Shown here: positions 1 through 41,901 of the stretch, one piece after another
Layout: each line of letters begins with the position of its first letter
Position numbering within the stretch: the stretch's first letter is position 1
Position numbers and translations under genes: made by a program
Notes under the pieces: generated by a model
What the model was told of the DNA's origin: nothing
Seen by the model: only the letters and a program-made list of their open reading frames with translations
Database searches by the model: none
NCBI GenBank assembly: GCA_017413145.1
Contig: JAFPUX010000546.1
Location: 1 to 41,901 of the forward strand
DNA from: Kiritimatiellia bacterium
GTDB lineage: Bacteria > Verrucomicrobiota > Kiritimatiellia > RFP12 > UBA3636
Length of the DNA stretch: 41,901 bases
Direction of reading: 5' to 3'

Positions 1-99
1 CGCGGGCGCGACGCTAGACCCCGCCACGCCGCTCCCGGACGCCGTCGCGGCCGTCACGGCGCGGCTCGTCCGCGCCACGGAGAGGCCCGTGCGCCGGAC

Positions 100-948
100 C
101 TAGATGCGCGCGGCGCGGATCGGGGTCGCGACGATGCCCTTGGCGCCGAGCGCCTCGAGCTTGTCCATCGTCTCCGCGATGCCCTTGCGCAGGCACAGCG
201 CCTTCACGGCGGCCCAGTCCGGGTCGTTGAGCGGCGCGACCGTCGGCGACTCGATGCCGGGCGTGAGCACCACGGCCTGCTCGAGCGCCGCGCGCGGGAT
301 GTCGTATTCGAGCATCTCGTAGGCGCGCGCCACGACGATGCCCTTGATGCGGTGCAGGAAGCGCACCGCCTCCGGCCGCGCCGCCGTCTCCGCGTCGCGC
401 GCGACCACGATCGCCTCGCTCTGCATGACCGGCTCGCCGACGACCTCCAGCCCCGCGCTGCGCAGCGTGGCGCCGCTCTCCACGACGTCCGCCACGGCGT
501 CCGCCACGCCGAGCTTCACGGAGATCTCCACCGCGCCGTCCACGCGGACGACCGCCGCCGCGACGCCGCGGCGCTTGAGGTCGCGCTCGACGATGTTGCG
601 GTAGGAGCAGGCGATCCGCTTGCCGCCGAAATCATCCGGCTTGAGCCCGCTCCCCGCGGGAACGGCGTAGCGGAACGACGACCGGCCGAAACCGAGCGGC
701 AGCACCTCGAGCGCGGGCGCCTGGGCGTCCTCGTTCAGGTCGCGCCCCGTGATCCCGAGGTCGATGACGCCGCGCGCCACGTAGACCGCGATGTCGCGCG
801 GACGCAGGAAGAAGAACTCGACGCCGTTCGCGGCGTCCGCCTTCTCGAGCTCCTTGCCGGAGCGCTTGCAGTCGTATCCGGCCTCGGACACGACCGACAC
901 GGCCCCGTCGGAGAGGGATCCTTTGTTGGGCAATGCAATCTTCAGCAT
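100..948 (-). CDS. hisG: ATP phosphoribosyltransferase, long form
   Basis: 282-aa ORF. The translation (MLKIALPNKGSL...GITGRDL...) reads as HisG with the C-terminal regulatory extension. It lies directly downstream of hisE with a 2-nt gap. Confidence 0.92.
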   Translation of the reverse strand: MLKIALPNKGSLSDGAVSVVSEAGYDCKRSGKELEKADAANGVEFFFLRPRDIAVYVARGVIDLGITGRDLNEDAQAPALEVLPLGFGRSSFRYAVPAGSGLKPDDFGGKRIACSYRNIVERDLKRRGVAAAVVRVDGAVEISVKLGVADAVADVVESGATLRSAGLEVVGEPVMQSEAIVVARDAETAARPEAVRFLHRIKGIVVARAYEMLEYDIPRAALEQAVVLTPGIESPTVAPLNDPDWAAVKALCLRKGIAETMDKLEALGAKGIVATPIRAARI

Positions 949-950
949 GG

Positions 951-1214
951 CTACAGGTGCTTGTAGACGTCTTCGAGCGTGAGCCCCTTCGCGAGGAGCA
1001 TGACCTGCGCGTGGTAGAGCAGCTGCGAGAGCTCTTCGGCGGTGCGCTCGTCGCCTTCGTATTCGGCGGCCATCCAGGACTCGGCCGCCTCCTCCGTCAG
1101 CTTCTTGCCGATGAAGTGCACGCCCTTCTCCAGCTCCTTCACGGTGCCGGACGCGGGATCGCCCGCCTTCGCCTTCGCCGACAGCTCGGCGAACAGTTCG
1201 TCAAATGTCTTCAT
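951..1214 (-). CDS. hisE: phosphoribosyl-ATP pyrophosphohydrolase
   Basis: 87-aa ORF ([11 protein letters not shown]...[13 protein letters not shown]...EELSQLLYH) typical of stand-alone HisE/MazG-like PRA-PH. Adjacent to hisG. Confidence 0.88.
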
Positions 1215-1253
1215 GGTTCGCAGGTTTCCGGGTTCGTGGCCGGAACGCGGGGC

Positions 1254-1262
1254 AGTCTACCA
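1254..1262 (-). promoter_or_regulatory. extended -10 element TGGTAGACT upstream of hisE-hisG
   Basis: The minus strand reads TGGTAGACT in the 64-nt gap between the oxidoreductase stop (1279) and the hisE ATG (1214). It belongs to the motif family seen at 10 other gene fronts in this window. Confidence 0.45.
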
Positions 1263-1278
1263 CGGCGGGCCACCGGGT

Positions 1279-2670
1279 TCAACCGATTTCGCGCCCCGCG
1301 CCGTCCGCGGGCGGGAGCGGGACGGGGAGGAACGCCTCGGCCGCGGGGAGGCCTCGCGCGAGGGCGTTCGCGGCGGCGCGGCCCGCCGCCTCGCCCATCT
1401 GGTTGCAGTTCACCATCACGCGGCACGCGCCGTAGGCGTCGCGGTCGCAGTCGAGCGCGCGGCCGGGCGCGAGGACGTTCTCCGCCCCCTTCGGGACGAT
1501 CGAGCGGTACGGGATCTCGTACCACGTCGGCGCGTCCGCGCGCGCCTCGCGCCAGCGGCCCGTCTCGTAGCGCGTGCCGCCCGCGCCGTCCGCCACGGTC
1601 CGCTCGAAGCGGCCGTCGAGGTACTTGAACGTGATGCCCGCGCCCTCGTGGATGTCCACGCGGTAGGAGCCGCGCGCGATGCAGTCGTCGAAGCGGCGCC
1701 CGCCGAGGATCTCGTCCGCCGTCACGCGGTGGGGCGAGTCGACGTGGCACGACTCGCGCAGCCCGGCGTGCGCGGCGAGCGCGACGACGGACAGCCCCTC
1801 GCCCGGCGGCATCGGGAAGGCGCGGTTCGCCGCGTCGACGATCCGCCGCAGCTGCGCGCGCCCCTCGATCTCGGCGCGCGTGAGGTCCCCGGGGACGGAC
1901 GGGTCGCAGTCCGCGACGCGCGTGTAGGCGTGGAAGAAGAGCCCCTCCGCGCCGAGCACCTCGGCGCCCCAGCCGTAGACGTGCCCGAGGCCCGCGCCGC
2001 GCTCCGGCCTCATGAGCTCGTCGAACGAGAAATCCGGGTGCTTCGCGCGGATGCGGTCGGCGCCCGCGAGGATCGCGCAGAGCGTGTGCGCCTGCATCGA
2101 TTCCTTCGGTTGGCGCCAGACCGGCAGCCCCGCGAAGCGGCAGAGGTCGGCGTCGCCCGTGGCGTCGACGAAGAACCGCCCGCGGAGTCGCCGCAGGCCG
2201 GACTTGTCCGCGACGACGACCGCCGCGACGCGGCCCGGCCGGTCGCACTCGGCGGCCGCGAGGCGCGTGTGGAGGAACGGCGTGATGCGCGGCTGCGCCG
2301 CGACGAGTCCGTCGAGCAGCATCTGAAGGCCGGCGACATTGAGGAGCGCCCCGCGCGCGGGGTTGTCCGGCGCCTCCATCCGCGCCTCGCCGCGGCGCAC
2401 GAGCTCGCGCTCGACCTCGTCCGTGAGCCCGCCGATAATCTTCGTCCTCCCGTCCGCCGAGAAGAGCGAATGCCAGATCGGGACGAGCCCCTGCGTGGCG
2501 GTTCCGCCGAACCCGCCCGCCGCCTCGACGAGCGCCACGCGGCATCCCGCCTCCGCCGCGCGGACCGCGGCGAACACGCCGGTGCAGCTGCCGCCGGCGA
2601 CGACGACGTCGAACTCCCCCGCCCCGGGCGCGGCCTGGAAACCGCCGGATTCCCCGTGACCCCGTTTCAT
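1279..2670 (-). CDS. FAD-dependent oxidoreductase (Rossmann GxGxxG N-terminus)
   Basis: The ORF frame is 1279-2706. The dinucleotide-binding motif FDVVVAGGSCTGVFAAVRAAEAG lies near the N-terminus. The start is set at ATG 2670 (MKRGHG...) because it lies exactly 7 nt after a TGGTAGAAT -10 element. Confidence 0.85.
   Translation of the reverse strand: MKRGHGESGGFQAAPGAGEFDVVVAGGSCTGVFAAVRAAEAGCRVALVEAAGGFGGTATQGLVPIWHSLFSADGRTKIIGGLTDEVERELVRRGEARMEAPDNPARGALLNVAGLQMLLDGLVAAQPRITPFLHTRLAAAECDRPGRVAAVVVADKSGLRRLRGRFFVDATGDADLCRFAGLPVWRQPKESMQAHTLCAILAGADRIRAKHPDFSFDELMRPERGAGLGHVYGWGAEVLGAEGLFFHAYTRVADCDPSVPGDLTRAEIEGRAQLRRIVDAANRAFPMPPGEGLSVVALAAHAGLRESCHVDSPHRVTADEILGGRRFDDCIARGSYRVDIHEGAGITFKYLDGRFERTVADGAGGTRYETGRWREARADAPTWYEIPYRSIVPKGAENVLAPGRALDCDRDAYGACRVMVNCNQMGEAAGRAAANALARGLPAAEAFLPVPLPPADGAGREIG
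2288..2325. repeat. 38-bp segment, copy 1 (inside the oxidoreductase CDS)
   Basis: cgcggctgcgccgcgacgagTccgtcgagcAgcatctg matches 3003-3040 at 36/38 positions in direct orientation. Confidence 0.85.
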
Positions 2671-2677
2671 GCCGCCG

Positions 2678-2686
2678 ATTCTACCA
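2678..2686 (-). promoter_or_regulatory. extended -10 TGGTAGAAT, 7 nt before ATG 2670 (leaderless-type arrangement)
   Basis: The minus strand reads TGGTAGAAT-cggcggc-ATG. Confidence 0.5.
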
Positions 2687-2765
2687 CCCCGCCACGCGCC
2701 GCGCAAGCGCCGCCGACCCCGTCACCGCCTTCATGGCGCAGCCCACGACCCGCCCGCGTGTTCTC

Positions 2766-2793
2766 TTGACATCGCTCCTCGATGCGGTAGTAT
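2766..2793 (+). promoter_or_regulatory. sigma70-like promoter TTGACA-16 nt-TAGTAT with no obvious downstream gene
   Basis: Consensus -35 TTGACA (2766-2771) and -10 TAGTAT (2788-2793). The next plus-strand reading frame is the RhuM remnant at 3042. Confidence 0.35.
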
Positions 2794-3002
2794 GCAAATT
2801 CGAACCACAGATACGAATTTACATAGGTCTACCTCGCCGACACCGGCGTCACCGCCTCCCTCCTCGGCGTCCGGTCCTTCACCGCGCCTTCGTCGCCGCC
2901 CCCGTCGCCGCCTCCTACGCCCTCTCGCCCGTCTGGACCGTCCTCGCCCCGGCCGACCTTCCCGCCGTCTTCGACGAGTCCTTCGCCCCGTAGTCCCCGT
3001 TC

Positions 3003-3040
3003 CGCGGCTGCGCCGCGACGAGCCCGTCGAGCGGCATCTG
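3003..3040. repeat. 38-bp segment, copy 2 (left island junction)
   Basis: 36/38 identical to 2288-2325. It ends 1 nt before the truncated RhuM frame. Confidence 0.85.
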
Positions 3041-3041
3041 G

Positions 3042-3451
3042 ATGAGCCAGAAGATGCTCGCCGCCGTCTACGGAGTCGAGGTCCCGAACATCGCCTATCA
3101 CCTTCGGAAGCTGTACGGTGACGCCGAGCTGGACAAGGGGACAACTATTAAAGATGTTTTAATAGATGTCGGCGACGGACGGAAGTTCTCCGTCAAGCAC
3201 TACAATCTCGACGTCATCGTTGCGCTCGGATTCAAGATCGACAACGAGCGGGCCGTCCAGTTCCGCAAGTGGGCCAGGCGGATCGTCTCGCAGTACACGA
3301 TCAAGGGCTGGGCGATGGACGACCAGCGCCTCAAGGACGGTTCGCCGATCACGGCATGAGCGACTACGACCGGTATCTCCTGGAACTCGAACGGCAGGCG
3401 AAGGAACGGGGCGGCCCCGCCCCCGCCGGCGCGGATTCTCCCGCACCGTAA
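3042..3451 (+). pseudogene. RhuM-family (R-M-associated virulence/Fic-like family) gene remnant
   Basis: The 105-aa frame (..YHLRKLYGDAELDKG..KHYNLDVIVALGFKIDNERAVQFRKWARRIVSQYTIKGWAMDDQRLKDG) matches only the N-proximal conserved block of ~330-aa RhuM proteins. It stops at 3359. A 31-codon frame-shifted tail (MSDYDRYLLELERQ.., 3357-3451) resembles the RhuM C-terminal SDFD-type end, suggesting an internal deletion. Confidence 0.6.
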
Positions 3452-3608
3452 TTTACGCTCCGCGGGAACGCCGCCGCGTGGCGGGGTCTCCGACGGGGCG
3501 TTTGGCAGAAGCGCTTCACCGCTTCGCCCGCAATTCAAAGCGAAACCTCCACATTGATTGGGGTTTTCGTTTGTATTTTCCACGAATCTTCACAAATTCG
3601 TCAGCATC

Positions 3609-3637
3609 TTGTTTCCACCCCGCGTTTCTGCGATACT
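3609..3637 (+). promoter_or_regulatory. candidate promoter TTGTTT-17 nt-GATACT with TGn extension, upstream of the KAP NTPase
   Basis: -35 TTGTTT at 3609-3614, TGCGATACT at 3629-3637. The KAP ATG lies at 3695 with GGAG 8 nt upstream. Confidence 0.35.
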
Positions 3638-3694
3638 CAATGTCATGAAACGAACGGAACAACACGAACCACAAAACAACACGGAGAAAACGAC

Positions 3695-5227
3695 ATGTAC
3701 CAAGTTTCCATTAAGCAGCTCCCCCAAGAAATTGATGCACATGCTCCCTGGAAAGACGATGCATTGAAGACGCGTCAGTATCTCGGGCAACGTCTCATCG
3801 ATTTGATTTCTTCGCAACGGCAACCTCTGAGCATTTGCATTGACGGCGCGTGGGGATCCGGAAAGACCTTTTTCGTCGAACGATGGGAAACGGAGTTGAG
3901 GAACGGTGGATTCAAAGTCATCCATTTCAATGCATGGGAGGAGGATTTCTTCGACGATCCCATGCCCGCGCTTGTTGGACAGCTCTGGCGCGATCTGGGT
4001 TTTCAAAAGGCGAAGTCTGGTCTGACGGGAGAGCTCTCCAATGATGCAAAAACCGTTGCATCGTTTCTCTGGCGGTTTGGAAGAAAGCTTGTAATTCATG
4101 CGGCGAAGAAAACGATTGCGGATGTTGTCGGTTGTGACACCGACCAGCTTGACGAATTCGCCAGCGAAGACAGGACAAACGCCGGATCGATTCTTGACGA
4201 GTACAACGAGTTCAGGGAATCTCGAAACGAATTCGGAAAGGCATTGGAAAGATTGGTGAAGGCCAAGGCAGATACGGTGTCGACAGGTCCTTGCGTTTTC
4301 GTGGTTGACGAATTGGACCGCTGCCAACCTCTGTTTGCCGTAAAGGTCCTCGAGCGGATCAAGCATTTTCTTTCGATCCCGAACCTTGTTTTCGTATTTT
4401 GTGTGGACAAAGAGAATCTTGGGAAATCGTTGAAAGCCGTATATGGCGAAATCGATGTTGAAAACTATCTGTATCGGTTTTTCGATTTCGTCTTTCCACT
4501 TACAAGTCCCGACAAGCAGTCGTTCTGCGATGAACTATGGAATCGGTATCATGTGGCTAACAGTATGACGGCTCACGACGCCGAATGCCAGGACAACCGC
4601 GATGGTCTGCTGAAAAAAGACAACGAGTTTCACGAATGCTTCTCGTTTCTCGCCTCTTATCATCACTTGACTTTCCGCGAGATCGAATATGTTTTCCGAT
4701 CGTATCTTCTGGTTCTTCGCGACCGCAGCATCCAACATCGTCGCATTCAACCGCATCTTCTTGCGGCGATGCTGTTTTTGAGATTGCGAAACCGTCCTTT
4801 GGAGGATAGATTCATTCATCTGGAATGTTCTCCGGGTGAGGTCATTGACGAATTGTTGCCCGCACAGCTCGAACCGGAAACGGCACACATTCCACTACAG
4901 CTCGCGGCCGCCATTTTGTATGCATTCTATCCATGGGCGAAAGAGGCCGAGGAACGGAAGCCCATGGATGATTCGCAAGCGATGCGAGTCATACGTTGGT
5001 CAAACTCGATTCAACCGCCCCCGGGAGCTCCCCCAACTCTTGTTCCAGCCATTCCTGAGTTTGTGCCGAAGGGGATGAGACAATGGGGATTCTATCTCAA
5101 GAATCTGTCGGAGTGGACTCGCGGCATTGACGGCCAAATGCGGACGGCCTTCCAAAGAGGGAATCCGTTGACGGCATACGAAGTGCTGATCAATCTCATG
5201 GAGAATCCGCCATCGACCGGATTGTAA
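3695..5227 (+). CDS. KAP-family P-loop NTPase
   Basis: 510 aa from ATG 3695 (GGAG Shine-Dalgarno upstream). It has Walker A ICIDGAWGSGKTFF (3845-3868) and Walker B-like VFVVDELDRC, with the N-terminal layout typical of KAP NTPases. I saw no obvious TM insert. It is markedly AT-richer than its neighbours (24/60 G+C at 4381-4440). Confidence 0.87.
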   Translation: MYQVSIKQLPQEIDAHAPWKDDALKTRQYLGQRLIDLISSQRQPLSICIDGAWGSGKTFFVERWETELRNGGFKVIHFNAWEEDFFDDPMPALVGQLWRDLGFQKAKSGLTGELSNDAKTVASFLWRFGRKLVIHAAKKTIADVVGCDTDQLDEFASEDRTNAGSILDEYNEFRESRNEFGKALERLVKAKADTVSTGPCVFVVDELDRCQPLFAVKVLERIKHFLSIPNLVFVFCVDKENLGKSLKAVYGEIDVENYLYRFFDFVFPLTSPDKQSFCDELWNRYHVANSMTAHDAECQDNRDGLLKKDNEFHECFSFLASYHHLTFREIEYVFRSYLLVLRDRSIQHRRIQPHLLAAMLFLRLRNRPLEDRFIHLECSPGEVIDELLPAQLEPETAHIPLQLAAAILYAFYPWAKEAEERKPMDDSQAMRVIRWSNSIQPPPGAPPTLVPAIPEFVPKGMRQWGFYLKNLSEWTRGIDGQMRTAFQRGNPLTAYEVLINLMENPPSTGL

Positions 5228-5266
5228 AACCGCCATCGATTCTTGATCCCTTTTGCCCTTTTCCGC

Positions 5267-5295
5267 GTGACTTCCGTGGCGGGGTCTGGTAGAAT
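5267..5295 (+). promoter_or_regulatory. promoter GTGACT-17 nt-TAGAAT with TG extension, upstream of hsdM
   Basis: TGGTAGAAT at 5287-5295 and -35-like GTGACT at 5267-5272. The hsdM ATG is at 5330. Confidence 0.45.
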
Positions 5296-5329
5296 CCACA
5301 ACCGAAAACACCAATTCCTTTCGATCGAC

Positions 5330-6835
5330 ATGGCACGACCGCGTAAGTCCGCTTCTGCCCCCGCCGCCGCGACGAACGACGCGGCGGCGGCGTTCAAGGC
5401 CATCGACAACCTGCTCTGGAAGCCCGGCAGCGGCTGCTCGGGCGCGCTCGACTACATGGAGCAGAGTAGCTGGCTCCTCTTCCTGCGCTACGTCGACGCC
5501 CGCGAGGACGAGCGCCGGATGGAGGCGGAGATGGCGGGACGCCCCTACGAGCCCATCCTTCCGGAATACCTCCGCTGGGGCTCCTGGGCGTGGCCCGCCA
5601 AGCCCGATGGTTCGCTTGACGCCGACCGCGCCCTCGCCGGCGACGACCTGCTCGAGTTCGTCAAGAACACGCTCTTCCCGTCGCTCCGCAGGTTCAAGGA
5701 GAACGCGACGGGGACGGATTCCGTCCACTACGTGATCGGGTCCATCTTCGAGCAGCTTTCGTGCAAGTTCGTGAACGGCTACCTCCTGCGCGAGGTGATC
5801 GCCCTCATGCAGCCGCTCCGCTTCCAAACCGAGGCCGAGCGCCACGAAATGTCCGTCCTCTACGAGGAGCGCCTGGGCGCGATGGGCAACGCCGGCCGCG
5901 ACGGCGGCCAGTACTACACGCCGCGCGCCCTCATCCGCGTGATGATCCGCATCCTCGACCCGAAGGTCGGCGAAACCTTCGACGACGGCGCCTGCGGCTC
6001 CGGCGGCTTCCTCTGCGAGGCGTTCCGCCACATGCGCGACGCCGCGCGCGACAATCCCGACGCCTGGCGCATCCTCCAGAAGGAGACCTTCACCGGCGGC
6101 GAGGTGAAACCCCTCGCCTACGTGACCGCGCAGATGAACTGCATCCTGCACGGCCTCGAGACGCCCCGCATCTCCTTCGGCGACACCCTCGCCGCCCGCG
6201 TCGCCGACTTCTCCGAGCGCGACCGCGTGGACGTGATCGGCGCCAACCCGCCCTTCGGCGCGGGCGCGGACGCCGCGAGCGTCGCCAATTTCGCCATCCC
6301 GTCCTCCGAGACGGCGCTTCTCTTCCTCCAGTACTTCATCGCGAAGCTCAAGCGCGGCGGCCGCGCCGCGATCATCATCAAGAACACCTTCCTCTCCAAC
6401 TCCGACAACGCCTCGGTCGCCGTCCGCCGGCTGCTCCTGGAGAAGTGCCGCCTCCGCTGGGTCCTCGACCTGCCGCAGAAGGTCTTCGTCGCCGGCGTCC
6501 GCGCCGTCGTGCTCTTCTTCTCGAAGGACGGCCCCACCGCCGACCCGATCCGCTTCTACCAGTTCGAGCCCGCCGGCATCACGCTCGGCAAGCGCCGCCC
6601 CCTCCTCGAAAGCGACCTGGCTGAGTTCGAATCGCTCGTCCGCGGCGGCGGCGACCCCGCCGCCTGCAAGGCCGCGTGGACGGTGGACCCCGCCACGCTC
6701 GACCCCGCCACGCTCGACCTCTCGGTCAAGAACCCGAACGTCGTCGAGGAGCGCCTGCCCACCGCCGCCGAACGCCTCGTCGCGATCCGCGAAACCTTCG
6801 CCGCGCTCGGCCGCGAGCTGGAGGGCTGGAAATGA
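5330..6835 (+). CDS. hsdM: type I restriction-modification system, DNA methyltransferase subunit M
   Basis: 501 aa. It has the HsdM N-terminal domain, an AdoMet motif FDDGACGSGGFL and the catalytic motif GANPPFG. It is followed by hsdS and hsdR. Confidence 0.93.
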   Translation: MARPRKSASAPAAATNDAAAAFKAIDNLLWKPGSGCSGALDYMEQSSWLLFLRYVDAREDERRMEAEMAGRPYEPILPEYLRWGSWAWPAKPDGSLDADRALAGDDLLEFVKNTLFPSLRRFKENATGTDSVHYVIGSIFEQLSCKFVNGYLLREVIALMQPLRFQTEAERHEMSVLYEERLGAMGNAGRDGGQYYTPRALIRVMIRILDPKVGETFDDGACGSGGFLCEAFRHMRDAARDNPDAWRILQKETFTGGEVKPLAYVTAQMNCILHGLETPRISFGDTLAARVADFSERDRVDVIGANPPFGAGADAASVANFAIPSSETALLFLQYFIAKLKRGGRAAIIIKNTFLSNSDNASVAVRRLLLEKCRLRWVLDLPQKVFVAGVRAVVLFFSKDGPTADPIRFYQFEPAGITLGKRRPLLESDLAEFESLVRGGGDPAACKAAWTVDPATLDPATLDLSVKNPNVVEERLPTAAERLVAIRETFAALGRELEGWK

Positions 6836-6848
6836 CCTCGGCCCCCGG

Positions 6849-8039
6849 ATGGTTCGTGAGGACGTGACCGTGAACGCCGCCCCGTCCGCTCCGACTGAAT
6901 CGGCAAGTGCCGCCGCCTGGCCGCGCGTGAAGCTCGGCGAGGTATGCGAACTTTCCGCCGATGGCGATTGGATCGAAAGCAAAGACCAAGCCCTTTCGGG
7001 AATTCGATTGATCCAAACCGGAAACATCGGCAACGGCCGATTTGAAAACAAGGCGGAGAAATCCCGCTTCGTTTCCGAAGACACTTTTTCACGGTTGCAT
7101 TGCACGGAAATTTTCTCCGGAGACGTGCTGGTTTCGCGCTTGCCCGATCCCGTGGGCAGAGCATGCAAACTGCCCGACATCGGCCAACGCATGATTACCG
7201 CGGTCGATTGCACCATCTTGCGGTTTAAAGATGTCGTCGATTCCGATTTCTTCGTGCTGTTTTCGCAGTCGCCCGATTACCGGTTGCAGATTGGTAGCTT
7301 CATTACGGGCGCGACACGAGCCAGAATCTCCCGCAAAAATCTGGAGCAAATCTCCATCCCTCTTCCCCCTCTCTCCGTCCAGTGCGAAATCGTCGCCCGC
7401 CTCGACGCGGAATTGGCGAAAGCGGACCGGATGCGCGAAGAATTCCTCGCCATCGCCGAAAACGCCGGCGCCCGCTTCCGCGCGATTCTCGCGGAAACCT
7501 TCGAGGGCGGGGAAGCCGGAGATTCTTGGTCGCGCAAAAAGCTCGGCGAGGTGTGCGAGATTGTATCCTCAAGAGGTCACCAAATCCAGCAGGGCGAAAT
7601 CCGCCCTGTTGGCAAGTGGCCGGTGGTTAGCCAGTCGGAAAATGTCATCGAAGGCTATACCGACGATTCTACGCCGATTGACTGCGTTCCTTTGGTTCTT
7701 TTCGGCGACCACACATGCTGCGTCAAATACATCGAGCAACCCTTCGTTGTCGGAGCCGATGGAACAAAACTCTTGAAACCAATCGGAGTAGATACTGCAT
7801 ATTTCTTCTGTTTTTGCCGCCATGCGGCCAGCCGCTTGGCGGATGGCCGCTATCGGCGGCATTTTGCCGATCTCATCTCTCTCGAAATCCCTCTTCCCCC
7901 TCTCTCCGTCCAGCGCGAAATCGTCGCCCGCCTCGACGCGGCGCGCGCGGAATGCGACCGCGCGGAGGCGCTGGCGCGGAAGGGCGCGGAGGAATGCGTG
8001 GGCTTGCGCGCGGCGCTGCTCAAGGAGGCGTTCGAATGA
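6849..8039 (+). CDS. hsdS: type I R-M specificity subunit S (two target-recognition domains)
   Basis: 396 aa. It contains two TRD-like halves, each ending in the conserved helix IPLPPLSVQxEIVARLDA. It overlaps the hsdR start (ATGA at 8036-8039). Confidence 0.9.
   Translation: MVREDVTVNAAPSAPTESASAAAWPRVKLGEVCELSADGDWIESKDQALSGIRLIQTGNIGNGRFENKAEKSRFVSEDTFSRLHCTEIFSGDVLVSRLPDPVGRACKLPDIGQRMITAVDCTILRFKDVVDSDFFVLFSQSPDYRLQIGSFITGATRARISRKNLEQISIPLPPLSVQCEIVARLDAELAKADRMREEFLAIAENAGARFRAILAETFEGGEAGDSWSRKKLGEVCEIVSSRGHQIQQGEIRPVGKWPVVSQSENVIEGYTDDSTPIDCVPLVLFGDHTCCVKYIEQPFVVGADGTKLLKPIGVDTAYFFCFCRHAASRLADGRYRRHFADLISLEIPLPPLSVQREIVARLDAARAECDRAEALARKGAEECVGLRAALLKEAFE
7356..7410. repeat. hsdS conserved-region repeat, copy 1
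   Basis: This 55-nt stretch is 54/55 identical to 7887-7941 in direct orientation. Confidence 0.85.
7887..7941. repeat. hsdS conserved-region repeat, copy 2
   Basis: 54/55 identical to 7356-7410. Confidence 0.85.
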
Positions 8040-10447
8040 ACGAGGCGCAGACCAAACATTCGCTCATCACGCCCGCGCTCAAGGCGGCGGGATGGGACGA
8101 CACGCCGGCGCGGCTCGCGCTCGAGCAGGTCGTCGCGCCCGGCCGCGTGGAGGCCGACGGACGCAGCCACCATCCGATGTTCGCGGACTACGTCCTGATG
8201 TGGGGCGCGCGGCGCCTCGCCGTCGTCGAGGCCAAGAGCGACGAGAAGGACGCCTCCGAGGGCGACGCGCAGGCGCGCTTCTACGCCGAGGCGCTCGGCG
8301 TCCGCTTCGCCTACGCCACCAACGGGCGGCGCGTCCGCTCGATCGACCTCGTCACGCAGGAGGTGCGCGAATACGACACGCTCGAGGCGTTCCCCGCGCC
8401 GGCGGAGCTGCTGCAGGTCCTCGAAACCGCCGCGGACGAGGAGAGCGACCTGGAGAAGATCTGCCGCGAAATCCCGTGGGCCGGCGGCGGCGGGCGGACC
8501 GTGCGCTACTACCAGGAGCGCGCCGTCGAGGGCGTCATCGCCGCCATCGGCCGCGGAAGGAAGAACGCCCTCGTCACCCTCGCCACGGGAACCGGCAAGA
8601 CCTTCATCGCCTGCCAGATCGTCCACAAGCTCGTCGCCGCGAAATGGCGGCGCGGCTCGATCGGGCTGCGCAAGCCCCGCGTCCTCTTCCTCGCCGACCG
8701 CAACATCCTCGCCGACCAGGCGATGGAGAGCTTCTCCGTCTTCCCCGAAGGGGAATGCTACCGCCTCCGCGCCGCGACCGATGACCCGCCGCTCGACCGC
8801 ACCGTCTACTTCACGCTCTACCAGACGCTGCTCGGCCGCGGCGAGGACGAGGGCGAAGTCCCGGCTGGCGAAGCGGACGCGGCGCCGCCGGCCGTCAAAT
8901 ACGAGAAATTCCCGCGCGACTTCTTCGACCTCGTCATCGTCGACGAGTGCCACCGCGGCGGCGCCAACGACGAAAGTGCGTGGCGGGCCGTCCTCGACTA
9001 CTTCGCCTCCGCCTCGCACCTCGGCCTCACGGCGACGCCGAAGTGCGACGACAACGGCTCGACCTACGAATACTTCGGCAAGCCCGTCTACCAGTATTCC
9101 CTCAAGCAGGGCATCGCGGACGGATTCCTCTCGCCCTACCGCGTCAAGCGCTGCGAATCGACGCTCAAGACCTGGCGCTGGGTTCCCGGCGACCGCGCGA
9201 CGCACGACGAGGAGATCGACAAGGACAAATACTACACGACCGACGAACTCGAGCGCGACCGCATCGAGATCAAGGAGCGCGACCGGCACTTCGTGGACGA
9301 GCTCTTCAAGGTGATGCCGCCGCGCGACAAGGCGATCGTCTTTTGCGCGACGCAGCAGCACGCGCTCCGCGTGACGCAGCTGATCCGCGAAAAGGCCCGG
9401 TCGATCGGGATCGGCGCGCCGCACTACTGCGAACGCGTCACCGCGGACGACGGCGCCATCGGCGAAATGTACCTGCGGCAGTTCCGCGACAGCGACAACG
9501 AGACGCCGGCGGTCCTCGTCACCTCGCAGAAGCTCTCGACCGGCGTCGACGCGTGCAACGTCCGCTCCATCGTCCTGATGAAGGACGTGAAGAGCATGGT
9601 CGAGTTCAAGCAGATCGTCGGCCGCGGCACGCGCGTCTACGACGGCAAGCCCGGCTTCGTCATCTACGACTTCACCGACGCCACCGACAACTTCCGCGAC
9701 CCCGCGTGGGACGGCCCGGTCGTCTGCGCCGTCTGCGGCAAGAACCCCTGCGAATGCGGCAAGGGGGGCGGAGGCGGCGGGGGCGGACGCCCGAAGCCGC
9801 CGAAACCGCCGCCGCCGCCGTGTCCGGTCTGCGGATGCTCGCCGTGCGTCTGCATCCGGGAGCCCCCGAAAATCAAGCGCGTGACGCTCTGGAACGGGCG
9901 CGTGATCGACGCCTTCTGGACCGACCGGGTGATCTTCTCGGGCGAAATGCTGGAAGTGGGGGACTTCCTCAAGCGCTTCACCGACGCGATCCTGGCCGCC
10001 GTGCATTCGCCGGACGAACTCCGGAAAACCTGGGGCGACGTCGACCGCCGGACGGACCTTCTCGAAGCGTTCGACCGGGCCGGCTTCACCGCCGACAAGC
10101 TGCGGGAGCTGCTCGAAAAGATCGGGCGGGACGAGTACGACGTGCTCGACGTGATGCTCGACCTGGCCTACAGCGTCGAGCCGGTGATGCGGCAGCACCG
10201 CGCGGCCGAAGCGCAGAACCGGCTCGTGGAGGGCGGACTGAAGGACGAACGGTTCGAACTGGCGCGCGTCATCCTGGGCAACTACGCCTCCAGCGGCGTG
10301 TGGACGCTCTCCAAGGCCAGCTACCAGGACCTGCTCAAGCAGCGCTACGGCGCCCTCGGCGACGCCCTCCGCGCCCTGGCCTTCCGCGACGTCCCGGACG
10401 CCCTCGCCTTCTTCTCCGCCATCCAGCGCGCCCTCTTCGCGGCGTAG
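8036..10447 (+). CDS. hsdR: type I R-M restriction subunit R (PD-(D/E)xK nuclease + SF2 helicase + EcoEI-R-type C-terminal domain)
   Basis: 803 aa from ATG 8036 (MNEAQTKHSLITPALKAAGW). It has the nuclease motif D..VVEAK, helicase motifs TLATGTGKTF, VIVDECHRGG and QIVGRGTR, and a helical C-terminal domain. The upstream part of the long ORF frame (7715-8035) reads through hsdS out of frame. Confidence 0.93.
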   Translation: MNEAQTKHSLITPALKAAGWDDTPARLALEQVVAPGRVEADGRSHHPMFADYVLMWGARRLAVVEAKSDEKDASEGDAQARFYAEALGVRFAYATNGRRVRSIDLVTQEVREYDTLEAFPAPAELLQVLETAADEESDLEKICREIPWAGGGGRTVRYYQERAVEGVIAAIGRGRKNALVTLATGTGKTFIACQIVHKLVAAKWRRGSIGLRKPRVLFLADRNILADQAMESFSVFPEGECYRLRAATDDPPLDRTVYFTLYQTLLGRGEDEGEVPAGEADAAPPAVKYEKFPRDFFDLVIVDECHRGGANDESAWRAVLDYFASASHLGLTATPKCDDNGSTYEYFGKPVYQYSLKQGIADGFLSPYRVKRCESTLKTWRWVPGDRATHDEEIDKDKYYTTDELERDRIEIKERDRHFVDELFKVMPPRDKAIVFCATQQHALRVTQLIREKARSIGIGAPHYCERVTADDGAIGEMYLRQFRDSDNETPAVLVTSQKLSTGVDACNVRSIVLMKDVKSMVEFKQIVGRGTRVYDGKPGFVIYDFTDATDNFRDPAWDGPVVCAVCGKNPCECGKGGGGGGGGRPKPPKPPPPPCPVCGCSPCVCIREPPKIKRVTLWNGRVIDAFWTDRVIFSGEMLEVGDFLKRFTDAILAAVHSPDELRKTWGDVDRRTDLLEAFDRAGFTADKLRELLEKIGRDEYDVLDVMLDLAYSVEPVMRQHRAAEAQNRLVEGGLKDERFELARVILGNYASSGVWTLSKASYQDLLKQRYGALGDALRALAFRDVPDALAFFSAIQRALFAA

Positions 10448-10536
10448 GGATTCAGGAAGAGGACTCTCTCCGTTTCAACAAACTCAACCCGGAACATACT
10501 GACAAGGGTTGGTTTTCACGACAAAGGAACTGCGCC

Positions 10537-12360
10537 ATGCATCCACGTAATTGGTTTGAAATGGACGACATCTTGAGGGGATCCCTTGTTGGGAATGCTT
10601 GGGTTCCCATTTGGCGATCTCGTCTTGTCAAAAATGAACTGACACATGGAACAGTTGGATATTGGGAGGAATTTACAGGGTTGAACTCATTAGTTGTCAA
10701 CCCGGAATTCTGGGATGAGATGAAGAACCTTGATTATTCTACTTTGTCTCCTAATCAATCCCATAGACCATGGAAAAACCATGGAATCTACAATCGGCCC
10801 ATGGAGTATGTCGAGAACAATGTTTCCATGGGCGATTTCCTTGTTGTCCAACAGCTGTTTGAACAAGACGAATCTCCGATTCTACAAATCAATCAGGACT
10901 TGATTCTTGCATTGCGGCTCAAAGAAGAGAACGGGGTTTGGCTTTGTCCGGAAGAAGGATACGAACCAGTTGTCCGAATACAGCACGATGATGGCGGAAA
11001 AGAATTTGAAGTGGACATCCGGCTTTCATTTCTCAAAGATTATCTGAGTGCTCGCGGTTGCCGGTTGTTGGTTAAGGAGTTCTTTCAACGGATTGAATTT
11101 GTTCCAAATCTTGATCATTTGCCTTTTTTAACTCAAGATGAACGGGGCATTGAGCGCAGTTCAGACGATTGGCGTTGGGATTGTTGGTATCACCCCATGG
11201 ATAAAAATGGAAACTTCGTCAATGGTGGAATAGATGTATTATCCATGGCATATGTCGAAAAAGAGGACATCGGCGATGCTCCGCAGTTTTCGCCCGATTG
11301 CGATGAGATGCAAAGCAAACGGTTTTTCATTCCGCCGAATCCAGAAGATCATGTCGGCATTTTTGCCGAACTGAGAAGAACGGAATTCATTCTTCCTGCC
11401 AAGAACAGTCCGCGAGTGTTGCTGGAGGATGAACCGTCGCTATCCTTCATTGCATCGCCCGATGGAACAACGAAAACCGCCGAAGAACTGAAATTCCCGC
11501 CGCAATGGTTGTTTTTTCGAAGTGGAATTATTCCAACTCTATTGGAAATTCGCAATTCAACGTTGTCTTGGTTCACCAGGGACACAGGAGCTGTACAGTG
11601 CGGCAATAACTCCGTCCATTTCGGAGTCAACGAGATCGGTTTGATCTCTGTTTTCGCAAAAGACATCGTTGACCTTCCAAGCTGGTTGCAATCCAGGTGG
11701 AAGGGATTCAACGTGATTCCCGAAGGTGGCCCTTCGCGAGAATTGCTTGCGTCTCAAATGTATTGCAATCCCGCCGCCACGAAAGCCCCCGAGAGTCTGC
11801 TACCGGAATTGTTTGAAAGAATTAACGGTTGGTTTCAATCACATTATGGATGCCTCATGTTCTTGGAACAGGCTTTTCGTCAAGAATTGATTCGAAGCAT
11901 TCATCGATTCCGCGTTCAGACCAAAAACGACATTTATTCCTTGGCCAAAGATGTCGTTCGATTGACTACGGACAGCATCAACATCACAATCCTTCGCAAA
12001 TTATTGAAATCCAAAGGAAAGACGGAATCCGATTTGAAAAACATTGGATCCAACAAGCTACTGGAGTCCTTTTGGCTGCAATTCAATCCTGCTGCCGCCC
12101 AAATGATTTCTCCTTTGTTTTTCTTGTATGATATGCGCCTGGGAGATTCACACCCCTTGGCGGAAAAATCAAAAATGGCTGCAAAGAAACTTGGATTGAA
12201 TGCAGATATCCCGCTTGTCAAACAAGGGGAATTGATAATCAAAGCTGTCGTGAACGTTCTGTCTTTGTTTTATCAATCATTGCTTGATATGCCTTCAGGC
12301 TTCTTGGGTGGCTTTCAAGCGAATCAGAACACAGCGGAATCCTCGGACGAGCCACGTTGA
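10537..12360 (+). CDS. hypothetical protein, 607 aa, no recognisable domain (cassette gene A)
   Basis: ATG 10537 has AGGA 8 nt upstream. The long clean ORF lies in an AT-rich segment (23/60 G+C at 10681-10740). The frame upstream of 10537 is a spurious out-of-frame read-through across hsdR. There is no P-loop. The only motif noted is Rx4H (RLGDSH, 12136-12153) in the helical C-terminal part. Confidence 0.8.
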   Translation: MHPRNWFEMDDILRGSLVGNAWVPIWRSRLVKNELTHGTVGYWEEFTGLNSLVVNPEFWDEMKNLDYSTLSPNQSHRPWKNHGIYNRPMEYVENNVSMGDFLVVQQLFEQDESPILQINQDLILALRLKEENGVWLCPEEGYEPVVRIQHDDGGKEFEVDIRLSFLKDYLSARGCRLLVKEFFQRIEFVPNLDHLPFLTQDERGIERSSDDWRWDCWYHPMDKNGNFVNGGIDVLSMAYVEKEDIGDAPQFSPDCDEMQSKRFFIPPNPEDHVGIFAELRRTEFILPAKNSPRVLLEDEPSLSFIASPDGTTKTAEELKFPPQWLFFRSGIIPTLLEIRNSTLSWFTRDTGAVQCGNNSVHFGVNEIGLISVFAKDIVDLPSWLQSRWKGFNVIPEGGPSRELLASQMYCNPAATKAPESLLPELFERINGWFQSHYGCLMFLEQAFRQELIRSIHRFRVQTKNDIYSLAKDVVRLTTDSINITILRKLLKSKGKTESDLKNIGSNKLLESFWLQFNPAAAQMISPLFFLYDMRLGDSHPLAEKSKMAAKKLGLNADIPLVKQGELIIKAVVNVLSLFYQSLLDMPSGFLGGFQANQNTAESSDEPR

Positions 12361-12376
12361 ACCGCGTGATAGGGCA

Positions 12377-12385
12377 TGGTAAAAT
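12377..12385 (+). promoter_or_regulatory. extended -10 TGGTAAAAT in the A-B intergenic gap
   Basis: Same motif family as the host genes. It is followed by a 6-bp-arm palindrome GTCCATgaATGGAC (12389-12402). The ATG of gene B is at 12479 with AGGAG upstream. Confidence 0.4.
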
Positions 12386-12478
12386 CCGGTCCATGAATGG
12401 ACGACCAAGGGAACAAGGGCCGTACCCGCGGACTCGATTTTTCCCTGGGCGGAGCAGAATCCCGAAAGGAGTCGAACT

Positions 12479-13678
12479 ATGGGATGGAAAGAGGAAGCTA
12501 CTGAACTCTTGTTGAAGTTCTATAACACGATAGAACCAGCAACGGAACTGTCTGTCATGTCAAATAAGGCATGGCAGCGCGTTGGCGATGGATTCGTATT
12601 CTATGATCAAAAAGCGCTTGTTGCGGCCATAGATTGTTTCTTGGAAAACAAGACTCTAGGAGACAAATATTCCCAACACGCATTGTCTCAACTGATAGCA
12701 AAGCGGCTGACAACTGTTTTTGCAAAAGAACCAGATCAAATCCGGCCGAGAATAGACCACCTTATCAATGAGCTTTCCAAAGGAAAGCCAGAAACACTGA
12801 ATGTTTTCATGAGCATTCAAGGCGTATCTTTTTCGCAAAGGATGAAGATCGGAAAGTTTGAGTTCATACCCGCGAAAGATTACGAGGCTATAAAGCAAAC
12901 CGCTCTCAACGGTCGAGCGAAGCTGCCCGACAACGAGATATACGCGAATCATGCCATGGTTTCGGTTGAAGCTTGCGAACCGGAAAAAGCACGCGAAAAG
13001 GCACGTGCCGAATTTCAATGGCTTGAAAACGCGATCAGATTGTTTATCGGTTTCGACAACTGCGATGTCGGCATAACATCGTTCCAAGGTTCGTCGATCG
13101 AGAATTCCCTGGTAACCGCCGCCGATGGCTCGGTGAGGGGCGCTTCATCCAGTTTGAAAGGGGCGTTCATTCCTCTTCCTCTTGATAAGGCATTTACTTC
13201 GGAGAGGCCATACTATCGCGTACTCGACAAGCTGGGTCGCAATCAGAACGAACTGACGAAATTGCAAAAACAGATCCGCTACGCGGTGTATCTTGGAGGA
13301 CTCTCGGTTCGTGAGACCGATCCGGGAATATCCTACTTTCTTTGCGTCTCAGGATTGGAGGCCTTGTTTCGGGTGGAAGCGGACAAGTATGTCAATCCGT
13401 CCATTGCGCAACAGATTGCGGAAGCTTTCTGTTTCCTCGTCGTCGACGAGGACAAACGGCGAAAGACTTTTGAAGAAATGCGTCACTTTTATCAAAAACG
13501 GTCTGCCGTCGGACACGGAGGCCAGATCGAAGTGTCCAAACGGGAGATCGAGTTGGTTCGAATGTATCTTCGTGCCGCCGTCATCAAATTGATTGACGAT
13601 CCGATCCTTTCCAAATTGAAGACGCCGGAAGCTCTGGCCGCACTTGTTCGTGACAAGAAGTTCGGTCCCGCCGACTGA
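12479..13678 (+). CDS. HEPN-domain protein (ApeA-like architecture: unknown N-terminal ~270 aa + C-terminal Rx4H HEPN) (cassette gene B)
   Basis: 399 aa with AGGAG 8 nt upstream. The C-terminal helical region carries FYQKRSAVGHGG (R..H at 13499-13516), the canonical HEPN RNase motif context. The N-terminal part is unassigned. Confidence 0.78.
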   Translation: MGWKEEATELLLKFYNTIEPATELSVMSNKAWQRVGDGFVFYDQKALVAAIDCFLENKTLGDKYSQHALSQLIAKRLTTVFAKEPDQIRPRIDHLINELSKGKPETLNVFMSIQGVSFSQRMKIGKFEFIPAKDYEAIKQTALNGRAKLPDNEIYANHAMVSVEACEPEKAREKARAEFQWLENAIRLFIGFDNCDVGITSFQGSSIENSLVTAADGSVRGASSSLKGAFIPLPLDKAFTSERPYYRVLDKLGRNQNELTKLQKQIRYAVYLGGLSVRETDPGISYFLCVSGLEALFRVEADKYVNPSIAQQIAEAFCFLVVDEDKRRKTFEEMRHFYQKRSAVGHGGQIEVSKREIELVRMYLRAAVIKLIDDPILSKLKTPEALAALVRDKKFGPAD

Positions 13679-13708
13679 ACACCTCCCGCTCCACGTGCAA
13701 AGCGCGCT

Positions 13709-13749
13709 TGTCAAAATGTCAAACAGTTTTTGACTTTCTGACATTTTTG
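13709..13749 (+). terminator. candidate intrinsic terminator after the cassette
   Basis: TGTCAAAATGTCAAA (13709-13723) pairs with TTTGACTTTCTGACA (13729-13743) at 13/15 positions around a 5-nt loop. It is followed by TTTTT and lies 30 nt after the stop of gene B. The stem is AT-rich. Confidence 0.5.
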
Positions 13750-14076
13750 CTTGACTTCTCGTTTCGCCGATGGTTGACTCGTGCGGTGAGATGATGGACA
13801 TTCGTGGAAGCGGCGGGGCGCGCCTCTTCGTGGAACTCTTCGGGAGTGCCGCGAACGGGCGGAAGATAATCGCGTGGGCGGCGGATCGGATGCCGGGACG
13901 CGGATTCCGGGGCGGTGCGCAGCCCCGCCTCCGGATGGTCGAATCTCGCCGCTGAGCGGCTCGCCGAAGGCGTTTGAAAGCCGGCCTTTCAAGCGCGGCG
14001 GCCGGCCGCCGCGCCATCCAGCCCGCTCCGCGCCGGGACGCCGTCCCAGCCGCGGAGGGGACTTCCGAACGGCGGG

Positions 14077-15225
14077 CTACACCCAGTCGTCCTCGAACGA
14101 GAGGGCCGAGATTCCGGTCTCCGACGGGATGGACCGCCCCGCGTAGACGACGGCCGGACGCTCGGTCTTTCCGGCGATCGACATGAACTTCCGGAGTTTC
14201 GAACCCATGTCCGCGTGGAAGGTCTGCGCCGCCTTGATTTCGACGGGGCGGATCGTTCCCGCGTTGTCGAAGAGCAGGTCGACCTCCAGCTGGTTCGGCG
14301 CGCGGAAGAAGTAGAGGTCGGGGTCGAGGTTCGCGTTGCAGCGGGCCTTGACGGCCTCCATGACGACCATGTTCTCGAACAGATTGCCGAGGAGCGGGTG
14401 CGTCGCCATCTGCTCCGGCGTCCGGATGCCGAGCAGCCAGGCGGCGAGCCCCGGTTCGGTGAAGTAGACCTTCGGCGCCTTGACGAGCCTCTTCCCGAAG
14501 TTGCCGAAGTAGGGACGGAGGACGTAGACGACGAACGACGCCTCCAGGATCGAGATCCACGAGCGGACGGTCGGCGCCGAGACGCCGACGGCGCCCGCGA
14601 GGTCGGAGGCGTTCACCTCCTGCCCGACGCGCCCGGCGAGCAGCCGGACGAACGTCTCGAACGCCCCGAGGCTGCGGACGTCCGCCAGCCGGCGAACGTC
14701 GCGTTCGACGTAGGTCCGGAAGTAGTCCCGGTAGAGCTGAGCGTGGTCCGGCTGCCCGTCGTAGAGACGCGGCATGAAGCCCTCGACGAGCCATTCGTCC
14801 CTCGTTTTCCGGATTCCGGCCCGTTTGAGTTCGCGGACGGACAGCGGATAGAGGTCCGCAATGCCGGTTCGGCCGGCGAGCGATTCGGAAATCGCGCTCT
14901 GCAACGCGGGTTGGTGGCTCCCCGTCAGCAGGTACAGCCCGTTCCGGTGCCGCTCGTCGACCTCGGCCTGGATGTATCGGAGCAGGTCGGGGAAGCGCTG
15001 GACTTCGTCGAAAACGGCCGGCGCGGGATGCCGGCGCAGGAATCCGCGTGGGTCGGACACCGCTTCGTCGAGGATGTCGGGCGCCTCGAGGTTCACGTAG
15101 TCCGCCTCCGGAAAGGCGGATCGAACAAGCGTCGTCTTGCCCGATTGGCGAGGACCGGTGAGCGTGACGACCGGGTATTGTTTCCACAGCCTGCGAAGCG
15201 CGGGTTCGATGTCTCGTTCGATCAT
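14077..15225 (-). CDS. AAA_14/DUF4143-type ATPase
   Basis: 382 aa with Walker A LTGPRQSGKTTL, Walker B-like VFDEVQ and a C-terminal DUF4143-like region. A GGAG Shine-Dalgarno lies 9 nt before the ATG. Confidence 0.87.
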   Translation of the reverse strand: MIERDIEPALRRLWKQYPVVTLTGPRQSGKTTLVRSAFPEADYVNLEAPDILDEAVSDPRGFLRRHPAPAVFDEVQRFPDLLRYIQAEVDERHRNGLYLLTGSHQPALQSAISESLAGRTGIADLYPLSVRELKRAGIRKTRDEWLVEGFMPRLYDGQPDHAQLYRDYFRTYVERDVRRLADVRSLGAFETFVRLLAGRVGQEVNASDLAGAVGVSAPTVRSWISILEASFVVYVLRPYFGNFGKRLVKAPKVYFTEPGLAAWLLGIRTPEQMATHPLLGNLFENMVVMEAVKARCNANLDPDLYFFRAPNQLEVDLLFDNAGTIRPVEIKAAQTFHADMGSKLRKFMSIAGKTERPAVVYAGRSIPSETGISALSFEDDWV

Positions 15226-15252
15226 GGCGTCGTTCTCCGTGAACCGGACGCA

Positions 15253-15261
15253 ATGCTACCA
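15253..15261 (-). promoter_or_regulatory. extended -10 TGGTAGCAT upstream of the AAA ATPase
   Basis: The minus strand reads TGGTAGCAT 27 nt before ATG 15225. The 9-mer is identical to the one upstream of the acyl-CoA dehydrogenase. Confidence 0.45.
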
Positions 15262-15264
15262 GAA

Positions 15265-15281
15265 TTTCAATCCGATTGAAA
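15265..15281. promoter_or_regulatory. perfect palindrome TTTCAATC-C-GATTGAAA abutting the ATPase promoter (possible operator)
   Basis: 8-bp arms and a 1-nt centre, located 3 nt upstream of the -10 element on the minus strand (spacer/-35 region). A partial third half-site TTCAATCGG lies at 15290-15298. Confidence 0.35.
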
Positions 15282-15360
15282 GTGAAATCTTCAATCGGTA
15301 TAGAAACAACATCTCCAAGACATCGCTCGGAATCCGTCATGAAGGGCTTAAGGGGACAGA

Positions 15361-15386
15361 CCCATTTAGTTCCCATTTAGTTCCCA
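15361..15386. repeat. tandem 11-mer CCCATTTAGTT x2.4
   Basis: Two perfect copies plus CCCA, in the AT-rich gap between the ATPase and the coiled-coil gene (right edge of the island). Confidence 0.75.
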
Positions 15387-15505
15387 GAACCTCCGCGTGG
15401 AAAACTGGATCCGCTGATCTCCTCCAACATCACCATCAAGGCCGGGACGGCCGCCCCCGAGGGCGGCGGAGCCGCCCGGCACGGAGGGGAGGTGCGGATC
15501 CGGCG

Positions 15506-17299
15506 CTAGAGGGCGAGCTCGCCGTCCTGGAGCGAGATGCAGAGGGACCAGCAGAGGCTCATCCACCCGTTCTCGATGCGGGCGAGGATGCGGTTGCGGC
15601 CCTTCTCCAGGCGGATGCGGCGGTAGCCCTCGTCGATCCGCCAGCTCTTGAGCTTGTTGGAGGAGCCCCACACCGGCACGTCGTTGATCCACACGTCGCT
15701 GCGGTCGTCCGACCCGATGGCGATCCAGCGCTCGCACGCCACGTCGCAGAAGACCTCGGCGTAGGCGTACCAGATGCCGTACTCCTCGGCGTTGGGCGGG
15801 ATCGCCGCCGCGCGGGTGTCCCCCTCCCACGACTGGCGGGGCTCCGCGTTGCGGGTCTGCATGAACTCCCATCGGATCGTCCGCCCGTCCTTGCCGACGT
15901 AGGTCGCGTCGAGGTCGACGACCGACTCCGGCGGGAACTTGCGCCGGATGTTGACGCGGTCGGGGTTCGGGAACGGCCCGATCGTGTACCAGTCCTGCAC
16001 GTACATCCATTTGACGGGCGTTCCGCCGGAGGTCTCGTCCGGTGCGAACCGGATGATGTTCCCCGCCGCCAGGTTGCGCTTCTTGGGGTCGGGCGTCTCG
16101 AGCGTGCCGAGGACGGGGCGAAGGGCCGCGGACGCCTCCTGCGCCTTCTTCGCGTCCTCCTGGGCCTTCTCGGCGTCGGCGGCCTCGGCCTCGGCCGTGT
16201 TCTTCGCGACCTCGGCGGCGTCCTCCATGACCTTGGTGAGGTCCTTGGCGCGGTCCTCCTCGCTCTCGGCGGCCGCCTCGGTGATGGCGACCTGGAAGTC
16301 CGCGGCGGCGGCCATCTCCTCGAGCCGCTCCTTGCGCGCCTCGTCGCGGTCGCGCTCCTCGAAGTCCTTCTCGGTCATCCACTCGATCGTCTTCGGGGAG
16401 GTGTTCCGGACCATGTCGTCGGCGCTCTTCTGGTCTGGCTGCACGATCTCGAGCGCCTCCTCCATCATCGCGACGGCGGTCTCGACGATGTTGTTCGCCT
16501 CGCGGACGACCTCCGTCTGCGCGACCTTCTGCGCGTCGAGCGCCTCCTTGGTGCGGGGCGTGTCCTCGAGCGCCGCGCGGTCGGCCTCGAGGCGGACCGC
16601 CTTGGCGACGTCGGTGATCTGCTGCGCGGACTCGATGTCCATCCGGCGGTCGATGGCTGTCTGCGTGGCCTTGATGTCCTTGTAGGACTCGGTGATGGCG
16701 ACTTCGATCTCCTTCGCGAGCTCGTACGCGTCGGCCAGTTCCATCGCGGTCGCGTCCTTCGTGACGAGGGCGTTCTCGGCGCGGACGGCCGGGGCGAGCG
16801 GAACGGGGTCGGGCTCGTCGTTCTCGAGGATCTCGCGCAGGAGCGCGAGGCGCGCGGCGATGTCGTCCTGCGCCTGCGAGGCGCGCTTGAGCTTGTCGAC
16901 CTGCTCGGCGTTGACGTTGCGCCTGCGGATGTTCTCGAGGTTCTGGACCCGCGTCTGGCGGTTGCCCAGCTCCTTCTCGCCCTCGGCGATGCGCTTGCGT
17001 CCGTCCTCGGCGGCGCGGATGCTCCGGTCGAGGCGGAACTTCTCGCGGTCGGCGCGCTTCCGCTGGGAATCGGCCTCGCCGCCCTTCTCGGCGGCGAGAT
17101 GGCGGGCGTCGCGCGCCTTGGCGTCGAGCTCCTTGGCCCGCGCGGCGGCCTCGTCGGCCTTCTTCCTCTGCTGGGCGATCCGCTCCTCCGTCTCGCGGAT
17201 CTTCCGTTCGAGGTCGTCCACCTCGTCGGCCCGCGCGGGGACCGCGTGGAGCGCCAGGACGGCGGCGGCGAGCGCCGCGAAAAGGGCGCGCGTCCGCAT
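15506..17299 (-). CDS. secreted coiled-coil protein with C-terminal beta-rich Trp-rich domain
   Basis: 597 aa from ATG 17299 (MRTRALFAALAAAVLALHAVPARA signal peptide). It has about 380 aa of charged heptad-like sequence, then a ~190-aa globular C-terminus. The start overlaps the upstream stop (TGATG). Confidence 0.85.
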   Translation of the reverse strand: MRTRALFAALAAAVLALHAVPARADEVDDLERKIRETEERIAQQRKKADEAAARAKELDAKARDARHLAAEKGGEADSQRKRADREKFRLDRSIRAAEDGRKRIAEGEKELGNRQTRVQNLENIRRRNVNAEQVDKLKRASQAQDDIAARLALLREILENDEPDPVPLAPAVRAENALVTKDATAMELADAYELAKEIEVAITESYKDIKATQTAIDRRMDIESAQQITDVAKAVRLEADRAALEDTPRTKEALDAQKVAQTEVVREANNIVETAVAMMEEALEIVQPDQKSADDMVRNTSPKTIEWMTEKDFEERDRDEARKERLEEMAAAADFQVAITEAAAESEEDRAKDLTKVMEDAAEVAKNTAEAEAADAEKAQEDAKKAQEASAALRPVLGTLETPDPKKRNLAAGNIIRFAPDETSGGTPVKWMYVQDWYTIGPFPNPDRVNIRRKFPPESVVDLDATYVGKDGRTIRWEFMQTRNAEPRQSWEGDTRAAAIPPNAEEYGIWYAYAEVFCDVACERWIAIGSDDRSDVWINDVPVWGSSNKLKSWRIDEGYRRIRLEKGRNRILARIENGWMSLCWSLCISLQDGELAL

Positions 17300-18357
17300 C
17301 AGGCGCCTCCCTTCTTGGCGGCCGCCTCGGCGGCGGCGCGCGCCTTCTTGGCCTTCTCCAGCGCGGCGCGGGCGTCCTTGAGCTCGCGTTCGAGGCGCGC
17401 GGCCTCCTCGCGCGAGGCCTTCGCCTCGGCGTCGGCCTTCGCGCACTCCTCCCGGAAGCGCTGCTCGTCGGCCTTCGCGGCGTCCTGCTCCCTGGCGGCC
17501 TTCTCGCGCAGCTTCGTGGCGTCGGCGAGCTGCGCCTCGGCATCCTTGCTCTCCGCCTCGGCCTTCTCGACGCCCTCCCGCTGGTCGGCGAGCCACTTCT
17601 CGTGGTTCCGGAGTTCGAGCGTGCGCTGGCGCACCTCGGACATCTTGAAGCCGATCTCGGACGCCTCCTTCTGCGCCCGGTTCTGCATCGTGGCGGCCTC
17701 CATCTGGGCGTCGCGAACCTTCTCGGACGCCTCGGCCGTCTTGCGGTAGCCGGCGAACCCGGCCTGCGTCTGGATGCGGTCGAGCGCGTTGCCGGCGCGC
17801 GCCTGCGCGTCGGCGATCTTCTCGCCGTCCTCGCGGACGAGGTACTCGGCGGTGTGCTGCAGCCACCGGGAGCGCTCCTCGTCCATCAAGTCGAGCCCCT
17901 CCTCGGCGAACATCCTCTCGACCTTGCCGATCACCGGGGCCTGCTCCGAGAGCGCGGCCTTCTGGGCGGCCTCCGCCGCGTCGAGCTCGCGGAGCATCGA
18001 CTGCTTGACGTCCTCCGCGGACTCGCCGGCGAAGGCGTCGTAGTCCTTCTGGAGCTGCTCCTTCATGAGGTCCATGTTGTGGAGCACGGTCTTGAGGGCC
18101 TCGAGCTGGCGCAGGAGCTCGTTCACGCGGGCCTGCGAGAGCGCGTCGGAGATCTGCTCGATGCGCTCCGGGGGCAGGTGCTCGGCGGGGTTCTTCTTCT
18201 TGCGCTCCACGAGGAGGCTCCGCGCCGGCGTCATCCAGACGATCGCGAGGACGAGCACGACGTGGAACGCGACCGAGGCGGCGTTCCACAGCACCTCCCT
18301 GCGGCGCCGGACCCTCTCGCGCTCGCGGATCTCGTCGGCGAAGCGGGCGTCGTTCAT
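17299..18357 (-). CDS. membrane-anchored coiled-coil protein (occupies the TonB position)
   Basis: 352 aa. One N-terminal TM helix (VLWNAASVAFHVVLVLAIVWM) is followed by a long E/K/A-rich helical region. ATGA overlap with the exbD stop. Confidence 0.85.
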   Translation of the reverse strand: MNDARFADEIRERERVRRRREVLWNAASVAFHVVLVLAIVWMTPARSLLVERKKKNPAEHLPPERIEQISDALSQARVNELLRQLEALKTVLHNMDLMKEQLQKDYDAFAGESAEDVKQSMLRELDAAEAAQKAALSEQAPVIGKVERMFAEEGLDLMDEERSRWLQHTAEYLVREDGEKIADAQARAGNALDRIQTQAGFAGYRKTAEASEKVRDAQMEAATMQNRAQKEASEIGFKMSEVRQRTLELRNHEKWLADQREGVEKAEAESKDAEAQLADATKLREKAAREQDAAKADEQRFREECAKADAEAKASREEAARLERELKDARAALEKAKKARAAAEAAAKKGGA

Positions 18358-18770
18358 TTCCTCAGCCCGTCGGCCGTGTGGATCCCGACGACCGTGAGGC
18401 CCTCGTGGCGCGAGGCCTCGAGCACCTGCACGATGGAGCGGAACGGCGCGAAGACGTCGCCGTCGATCCGGATGCGGCGGTCGGGGTTCTCCTTCGCGGC
18501 GTCCTGGAGCGCGGCGCGGAGGCCCGCCGGGCCGACCGGCTTGGAGTTCACGTAGAGGTCGCCCTTCGAGTCGACCGAGACGGTCACCAGGTCGGACGCG
18601 GCCTTGACGTCCTGCGCGACGTCCGCCTCGGGCAGCTCGAGCGGGACCTCCTTCTCGATCTTCTTGAGCTGGCTGGAGACCAGGAAGAAGATGAGCATCA
18701 GGAAGATGCAGTCCATCATCGAGGTGAGCTGGACCTGCGGCTTCTCGTCCTCGTCGTATTTCGCGGCCAT
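18354..18770 (-). CDS. exbD: biopolymer transport protein ExbD/TolR family
   Basis: 138 aa with an N-terminal TM (LTSMMDCIFLMLIFFLV) and a periplasmic domain typical of ExbD/TolR. Confidence 0.9.
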   Translation of the reverse strand: MAAKYDEDEKPQVQLTSMMDCIFLMLIFFLVSSQLKKIEKEVPLELPEADVAQDVKAASDLVTVSVDSKGDLYVNSKPVGPAGLRAALQDAAKENPDRRIRIDGDVFAPFRSIVQVLEASRHEGLTVVGIHTADGLRK

Positions 18771-18777
18771 GGCGAGC

Positions 18778-19590
18778 TCAGCCCTTCAGGAAGATCCGGT
18801 TGACGATCTCGGAAATCTCCTCCTCGAGGAGCACCGCGAAGAAGTTGAGCCGCTTCTTCACGAGGTCGAAGGCGAAGAGGCACGGCATCGAGACCGCGAG
18901 GCCGGCGACCGTCGTGACGAGCGCCTTGCCGATGTCGTCGGCGAGCACGGACGCGTCGCCCATCTCGCCCATCGCGGCGACGGTGCCGAACGCGCCGAGA
19001 AGGCCGACGACGGTTCCGAAGAGGCCGAGCAGCGGCGAAAGCGTCGCGGCGGTCGAGATCATCGAGGCCTTGCGGTTCTCGAGGCGCAGCTCGCGGGCGA
19101 GCTTGTCCTCGGCGATCGTCTTGGCCTCCTGGTAGCCCGCCTTTTCGCGGTGCCGGAAGACGGTCTCGACGACGCGGGCGAGGATCGACCCGGACGTGCG
19201 GCACAGCTCGGCCACCTCGTCGGTCTTGCCGGCCTTCCAGAGCTCGACGACCCTGTCGGCGAACCCGTCGGGCGCCATGCGCGAGCGGCGCAGGTTGCAG
19301 AAGCGCTCGAGCGCGCAACCGAGGCCGAGCACGGAGAGCAGCGCGATGAAGTACATCGTGTTGCCGCCCTGCCTCCAGTAGATGCCCCACCGCTCCGCGC
19401 CGGAGATCTCCTTCGGGGCTTCGGCCGCGGCCTCCTCGGCCGCCGGCGCCCCGGCCGGGGCCGTTTCGGCGGCTTCCGCCGCCGGCGCCTCGGCCGCAGG
19501 CTCGGCCTTGGCCGCCTCCTGCGCCCACGCGGCCCTCAGGAACAACACGCCCGCCAGCGCGAGCGCGGTCATTGCAAGTCTCGTCTTCAT
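18778..19590 (-). CDS. exbB: MotA/TolQ/ExbB proton-channel family protein
   Basis: 270 aa from ATG 19590. It has a signal-like N-terminus and an A/E/P-rich linker, then the conserved TolQ/ExbB C-terminal TM pair (LSPLLGLFGTVVGLLGAF...ALVTTVAGLAV). Confidence 0.9.
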   Translation of the reverse strand: MKTRLAMTALALAGVLFLRAAWAQEAAKAEPAAEAPAAEAAETAPAGAPAAEEAAAEAPKEISGAERWGIYWRQGGNTMYFIALLSVLGLGCALERFCNLRRSRMAPDGFADRVVELWKAGKTDEVAELCRTSGSILARVVETVFRHREKAGYQEAKTIAEDKLARELRLENRKASMISTAATLSPLLGLFGTVVGLLGAFGTVAAMGEMGDASVLADDIGKALVTTVAGLAVSMPCLFAFDLVKKRLNFFAVLLEEEISEIVNRIFLKG

Positions 19591-19668
19591 GTCGTTTGTT
19601 GGGTTCTTCGTTCGCTTGGGGGGTCTCCCCGTTTCGGAACCGCCGGCGGTTGTGCCGGACGGGGCGTC

Positions 19669-19697
19669 ATTATAGAGAAAACCGGCCTGCGAAACAA
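19669..19697 (-). promoter_or_regulatory. candidate promoter TTGTTT-17 nt-TATAAT for the exbB operon
   Basis: The minus strand has a perfect TATAAT (19674-19669) and TTGTTT (19697-19692) about 79 nt upstream of the exbB ATG. Confidence 0.4.
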
Positions 19698-19837
19698 GCC
19701 AAAATGTCAATCGTCAACCGATGGACTCGTGTGCAATGGGGCCGCCGCGGACGATCCGGCGCGGGCTCACATCGGGGGATACGAAGGCGCCCGCCTTCAC
19801 GTCCTCCTCGCGGAAGCCGGCGAGGAGGATTTCCGCG

Positions 19838-20050
19838 CTACTCCCGGTTCTTGGCCCAGTGCCGCTTCATCGCCTCGAGGCGGTCGGTGGTCTCGCCCCC
19901 GCGGATGTTGCGGAGCTTGCCGGTCTCGGCGTCGCGGATGGACTCGAGGTTCCAGCCGTAGAATTCGCCGTAGGAGTGGAAGGTCCAGAACTTGTAGCCG
20001 TGCTTCTCGATGAGGTCGGCCACGTCGTCGAGCCACTGCGCGACGAGCGG
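19838..20050 (-). pseudogene. orphan C-terminal fragment (70 codons) of an unidentified enzyme
   Basis: Only the last 70 codons (PLVAQWLDDVADLIEKHGYKFWTF...KRHWAKNRE*) look protein-like. Upstream in the frame is the reverse complement of the AraC fragment, and there is no start codon. Confidence 0.45.
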
Positions 20051-20209
20051 CTGCGCCGCGTCCGCGCGCTCCTCTCGGAGACGACGACGCCCATCGGCGC
20101 GATCGCGGGCCTGTGCGGCTTCAAGAGCGACGGCTACCTCAAGCAGCTCTTCCGCGCCCGCCACGGCTGCACCATGCGCGACTGGCGCCGCCGCGCCCGC
20201 GGGCGGTGA
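20045..20209 (+). pseudogene. AraC-family HTH C-terminal fragment
   Basis: ERLRRVRALLSETTTPIGAIAGLCGFKSDGYLKQLFRARHGCTMRDWRRRA matches the second HTH of AraC/XylS regulators. No sensor domain or plausible start lies upstream. Confidence 0.6.
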
Positions 20210-20276
20210 GCGACGGCGCGGCGGGACCGCACGGCCGCGGCACCCCTGTCCTGCGATCGCATGTTGCGGACAGTTA

Positions 20277-20519
20277 ACACAGAGCCACACGGAGCGGCCG
20301 GAGCGACCGACTTTTCCGCTTCGCGTCGTTCTCGGCGTTTGCGCCGTTTCACGATCGAAGTTCTTTTGGGCGGGGCTGCCGCCCCGCACCCCGCGGCGCA
20401 TGCGACCGCAGCGTACGGGCAACACCCAAAACAACCGAATCGCGGCTCGGCGAATGCGCCGATGGGGGCGCGAAGCGATGCGTTCGGCCGCTCCGGCCGC
20501 TCCGCGTGGGCTCTGCGTT
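20277..20519. repeat. ~240-bp element bounded by ~36-bp inverted repeats
   Basis: AACACAGAGCCACACGGAGCGGCCGGAGCGACCGAC (20277-20311) is the inverted complement of 20482-20519, with about 33 matches and one indel. An internal 15-mer gcggcgcatgcgacc (20393-20407) is repeated exactly at 20529-20543. Confidence 0.6.
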
Positions 20520-20548
20520 TCAAAACTTGCGGCGCATGCGACCCGGTG

Positions 20549-20577
20549 TTGTCTGCGCCGCGGACCTGTGGTAGACT
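20549..20577 (+). promoter_or_regulatory. promoter TTGTCT-17 nt-TAGACT with TG extension, 6 nt before the MBL ATG
   Basis: TGGTAGACT at 20569-20577, then ggccgc, then ATG 20584. Confidence 0.5.
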
Positions 20578-20583
20578 GGCCGC

Positions 20584-21783
20584 ATGAACGGCAACGACAG
20601 GGGCTGGCCCGGGTGGCGGCCGGGGGAATTCCAGGCGCACTTCATCCACACCGGTGTCGCGGAGTCGGTGTTCTTCGTGTTCCCCGACTCCACGACGATG
20701 CTGCTGGACTGCGGCGACCAGGCGTCGATCACGCGCGGAAAGTTCGCCGTCCCCGCCCTGCCCGGGCCCGAGCGGCTCGCCGGCGAATGGGTGGCCCGCT
20801 ACGTCCGCCGCGCGAACCCCAACGGCGCCGAGGTCGACTGGGCCGTCGCCTCGCACTTCCATTCCGACCACGTCGGGACGCCGTCCTGGCAGAAGTTCCC
20901 GTGGATCCCGGGCGAGCCGGACCGCCTCGAAGGGTGCCCCCGCTGCGGATTCGCCCTCGCGGCCGAGACGCTCCGGTTCCGCCGCGCGACGGACCGCGGC
21001 TGGCCGGACTACGACGATCCGCTGCCGAGCGCGTGCGCCGAGGCGGTCGACGTCGTCCGCTCCGCGTGGGAGGCGCTGCGGCGCCGCGACGGGCTCGTCG
21101 TCGAACCCTTCCGCCTCGGCGCGACGGACCAGTTCGCCGCCGAGCGGGGCGGAGCGCCCGGCTTCTCCGTCCGCAACGCGTTCGCCAACGGGCGGCTGGC
21201 GCTGCCGGACGGCTCCGTGCGCGACCTCTACGCCGACTTCGTCGCCCGCGACCGCCCCGCCGCGCTCAACGAAAACGGGATGAGCCTCGGGATGGTCTTC
21301 TCCTACGGCGCGTTCCGGCTCTTCGCGGGCGGCGACTTCTCGGACACGATCCCCGGGCCCGGCGGGCGGCGGATTTCCGTAGAGGACGAGCTGGCCGGCT
21401 TCATCGAACCGTGCCACGTCGCCAAGATCGACCACCACGGCCACCACTCGGTCGGCCGCGCGCTGGCCGCGGCGCTCCGGCCGCGCGTCTGGGTCGCCTG
21501 CGTCTGGGACACGCTGCACCTCACCGAGGACACGGCCGAGTCGCTGCTCGTTCCGGACGCGCCGGACGGCGCGCAGCCGCTGCTCGTGCCGACGGTCCTC
21601 CCCGTCACGGAGGCCGGCGAACGCCCGTGGTGGCGCTTCGTGCCCGACGCCTGCCGCACGGGGTGCCACGCCGTCGTCACCGTGCCCCCGGGCGGCGAAA
21701 CGTTCCGCCTCGACCTGCTCGACGCCCGCGACGAGGCCATGCGCGTCGTCGACTCGCGCACCTTCCGCACCGAACCTGCCTGA
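20584..21783 (+). CDS. MBL-fold metallo-hydrolase
   Basis: 399 aa with the HxHxDH motif (ASHFHSDHVG) and downstream His/Asp ligand contexts (KIDHHGHH). Confidence 0.87.
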   Translation: MNGNDRGWPGWRPGEFQAHFIHTGVAESVFFVFPDSTTMLLDCGDQASITRGKFAVPALPGPERLAGEWVARYVRRANPNGAEVDWAVASHFHSDHVGTPSWQKFPWIPGEPDRLEGCPRCGFALAAETLRFRRATDRGWPDYDDPLPSACAEAVDVVRSAWEALRRRDGLVVEPFRLGATDQFAAERGGAPGFSVRNAFANGRLALPDGSVRDLYADFVARDRPAALNENGMSLGMVFSYGAFRLFAGGDFSDTIPGPGGRRISVEDELAGFIEPCHVAKIDHHGHHSVGRALAAALRPRVWVACVWDTLHLTEDTAESLLVPDAPDGAQPLLVPTVLPVTEAGERPWWRFVPDACRTGCHAVVTVPPGGETFRLDLLDARDEAMRVVDSRTFRTEPA

Positions 21784-21829
21784 CAGGGACGCGCCCGCGC
21801 CGCCGCGGGCGGGCCGGCAAACACGTGGG

Positions 21830-21853
21830 GGGGTGCGGCGATCGCCGCACCCC
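21830..21853. terminator. perfect 24-nt GC palindrome between convergent genes (possible bidirectional terminator, no U-tract)
   Basis: GGGGTGCGGCGA|TCGCCGCACCCC lies between the MBL stop (21783) and the acyl-CoA dehydrogenase stop (21879). Confidence 0.4.
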
Positions 21854-21878
21854 GCCACGAATACTGCCAACGGTGACG

Positions 21879-23048
21879 CTAGACGAGCCCCGCGGCGGCT
21901 TCCTTCACCAGCTCGCGGCCGATGACGTCGCGCTGGATCTGGTTGGTACCCTCGTAGATCTGCGTGATCTTGGCGTCGCGCATCATTTTCTCGACGGGGT
22001 ACTCCTTCATGTAGCCGTAGCCGCCGAGCGCCTGGACGGCGTCGGTGGTGACGGACATCGCCACGTCGGAGGCGAAGCACTTGGCCATCGCGGAGATCTT
22101 GGAGATGTCCTTGGCGCCGCTGTCCATGTACTGCGCGCAGCGGTAGACGAGCGCGCGGGCGGCCTCGACCTTCATCGCCATGTCGGCGAGCATGAAACGG
22201 TAGCCCTGGTTGGCGTTGAGCGGCTGGCCGAACTGGTGGCGCTCGCGCGAATACTTCACGGCGCATTCGAGCGCGCCCTGGGCGATGCCGAGCGCCTGCG
22301 CGGCGACGGACGGACGGGAGCGGTCGAGCGTCTTCATCGCGACGAAGAACCCGCGGCCCTCGCCCCAGATCACGTTCTCCTTCGGGACGCGGCAGTCCTG
22401 GAAGACGAGCTCGCGCGTGGAGGACGCGCGGATGCCCATCTTGTTCTCCTTCTTGCCGTAGGTGAAGCCGGGCGTTCCGTCCTCGACGATGAAGAACGTC
22501 GCGCCGCGCGCGCCGCGCGACTTGTCGGTCGTGGTGCAGACGGTGTAGATTTTCGCCTCGCCGCCGTTGGTGATCCACTGCTTGGTGCCGTTCAGGACGT
22601 AGAAGTCGCCGTCCTTCGTCGCGGTCGTGGCGACGCCCGCGGCGTCCGACCCGGCGTTCGCCTCCGTGAGCGCGAACGCGGCGATTTCGCCGGCCGCGAT
22701 GCGCGGAAGGTACTTGGCCTTCTGCTCCTCGTTGCCGCAGAGCAGGATGGGGAGCGTGCCGAGCGCGGTGCCGAAGAGCGAGAGCGCGATGCCGGCGCAG
22801 TACTTGCAGAGCTCCTCGACGGCGACGACCATGTCCATCGTGTTGCCGCCCATGCCGCCGTACTGCTCGGGGATGAACAGGCCGAAGAGGCCCGCGTCCG
22901 CGAAGTCCTTGGCGATGTCGTGCGGGAAGATGCCCTCCGCGTCGTACTTCTCGCGGACGGGGAGGATCTTCTTCTCGCCGATCTCGCGGCAGAGGTTCTT
23001 GATTTCGAGTTGGAGTTCGGTCAGGCCGAAGTCGGCGGGCTTGTCCAT
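21879..23048 (-). CDS. acyl-CoA dehydrogenase
   Basis: 389 aa from ATG 23048. Full-length similarity by eye to short/medium-chain ACADs (LTEANAGSDA, KQWITNGG, IYEGTNQIQR). Confidence 0.93.
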   Translation of the reverse strand: MDKPADFGLTELQLEIKNLCREIGEKKILPVREKYDAEGIFPHDIAKDFADAGLFGLFIPEQYGGMGGNTMDMVVAVEELCKYCAGIALSLFGTALGTLPILLCGNEEQKAKYLPRIAAGEIAAFALTEANAGSDAAGVATTATKDGDFYVLNGTKQWITNGGEAKIYTVCTTTDKSRGARGATFFIVEDGTPGFTYGKKENKMGIRASSTRELVFQDCRVPKENVIWGEGRGFFVAMKTLDRSRPSVAAQALGIAQGALECAVKYSRERHQFGQPLNANQGYRFMLADMAMKVEAARALVYRCAQYMDSGAKDISKISAMAKCFASDVAMSVTTDAVQALGGYGYMKEYPVEKMMRDAKITQIYEGTNQIQRDVIGRELVKEAAAGLV

Positions 23049-23085
23049 GGCTGGAGGGCTGGCTGGGGTGGTTGGAATGCGCGGA

Positions 23086-23094
23086 ATGCTACCA
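23086..23094 (-). promoter_or_regulatory. extended -10 TGGTAGCAT upstream of the acyl-CoA dehydrogenase
   Basis: The minus strand reads TGGTAGCAT about 38 nt before ATG 23048. Confidence 0.45.
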
Positions 23095-23131
23095 AAAAAC
23101 GGCCGGATTGCAAACGGCAAAAATTTTCCGC

Positions 23132-23160
23132 TTGCATTCGTCCCGCTGTTTTGCTAGAGT
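23132..23160 (+). promoter_or_regulatory. promoter TTGCAT-17 nt-TAGAGT with TG extension for the tRNA pair
   Basis: TTGCAT at 23132-23137 and TGCTAGAGT at 23152-23160. The tRNA-Arg starts at 23213. Confidence 0.5.
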
Positions 23161-23212
23161 TGCGATCCGTCTTCGCGACACACGGCCTTCGGGCCCGGCC
23201 GCCGGACAGCGC

Positions 23213-23289
23213 GCGTCTCTCGCCCAATTGGATAGAGCACCTGACTACGGATCAGGAGGTTGCAGGTTCGAATCCTGCGAGACGCGCCA
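23213..23289 (+). tRNA. tRNA-Arg (anticodon ACG)
   Basis: 77-nt cloverleaf folded by hand. Acceptor GCGTCTC/GAGACGC, anticodon arm CCTGA-CTACGGA-TCAGG, T arm GCAGG-TTCGAAT-CCTGC, encoded CCA. Confidence 0.93.
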
Positions 23290-23293
23290 GCCT

Positions 23294-23370
<77 letters not shown>

Positions 23371-23378
23371 ATCTCCCC

Positions 23379-23412
23379 GGAACCCGTCGCGCGAGCGGCG
23401 GGTTCCTTTTTT
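23379..23412 (+). terminator. intrinsic terminator after the tRNA pair
   Basis: A 12-bp stem (GGAACCCGTCGC / GCGGCGGGTTCC, 1 mismatch) with a GCGA tetraloop, followed by TTTTTT. Confidence 0.8.
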
Positions 23413-23422
23413 CCTCCGTCTC

Positions 23423-23431
23423 TGCTAGAAT
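23423..23431 (+). promoter_or_regulatory. extended -10 TGCTAGAAT, 7 nt before ATG 23439
   Basis: TGCTAGAAT-gcgcgcc-ATG. The first ATG of the ORF frame (23430) lies inside the -10 hexamer. Confidence 0.5.
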
Positions 23432-23438
23432 GCGCGCC

Positions 23439-24299
23439 ATGGACACGAAACACGCCGCCGGCCTCCTCGCGGACCTGCTCCGCCGCGCCTCCACGGAACT
23501 TCCCGCGGACGTCCTCGACGCGCTCGGCCGCGCCGAGGCGGCCGAAGCGCCCGGCGGCCCGGCGCGCGCCTCGCTCGCGACGATCCGCGAGAACGCGCGC
23601 CTCGCCCGCGAGGGCTCCGTGCCCGCGTGCCAGGACACCGGCACGCCCTCCTTCTGGTTCGACCTGCCGGACGGAACCCCCGTCCTTCCCCTGCGCGAAG
23701 CCGTCCGCGAGGCGGTCGCCCGCGCGACCGCCGCCGGGCACCTGCGCCTCAACGTGATCGAGGTTCCGTCGGGCCGGCAGGTTTCGTCCAACTTCGCGGA
23801 CGGCTCGCCGGCGATCCACTTCCGCTTCGGTCCGCCGGAGACGACGCGGCCGCGCGCGACGGTCCTGCTCAAGGGCGGCGGCTCGGAGAACCAGGGCCGC
23901 CAGTATTCGCTGCCCGATTCCGCGCTCGGCGCGGGGCGCGACCCGGAAGGCGTCCGCAAGTGCCTGCTCGACGCCGTCTGGCGCGCACAGGGCGCGGGCT
24001 GCGCGCCGGGCGTGCTCGGCGTGTGCGTCGGCGGCGACCGTGCCGGCGCCTTCGCGTGCGCCAAGGAACAGCTGCTTCGCCCGCTTCCGGACGAATCGCC
24101 CGACCCGACGCTCGCGGCGCTCGAAAAGCGCGTCCTCGCGGAAGCGAACGAACTCGGCGTGGGGCCGATGGGCCTGGGCGGCCGCACGACGCTGCTGGGC
24201 GTGAAGATCGCGGCGTTGCCGCGCGTGCCGGCATCGTATTTCGTGACGGTCGCCTACAACTGCTGGGCCGTCCGCCGCGCCTCGGCCGCGCTGGCGTAG
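23439..24299 (+). CDS. class I (Fe-S) fumarate hydratase / tartrate dehydratase alpha subunit
   Basis: 286 aa with the CQDTG motif and KGGGSEN, typical of the Fe-S hydro-lyase alpha (N-terminal) region. Confidence 0.87.
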   Translation: MDTKHAAGLLADLLRRASTELPADVLDALGRAEAAEAPGGPARASLATIRENARLAREGSVPACQDTGTPSFWFDLPDGTPVLPLREAVREAVARATAAGHLRLNVIEVPSGRQVSSNFADGSPAIHFRFGPPETTRPRATVLLKGGGSENQGRQYSLPDSALGAGRDPEGVRKCLLDAVWRAQGAGCAPGVLGVCVGGDRAGAFACAKEQLLRPLPDESPDPTLAALEKRVLAEANELGVGPMGLGGRTTLLGVKIAALPRVPASYFVTVAYNCWAVRRASAALA

Positions 24300-24333
24300 G
24301 CGCCCGCCCGCGGGCAGACGGCCGGACGACATG

Positions 24334-24376
24334 CACGAGGGGCGCGCGCCGCGGTTGCGGCACGCGCCCCGTCGTG
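24334..24376. terminator. long GC hairpin between convergent genes (possible bidirectional terminator, no U-tract)
   Basis: GGGGCGCGCGCCGC-GGTT-GCGGCACGCGCCCC (14-bp stem, 1 mismatch), extended by CACGA/TCGTG. It lies between the fumarase stop and the giant-gene stop (24390). Confidence 0.45.
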
Positions 24377-24389
24377 CGAATCCGCGGAT

Positions 24390-27300
24390 TTACCGGACGA
24401 ACTTCCAGCCGCCGTCGGGATCGCGGTAGAGCGTTCCGGACGGCTTGGCGGCGCCGGGCTCGACGAAGCGCCAGTTGCCGTCGGCGTCGCGGACGAGCAC
24501 GCCCTCGCCGCGCGCGGCCTCGCGGAACTCGAACGAGCCGTTCGCGTTCTTCAGCCAGGTCCAGTAGGACCAGGTGCCGTCGCCGTTGTCGACCATCTTG
24601 CCGTAGTCGGCGTAGATCTTCACGCGGTAGAAGCCGGTCGTGAAGTCGACGCCCTCGGCCTGGTCGGCCGGCAGCATGCGGGCGACGCCGGGCTCGGACA
24701 GGTGGTCGTTCACGCCGTCCGTGACCGAGTAGAAGACCGCGCCGTCGTCGTTGGCGACGTCGTGCGAGGCGACGGTCTCCCACGCCGGATCCCCGAGCGC
24801 GGCCTTGCGCTGCAGCTCGTAGGTCAGCACGACGCCCGGACGGAGGGCCGGGTAGGCGACGTCGACGTACGGGACGCCGTCCGCGTCGAACGCGAGGGCC
24901 GGGACCGTGTAGCGGGCCTTGGAGGCGGGATCGTTCGGATCGGAGCCGGCGAGGAACTCCTCGAGGTCGCCGACGCCGTCGCCGTCCGTGTCCGAAAGGT
25001 GCGTGTCGGTGCCCGTCACGAGGATCTCCATCGCGTCCGTGAGGCCGTCCAGGTCCGTGTCGGGCGTGCGCGGGTCGGAGTCGAGGACGCCGTCCGCGTA
25101 TTCTTGCCAGTACGCGAGACCGCCGGCGGAGGATGTCTCGTAGCCGCTGACGGAGAGCGTTCCGCGGAGCTTCCACCACTCCCACGCGTCGGGCAGCAGG
25201 TCGTTGTCCGTGTCGCGGTCGTGCAGGACGATCATGAGCCCCTTGACGTCGTCGCGGATGTCGATCGGCGAAGCCGCCGGATCGAGGTTCGGGCTCACGG
25301 TGCCGGTCTGGACGGCGACGCCCTGCGTCTCCCAGTCGTCCGCCACGCCGTTCTCGTTGGAATCGAGGAACGCGCGGATGGCGTAGACGCCGCCGACGAG
25401 GTTCGACACGGCGAAGGCTCCCTTCGCCTCGCGGACGAACTGCGCCACGGGGACGCCGGAAACGGAGGTGCTCGTCTTGGCCTGGTCGGCGAGCTTGAAC
25501 ACCTGCAACACGAGGTCGCACGGGAACGTCTTCTTGACGAGAACGACGCGCAGGCCGTCCGCGGGCTTCTTGGCGAACTCCAGGTGGATGGCGCCCGACT
25601 CGTAGTCGATCGTTCCGGACCAGACCGAGCTGGCGGGATCGCGGGTGCTGGAAGCGTAGAAGATGCCGTCGGCGGCGGAGTCGTTGAAGAACTCCTCGGC
25701 CCAGTCGCCCTCGCCCGAGTATCCGTTGTCGGAGGTCTCGTCGCCCTGCGGATCGCGGACGAGCAGGATGCCCATCGCGCCGGGCGCGAGAACCGACGGA
25801 TCGACGGTCGCGTCGAACGTGTTGTCGGCCGCCACGCCGCCGGACGTTCCGAGCTCGGCGACGGTTTCGCGCTGCATCACCTTGCCGTAGTACCGGATGG
25901 TGCCTTCGGCGGTGTAGAGGCCGCGGTTCTCGCCGGAGTTGTCGAGCTGGAACTTCTCCTGGACCACCTGCCGGCGGAAGACCGTCGGCTGGACGCGCGT
26001 GCGTTCGGTGAGGCGGTACATGTAGTAGCCGTCCTCGAGCTCGAGGAAGTGCTTGGGATCCTCGAGCTGCGGCGTGGCGGTGTAGTAGTAGAGGTCCGTG
26101 CCGGGCTTGCCGTGGCAGAGCGGGAAACCGACCGTGAGGTCTTCGACGACGGGCGTGCCCGTCTCGTCGTCCGGTCCGGAGAGCTTGTAGAGGTCGAACC
26201 GGACGCCGGCGTTGCGGGAATCCATCTCCCACTCGAACTCGACGACGTTGCCGCGCACCTTCGTGAGCTGCGTCGGGTAACGGGCCTTCAGCGCGCGGCG
26301 GTTGTCGTCCGTGCCGCCGTAGATCTGGAACACGCCGCCGGCGATGTCCTGTTTGCGCGGGCCGTCGGTGGCCGCGACTTTCCAGGTCACGTCGATCACG
26401 TTGGTTTCGCCGAGGAGGAATCCGTATCCGACGGGGGTGCCGTAGTTTTCCAGGGGCGCAATCTGCGTGGCGCGCAGGAGATCCTCCTCGTGGAAGAAGG
26501 TGCGCGGGGCGTCGACGACGCACTTGTAGACGTTGCGCGTGATCGTCTGGCTCGACGTGGTCGACGTCGAAACGTCCGCGCGGGCGACCCGCGTCGTGGA
26601 GAACAGGTAGGTGTTCACCCAGTCGAAGCCGGCGGGAACCGCGGCCGGGAGCGTCCGCAGCGCGGCGGCCTTCCAGGCCGCGGCGTTACCGGTCCAGGAC
26701 TCGGGCTTGCCGTCGCCGTCCGTGTCGCGGTCGCGCAGGACGACGTGGACGTCGTCCAGGTCGACCGCCACGCGGAGAGTCGAGTTGGTGATCAAGAGCG
26801 GCGGACACCAGGACGGAACCTGGATCGGGCAGGCCGAGCCGCCGAGGAAGCCCCAACCCTGCGTGTCGCCGGGCCCGAAGCGGCCGTCGGAGTCCGAATC
26901 GACCCAACCGACCACGGCGTACTTGCCGGCGGAGAGCCCGTGCAGCTCGAAGCGGCCGTTGGCGTCGGGAACCGCCCGGGCGACCGGGTTGCCGGACACG
27001 CCGAGGCTCGTCGAGGCCGTGGAAGGAAGCGGGTACGCCTGGACCACGGTCTTGCCGGGAACCAGGGCGGCGCCGAGGCGGCCGTAGTAGTGGACGTGGC
27101 CCTTGATCGCCGCGCGGACGCGGGATCCATCCTGCTCGTTGTCGATCGTGAAGGCGCCGGTCACGCTCTGCGGCTGGACGGCCGTCGTGCGGAGGTTCTC
27201 CTTGATCGTGTACGTGTACGTGCCGCTCGGGAGGGACACGATCGAACGGCCGTTTTCGAGCTGCGGGACGTACGTGTAGTAGTAGTCGTCGTCCGTGGTC

Positions 27301-30300
27301 CGGCCGTGGCGGACGGGGAACGGCACGTACAGTTCGTTCAGGCCGGCGACGGCGGCGCCCGACGAGTTCTTCACGGTGAAGAACACGCCTTCGGTGCGCC
27401 AGTCCATCTCCCACTTGAACTCGACGAGAGACCCGCAGACGGTGGATCCGGCGACCGGAGCGACCGCCTTCATCGTGCGGCGCGGACCGTGGTTCGGGGC
27501 GAGCGCGAGGATGAAATCGCCTTTCGCGACGACGTCCTTCTCGCCCTGGCCGTTGTCGGCCACGACGGTCCACGTGTAGCGGTCCGACTCTTCGGTTCCG
27601 AGGTCGAACAGGTCGATGCCGCGGATTCCGGCTTCGATGTAGTCGCCTTCGTGGATGAACGTGCGCGGCGCTTCGACGGTGATGCCGGTCTTGTCGTCGT
27701 CGTCGTCGTCGGACGGAACGGCCATCAGGTCGTTGCCGGCCCAGATGTTGACCTTGTAGCTCGTCACGTTGTCGTTCGTGCTGGCGGGCCACGAGATGCG
27801 CGGGAAGCCGAAGAGCTCGTCCGTGAGCGGAACGGTCGTCTTGACCGAATCGGGACCGACGAGCACCGCGTTGTAGAGGGAGAGGCCGGCCGGCTCGCCT
27901 TCGCTCCAAGTGCCGTCGCCGTCGCCGTCGAGCCACCCGAAGAACCGGTTGTAGCCGCCGACGGCGTGCGTGCCTTTCGTGCGGATGAAACCGCCGACTT
28001 CGATCGGGTAGGTGTAGCCGTCGACCTGGTATTCGATCGCGAACTGCTTGCCCACGAAGTCGCCCGTTCCGAGGACGTAGCCGGCCTCCATCTCGAGGTA
28101 GAGCGCGTTGCCGCCGGCCTCGTTGGCGAACTGCAGCAGCTCCGGGTTGAACGGGGAGGAGGGGTAGGTCACGTCTTTCGTCGGATCGTCGTCGGCCATG
28201 CGGACGGAGATCGTCGCGGACACGACGTTGCCGAGGGGCAGCTTCGTGGCGGCGAAGGAGACGCCCTCGACGGCGCGCGTCCCGTCGGAACCGATGACGA
28301 GACCCGAGGCGGCGACGCCGTCGCCCATGGTGTACACGCCGTCGGGCGTGCCGCCCATGTAGATGCCGCGGGACCGGTTGCCGTCGACGAACGTGCCCTT
28401 GCGGCGTTGCGAGTAGGTCGCGAGCGCGGGGTTGGCCGCGCCGTTCGTGGCGGCGGCGTACTCGCCGGCGTAGAGGAACTCGACCGACATCTTCGGCGTC
28501 GGGAACGAAGTCGCGCTCCGCGGATCGGTGCCGGCGAGGTATTCCTCGTAGTTGGTCCAGCCGTCGTCGTCCAGGTCGCCCTCCGCGTCGTAGCGGTCGG
28601 GATCGAGGCCGTTGTCGATCTCCCAGCGGGGGGGCATCATGTCGCCGTCGTCGTAGAGCTCGCCCCAGGTGAGGGTGCCCGCGGCGGACTGGCTGTCGTA
28701 GTCCATGCGGCCGTCGCCGGCGGAGTCCATCTTGTCGACGTCGGTGCCGGCGCAATCCTCCTGGTAGGGATCGAGACCGTCGCCGTCGATGTCGCCGTAG
28801 GCGCCGCCGCCGACCATGTTGGTCGTTGAGTGGTGCTGGTCCGGATCGTCCGACACGTCCGCGACGTACGAGAAGGTGACCTCGTAGGCGGTCGCGACCA
28901 GGTTGGTGAGCGCCTCGGTGGCGCCGGACCAGTCCAGGCGCGGGAAGTCCCACAGCGAGTCGGTGAGCGGGATCGTCGTCTCGATGCTGTCCCAGCTCAC
29001 GAGCGAAGGCCGCGGGATCGAGAGGCCCATCGGTTCGAGACCGGGATCCCACTTGCCGTTGTCGTTGAGTTCAAGCCAGCCGAGGAACCGGTTGTAGCCC
29101 GACACCATGTGGTCGTGCGTGCCGGCCACGACGCGGGTCATGCCGTTGACGGAGTACGGGAACGACCGGCCGCCGACCGAGTATTCGACCGTGAACTCGC
29201 TCCCGACGACGTCCGATCCCGGATCGAGGTAGATCGTGCCGGTCGCCCAGTGGAGCAGGCCGAGGGACCCTTTGCCCTTGTTGTCGAGGAAGGCGCCGTA
29301 ATCCGGATCCGTCGCGTAGGTCTTGAAGTCCGACCGGGTCGTGGAACCGTTGAGCATGTACGAGATGGAGGCGGTCCCCACGCCGATGTTGACGTTGTTG
29401 AGGTTCGCGGTCAGCGAGAAAGTCCGCGTGACCCCGCCCAGGTTCAACCCGACGCCCTCGCCGGCCTTCACGAACTCTCCGCCTTCGGCGATGGTTCCCC
29501 TGTAGCGGCCGTCGTACCAGCCGCCCATCTTGGCGCGTCCCTTGAGCGGATCGTCCTTCTCGACGCCGGTCGTCTTTTCGCTGTACGCGTCGATGTAGGG
29601 GACGCCGACGGCCGTCTGCTCCTCGTCCGCGAACACGTTCTCGCCGTTGTAGTAGAACGTGGCGTTGAAGCGCGGCTGCGGGAAGATGTCGGCGCGGTCC
29701 GGATCGGTTCCGGCCATGTACTCCTCCCAGTTGGTCCAGCCGTCGCCGTCGAGGTCGGCGTTGCCGTCGTGGCGGTTGGGATCGAGGCCGAACCGGATTT
29801 CCCAGGCGTTGTCCATGCCGTCGCCGTCGTCGTACAGTTCGCCGTACGTGAGGCTGCGGTTGTCGGGACGGGAGTAGTAGTCGGAGTAGCCGTCCGAATC
29901 CGTGTCGTAGCGGTAGGGGCTCGTGCGGGCGAGGTACTCGGCGTAGTTGTCGAGGCCGTCGCCGTCCGGGTCGCCGTAGGCGCCGTTCGCGCCGTCCGCC
30001 GAATTCGGATCGAGCCCGTAGGCGATTTCCCACCAGTCGGGCATGCCGTCGCCGTCGGTGTCGACGCCCTCGATCGCGGTGCCGCGGCCCTTGCCGTCCC
30101 ACAGCTCGACGTCGATGTCCGCCACGGCGTCCATGAGCGGGAGCATGTCGGAAAGGACGGGAACGCCGGTGTAGCGGCCGTAGTAGTCGAGCTTGCCGAG
30201 GAACGCGTTCGGGGCGATTTCCATCGGCCCGCTGACCGCGGTGCGGTAAAACATCCCGTACGGGTTCATCGAGTTGCGGATCTGGCCGAGCTGGACGTCG

Positions 30301-33300
30301 GTCGAACCGGCGGCGGGCAGCGCGGCGGGGACGACGTCGTCCTGGCGGTACGGGATGAAGTTCGGCGCGATCATCGCGTCGTTTTCCCAGTCGAGCGGAG
30401 AACGGTAGCGGTAGGAGGAAACCGTCCACGTCCCCTCGTTCCAGTTGGGGTGGAGCCCCTTCATGTCGAGCGCGGGCGTCTGCGGCATGTGCGCGACGGT
30501 GTTCTCGATCCACGGGACGTAGCTGTAGTCCGTGTAGATGTTGGAACGGTGCTGGGCGGTGTACCACCACGGGACGAGGTGCGGGAACACGAGCGAGCGG
30601 TAGTGGTACCAGAACGGCGCGGTCCAGAACGGCGTCGGGCGGTAGGCCGAGACCGTGTCGCTCTGCCAACCGGCGGGGAACGGATCGGCGTCGGCCGTGA
30701 AGTATTCCGCGAACGACGTGTCGCGGTCGCGGGCGGGCATCACGTCCGGCAGGTTGTCGAACGTGTAGTGGTAGAGGAGCTTCTGGGGGAAGTCCGACAT
30801 CGTCGTCGCCTTGAGGAGGTTCGTGCCGACGCGGTCGGGCTCCCAGCCGTCGAGCTCCCAGGCGAGACGCTTGCGGTTGACCTCCTCGATGTCTTCCTTC
30901 GTGAAGCGCTTCGTCATCGCGTTCTTGATTTCGGAATGCGTGCGGCAGCGGTCCCAGATGCGGATTTCGTCCATCCAACCGACGAAATACTGGTCCGGAT
31001 CGAAGTCGGGTTCGCTCTGGCCGGAGACCGTGCTGCCCATGGCGGTGCCCCACGGGAAGGTCTCGTAGGCGCCGCCGACGACGCCCCACGGGTTGCGGTC
31101 GTTGGCGCCGAGGACGATCGGCGCCGGGCTGTAGTCGTAGAGGTTGGCCGTCTCCCAGCGGCCGTCCAGGCCGGTCGGCGACTGCCACTGGCGGCCGAAG
31201 AGCCCGCCTGTGCACGGCTTGAGGCCCGCGCCCACGCTGCCGGCGTATTCGCCGTTGACGTAGATGGCGAGACGGTCCCCGACGGAGTCCATCACGACGG
31301 CCACGTGAGCCCAGTGGTTCGGAACGAGGCGGCCCGTGGAAACGGCCGTGACGGAGGAGACCGTCTCGAGCGCGTCGTTGTCGACCTGCGCGATGATCCG
31401 GCCGAGGTTGTCGAGCTGGATCAGGAACGTGTTCCGGATGCGCCAGTGCGTGGCGCCGGAAGAGTCGTCCACGGGCATGAGAACGGGACGCTGGACGAGC
31501 GTGGCGCGCTTGCCCGGGGCGGGCAGCTCCTGCGGGCGGACCCAGAACTCCACGGTGTAGCTCGTGAGCGAGAACTTGTCGTGGTAGTACGGGTTGCGCG
31601 TGCGGGCGGCGGCGTGGCCGTCGAAGTAGAGCGCCTTGCGGTTGCGCGGCGAGTCGAGGTCGAGCGGGTCGGTGACGCCGCTGTTGTCGCCCTGCGTGAG
31701 CTCCTCGCGGTCGGAAATGTTGTCGTTGTCCGTGTCGAAGCCTTCGTTGATCTCGAAGTCGAAGAGGTACGTCGGGCCGTCCGCGTCGCTCTCGAGCAGG
31801 TCGAGGTCCCACCACCAGTAGGTCACGCCGAGCTCGCCGTCGACCTTGTAGTAGAGGTTCACGAGGGATTCGGCGTAGGTCGGATCCGTGAACCAGTAGG
31901 GCGACGGGTCGGTGTGGTGCAGGACGTCGTTGAGGAGGTAGTCGTAGCCTTCCTCCTCGTTCGCGAGTCCGTCCTGGTCCGGGTCGGCGAAGCGGTCGCC
32001 GGCGAGCCACGGGCGGGTCTTGTAGTCGAAGTGCGCGGCGGCCGCGACGGGGAAGCCCATCGGCGTGTGGAAGGGCGCGTCCTCGCGCGGGACGGGCTGC
32101 AGGCCGGCGTCGGTCGGGTCGAGGATGCGGACGTAGGCCGGGTCGGCGTTGATGATCCAGTCGCGGGTCGAGCCGTTGCCCCACGGGTGGACGTCGGCGC
32201 GGTCCTGCTCCGGGTAGCTGCCGGCCTTGCCGACGACGGGCGAGCCGCCGTAGAGCGGGTTGAGGCCGTGGTAGATTTCCCAGTAGTCGTCCATGCCGTC
32301 GTTGTCCGTGTCGGGCGAGCGCGGCAGGCAGGTCGGGTAGATCGACTTGGGGGCCATGAACCGCCAGAGGACGGGCGGACCCGGGTCGACGACCTGGACG
32401 TCCACGGGCTCCCAGCCGGCCGGGGCGCGGCCGTAGGAGTACATGTAGTCGCGCAGGTCGTTCTCGGCGCAGGGCGTGCCGTCGTAGAGCGTGTAGAACT
32501 CCTCGATGCTGATGAAGGCTGTCGGGAGCTCGGCGCCGGTCTCGGGATCCTGGTCGAGCATGAAGCGGCACTGGACGTCATGCGTGAGCGCGAAGACGCG
32601 CTGCATGTAGTTGGCGATGACGGAGACCTTGAACTGCGGGTCTTCCTCGGCCCTCGCCAGGTCGTTCAGCGTGGGCGAATTGCTCTCGTCCCAGCCCTGG
32701 GCGGTAAGGACCGAGCCGTCCATCTTGAACACGTGCGTGATCTCGCGCTGCCAGCGCTTCTCGAGGCACTGGACGGTCTTTATGATTTTGTCGATGCGGA
32801 CGTCGCTCGGATTGGCGCGGAAGAAGTCGGACGGCCGGTACGGCTGGAAGTGGACGGACTTGCCGTAGGGGTAGCCGTCGGTCGCGATCGGGACGGTGCC
32901 GAGGAGCGGCATGGCGACCTCGTAAAGGCGCTCGACCGTGCCGGGGATCGGGTCGATGCTGTAGTTGGCGGCGATCCAGGGGTCGGTGGCGATGCGGCCG
33001 GCGAGATGCTCGTCCTTCATCGAGTAGGGGGCCTGGAATTCGCCGAAGGGCACCCAGAGCTCCTCGTGGTCGGGGCTGTACCACTTGTCGTAACGCCAAC
33101 CGTAGACGGCGCCCGCGAGGTACTCCTGGTAGTTCGGAAGGCCGTCGCAGTCGGGGTCGCCGTACGGGCCGAACACGTCGAGTTTTCCGAAGCCGAGGGC
33201 GTTGGTCGTGTCGTAGGTTCCGGTGTAGTAGTGCCAGGCGTCGCCCATGCGGTCGAAACGGGTGTCGGCCGAGCTGGGGTTGAGGTTGACGAGCGGGTTT

Positions 33301-36300
33301 CCGTCGCCGTTGTAGTCGTAGTCGGCTTCCTGGTACTCGGCCGCGTCCGCGACGCCGTCGCCGTCGGTGTCGCCGTGCCACGGGTCGGTCGGGAAGAGCT
33401 TGTTGGTCCAGTTTTCGGCCGTCGGCTTGTACCAGTCGGCGTCATGGTAGTGGCCGACGCACTGCTCCTCCTCGAGGTAGGCGCCCGCGTCGATCTGCGC
33501 CTGGCGGGTCTCGTACATCGTCCAGTTCTCGAACTCCTGGCGCCAGCCGAGGCCGTCGCCGGCCTGGTCGTCCGGGTCGGGGCGGAGGGGTTTCGGGCAG
33601 AACGGGTTGGGCGGGAAGAACGCCGCGTAGACGTGGTCGATCAGGTCGATCGACCCGGCCGGCTTGTAGCCGGCGTAGAGCGCCCAGCCGTCGGGGATGT
33701 TGTCCTGGTTGGAATCGTCGCTGCGGGGGTTCAGCGACTTGACCATTTCGCCCCCGGCGTCGACCCACTGGGAGGGGTAGACGAGCTGGGTGAACATGGG
33801 CCAGTTGCCGGAATCGTCCTTGCCGATCATCCACTTCTGGACGTAGAACTCCTCGCGGGAGGTGAAGGGGATGTTGGGGTTGGCGACCGGCGCGGTGTGG
33901 GCGCCGGCGCCGGGGATGAAGCCGAGGGAGACGGCGCCGTTCCAGTAGAACTGCTGGAAGTAGTCGTAGAGCAGGGCGTCGCAGTGGCGGTAGGGCCCCG
34001 ACACGTACATCATGTCGCAGTCGGGGTTCTTCGTCGCGTCGGCCGGGTCGTGCGGGTCGAGATCGAAGAGGATCTCCCAGCCGTCGGGCAGGCCGTCGTT
34101 GTCGGTGTCCCAGTGGAGCGGGTTGGTGCCGAGGTAGAACTCGTCGGCGTCGGGCACGCCGTCGCCGTCGAGATCGTTGACGGGATTCCACATGTTGGCG
34201 GAGAGGCCGAGCGCGCCGAGGATCTCCCCGAAGTTCGGCTGGGCGATGTTGGGCGCCAGGCCGCCGTCTTCGCTGCGGGGATCGAACTGGTTGAGCAACC
34301 ACTCCTTGGGGAAGAGGCCGTTGAGCGTGCGGTAGCTCGCGGAAAGCTCGGCGTCGCGCGAGCCGATCACCTCCTGGATGTAGGTCGGGAACGCGTCGTA
34401 GCCGGGCAGGAAGAACTGGCCGGTGAGGAAGTCGACGTAGGCGCCGGGGATCTCGCCGGGCTCGGTGTCCGCGCCGATGGCGGAGGGGTAGACGCCCTCC
34501 TGGCCGGCATAGGAGATGTGGGGGTTGCCGTAGGCGTCGATGTAGTCCGCGAACTGGCGCGGATTGTAGAAGAGCTTGGCGCGGCCGAGCGCGTCGACGT
34601 GGCCGTCGCGCGTGTAGACCTCGAGGCCGCCCATCATGAAGACGACGGCGGGGGTCGGTTCCTCGTCCATCGGATCGTCGTAGTAGGCGACGGCGGCGAT
34701 GGGCGCGTTGGTGAGGTAGTTGGGCTTGTTGCTGCGGGTGGTGGGGTCGAGGTTCGGGCTGCCGTAGTAGCACTCGTCGCGGATGAGCTCGGGCTCGAAG
34801 GTCTGCGGGGCGTAGCGGACGAAGAGCCCGCCGTCCCATTCGGCCTCGTACCCTTCGAGGGCCTGGCGCATCAGCGGGAACCCGGTCGCGCGGAAGTCGG
34901 CGGAGCCGCCGGGCGCGAGGTTCGGGTAGAGCGTGAAGGTCGGATCGTACGCGCGCCAGTACTGCGGCTTGTTCTCGTAGAGGATCGTCGTCCAGAAGTA
35001 GTACTCCCAGCCGTCCTCCAGTCCGTCGCCGTCGGTGTCCGCGACGGTCGGATCGGTGCCGGGGCAGTTGCCGCGGATGGCGAGGTTCGTGCGGGACAGG
35101 ATGCCGGGATAGCCGAAGGAGACCCAGTTCGGGGCGTGCTCGATGTCGGCGGAGATCTCGGAGGACGTCTGCTGGAGGCCGCGGAATTCGAGGATGTTGG
35201 AGAAGAAGGGCTTGGAGGCGCCGCTGCGCTTGCTGGCGAGCACGTCGTAGGCGCGGCCGGTGACGGACGGGGAGAGGAACGGAACGTCCTCTTCGCCGAC
35301 GTGCGTGCCGTAGTCGACGTAGTTGCCGCCGCCCGTGAGCGGGTAGAGGAAGACGCGGACCTTGTTGTCGCCGTCCTGGGCGTAGTACGGGTCGCCCGTC
35401 CAGACGTTGTCGATCTCCTCGTAGCGGGCGGTCGGGACGCGGTCGTTGTCGGCCGTGTCGTCGGCGTTGTAGAACGTGCCGCCGACGAAGGCCGTGCCGG
35501 AGGATCCGTAGACGCCCTTGCCGACGGTGACGGCGAGGGTCTGCCACTCGTCGAAGGAGTGGGTCGCGTTGTCCTTGCCGCCGTCCAGGTACCAAGCCTC
35601 CCATTCGTCGGAAAGACCGTCCTGGTCGAAGTCGCCGAAGTTGTCGATCCGTTCGAGCGTGAGTTCGTTCCAGTAGTCCTTGAAGGGATTCGAGGAGAAA
35701 TAGCGGATCGTCGCGGCGGCGCCGGCGGCGGGCGTGTTGATCAGGATCGCCCGGACGTTGGGGTTGGGGATGTACAGGTCGGAGGGCGCCGAGGCGAGCG
35801 CCGGATCCGGGAACATCCAGCCGAAGGGATAGGTCCCCTCGCCGAGAATCGGACGGACCATCGTGTTGTTGGCCGCCTTGAAGTCGTTGCCCGTCGCCTC
35901 GTTCCAGGGATTGGACGCGTCGTCGAGGCGGGTCGTGGCGGGGTTGATCTCGAAATCGGCGGTTCCGTTGCCGCCGGCGGTGACGATGGCGGAGAGCGTG
36001 CATTCGTCGGTGAAGAGGATCTTGCTCGATTCGAGCAGCGTGACGATGAAGTAACCGGTCTCGGACGTGCCGCCGTCCTTGTCGGACACGGTCACGGTGA
36101 TGATTTCGCCGTCGGCGGACACGCGGGACGAGACGTTGGCGCCCGTGTCGGCGGAATTGGACCAGTGGTACTGGAGGGTCGCCCGGTCGGCCGCCGAGGC
36201 GTCCGTCGCCGTGGCGGAGAAATTGTAGGGCGCGCCGGCGAGGGCGTTCACGGGCGTGGGATTGTCCGGGTCGCGGCTGGGGTACTGCAGCACGGGCGCG

Positions 36301-37034
36301 ACGTTGGTGATCATGACGGTGGCCGAAGCGCCGCCCGTGTAGGCCGTGTCGCCGGTGAACGTGAACGTGATAGACGAGGGGTTGGCGCCGTCGAGCGCGT
36401 TGAAGGCGAAGTCGGCGCCGGCCGCGTGCTGGGGAACCGTGAGCGTCGCCTGGTCGTACGTCACGTGGGTGCCGTCGTCCGTCGACGCGATCTGGAACGT
36501 GACGGTCTGCGGCAGGTTGTAGCCGAAGTCGAGGTGGAGCTGCTGCTGGCCGCCTTCGGGGTAGTACAGGACCGTGCTGCCCTGGCGGGTGAAGACGATG
36601 TTGTCCGGCGCGGTGACGGTGACGTCCATCGTCGCGGACACGCCGCCGAGCATCACCGTGAGCGTCACGGTCCCGGGGGAGACCGGCTCGATGAAGAACG
36701 ACCCGAGGACCATCGTCATGGGAATCGAGATGCTCGTGCCGCCGGTCTCGGACATCTCGCCGGTCGTGGTGTTGACCTGGTGGAGCCGGATGACGAGCGG
36801 GTTCTGCGCGGTCGGATTCGGCACGTAGGCCAGCGCCGCGGCGGTCGGACCGACGTCGGCGGCGTCGCACATGAAGGAGACCATCTGCGGGGCGTCGTTC
36901 GCCGAAATCGTCATCGTCGTCGACATGAACGACGGCGCGGCGACGGCCGGCGCGGAGAGCAACCCGAACGCGAGCGCCAGCGCGGCGGACGCGAGGCGGG
37001 AGCGGAGGGAGGAGGCGTGGAGGAACTGCTTCAT
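24390..37034 (-). CDS. giant secreted surface protein (4214 aa) with many TSP3-type Ca-binding repeats, LamG/ConA-like, PKD-like and beta-sandwich modules
   Basis: The start is set at ATG 37034 (MKQFLHASSLRSRLASAALALAFGLLSAPAVAA signal peptide). It has at least 20 DxDxDG(L/M/W)xDxWE-type repeats by eye, a LamG-like block at about 30910-31640 (ALYFDG...IRIWDR), and a PKD-like VTVSDKDGG. It is one uninterrupted frame. Confidence 0.9.
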   Translation of the reverse strand: MKQFLHASSLRSRLASAALALAFGLLSAPAVAAPSFMSTTMTISANDAPQMVSFMCDAADVGPTAAALAYVPNPTAQNPLVIRLHQVNTTTGEMSETGGTSISIPMTMVLGSFFIEPVSPGTVTLTVMLGGVSATMDVTVTAPDNIVFTRQGSTVLYYPEGGQQQLHLDFGYNLPQTVTFQIASTDDGTHVTYDQATLTVPQHAAGADFAFNALDGANPSSITFTFTGDTAYTGGASATVMITNVAPVLQYPSRDPDNPTPVNALAGAPYNFSATATDASAADRATLQYHWSNSADTGANVSSRVSADGEIITVTVSDKDGGTSETGYFIVTLLESSKILFTDECTLSAIVTAGGNGTADFEINPATTRLDDASNPWNEATGNDFKAANNTMVRPILGEGTYPFGWMFPDPALASAPSDLYIPNPNVRAILINTPAAGAAATIRYFSSNPFKDYWNELTLERIDNFGDFDQDGLSDEWEAWYLDGGKDNATHSFDEWQTLAVTVGKGVYGSSGTAFVGGTFYNADDTADNDRVPTARYEEIDNVWTGDPYYAQDGDNKVRVFLYPLTGGGNYVDYGTHVGEEDVPFLSPSVTGRAYDVLASKRSGASKPFFSNILEFRGLQQTSSEISADIEHAPNWVSFGYPGILSRTNLAIRGNCPGTDPTVADTDGDGLEDGWEYYFWTTILYENKPQYWRAYDPTFTLYPNLAPGGSADFRATGFPLMRQALEGYEAEWDGGLFVRYAPQTFEPELIRDECYYGSPNLDPTTRSNKPNYLTNAPIAAVAYYDDPMDEEPTPAVVFMMGGLEVYTRDGHVDALGRAKLFYNPRQFADYIDAYGNPHISYAGQEGVYPSAIGADTEPGEIPGAYVDFLTGQFFLPGYDAFPTYIQEVIGSRDAELSASYRTLNGLFPKEWLLNQFDPRSEDGGLAPNIAQPNFGEILGALGLSANMWNPVNDLDGDGVPDADEFYLGTNPLHWDTDNDGLPDGWEILFDLDPHDPADATKNPDCDMMYVSGPYRHCDALLYDYFQQFYWNGAVSLGFIPGAGAHTAPVANPNIPFTSREEFYVQKWMIGKDDSGNWPMFTQLVYPSQWVDAGGEMVKSLNPRSDDSNQDNIPDGWALYAGYKPAGSIDLIDHVYAAFFPPNPFCPKPLRPDPDDQAGDGLGWRQEFENWTMYETRQAQIDAGAYLEEEQCVGHYHDADWYKPTAENWTNKLFPTDPWHGDTDGDGVADAAEYQEADYDYNGDGNPLVNLNPSSADTRFDRMGDAWHYYTGTYDTTNALGFGKLDVFGPYGDPDCDGLPNYQEYLAGAVYGWRYDKWYSPDHEELWVPFGEFQAPYSMKDEHLAGRIATDPWIAANYSIDPIPGTVERLYEVAMPLLGTVPIATDGYPYGKSVHFQPYRPSDFFRANPSDVRIDKIIKTVQCLEKRWQREITHVFKMDGSVLTAQGWDESNSPTLNDLARAEEDPQFKVSVIANYMQRVFALTHDVQCRFMLDQDPETGAELPTAFISIEEFYTLYDGTPCAENDLRDYMYSYGRAPAGWEPVDVQVVDPGPPVLWRFMAPKSIYPTCLPRSPDTDNDGMDDYWEIYHGLNPLYGGSPVVGKAGSYPEQDRADVHPWGNGSTRDWIINADPAYVRILDPTDAGLQPVPREDAPFHTPMGFPVAAAAHFDYKTRPWLAGDRFADPDQDGLANEEEGYDYLLNDVLHHTDPSPYWFTDPTYAESLVNLYYKVDGELGVTYWWWDLDLLESDADGPTYLFDFEINEGFDTDNDNISDREELTQGDNSGVTDPLDLDSPRNRKALYFDGHAAARTRNPYYHDKFSLTSYTVEFWVRPQELPAPGKRATLVQRPVLMPVDDSSGATHWRIRNTFLIQLDNLGRIIAQVDNDALETVSSVTAVSTGRLVPNHWAHVAVVMDSVGDRLAIYVNGEYAGSVGAGLKPCTGGLFGRQWQSPTGLDGRWETANLYDYSPAPIVLGANDRNPWGVVGGAYETFPWGTAMGSTVSGQSEPDFDPDQYFVGWMDEIRIWDRCRTHSEIKNAMTKRFTKEDIEEVNRKRLAWELDGWEPDRVGTNLLKATTMSDFPQKLLYHYTFDNLPDVMPARDRDTSFAEYFTADADPFPAGWQSDTVSAYRPTPFWTAPFWYHYRSLVFPHLVPWWYTAQHRSNIYTDYSYVPWIENTVAHMPQTPALDMKGLHPNWNEGTWTVSSYRYRSPLDWENDAMIAPNFIPYRQDDVVPAALPAAGSTDVQLGQIRNSMNPYGMFYRTAVSGPMEIAPNAFLGKLDYYGRYTGVPVLSDMLPLMDAVADIDVELWDGKGRGTAIEGVDTDGDGMPDWWEIAYGLDPNSADGANGAYGDPDGDGLDNYAEYLARTSPYRYDTDSDGYSDYYSRPDNRSLTYGELYDDGDGMDNAWEIRFGLDPNRHDGNADLDGDGWTNWEEYMAGTDPDRADIFPQPRFNATFYYNGENVFADEEQTAVGVPYIDAYSEKTTGVEKDDPLKGRAKMGGWYDGRYRGTIAEGGEFVKAGEGVGLNLGGVTRTFSLTANLNNVNIGVGTASISYMLNGSTTRSDFKTYATDPDYGAFLDNKGKGSLGLLHWATGTIYLDPGSDVVGSEFTVEYSVGGRSFPYSVNGMTRVVAGTHDHMVSGYNRFLGWLELNDNGKWDPGLEPMGLSIPRPSLVSWDSIETTIPLTDSLWDFPRLDWSGATEALTNLVATAYEVTFSYVADVSDDPDQHHSTTNMVGGGAYGDIDGDGLDPYQEDCAGTDVDKMDSAGDGRMDYDSQSAAGTLTWGELYDDGDMMPPRWEIDNGLDPDRYDAEGDLDDDGWTNYEEYLAGTDPRSATSFPTPKMSVEFLYAGEYAAATNGAANPALATYSQRRKGTFVDGNRSRGIYMGGTPDGVYTMGDGVAASGLVIGSDGTRAVEGVSFAATKLPLGNVVSATISVRMADDDPTKDVTYPSSPFNPELLQFANEAGGNALYLEMEAGYVLGTGDFVGKQFAIEYQVDGYTYPIEVGGFIRTKGTHAVGGYNRFFGWLDGDGDGTWSEGEPAGLSLYNAVLVGPDSVKTTVPLTDELFGFPRISWPASTNDNVTSYKVNIWAGNDLMAVPSDDDDDDKTGITVEAPRTFIHEGDYIEAGIRGIDLFDLGTEESDRYTWTVVADNGQGEKDVVAKGDFILALAPNHGPRRTMKAVAPVAGSTVCGSLVEFKWEMDWRTEGVFFTVKNSSGAAVAGLNELYVPFPVRHGRTTDDDYYYTYVPQLENGRSIVSLPSGTYTYTIKENLRTTAVQPQSVTGAFTIDNEQDGSRVRAAIKGHVHYYGRLGAALVPGKTVVQAYPLPSTASTSLGVSGNPVARAVPDANGRFELHGLSAGKYAVVGWVDSDSDGRFGPGDTQGWGFLGGSACPIQVPSWCPPLLITNSTLRVAVDLDDVHVVLRDRDTDGDGKPESWTGNAAAWKAAALRTLPAAVPAGFDWVNTYLFSTTRVARADVSTSTTSSQTITRNVYKCVVDAPRTFFHEEDLLRATQIAPLENYGTPVGYGFLLGETNVIDVTWKVAATDGPRKQDIAGGVFQIYGGTDDNRRALKARYPTQLTKVRGNVVEFEWEMDSRNAGVRFDLYKLSGPDDETGTPVVEDLTVGFPLCHGKPGTDLYYYTATPQLEDPKHFLELEDGYYMYRLTERTRVQPTVFRRQVVQEKFQLDNSGENRGLYTAEGTIRYYGKVMQRETVAELGTSGGVAADNTFDATVDPSVLAPGAMGILLVRDPQGDETSDNGYSGEGDWAEEFFNDSAADGIFYASSTRDPASSVWSGTIDYESGAIHLEFAKKPADGLRVVLVKKTFPCDLVLQVFKLADQAKTSTSVSGVPVAQFVREAKGAFAVSNLVGGVYAIRAFLDSNENGVADDWETQGVAVQTGTVSPNLDPAASPIDIRDDVKGLMIVLHDRDTDNDLLPDAWEWWKLRGTLSVSGYETSSAGGLAYWQEYADGVLDSDPRTPDTDLDGLTDAMEILVTGTDTHLSDTDGDGVGDLEEFLAGSDPNDPASKARYTVPALAFDADGVPYVDVAYPALRPGVVLTYELQRKAALGDPAWETVASHDVANDDGAVFYSVTDGVNDHLSEPGVARMLPADQAEGVDFTTGFYRVKIYADYGKMVDNGDGTWSYWTWLKNANGSFEFREAARGEGVLVRDADGNWRFVEPGAAKPSGTLYRDPDGGWKFVR

Positions 37035-37083
37035 GGCGTTTCTTCTTTCTTCCGTTGGGGAGAGGGTTTGAAAGGGGGCTTTC

Positions 37084-37119
37084 GGTCGAGGGGTCACAGG
37101 ATCGGAGGGTCGAAGGGTC
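37084..37119. promoter_or_regulatory. direct repeat GGTCGAGGGGTC / GGTCGAAGGGTC upstream of the giant gene
   Basis: Two 12-mers (37084-37095 and 37108-37119) share 11/12 positions with starts 24 nt apart. They lie in the 105-nt gap before ATG 37034. Confidence 0.35.
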
Positions 37120-37139
37120 TGACGGTCGTTCGGCTTCGT

Positions 37140-37889
37140 TTATTCGGCGGCGGGCGCGGGCACGGGCGCCGGCACCGGGGCGGGCGCGGGACGGACCGGT
37201 GGCGCATCGGTGCGGCCCGGAGGGAGCGGAAGACCGGGGATGGGCGACCGGGGCGCGGCGGGCGCGGCGGTGCGGGCGCGCTCCATGAGGTTGGAGAAGG
37301 CCTCGGGCGTCATGCCGGCGGCGGCGGCCTGCTCCTCCGGGGTCGTGGGCGCGGGATGGTCCTTGTCCCAGGCGGCGCGCTGGGCGGCCATGCGCTTGTG
37401 CATCGCGGCCACGACCTCCCTGTTGAGGGACTTCTGGCTGGCCTCGACGGCCTTCCGCGCCGGCTCGATCCGGTCGGCGATCGCCTTGAGGGCCTCGTCC
37501 TCGCGGTAGATTTTCTCGAGCGCGTTGGTCGCGGCGGCGAACTCTTCCTGCAGTTCCGCGATGCGGGCGCGGAGCTTGCCGGCCTCCTCGTTCTCCCGGC
37601 AGATCGCATCCTTGCGGTCCTGCGCCTCGTCGTCGAGACGGAGCAGCTCCTGCTCGGCCTCGTCGCGGGCGGCCTTGAACTCGGCCATCTTGCGGATGTG
37701 CTCCTTCTCGTCCGCCGGAAGCGCGTCCCACTTCGGACCGTGAGGCAGCAGGACGCGCCCGGGCGCGGGGAGCGCGGGCTTCGCGGCGGCGGCCGGTGCC
37801 GCTTCCGGCGCGGGCGCGGCGGCCGGTGCCGGGTCCTGCGCAAGCGCGGGAAGCGCGAGCAGGGCGAGGAGGGGGAGGATGTATTTCAT
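37140..37889 (-). CDS. secreted coiled-coil protein with Pro/Ala-rich ends
   Basis: 249 aa. Signal peptide MKYILPLLALLALPALA, a central charged helical region and a PAPVPAPVPAPAAE tail. Confidence 0.8.
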   Translation of the reverse strand: MKYILPLLALLALPALAQDPAPAAAPAPEAAPAAAAKPALPAPGRVLLPHGPKWDALPADEKEHIRKMAEFKAARDEAEQELLRLDDEAQDRKDAICRENEEAGKLRARIAELQEEFAAATNALEKIYREDEALKAIADRIEPARKAVEASQKSLNREVVAAMHKRMAAQRAAWDKDHPAPTTPEEQAAAAGMTPEAFSNLMERARTAAPAAPRSPIPGLPLPPGRTDAPPVRPAPAPVPAPVPAPAAE

Positions 37890-37898
37890 CGGTTGCGT

Positions 37899-37930
37899 GG
37901 AAAAGCGGAAAGGTGGAAAAGCGGAAAAGC
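37899..37930. repeat. tandem octamer GGAAAAGC x4 (minus strand GCTTTTCC)
   Basis: Four back-to-back 8-mers, of which the second is GGAAAGGT. They fill most of the 50-nt spacer between the NHL-protein stop and the next ATG (37889). Confidence 0.8.
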
Positions 37931-37939
37931 GGGACGGCC

Positions 37940-40900
37940 TCAGGGCTGGACGATGCGGTAGAAACGGACGTCGCCGCCGCCCGCGGAATTGACGGTGATC
38001 TCGACGGAGGTTTCGCCGGCGAGGAACCGGTCGCCGACCTTCTTGGACGTGCCGAGCTTCGTCCAGGGGCCGCCCAGGGACGTGGCGGACTCCAGCGTGA
38101 CGGTGTCGCTCGCGAGGGGCGTGCCGTACTCCAGCGTGACGACGAACGTCACGTTGTTGCCCGCGATCCTCGTGAAGCGGGCCGCGTAGACGGCGTCGGA
38201 TTCGTCACCGCCGCCGCCACCGTCGTACGACCAGCGGTCGGCCGTGCCGGACGTGTCGGGCGCCGTCGGGAACGTGATGATCGCGGCGGCGCCGTCCTTG
38301 TCGAGGACGGTGCAGACCGCGATGAACGGAGCGTTGTTGAGGTCGGTGGTGGCGAGGATGCCGTCCTCGTCGTAGCCGTAGGGCACGATCGCATCCCGGC
38401 CGACCGCGACGAGAAGTTCGACCGTGTTCGTGACGGGACCGCTCGTCTCCGTCCCCGTGACGACCGACGCGGTGGTGTTCTGGACGGCCTGGACGGACGG
38501 GCCCTCGGACCACTGGTCGGACGCGGAGTCGGCCCATTCGTTGTTGTAGACGGCCCAGTCGAGATTGTTCGCGGCCCAGTTGATGTTGGTCGAGGCCCAC
38601 CACAGGTAGCGCAGGTCCTCGTCCGCGTCGACCCAGTCGCGGGCGTCGACGTGCATCCCCTGGACGTAGAGGATGGGGCCGCTCATCGTGTACACGACGT
38701 AGCCGGAGAAGACGGCGTTGGTGATCGCGGGGGCGACGTTGTCGACGGCCAGCGTCGCGTTCGTCGACCAGCCGCCGGACGAGACGGAAAGCGAGTAGAC
38801 CGGCACGACGGCGACCCGGTTGGTGACGGCCGAAACGGCGGCCTGGGAGCCCTCGGCCGCCCAGTTGCCGAACTGGTCGCGCCAGGAGACCTCCTCCTCG
38901 TAGTCGACGATGCCGTCGTCGGCCGTGAACGTGAGGACGCCCTCCGTCGCGCCGGCGGGGACCGTGACGGTCGCGGCCACGGGGGTGACGGCGCCGGCGG
39001 CGTCCGCCACCGAAAGCGTGTAGGTCCGGTCCTTGCGGGACGGGGCGACGGTGAACCGGAGCTCGTTCTCGAAACCCTGGAGCTCGCGGACGACGAGGGC
39101 GGGCGTCGCGGAGCCGGACGAACGGTCCCACCAGGCGGCGCCGTTCGTCACGGACAGGTCGCGGGCCGCCAGCCCGTGCCAGGTCTCGTCGTCCGACGGC
39201 CAGCGAACGGCCATCGCGAGGATCTCTTCGGAATCGAGGGAGTCGAGCCCGACCTCGTAGACGCGGACGCGGCGGGCCCCCGAATCCGCGACCGCGAGGA
39301 CGGCCTCGCCGTCGCTTCCGAAGACGCCCTTCGGGTTGTTGAGGGCCTCGGACGAAGCCGTGACGAAGAGCGGGAACGCCGTTTCCTCGAGGCGGTACCA
39401 GTTCGTCACCGCGTCCAGGACGACGAACTGCAGCTCCGGATCCTCGGGCAGGCCGTCCGGGGTCGTGGGGACGCGGAGGTTGGTGCCGAGCCAGTTGGTC
39501 TGGACGAACGACGAGTTCGGATCGAACGCCTGGACGCGGTTGTTGGCCGTGTCGGCGACGAGCAGGATCGGGCCGCCGTCGTCCGGCCGCCAGACGGCGG
39601 CGTCCGCCGGGTTGGACAGGAGCCCGAACGCGGAACCCGACTTGTTCGTGACGCCGGCCATGAAGCCGTCGTGGAAGACCGGCGTCCGGTCCGCAAGCGT
39701 CGTCCAGGACGCGGGCGTGCCGCCCGGAGAGAGGTAGCGGAAGACCGCATGGGCGTCCGGAACGGTCGCGTACACGTCGCCCGTCTCCGCGTCCACGGCG
39801 ATGCCGCGGACGCCACGGTCCAAGTCGCCGACGGGGAACAGCTTCGCCGGAGTCTCCGGATCGGATCCGAACACGAGGAGCGCGGAACGTTCCGCCTGGA
39901 AATCTTCCGACACGATCGACGCGACGAAGCCCGCGTCGCCGAGGAACGCCACGTCCGTCGCGGTCGAAAGGTAGTTGGCGTTGGTCGTCGTCGAATACCG
40001 CCAGACGTAGTTCGTCAGCGAGTAGAAGTTGGTGGTGACGGAATACCGGTCGAAGATCCGCAAGATGGTGTACTCGAAGCCCGGGATGAACAGGGACGTG
40101 TCGTTCTCGTCGATGAAGAGCGGCTCCTCGAGGCCCGTCTGGGAAACGATGTTGGTCTGCGTCTCGAGCGTGGGCGAGTTCTGGAGGACGAGCACCCAGT
40201 TGGTGAAGACGTTCCGGTCCAGGAGGTTCGTCGTGCAGGAAAAGAAGCGGTTGGTCGTGACGGCCGCGATCGTGCCGTCGGAATAGTAGTTCGTGGTGAC
40301 GAGGATGTCGGGGTACGAGTAGATCCGGTCCTGGATCTGCTGCATGCCGTTCGTCGTCACGTAGAACGCGTTCTTGAACTCGTCGGCGAGGGTGATCGAC
40401 ACGGACGAGAGGGCGCCGTCCGTCCCCGCCGTCTCGGCGAAGTCGTAGACTTGGATCGACGGGCTGTACTGGTTGAGACCCTGGCTGATGAACTCGCCCA
40501 CGCTCAGCACCGCGAACTTGTTTTCCGACGGGTGCTTGTCGAAACCGACGGGTTGCTTGAAGACGATGCCGTCCCCCGCGGCGTCCACGCCGAAGAAACG
40601 CTGGGGACGCTGCTGCTCGATTTGCACCGACGTGAAGGGCGTCATCGCGTCGCCGTTCTTGGGGAGCAGCAACTCGAGGCCTTCGTCCGAACGCTGCCAG
40701 ACGCGGACCGACTTGCCCGCCGTGTCGAGTTCGTAGACGCCGAGGTCCGTGAGGAACGCGGACGCCGGCGTGCGGCCGTTGACGGGTTGCGAAAACGCCG
40801 CGACGGGATGGAGCTGCGCGACGGGCACGCCGGCGGACGAAACCGCCGCCCAGCACAGCAGGACCGGAAGCGCGAGGAACGCGCCGCGGTTCCGTCGCGG

Positions 40901-40993
40901 GAAGGAGAAGGGGGATTGTGCGCGGGTCATGGGATTCCGAGGGCTGAAGGGGGACCGGGACAAGCGACACTGCGCCCTTGGGGCGCTCGTCAT
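37940..40993 (-). CDS. secreted NHL-repeat / Calx-like / PKD-like protein
   Basis: 1017 aa if started at ATG 40993 (7 nt after a TGCTATCAT -10). The alternative start is ATG 40930, directly before the hydrophobic signal (AFLALPVLLCWAAVSSAG). It has NHL-type motifs (LLVADTANNRVQAFD, VADSGARRVRVYEV) and a C-terminal NVAP...LDKDG PKD-like module. Confidence 0.85.
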   Translation of the reverse strand: MTSAPRAQCRLSRSPFSPRNPMTRAQSPFSFPRRNRGAFLALPVLLCWAAVSSAGVPVAQLHPVAAFSQPVNGRTPASAFLTDLGVYELDTAGKSVRVWQRSDEGLELLLPKNGDAMTPFTSVQIEQQRPQRFFGVDAAGDGIVFKQPVGFDKHPSENKFAVLSVGEFISQGLNQYSPSIQVYDFAETAGTDGALSSVSITLADEFKNAFYVTTNGMQQIQDRIYSYPDILVTTNYYSDGTIAAVTTNRFFSCTTNLLDRNVFTNWVLVLQNSPTLETQTNIVSQTGLEEPLFIDENDTSLFIPGFEYTILRIFDRYSVTTNFYSLTNYVWRYSTTTNANYLSTATDVAFLGDAGFVASIVSEDFQAERSALLVFGSDPETPAKLFPVGDLDRGVRGIAVDAETGDVYATVPDAHAVFRYLSPGGTPASWTTLADRTPVFHDGFMAGVTNKSGSAFGLLSNPADAAVWRPDDGGPILLVADTANNRVQAFDPNSSFVQTNWLGTNLRVPTTPDGLPEDPELQFVVLDAVTNWYRLEETAFPLFVTASSEALNNPKGVFGSDGEAVLAVADSGARRVRVYEVGLDSLDSEEILAMAVRWPSDDETWHGLAARDLSVTNGAAWWDRSSGSATPALVVRELQGFENELRFTVAPSRKDRTYTLSVADAAGAVTPVAATVTVPAGATEGVLTFTADDGIVDYEEEVSWRDQFGNWAAEGSQAAVSAVTNRVAVVPVYSLSVSSGGWSTNATLAVDNVAPAITNAVFSGYVVYTMSGPILYVQGMHVDARDWVDADEDLRYLWWASTNINWAANNLDWAVYNNEWADSASDQWSEGPSVQAVQNTTASVVTGTETSGPVTNTVELLVAVGRDAIVPYGYDEDGILATTDLNNAPFIAVCTVLDKDGAAAIITFPTAPDTSGTADRWSYDGGGGGDESDAVYAARFTRIAGNNVTFVVTLEYGTPLASDTVTLESATSLGGPWTKLGTSKKVGDRFLAGETSVEITVNSAGGGDVRFYRIVQP

Positions 40994-41000
40994 GGGTCGA

Positions 41001-41009
41001 ATGATAGCA
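41001..41009 (-). promoter_or_regulatory. extended -10 TGCTATCAT, 7 nt before ATG 40993
   Basis: The minus strand reads TGCTATCAT-tcgaccc-ATG. Confidence 0.5.
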
Positions 41010-41227
41010 CATCCCCGTGCGCGGGGCAAGGGAAACTTCATCCGCGCCCGCGTAGGGAGCGCCGCAATCGCCCGCCATCGTCCAAGACAGTCCGGCCCCA
41101 CCCTGTCGCATTTGCCACGAAGATGTCAGTTTCATCCATTGTTTCCGTTTCGTCCGTCCGTGTTTGCAAAAATGGTCGCATTCCGATTCCCGGCCTCGCG
41201 ACACCACGGAACGACCGATGCATTCGA

Positions 41228-41256
41228 TTGACTGTTTTGCACTGTAAAACTAGATT
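41228..41256 (+). promoter_or_regulatory. candidate promoter TTGACT-17 nt-TAGATT
   Basis: It lies in the divergent intergenic region, about 250 nt upstream of the partial ORF at 41508. Confidence 0.3.
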
Positions 41257-41286
41257 CTCCGACCGTGCAGGAAACAATGAAGCTTC

Positions 41287-41327
41287 GCAGGGTCTCCGGG
41301 TGCGTTGCACGCACCCGGAGACCCTGC
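41287..41327. repeat. perfect 18-bp-arm inverted repeat (hairpin) with a 5-nt loop
   Basis: GCAGGGTCTCCGGGTGCG-TTGCA-CGCACCCGGAGACCCTGC, with no mismatch. Confidence 0.85.
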
Positions 41328-41507
41328 ATCGGCCCGAATTCGCGGCTGCGCCGCTCAATGCCGTTGCGCAACGGATTCGAATGCTCCGGCGAACGATGAG
41401 CCTTGACAAACGCCCGGATTCCCGCCATGATTCGACTCCGACTGCGACCGGAGTCTCGGATTCCCGGATTTTCGGATTCTCGCCGGACTTCCAACTTTCA
41501 ACTTTCC

Positions 41508-41901
41508 ATGTCACGACGCGACCACTACCTGCGCGAAAAGAAGGAGCGAGAACTGCGCGACCGCCTCCGGTCGACGGTCCTCGCGCTGGCCGAACGCAGC
41601 GCGGGCTCGCGCGAACACGCCGCCGCCGTTGCGGAATTCGCGCGCGGACGCGCGGAACTCAAGAAGGAACGCGAAGCCCGGACGAAAGCCCGGCTGCGGC
41701 GGGAGACGGGGCGTCCCGCGCCATGGGATTCGCCACGTGCGCTCGCGAGGCGGCTCGCCGCGTGGGACGTGGCGGACGCGCGCTGGACCGACTGGGCCGA
41801 ACGGACGGTCCTCGCGGCCCGAGCGGGCGCCGAACCGCCCCTCGCCCCCGGCGAGCATCGCCGCACGGACGCCGGAAGCGACCGTCTCTGCAAGCGCTCG
41901 C
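41508..41901 (+). CDS. hypothetical protein, 5' part (runs off the window)
   Basis: The frame from ATG 41508 is open to the window end (MSRRDHYLREKKERELRDRLRSTVLALAERS...), with GC-rich third positions. It is not in the supplied ORF track because no stop is reached. The antisense ORFs over the same span translate to low-complexity R/G/P strings. Confidence 0.45.
   Translation, partial: MSRRDHYLREKKERELRDRLRSTVLALAERSAGSREHAAAVAEFARGRAELKKEREARTKARLRRETGRPAPWDSPRALARRLAAWDVADARWTDWAERTVLAARAGAEPPLAPGEHRRTDAGSDRLCKRS

Follow-up and report, generated by a model that had tools for sequence, protein, structure and literature searches.

In the 41,901-nt stretch of DNA analyzed here (the window), a type I restriction-modification (R-M) operon carries two AT-rich genes, A and B, at its 3′ end. 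We consider it probable that these are two unrelated single-gene cassettes with a putative role in defense, each added to the operon separately. The most likely reading of either gene is an autonomous single-gene defense cassette.

Genes A and B are co-oriented and lie downstream of hsdR. hsdR ends at position 10447, and after a gap of 89 nt gene A begins with an ATG at 10537, with AAAGGAA 8 to 14 nt upstream; its stop codon is at positions 12358 to 12360. A further gap of 118 nt separates A from B, whose ATG at 12479 is preceded by AAGGAG at a distance of 7 nt and whose stop codon is at 13676 to 13678. The two genes form a block of 41 to 52% GC in surrounding DNA of ~70% GC; in 300-nt intervals, the GC content goes from 0.67 (10200 to 10499) to 0.41 to 0.52 (10500 to 13799) and back to 0.72 at 13800. 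The coordinates, gaps, ribosome-binding-type sequences, and GC drop given in a first-pass annotation of this DNA were all confirmed.

The operon itself comprises, all on the forward strand, hsdM, encoding a type I methyltransferase (5243 to 6835; N6_Mtase, 3.5e-46, and HsdM_N), hsdS, encoding the specificity subunit (6849 to 8039; Methylase_S, 6e-23, two stretches), and hsdR, encoding an EcoEI-like type I restriction subunit (8036 to 10447; ResIII, SWI2_SNF2, and EcoEI_R_C). The hsdR ATG at 8036 overlaps the hsdS stop codon (ATGA) and has AAGGAGG on its 5′ side. Directly 5′ of hsdM, on the same strand, is a gene for a KAP-family P-loop NTPase (3554 to 5227; Pfam KAP_NTPase, 7e-35) that matches the PADLOC candidate PDC-S20 (1.6e-91) and is AT-rich (GC, 0.46 to 0.53). 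This gene is a third accessory cassette of the R-M locus, situated at the 5′ end of the operon.

Two possible expression signals flank gene B. The spacer between A and B contains a match to a sigma-70-like promoter consensus (12357 to 12385, forward strand; TTGAAC-17-TAAAAT with TG), and gene B may have a promoter of its own; the match is a weak indication, because six such sites were found in the region against 3.2 ± 1.5 expected, a number not above chance. On the 3′ side of B, the hairpin and T-run with which the pair had been said to close do exist, as an AU-rich hairpin followed by a U-run (13709 to 13749, forward strand), possibly a weak terminator. The terminator strength did not hold up: the stability of the hairpin (−19 kcal/mol; z = −1.4) is not significant, a terminator scan did not report it, and the related B cassette in locus L094 lacks it.

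Comparison with other loci separates A from B. L093 is the orthologous locus (hsdM, hsdR, and A are 98.6, 93, and 88% identical, respectively) and has no B. By blastn, the window and L093 align without interruption from hsdR into A, as far as position 12305, where the alignment ends. The segment from 12306 to 15343, present in the window and absent from L093, contains the last 18 codons of A, gene B, and a convergent gene on the reverse strand for an AAA_14 and DUF4143 ATPase (14077 to 15225; Pfam DUF4143, 3e-44; AAA_14, 4e-25), which is also present in L092. Similarity to L093 resumes at a 29-bp sequence, GGGCTTAAGGGGACAGACCCATTTAGTTC (15344 to 15372, forward strand), the 3′ part of which is an 11-bp tandem repeat. 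Gene B lies within a transferable unit (12419 to 13903, forward strand) consisting of a 60-nt leader, the gene, and a trailer of ~225 nt. In L094, this cassette (nucleotide identity, 79.5% over 12419 to 13680 and 82% over 13828 to 13903; B homologue, 76% identical) follows an unrelated hsdM, only 28% identical to that of the window, without A. A and B occur together only in this lineage, which includes L092 (99.95% identical in nucleotide sequence). When 80 genomic loci with an A homologue were searched with the B profile over ±10 kb around A, none yielded a B-like gene, an outcome that the first-pass annotation had named beforehand as counting against a two-gene module. The A profile had no match in B loci outside this lineage; the one further A match among the loci searched was in L093, which has A without B. 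The GC profile and the L093 and L094 comparisons agree with the proposal that A and B are foreign, AT-rich additions to the operon. Their acquisition as one segment is contradicted; the alignments indicate that at least two insertions built up the block.

Gene B (12479 to 13678, forward strand) encodes a 399-amino-acid protein with an N-terminal α/β domain and a C-terminal HEPN domain, and on its sequence and AF2 model it is a predicted HEPN RNase effector. It belongs to a large, unnamed family of 1,611 clusters of ~400-amino-acid proteins, with homologue identities of 99, 76, 70, 64, and 57%. The HEPN domain (residues 255 to 399; 13241 to 13675, forward strand) was delimited by comparing the AF2 secondary structure with the published description (PMC3710099). 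In the model (pLDDT 82), helix 1 spans residues 261 to 278, helix 2 residues 282 to 297, helix 3 residues 324 to 345, and helix 4 residues 354 to 373, with an inserted helix at 307 to 320. The predicted catalytic Rx4H motif, R341-S-A-V-G-H346 (RSAVGH; 13499 to 13516, forward strand; consensus Y-x-K-R-S-A-x-A-H-G-G), is placed such that R341 closes helix 3 and H346 opens the next loop, with the acidic residue of helix 2, E294 (13358 to 13360, forward strand), two helices earlier. This placement matches the HEPN arrangement given in PMC3710099. R341x4H346 is conserved in 100% of 29 homologues and 99% of 112 distant relatives, and E294 is conserved in both sets, as the only strictly invariant column among the distant relatives; the HEPN-type site first proposed for B is thus conserved family-wide.

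B itself had no HEPN profile match at an E value of ≤1 in Pfam, NCBIfam, or PADLOC. Of its 112 distant relatives, six match Pfam HEPN_RiboL-PSP (best E value, 3.9e-5) and three match HEPN_MAE_28990; full-length proteins of the family also occur on Priestia and Listeria plasmids, where their annotation reads "HEPN domain-containing protein." A Foldseek search with the whole B model gave no significant match (best HEPN structure, 2hsb; E = 2.7), and a profile comparison with a Pfam-validated MAE_28990 HEPN protein aligned the motif only (E = 0.099). The N-terminal α/β domain, defined from the model and conservation (residues 1 to 240; 12479 to 13198, forward strand), has invariant G115, G125, and F129 and an invariant block, A171-E173-A175...F179-W181-E183-R187. 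It matched nothing in Pfam, in B or in the 112 distant relatives, and nothing in Foldseek.

Gene A (10537 to 12360, forward strand) encodes a 607-amino-acid protein whose family is isolated, lacks annotation, and spans many phyla (61 homologue clusters; 91 genomic loci), and it is a candidate stand-alone defense gene. Homologue identities fall from 88% directly to 36%. The protein had no Pfam, NCBIfam, or PADLOC match at an E value of ≤1, so that A, like B, corresponds to no named system in these collections, as the first-pass annotation had supposed. Its statement that A lacks a Walker motif was also correct; a P-loop search was negative for A and for B. DSSP analysis of the AF2 model (pLDDT 89.8), together with conservation, defines a β-rich N-terminal region, a putative sensor (residues 1 to 400; 10537 to 11736, forward strand), in which W22, W135, LKDYL (166 to 170), R185, TG (350 and 351), and HFGVN (361 to 365) are invariant. 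The model and conservation likewise define a helical C-terminal domain (residues 401 to 607; 11737 to 12357, forward strand), with invariant E419, R457, K471, and R534-x2-D537-x-H539. In structure searches, the A model matches only Avs3 at a significant level (8dgc; Foldseek E value, 2e-4; probability, 1.0; ~215 columns), and the matching part may be residues 1 to 400.

The C-terminal domain of A had been suggested as a possible second HEPN. Its motif, R534-L-G-D-S-H539 (RLGDSH; 12136 to 12153, forward strand; family consensus LRxxDAH), is invariant, with R534, D537, and H539 conserved in 100% of 52 sequences, and in the AF2 model it sits at the C-terminal end of a helix (520 to 538), as in HEPN proteins. 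An Rx4-6H string is to be expected by chance, and A contains three and B two; per protein, only the motif described here is conserved. Profile searches, a structure search, and hhalign gave no profile or fold match of A to any HEPN, and the C-terminal profiles of A and B align at the motif level only (hhalign E value, 0.046; probability, 1%). In the model, the motif geometry is HEPN-like; a HEPN fold of the domain is not demonstrated.

The A family recurs inside or adjoining type I R-M, DISARM, Gabija, BREX, and Hma loci. A lies downstream of hsdR in the window and in L093. In L134 and L135 it is located between hsdS and hsdR along with a Fic gene, overlapping hsdS in L134, and in L005 and L043 it comes after DrmD-DrmMI, overlapping by 4 bp (DrmD and DrmMI were typed in L005 only; the L043 gene is ~66% identical to L005 DrmMI). 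Other copies are 3′ of GajA-GajB, 5′ of PglX, or near HmaC. The remaining neighbors are integrases, conjugation genes, and other defense genes, and A was found on 14 plasmids. Most A homologues have no R-M neighbor. Housekeeping or mobile-element genes adjoin many A homologues and some B homologues; hence, the association with defense is an enrichment, not a rule.

In close relatives of B, the gene immediately upstream is often DrmMI (DISARM), hsdM, or type III res, which supports the suggestion of a recurrent link between B-like genes and operons of the R-M type. After DrmD-DrmMI (PADLOC E = 0), B abuts or overlaps DrmMI, by 4 bp in L085 and L088. In other places, its neighbors include GmrSD, SIR2, YhcG nuclease, and HD-domain genes, which also tie it to defense. 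R-M linkage has been described for at least 16 HEPN clades (PMC3710099), and genes located within R-M, DISARM, BREX, and Hma loci frequently turn out to be defense systems (bioRxiv 10.1101/2024.01.29.577857). A phage tail protein activates HepS, a solo HEPN protein that acts as an anticodon nuclease (PMC13043305).

In about half of 15 independent contexts, the gene directly preceding B is of the R-M type. Given this position, the overlap of the DrmMI stop, the overlaps of A with hsdS and DrmMI, and the precedent of PrrC-EcoprrI (PMC3710099), the neighboring methyltransferase or restriction complex might physically hold B, and perhaps A, latent until a phage anti-restriction protein disables the complex and releases it. 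We regard this coupling as unlikely. One close B subfamily follows mutually unrelated type I, type III, and DISARM genes, the divergent hsdM of L094 among them, which makes a single binding interface for all of these partners unlikely. Other B-family members are found beside GmrSD, SIR2, RadC, or HD-domain genes, or alone on plasmids, R-M neighbors are absent for most A homologues, and the ABC ATPase domain that regulates PrrC is missing from A and B.

More doubtful still is the reading that A and B have no immune role and are selfish passengers of mobile DNA (addiction toxins, for example, or genes with unrelated functions) that gather at R-M loci because these are recombination hotspots. The integrases, conjugation genes, transposases, and housekeeping genes around A, its presence on plasmids, the cassette turnover at this locus, and the lack of either family in PADLOC are consistent with such cargo. 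However, both families are tightly embedded on the same strand, with abutting or overlapping genes, in DISARM and type I R-M operons, and in tests of Hma-embedded candidates, embedding predicted defense at a high rate (bioRxiv 10.1101/2024.01.29.577857). Moreover, the HEPN catalytic residues have been kept across the 1,611 clusters of the B family, and no antitoxin-like small ORF is conserved beside A or B.

The reading put forward in the first-pass annotation, that A and B form one R-M-linked abortive-infection module in which A either serves the B RNase as its sensor or inhibitor or contributes a second HEPN subunit to a heterodimeric site, is very improbable: the genes are adjacent, co-oriented, similarly AT-rich, and both 3′ of hsdR, each has one invariant helix-end Rx4H, their best local C-terminal profile alignment sets motif on motif, and an unrelated HEPN gene of the MAE_28990 type is found two genes 3′ of A in L005, but L005 alone among the other A loci has any HEPN-motif neighbor, A and B co-occur in this lineage only (0 of 80 A loci; A without B in L093, B without A in L094), B is usually directly after a methyltransferase gene without an A-like gene, the hhalign probability is just 1%, and the A-B spacer lies at a recombination junction.

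On the preferred reading of two independent cassettes, we infer for each an anti-phage function that is latent until triggered. By analogy with characterized HEPN defense proteins, B would dimerize to form an RNase site from the catalytic set of its C-terminal HEPN domain, E294 and R341x4H346, and the RNase would cut host or phage RNA, so that translation would stop and the infection would be aborted. The N-terminal α/β domain may keep the RNase inactive until the trigger, which could be a phage protein or a sign of failed DNA restriction. A is most likely an autonomous sensor-plus-effector defense protein. Its C-terminal domain would be the effector, possibly a divergent HEPN-like RNase; this chemistry is a guess, because the HEPN similarity goes no further than motif geometry.

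Among known proteins, the MAE_28990/MAE_18760-like and RiboL-PSP HEPN families (PF18737 and PF18735; PMC3710099) share with B the E...Rx4H arrangement and the motif form R-[SN]-x-x-A-H-G-G. Their models are reached by distant B-family members, with B itself and most of its relatives below detection. These families also occur with methylases and have variable N-terminal domains (Anantharaman et al. 2013, PMC3710099), none of which, as described, matches the 240-residue α/β domain of B. PrrC and RloC resemble B in that a type I R-M operon contains, or ends with, a HEPN RNase gene (PMC3710099), and the logic expected to be shared is a second line of defense acting on RNA. B differs from them in lacking an ABC-ATPase domain, a P-loop, and sequence similarity. 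Unlike for PrrC, R-M-specific latency is unlikely for B, since B moves among type I, type III, and DISARM hosts.

ApeA, reportedly from the work of Gao et al. in 2020, is said to combine an Apea-like HEPN domain (PF18739) with a β-rich ApeA-NTD1 domain. This single-gene defense protein has, like B, its HEPN domain at the C terminus, behind a large N-terminal domain, and B had been called ApeA-like. That label is not sustained: the Apea HEPN, ApeA N-terminal, and PADLOC ApeA models were unmatched by B, by its 112 distant relatives, and by A, and the N-terminal domain of B is α/β, not "mostly β." In gross layout ApeA resembles A rather than B (~400 β-rich residues with conserved aromatics, then a helical Rx4H region), with no detectable homology. 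ApeA-type genes are sometimes embedded in R-M operons (PMC3710099).

SeAvs3 (PDB 8DGC), to which A has its structural match, belongs to the antiviral STAND proteins and is a sensor of phage terminase. A lacks its STAND NTPase, TPR array, and Cap4 nuclease; TM-scores are low (0.17 to 0.19), and there is no sequence similarity. The terminase ATPase is bound by the end of Avs3, a β-strand-rich "C-terminal sensor" (PMC13601566), and the first 400 residues of A are β-rich as well.

The HEC and PDC models in PADLOC-DB 2.0.0 gave no match for A or B. HEC-08 is a HEPN protein validated with a mutant of the Rx4-6H histidine (bioRxiv 10.1101/2024.01.29.577857); it differs in that its HEPN domain is N-terminal (DUF3644) and accompanied by zinc ribbons. 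The genomic logic of A and B is the same as that of these embedded candidates (Payne et al. 2024, bioRxiv 10.1101/2024.01.29.577857), small cassettes that sit within Hma, BREX, DISARM, and type I R-M operons or are attached to them.

Re-calling the ORFs behind the type I restriction-modification (R-M) operon returned two + strand genes after hsdR, with the positions and spacing that the first-pass annotation had given. The operon starts with a KAP-family NTPase gene (3554-5227, + strand) just upstream of hsdM (5243-6835, + strand), followed on the same strand by hsdS (6849-8039) and by hsdR, whose start ATG at 8036 overlaps the hsdS stop. Gene A (10537-12360, + strand, 607 aa) lies 89 nt after hsdR, with AAAGGAA upstream, and gene B (12479-13678, + strand, 399 aa) lies 118 nt after A, with AAGGAG upstream. 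We confirmed that this segment is AT-rich: overall G+C in the window is ~70%, and the G+C fraction, measured per 300 nt, falls from 0.67 to 0.41-0.52 across 10500-13800 and then returns to 0.72. Both Rx4H strings cited by the first-pass annotation are also in place. A motif scan of the two proteins showed that such strings arise by chance (three in A, two in B); just one per family is conserved, and this is the cited one, kept in every homologue. The hairpin and T-run that had been reported after B are present; they are AU-rich, their stability is not significant (z = -1.4), and both are missing from a related B cassette. An Rfam scan of 10300-14100 gave sub-threshold chance matches only. The KAP NTPase gene, which is AT-rich, matches the PADLOC phage-defence candidate PDC-S20 (1.6e-91), so the R-M operon has accessory cassettes at both ends. 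We concluded that the sequence features are real and that the interpretation first placed on them is only partly right.

Scanned against Pfam, NCBIfam, and PADLOC, B itself gave no match with E ≤ 1. With a profile of the B family, exhaustive HMMER searching retrieved 1,611 cluster representatives (E ≤ 1e-3), of which 578 passed the stricter limit of E ≤ 1e-10. Nearly all are ~400 aa long and are matched across both domains, which places B in a large family with a fixed two-domain architecture. A tblastn search of plasmids showed the family at full length in Priestia megaterium and in Listeria seeligeri, where both proteins are labelled "HEPN domain-containing protein" by PGAP; in a local hmmsearch these two scored E values of 4e-138 and 2e-66, with both domains covered. 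We then aligned 112 distant members that are 18-26% identical to B. E294 is the sole strictly invariant column, and R341, S342, and H346 are each at least 90% conserved. Conservation of the motif R341-S-A-x-x-H346 reaches 100% across 29 sequences and 99% across the 112; the residue after the arginine, S342, is polar and nearly invariant, as expected for a HEPN Rx4-6H motif. Nine of the 112 distant members reach Pfam HEPN models (six HEPN_RiboL-PSP, best E value 3.9e-5, and three HEPN_MAE_28990). None of the 112 matches the Apea-like HEPN model (PF18739) at E ≤ 0.01, and neither does B at E ≤ 1.

In HEPN domains, the motif closes helix 3, helix 2 supplies a conserved acidic residue, and an insert separates these two helices (PMC3710099). 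In the AF2 model of B (pLDDT 82), R341 closes helix 324-345 and H346 opens the following loop, E294 lies within helix 282-297, and an extra helix (307-320) separates the two. The predicted layout of the C-terminal domain is thus exactly that of the published description. Foldseek comparison of the whole B model with the PDB gave nothing significant, the best HEPN structure being 2hsb (E = 2.7), and a PDB sequence-profile search with the B family alignment gave nothing relevant. Using hhalign, we compared the B profile with a Pfam-validated MAE_28990 HEPN protein from a Brachymonas locus; only the motif was aligned, and the match was not significant. We concluded that membership of B in the HEPN superfamily is well supported but not formally proven. 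The N-terminal 240 residues are predicted to form an alpha/beta domain in which seven helices of 6-23 residues are interleaved with strands. No relative of this domain was detected by Pfam searches of B and its 112 distant relatives or by Foldseek of the B model. The ApeA-like layout originally proposed for B did not survive profile scans of B and the 112 relatives, in which the defining domains are absent.

Characterized HEPN defence proteins include PrrC and RnlA. Further examples are HEC-08, a HEPN protein characterized with an H128 mutant (bioRxiv 10.1101/2024.01.29.577857), and HepS, a solo HEPN anticodon nuclease triggered by a phage tail protein (PMC13043305). HEPN RNases act independently of metal, from a composite site that a dimer forms. 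By analogy with HEPN defence proteins, and given its conserved catalytic set, B would be an RNase kept latent until infection unleashes it, and the N-terminal domain would act as either sensor or autoinhibitor. The family comprises at least 1,600 clusters at 50% identity, has a putative regulatory domain with no known relative, and is absent from Pfam and PADLOC; we flag it for experiment.

We determined the genomic setting of B in 15 independent contexts of its close subfamily. In four, B comes immediately after DrmD and DrmMI and either abuts the DrmMI gene or overlaps it (by 4 bp in L085 and L088). A DrmD-DrmMI pair from one B locus, L002, was recognized by PADLOC with E = 0. The genes after B in these four contexts vary, being either DUF5677 and HATPase_c_3 or an AAA_21/SMC-like ATPase; three of the four include an SLFN_AlbA_2 gene, and three of the four a DEAD/MZB helicase of 2,100 aa that is closest to DruE. 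Type I genes precede B in two contexts, the window and L094 (where B comes after hsdM), and a type III mod-res pair precedes it in one (L001). Elsewhere its neighbour is a YhcG PD-(D/E)xK nuclease, a DUF4062/HATPase_c_4 protein, RadC, an HD-domain protein, a SIR2_2 protein, or GmrSD. Distant members are solitary on plasmids. B is therefore an embedded cassette of defence islands, found after DrmMI, hsdM, or type III res and also alone on plasmids, with a preference for the slot immediately after a methyltransferase or restriction gene.

L002-L004, L085, L087, and L088 are operons of DrmD and DrmMI (DISARM class 1 genes) with several embedded genes; L085, L087, and L088 encode a DEAD/MZB helicase of ~2,100 aa as well. 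In scoring, the complete L088 copy of this helicase matches Druantia DruE far better than it matches DrmA. These operons look like a DISARM/Druantia hybrid architecture.

PrrC is encoded in a type I R-M operon, and the same setting recurs here: A and B follow hsdR in the window, B follows hsdM in L094, and A lies between hsdS and hsdR in L134 and L135, which carry a relative of A. B, and perhaps A, could be coupled to the adjacent R-M complex in the manner of PrrC. Location within type I R-M operons is not exclusive for either gene, and the host systems of B are mutually unrelated, which argues against a specific physical coupling of the PrrC type with any one R-M complex and favours autonomous function. 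We consider such coupling unlikely.

Scanning one genome per species for relatives of A yielded 91 loci, of which 80 were kept with up to 10 kb on each side. A follows hsdR in the window and in L093, the orthologous operon of a close relative. In L134 and L135, A (36% identical) lies between hsdS and hsdR, overlapping hsdS by 8 bp, with a Fic gene adjoining. The order in these type I R-M operons (L134 8874-10436; L135 2849-4792) is A, an unannotated 274-aa gene, a Fic/DOC gene, and hsdR; it recalls the R-M, HEPN, and DOC neighbourhoods of Anantharaman et al. 2013 (PMC3710099). In L005 and L043, A follows DrmD-DrmMI with a 4-bp overlap, in the slot taken by B in other DISARM-type operons. A lies behind GajA-GajB in Bacteroides and Porphyromonas, and it also lies upstream of PglX, two genes from HmaC, and after an IetS-like gene. 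Its remaining neighbours are integrases, conjugation genes, transposases, further defence genes, and housekeeping genes. The Brachymonas locus, L005, is of the DISARM type and encodes, in order, DrmD, DrmMI, A, a short ORF on the opposite strand, an MAE_28990-like HEPN protein, and a 1,338-aa helicase. The HEPN gene (L005 12866-13636) is bona fide (Pfam, 3e-25), and no other A locus has a HEPN gene as neighbour.

In a study of embedded genes, those lying within Hma, BREX, DISARM, and type I R-M loci often proved to be defence systems, with seven of the tested ones confirmed (Payne et al. 2024, bioRxiv 10.1101/2024.01.29.577857). PADLOC-DB 2.0.0 does not list A among its candidates. It is embedded in the same way, within type I R-M operons, after DrmMI and GajB, before PglX, and near HmaC, and it also occurs on mobile elements and plasmids. 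This "guilt by embedding" makes A a good candidate for a defence system that consists of a single gene and acts autonomously. The mobile elements and plasmids would also suit selfish cargo with no immune function, a reading of A and B that we regard as improbable beside their repeated placement inside defence operons.

Since both proteins have homologues, the pairing of A and B, which the first-pass annotation had put forward as a two-gene system, is directly testable. A B-family HMM detected no B-like ORF within 10 kb on either side of A in any of the 80 A loci. Conversely, an A profile detected no A-like gene in ~50 B-bearing loci except the window and L092, whose DNA is 99.95% identical to that of the window. 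The two series of identities also disagree: the relatives of B extend through 99, 76, 70, 64, and 57%, and those of A fall from 88% directly to 36%. In L093, HsdM, HsdR, and A are 98.6, 93, and 88% identical to those of the window, and the DNA alignment is continuous from hsdR across A as far as window position 12305, beyond which the two loci diverge. L093 lacks B, and similarity returns only at a 29-bp sequence at 15344-15372 in the window. Hence, window 12306-15343 is an indel relative to L093; within it lie the final 18 codons of A, the whole of gene B, and an AAA_14/DUF4143 ATPase gene in convergent orientation. L094 presents the reverse case: its B protein is 76% identical to B, and its cassette DNA is 79-82% identical in the stretches that match window 12419-13680 and 13828-13903. 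In L094, the gene that precedes B, by 65 nt, is an hsdM only 28% identical to that of the window, and A is not present. With A occurring without B and B without A, the AT-rich block is made up of at least two cassettes that were acquired separately. As judged by sequence comparison, these two loci settle the question against an A-B pairing.

Nor did A prove to have another partner. All-against-all clustering of its neighbours gave only lineage-specific clusters of at most six loci from closely related taxa, and a jackhmmer search from the L005 HEPN protein with a motif scan of the A loci found a HEPN-type neighbour in L005 alone. The two-component model, which drew on adjacency and matching motifs in one genome, is thus highly improbable, and the locus corrects a tempting inference, since such features do not amount to a two-component system.

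Close relatives of this operon differ by whole cassettes: the KAP NTPase, an SLFN-like gene, A, and B with the ATPase. The SLFN_AlbA_2/HATPase_c_4 gene of L093 (L093 1695-3299) lies between hsdM and hsdS and is absent from the window (insertion point 6845/6846); similar SLFN-like genes are also found in L134 and in DISARM-type loci with B, and the gene looks like another mobile embedded cassette. The operon in the window is evidently a docking site for interchangeable cassettes. We conclude that this locus clearly exemplifies how R-M operons serve, by comparison of their sequences, as docking sites for interchangeable single-gene cassettes of putative immune function.

Similarity between the orthologous loci resumes, after the B-containing indel, at the 29-bp sequence GGGCTTAAGGGGACAGACCCNTTTAGTTC (window 15344-15372; L093 8954-8982). 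Its 3′ part in the window belongs to an 11-bp tandem repeat, CCCATTTAGTT, present in 2.4 copies (15361-15386), and the 29-bp sequence may be a recombination site. Two short conserved junction sequences that we tested as dispersed repeats are each single-copy in the window. Downstream of B, a G+C-rich stretch of ~75 nt (window 13828-13903; L094 4966-5043) recurs in the L094 cassette with 82% conservation; a 2-nt indel makes it probably non-coding, and it has no Rfam match. The AAA_14 and DUF4143 ATPase gene (14077-15225, - strand), convergent with B and inside the segment missing from L093, may have arrived with B or separately; the L094 contig ends too early to tell. Further downstream, a - strand gene (15506-18289) accounts for a strong AT skew (-0.44) over 16-18 kb. 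Its product combines a signal peptide with a long coiled coil rich in E, K, and A and with a globular domain at the C terminus; it has no Pfam match, and the gene appears unrelated to A and B. Adjacent tRNA-Arg(ACG) and tRNA-Met(CAT) genes lie at 23213-23370, ~10 kb downstream of the island.

A has no match in the Pfam, NCBIfam, or PADLOC libraries, and a PDB sequence-profile search with its family alignment gave nothing relevant. Its homologues are always annotated as hypothetical. A second, alignment-seeded search added no relatives, annotated or otherwise, indicating that the family is isolated. N- and C-terminal A profiles run against all ORFs of 130 loci identified no domain relatives in larger proteins. 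The locus scan placed A in Bacteroidota, Pseudomonadota, Acidobacteriota, Deinococcota, Spirochaetia, Omnitrophota, and other taxa; the family also occurs on 14 plasmids. The AF2 model is confident (pLDDT 89.8). Residues 1-400 are predicted to be beta-rich and carry invariant aromatic and polar residues; residues 401-607 are predicted to be helical, with invariant E419, R457, K471, and R534-x2-D537-x-H539. R534, D537, and H539 are each 100% conserved, and the motif closes helix 520-538, so that a conserved Rx4-6H string ends a helix in a helical bundle, as in HEPN domains. Unlike the usual HEPN form, the residue following the arginine is not polar. No HEPN structure is among the top 50 Foldseek matches of A, and hhalign of its C-terminal domain with the HEPN domain of B aligned the motifs alone, at 1% probability. 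We propose a HEPN identity for this domain purely as a hypothesis.

The sole significant structural match of A is SeAvs3 (8dgc; Foldseek E = 2e-4, probability 1.0, ~215 columns, TM 0.17-0.19); a comparison with viral structures gave no significant match. Avs2 and Avs3 grip the ATPase of the phage large terminase with a beta-strand-rich "C-terminal sensor" (PMC13601566). As a lead, this sensor could account for A matching Avs3 alone; the aligned residues of A are not displayed. We favour A as a sensor-plus-effector protein with its active site in the helical domain, and our confidence in the chemistry is low. It might even represent a new, minimal class of pattern-recognition defence proteins, in which the beta-rich N-terminal region has the Avs-type sensor fold and is fused to a divergent HEPN-like effector with no STAND NTPase between them, and binding of a conserved phage protein turns on the RNase; we rate this as a long shot. 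Such a fusion would explain the match to Avs3 alone in the PDB, the invariant Rx2DxH, and the spread through defence islands of many phyla. As a confidently folding, wholly unannotated family of 600-aa proteins, found repeatedly within type I R-M and DISARM operons and next to Gabija, BREX, and Hma genes, A is likewise flagged for experiment.

ApeA has an N-terminal domain, ApeA-NTD1, of ~300 aa that is mostly beta strands, whereas the N-terminal domain of B is alpha/beta and has no Pfam match; with no match to Apea HEPN or PADLOC ApeA either, we rejected the ApeA label for B. PrrC and RloC fuse an N-terminal ABC-type ATPase to the HEPN domain, whereas A and B have no P-loop or ATPase profile match; in the absence of these defining domains, we also rejected a PrrC/RloC-like identity for either protein. 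R-M operons with HEPN genes are an established theme, as are embedded defence cassettes, and the finding therefore adds no new category. Its novelty, modest but concrete, lies in two families without a name, of which one is very large (B) and the other wholly unannotated (A), and in clean comparative evidence of cassette exchange at a type I R-M locus. To these may be added an intriguing lead from the predicted structure, which would tie A to the sensor of Avs3.
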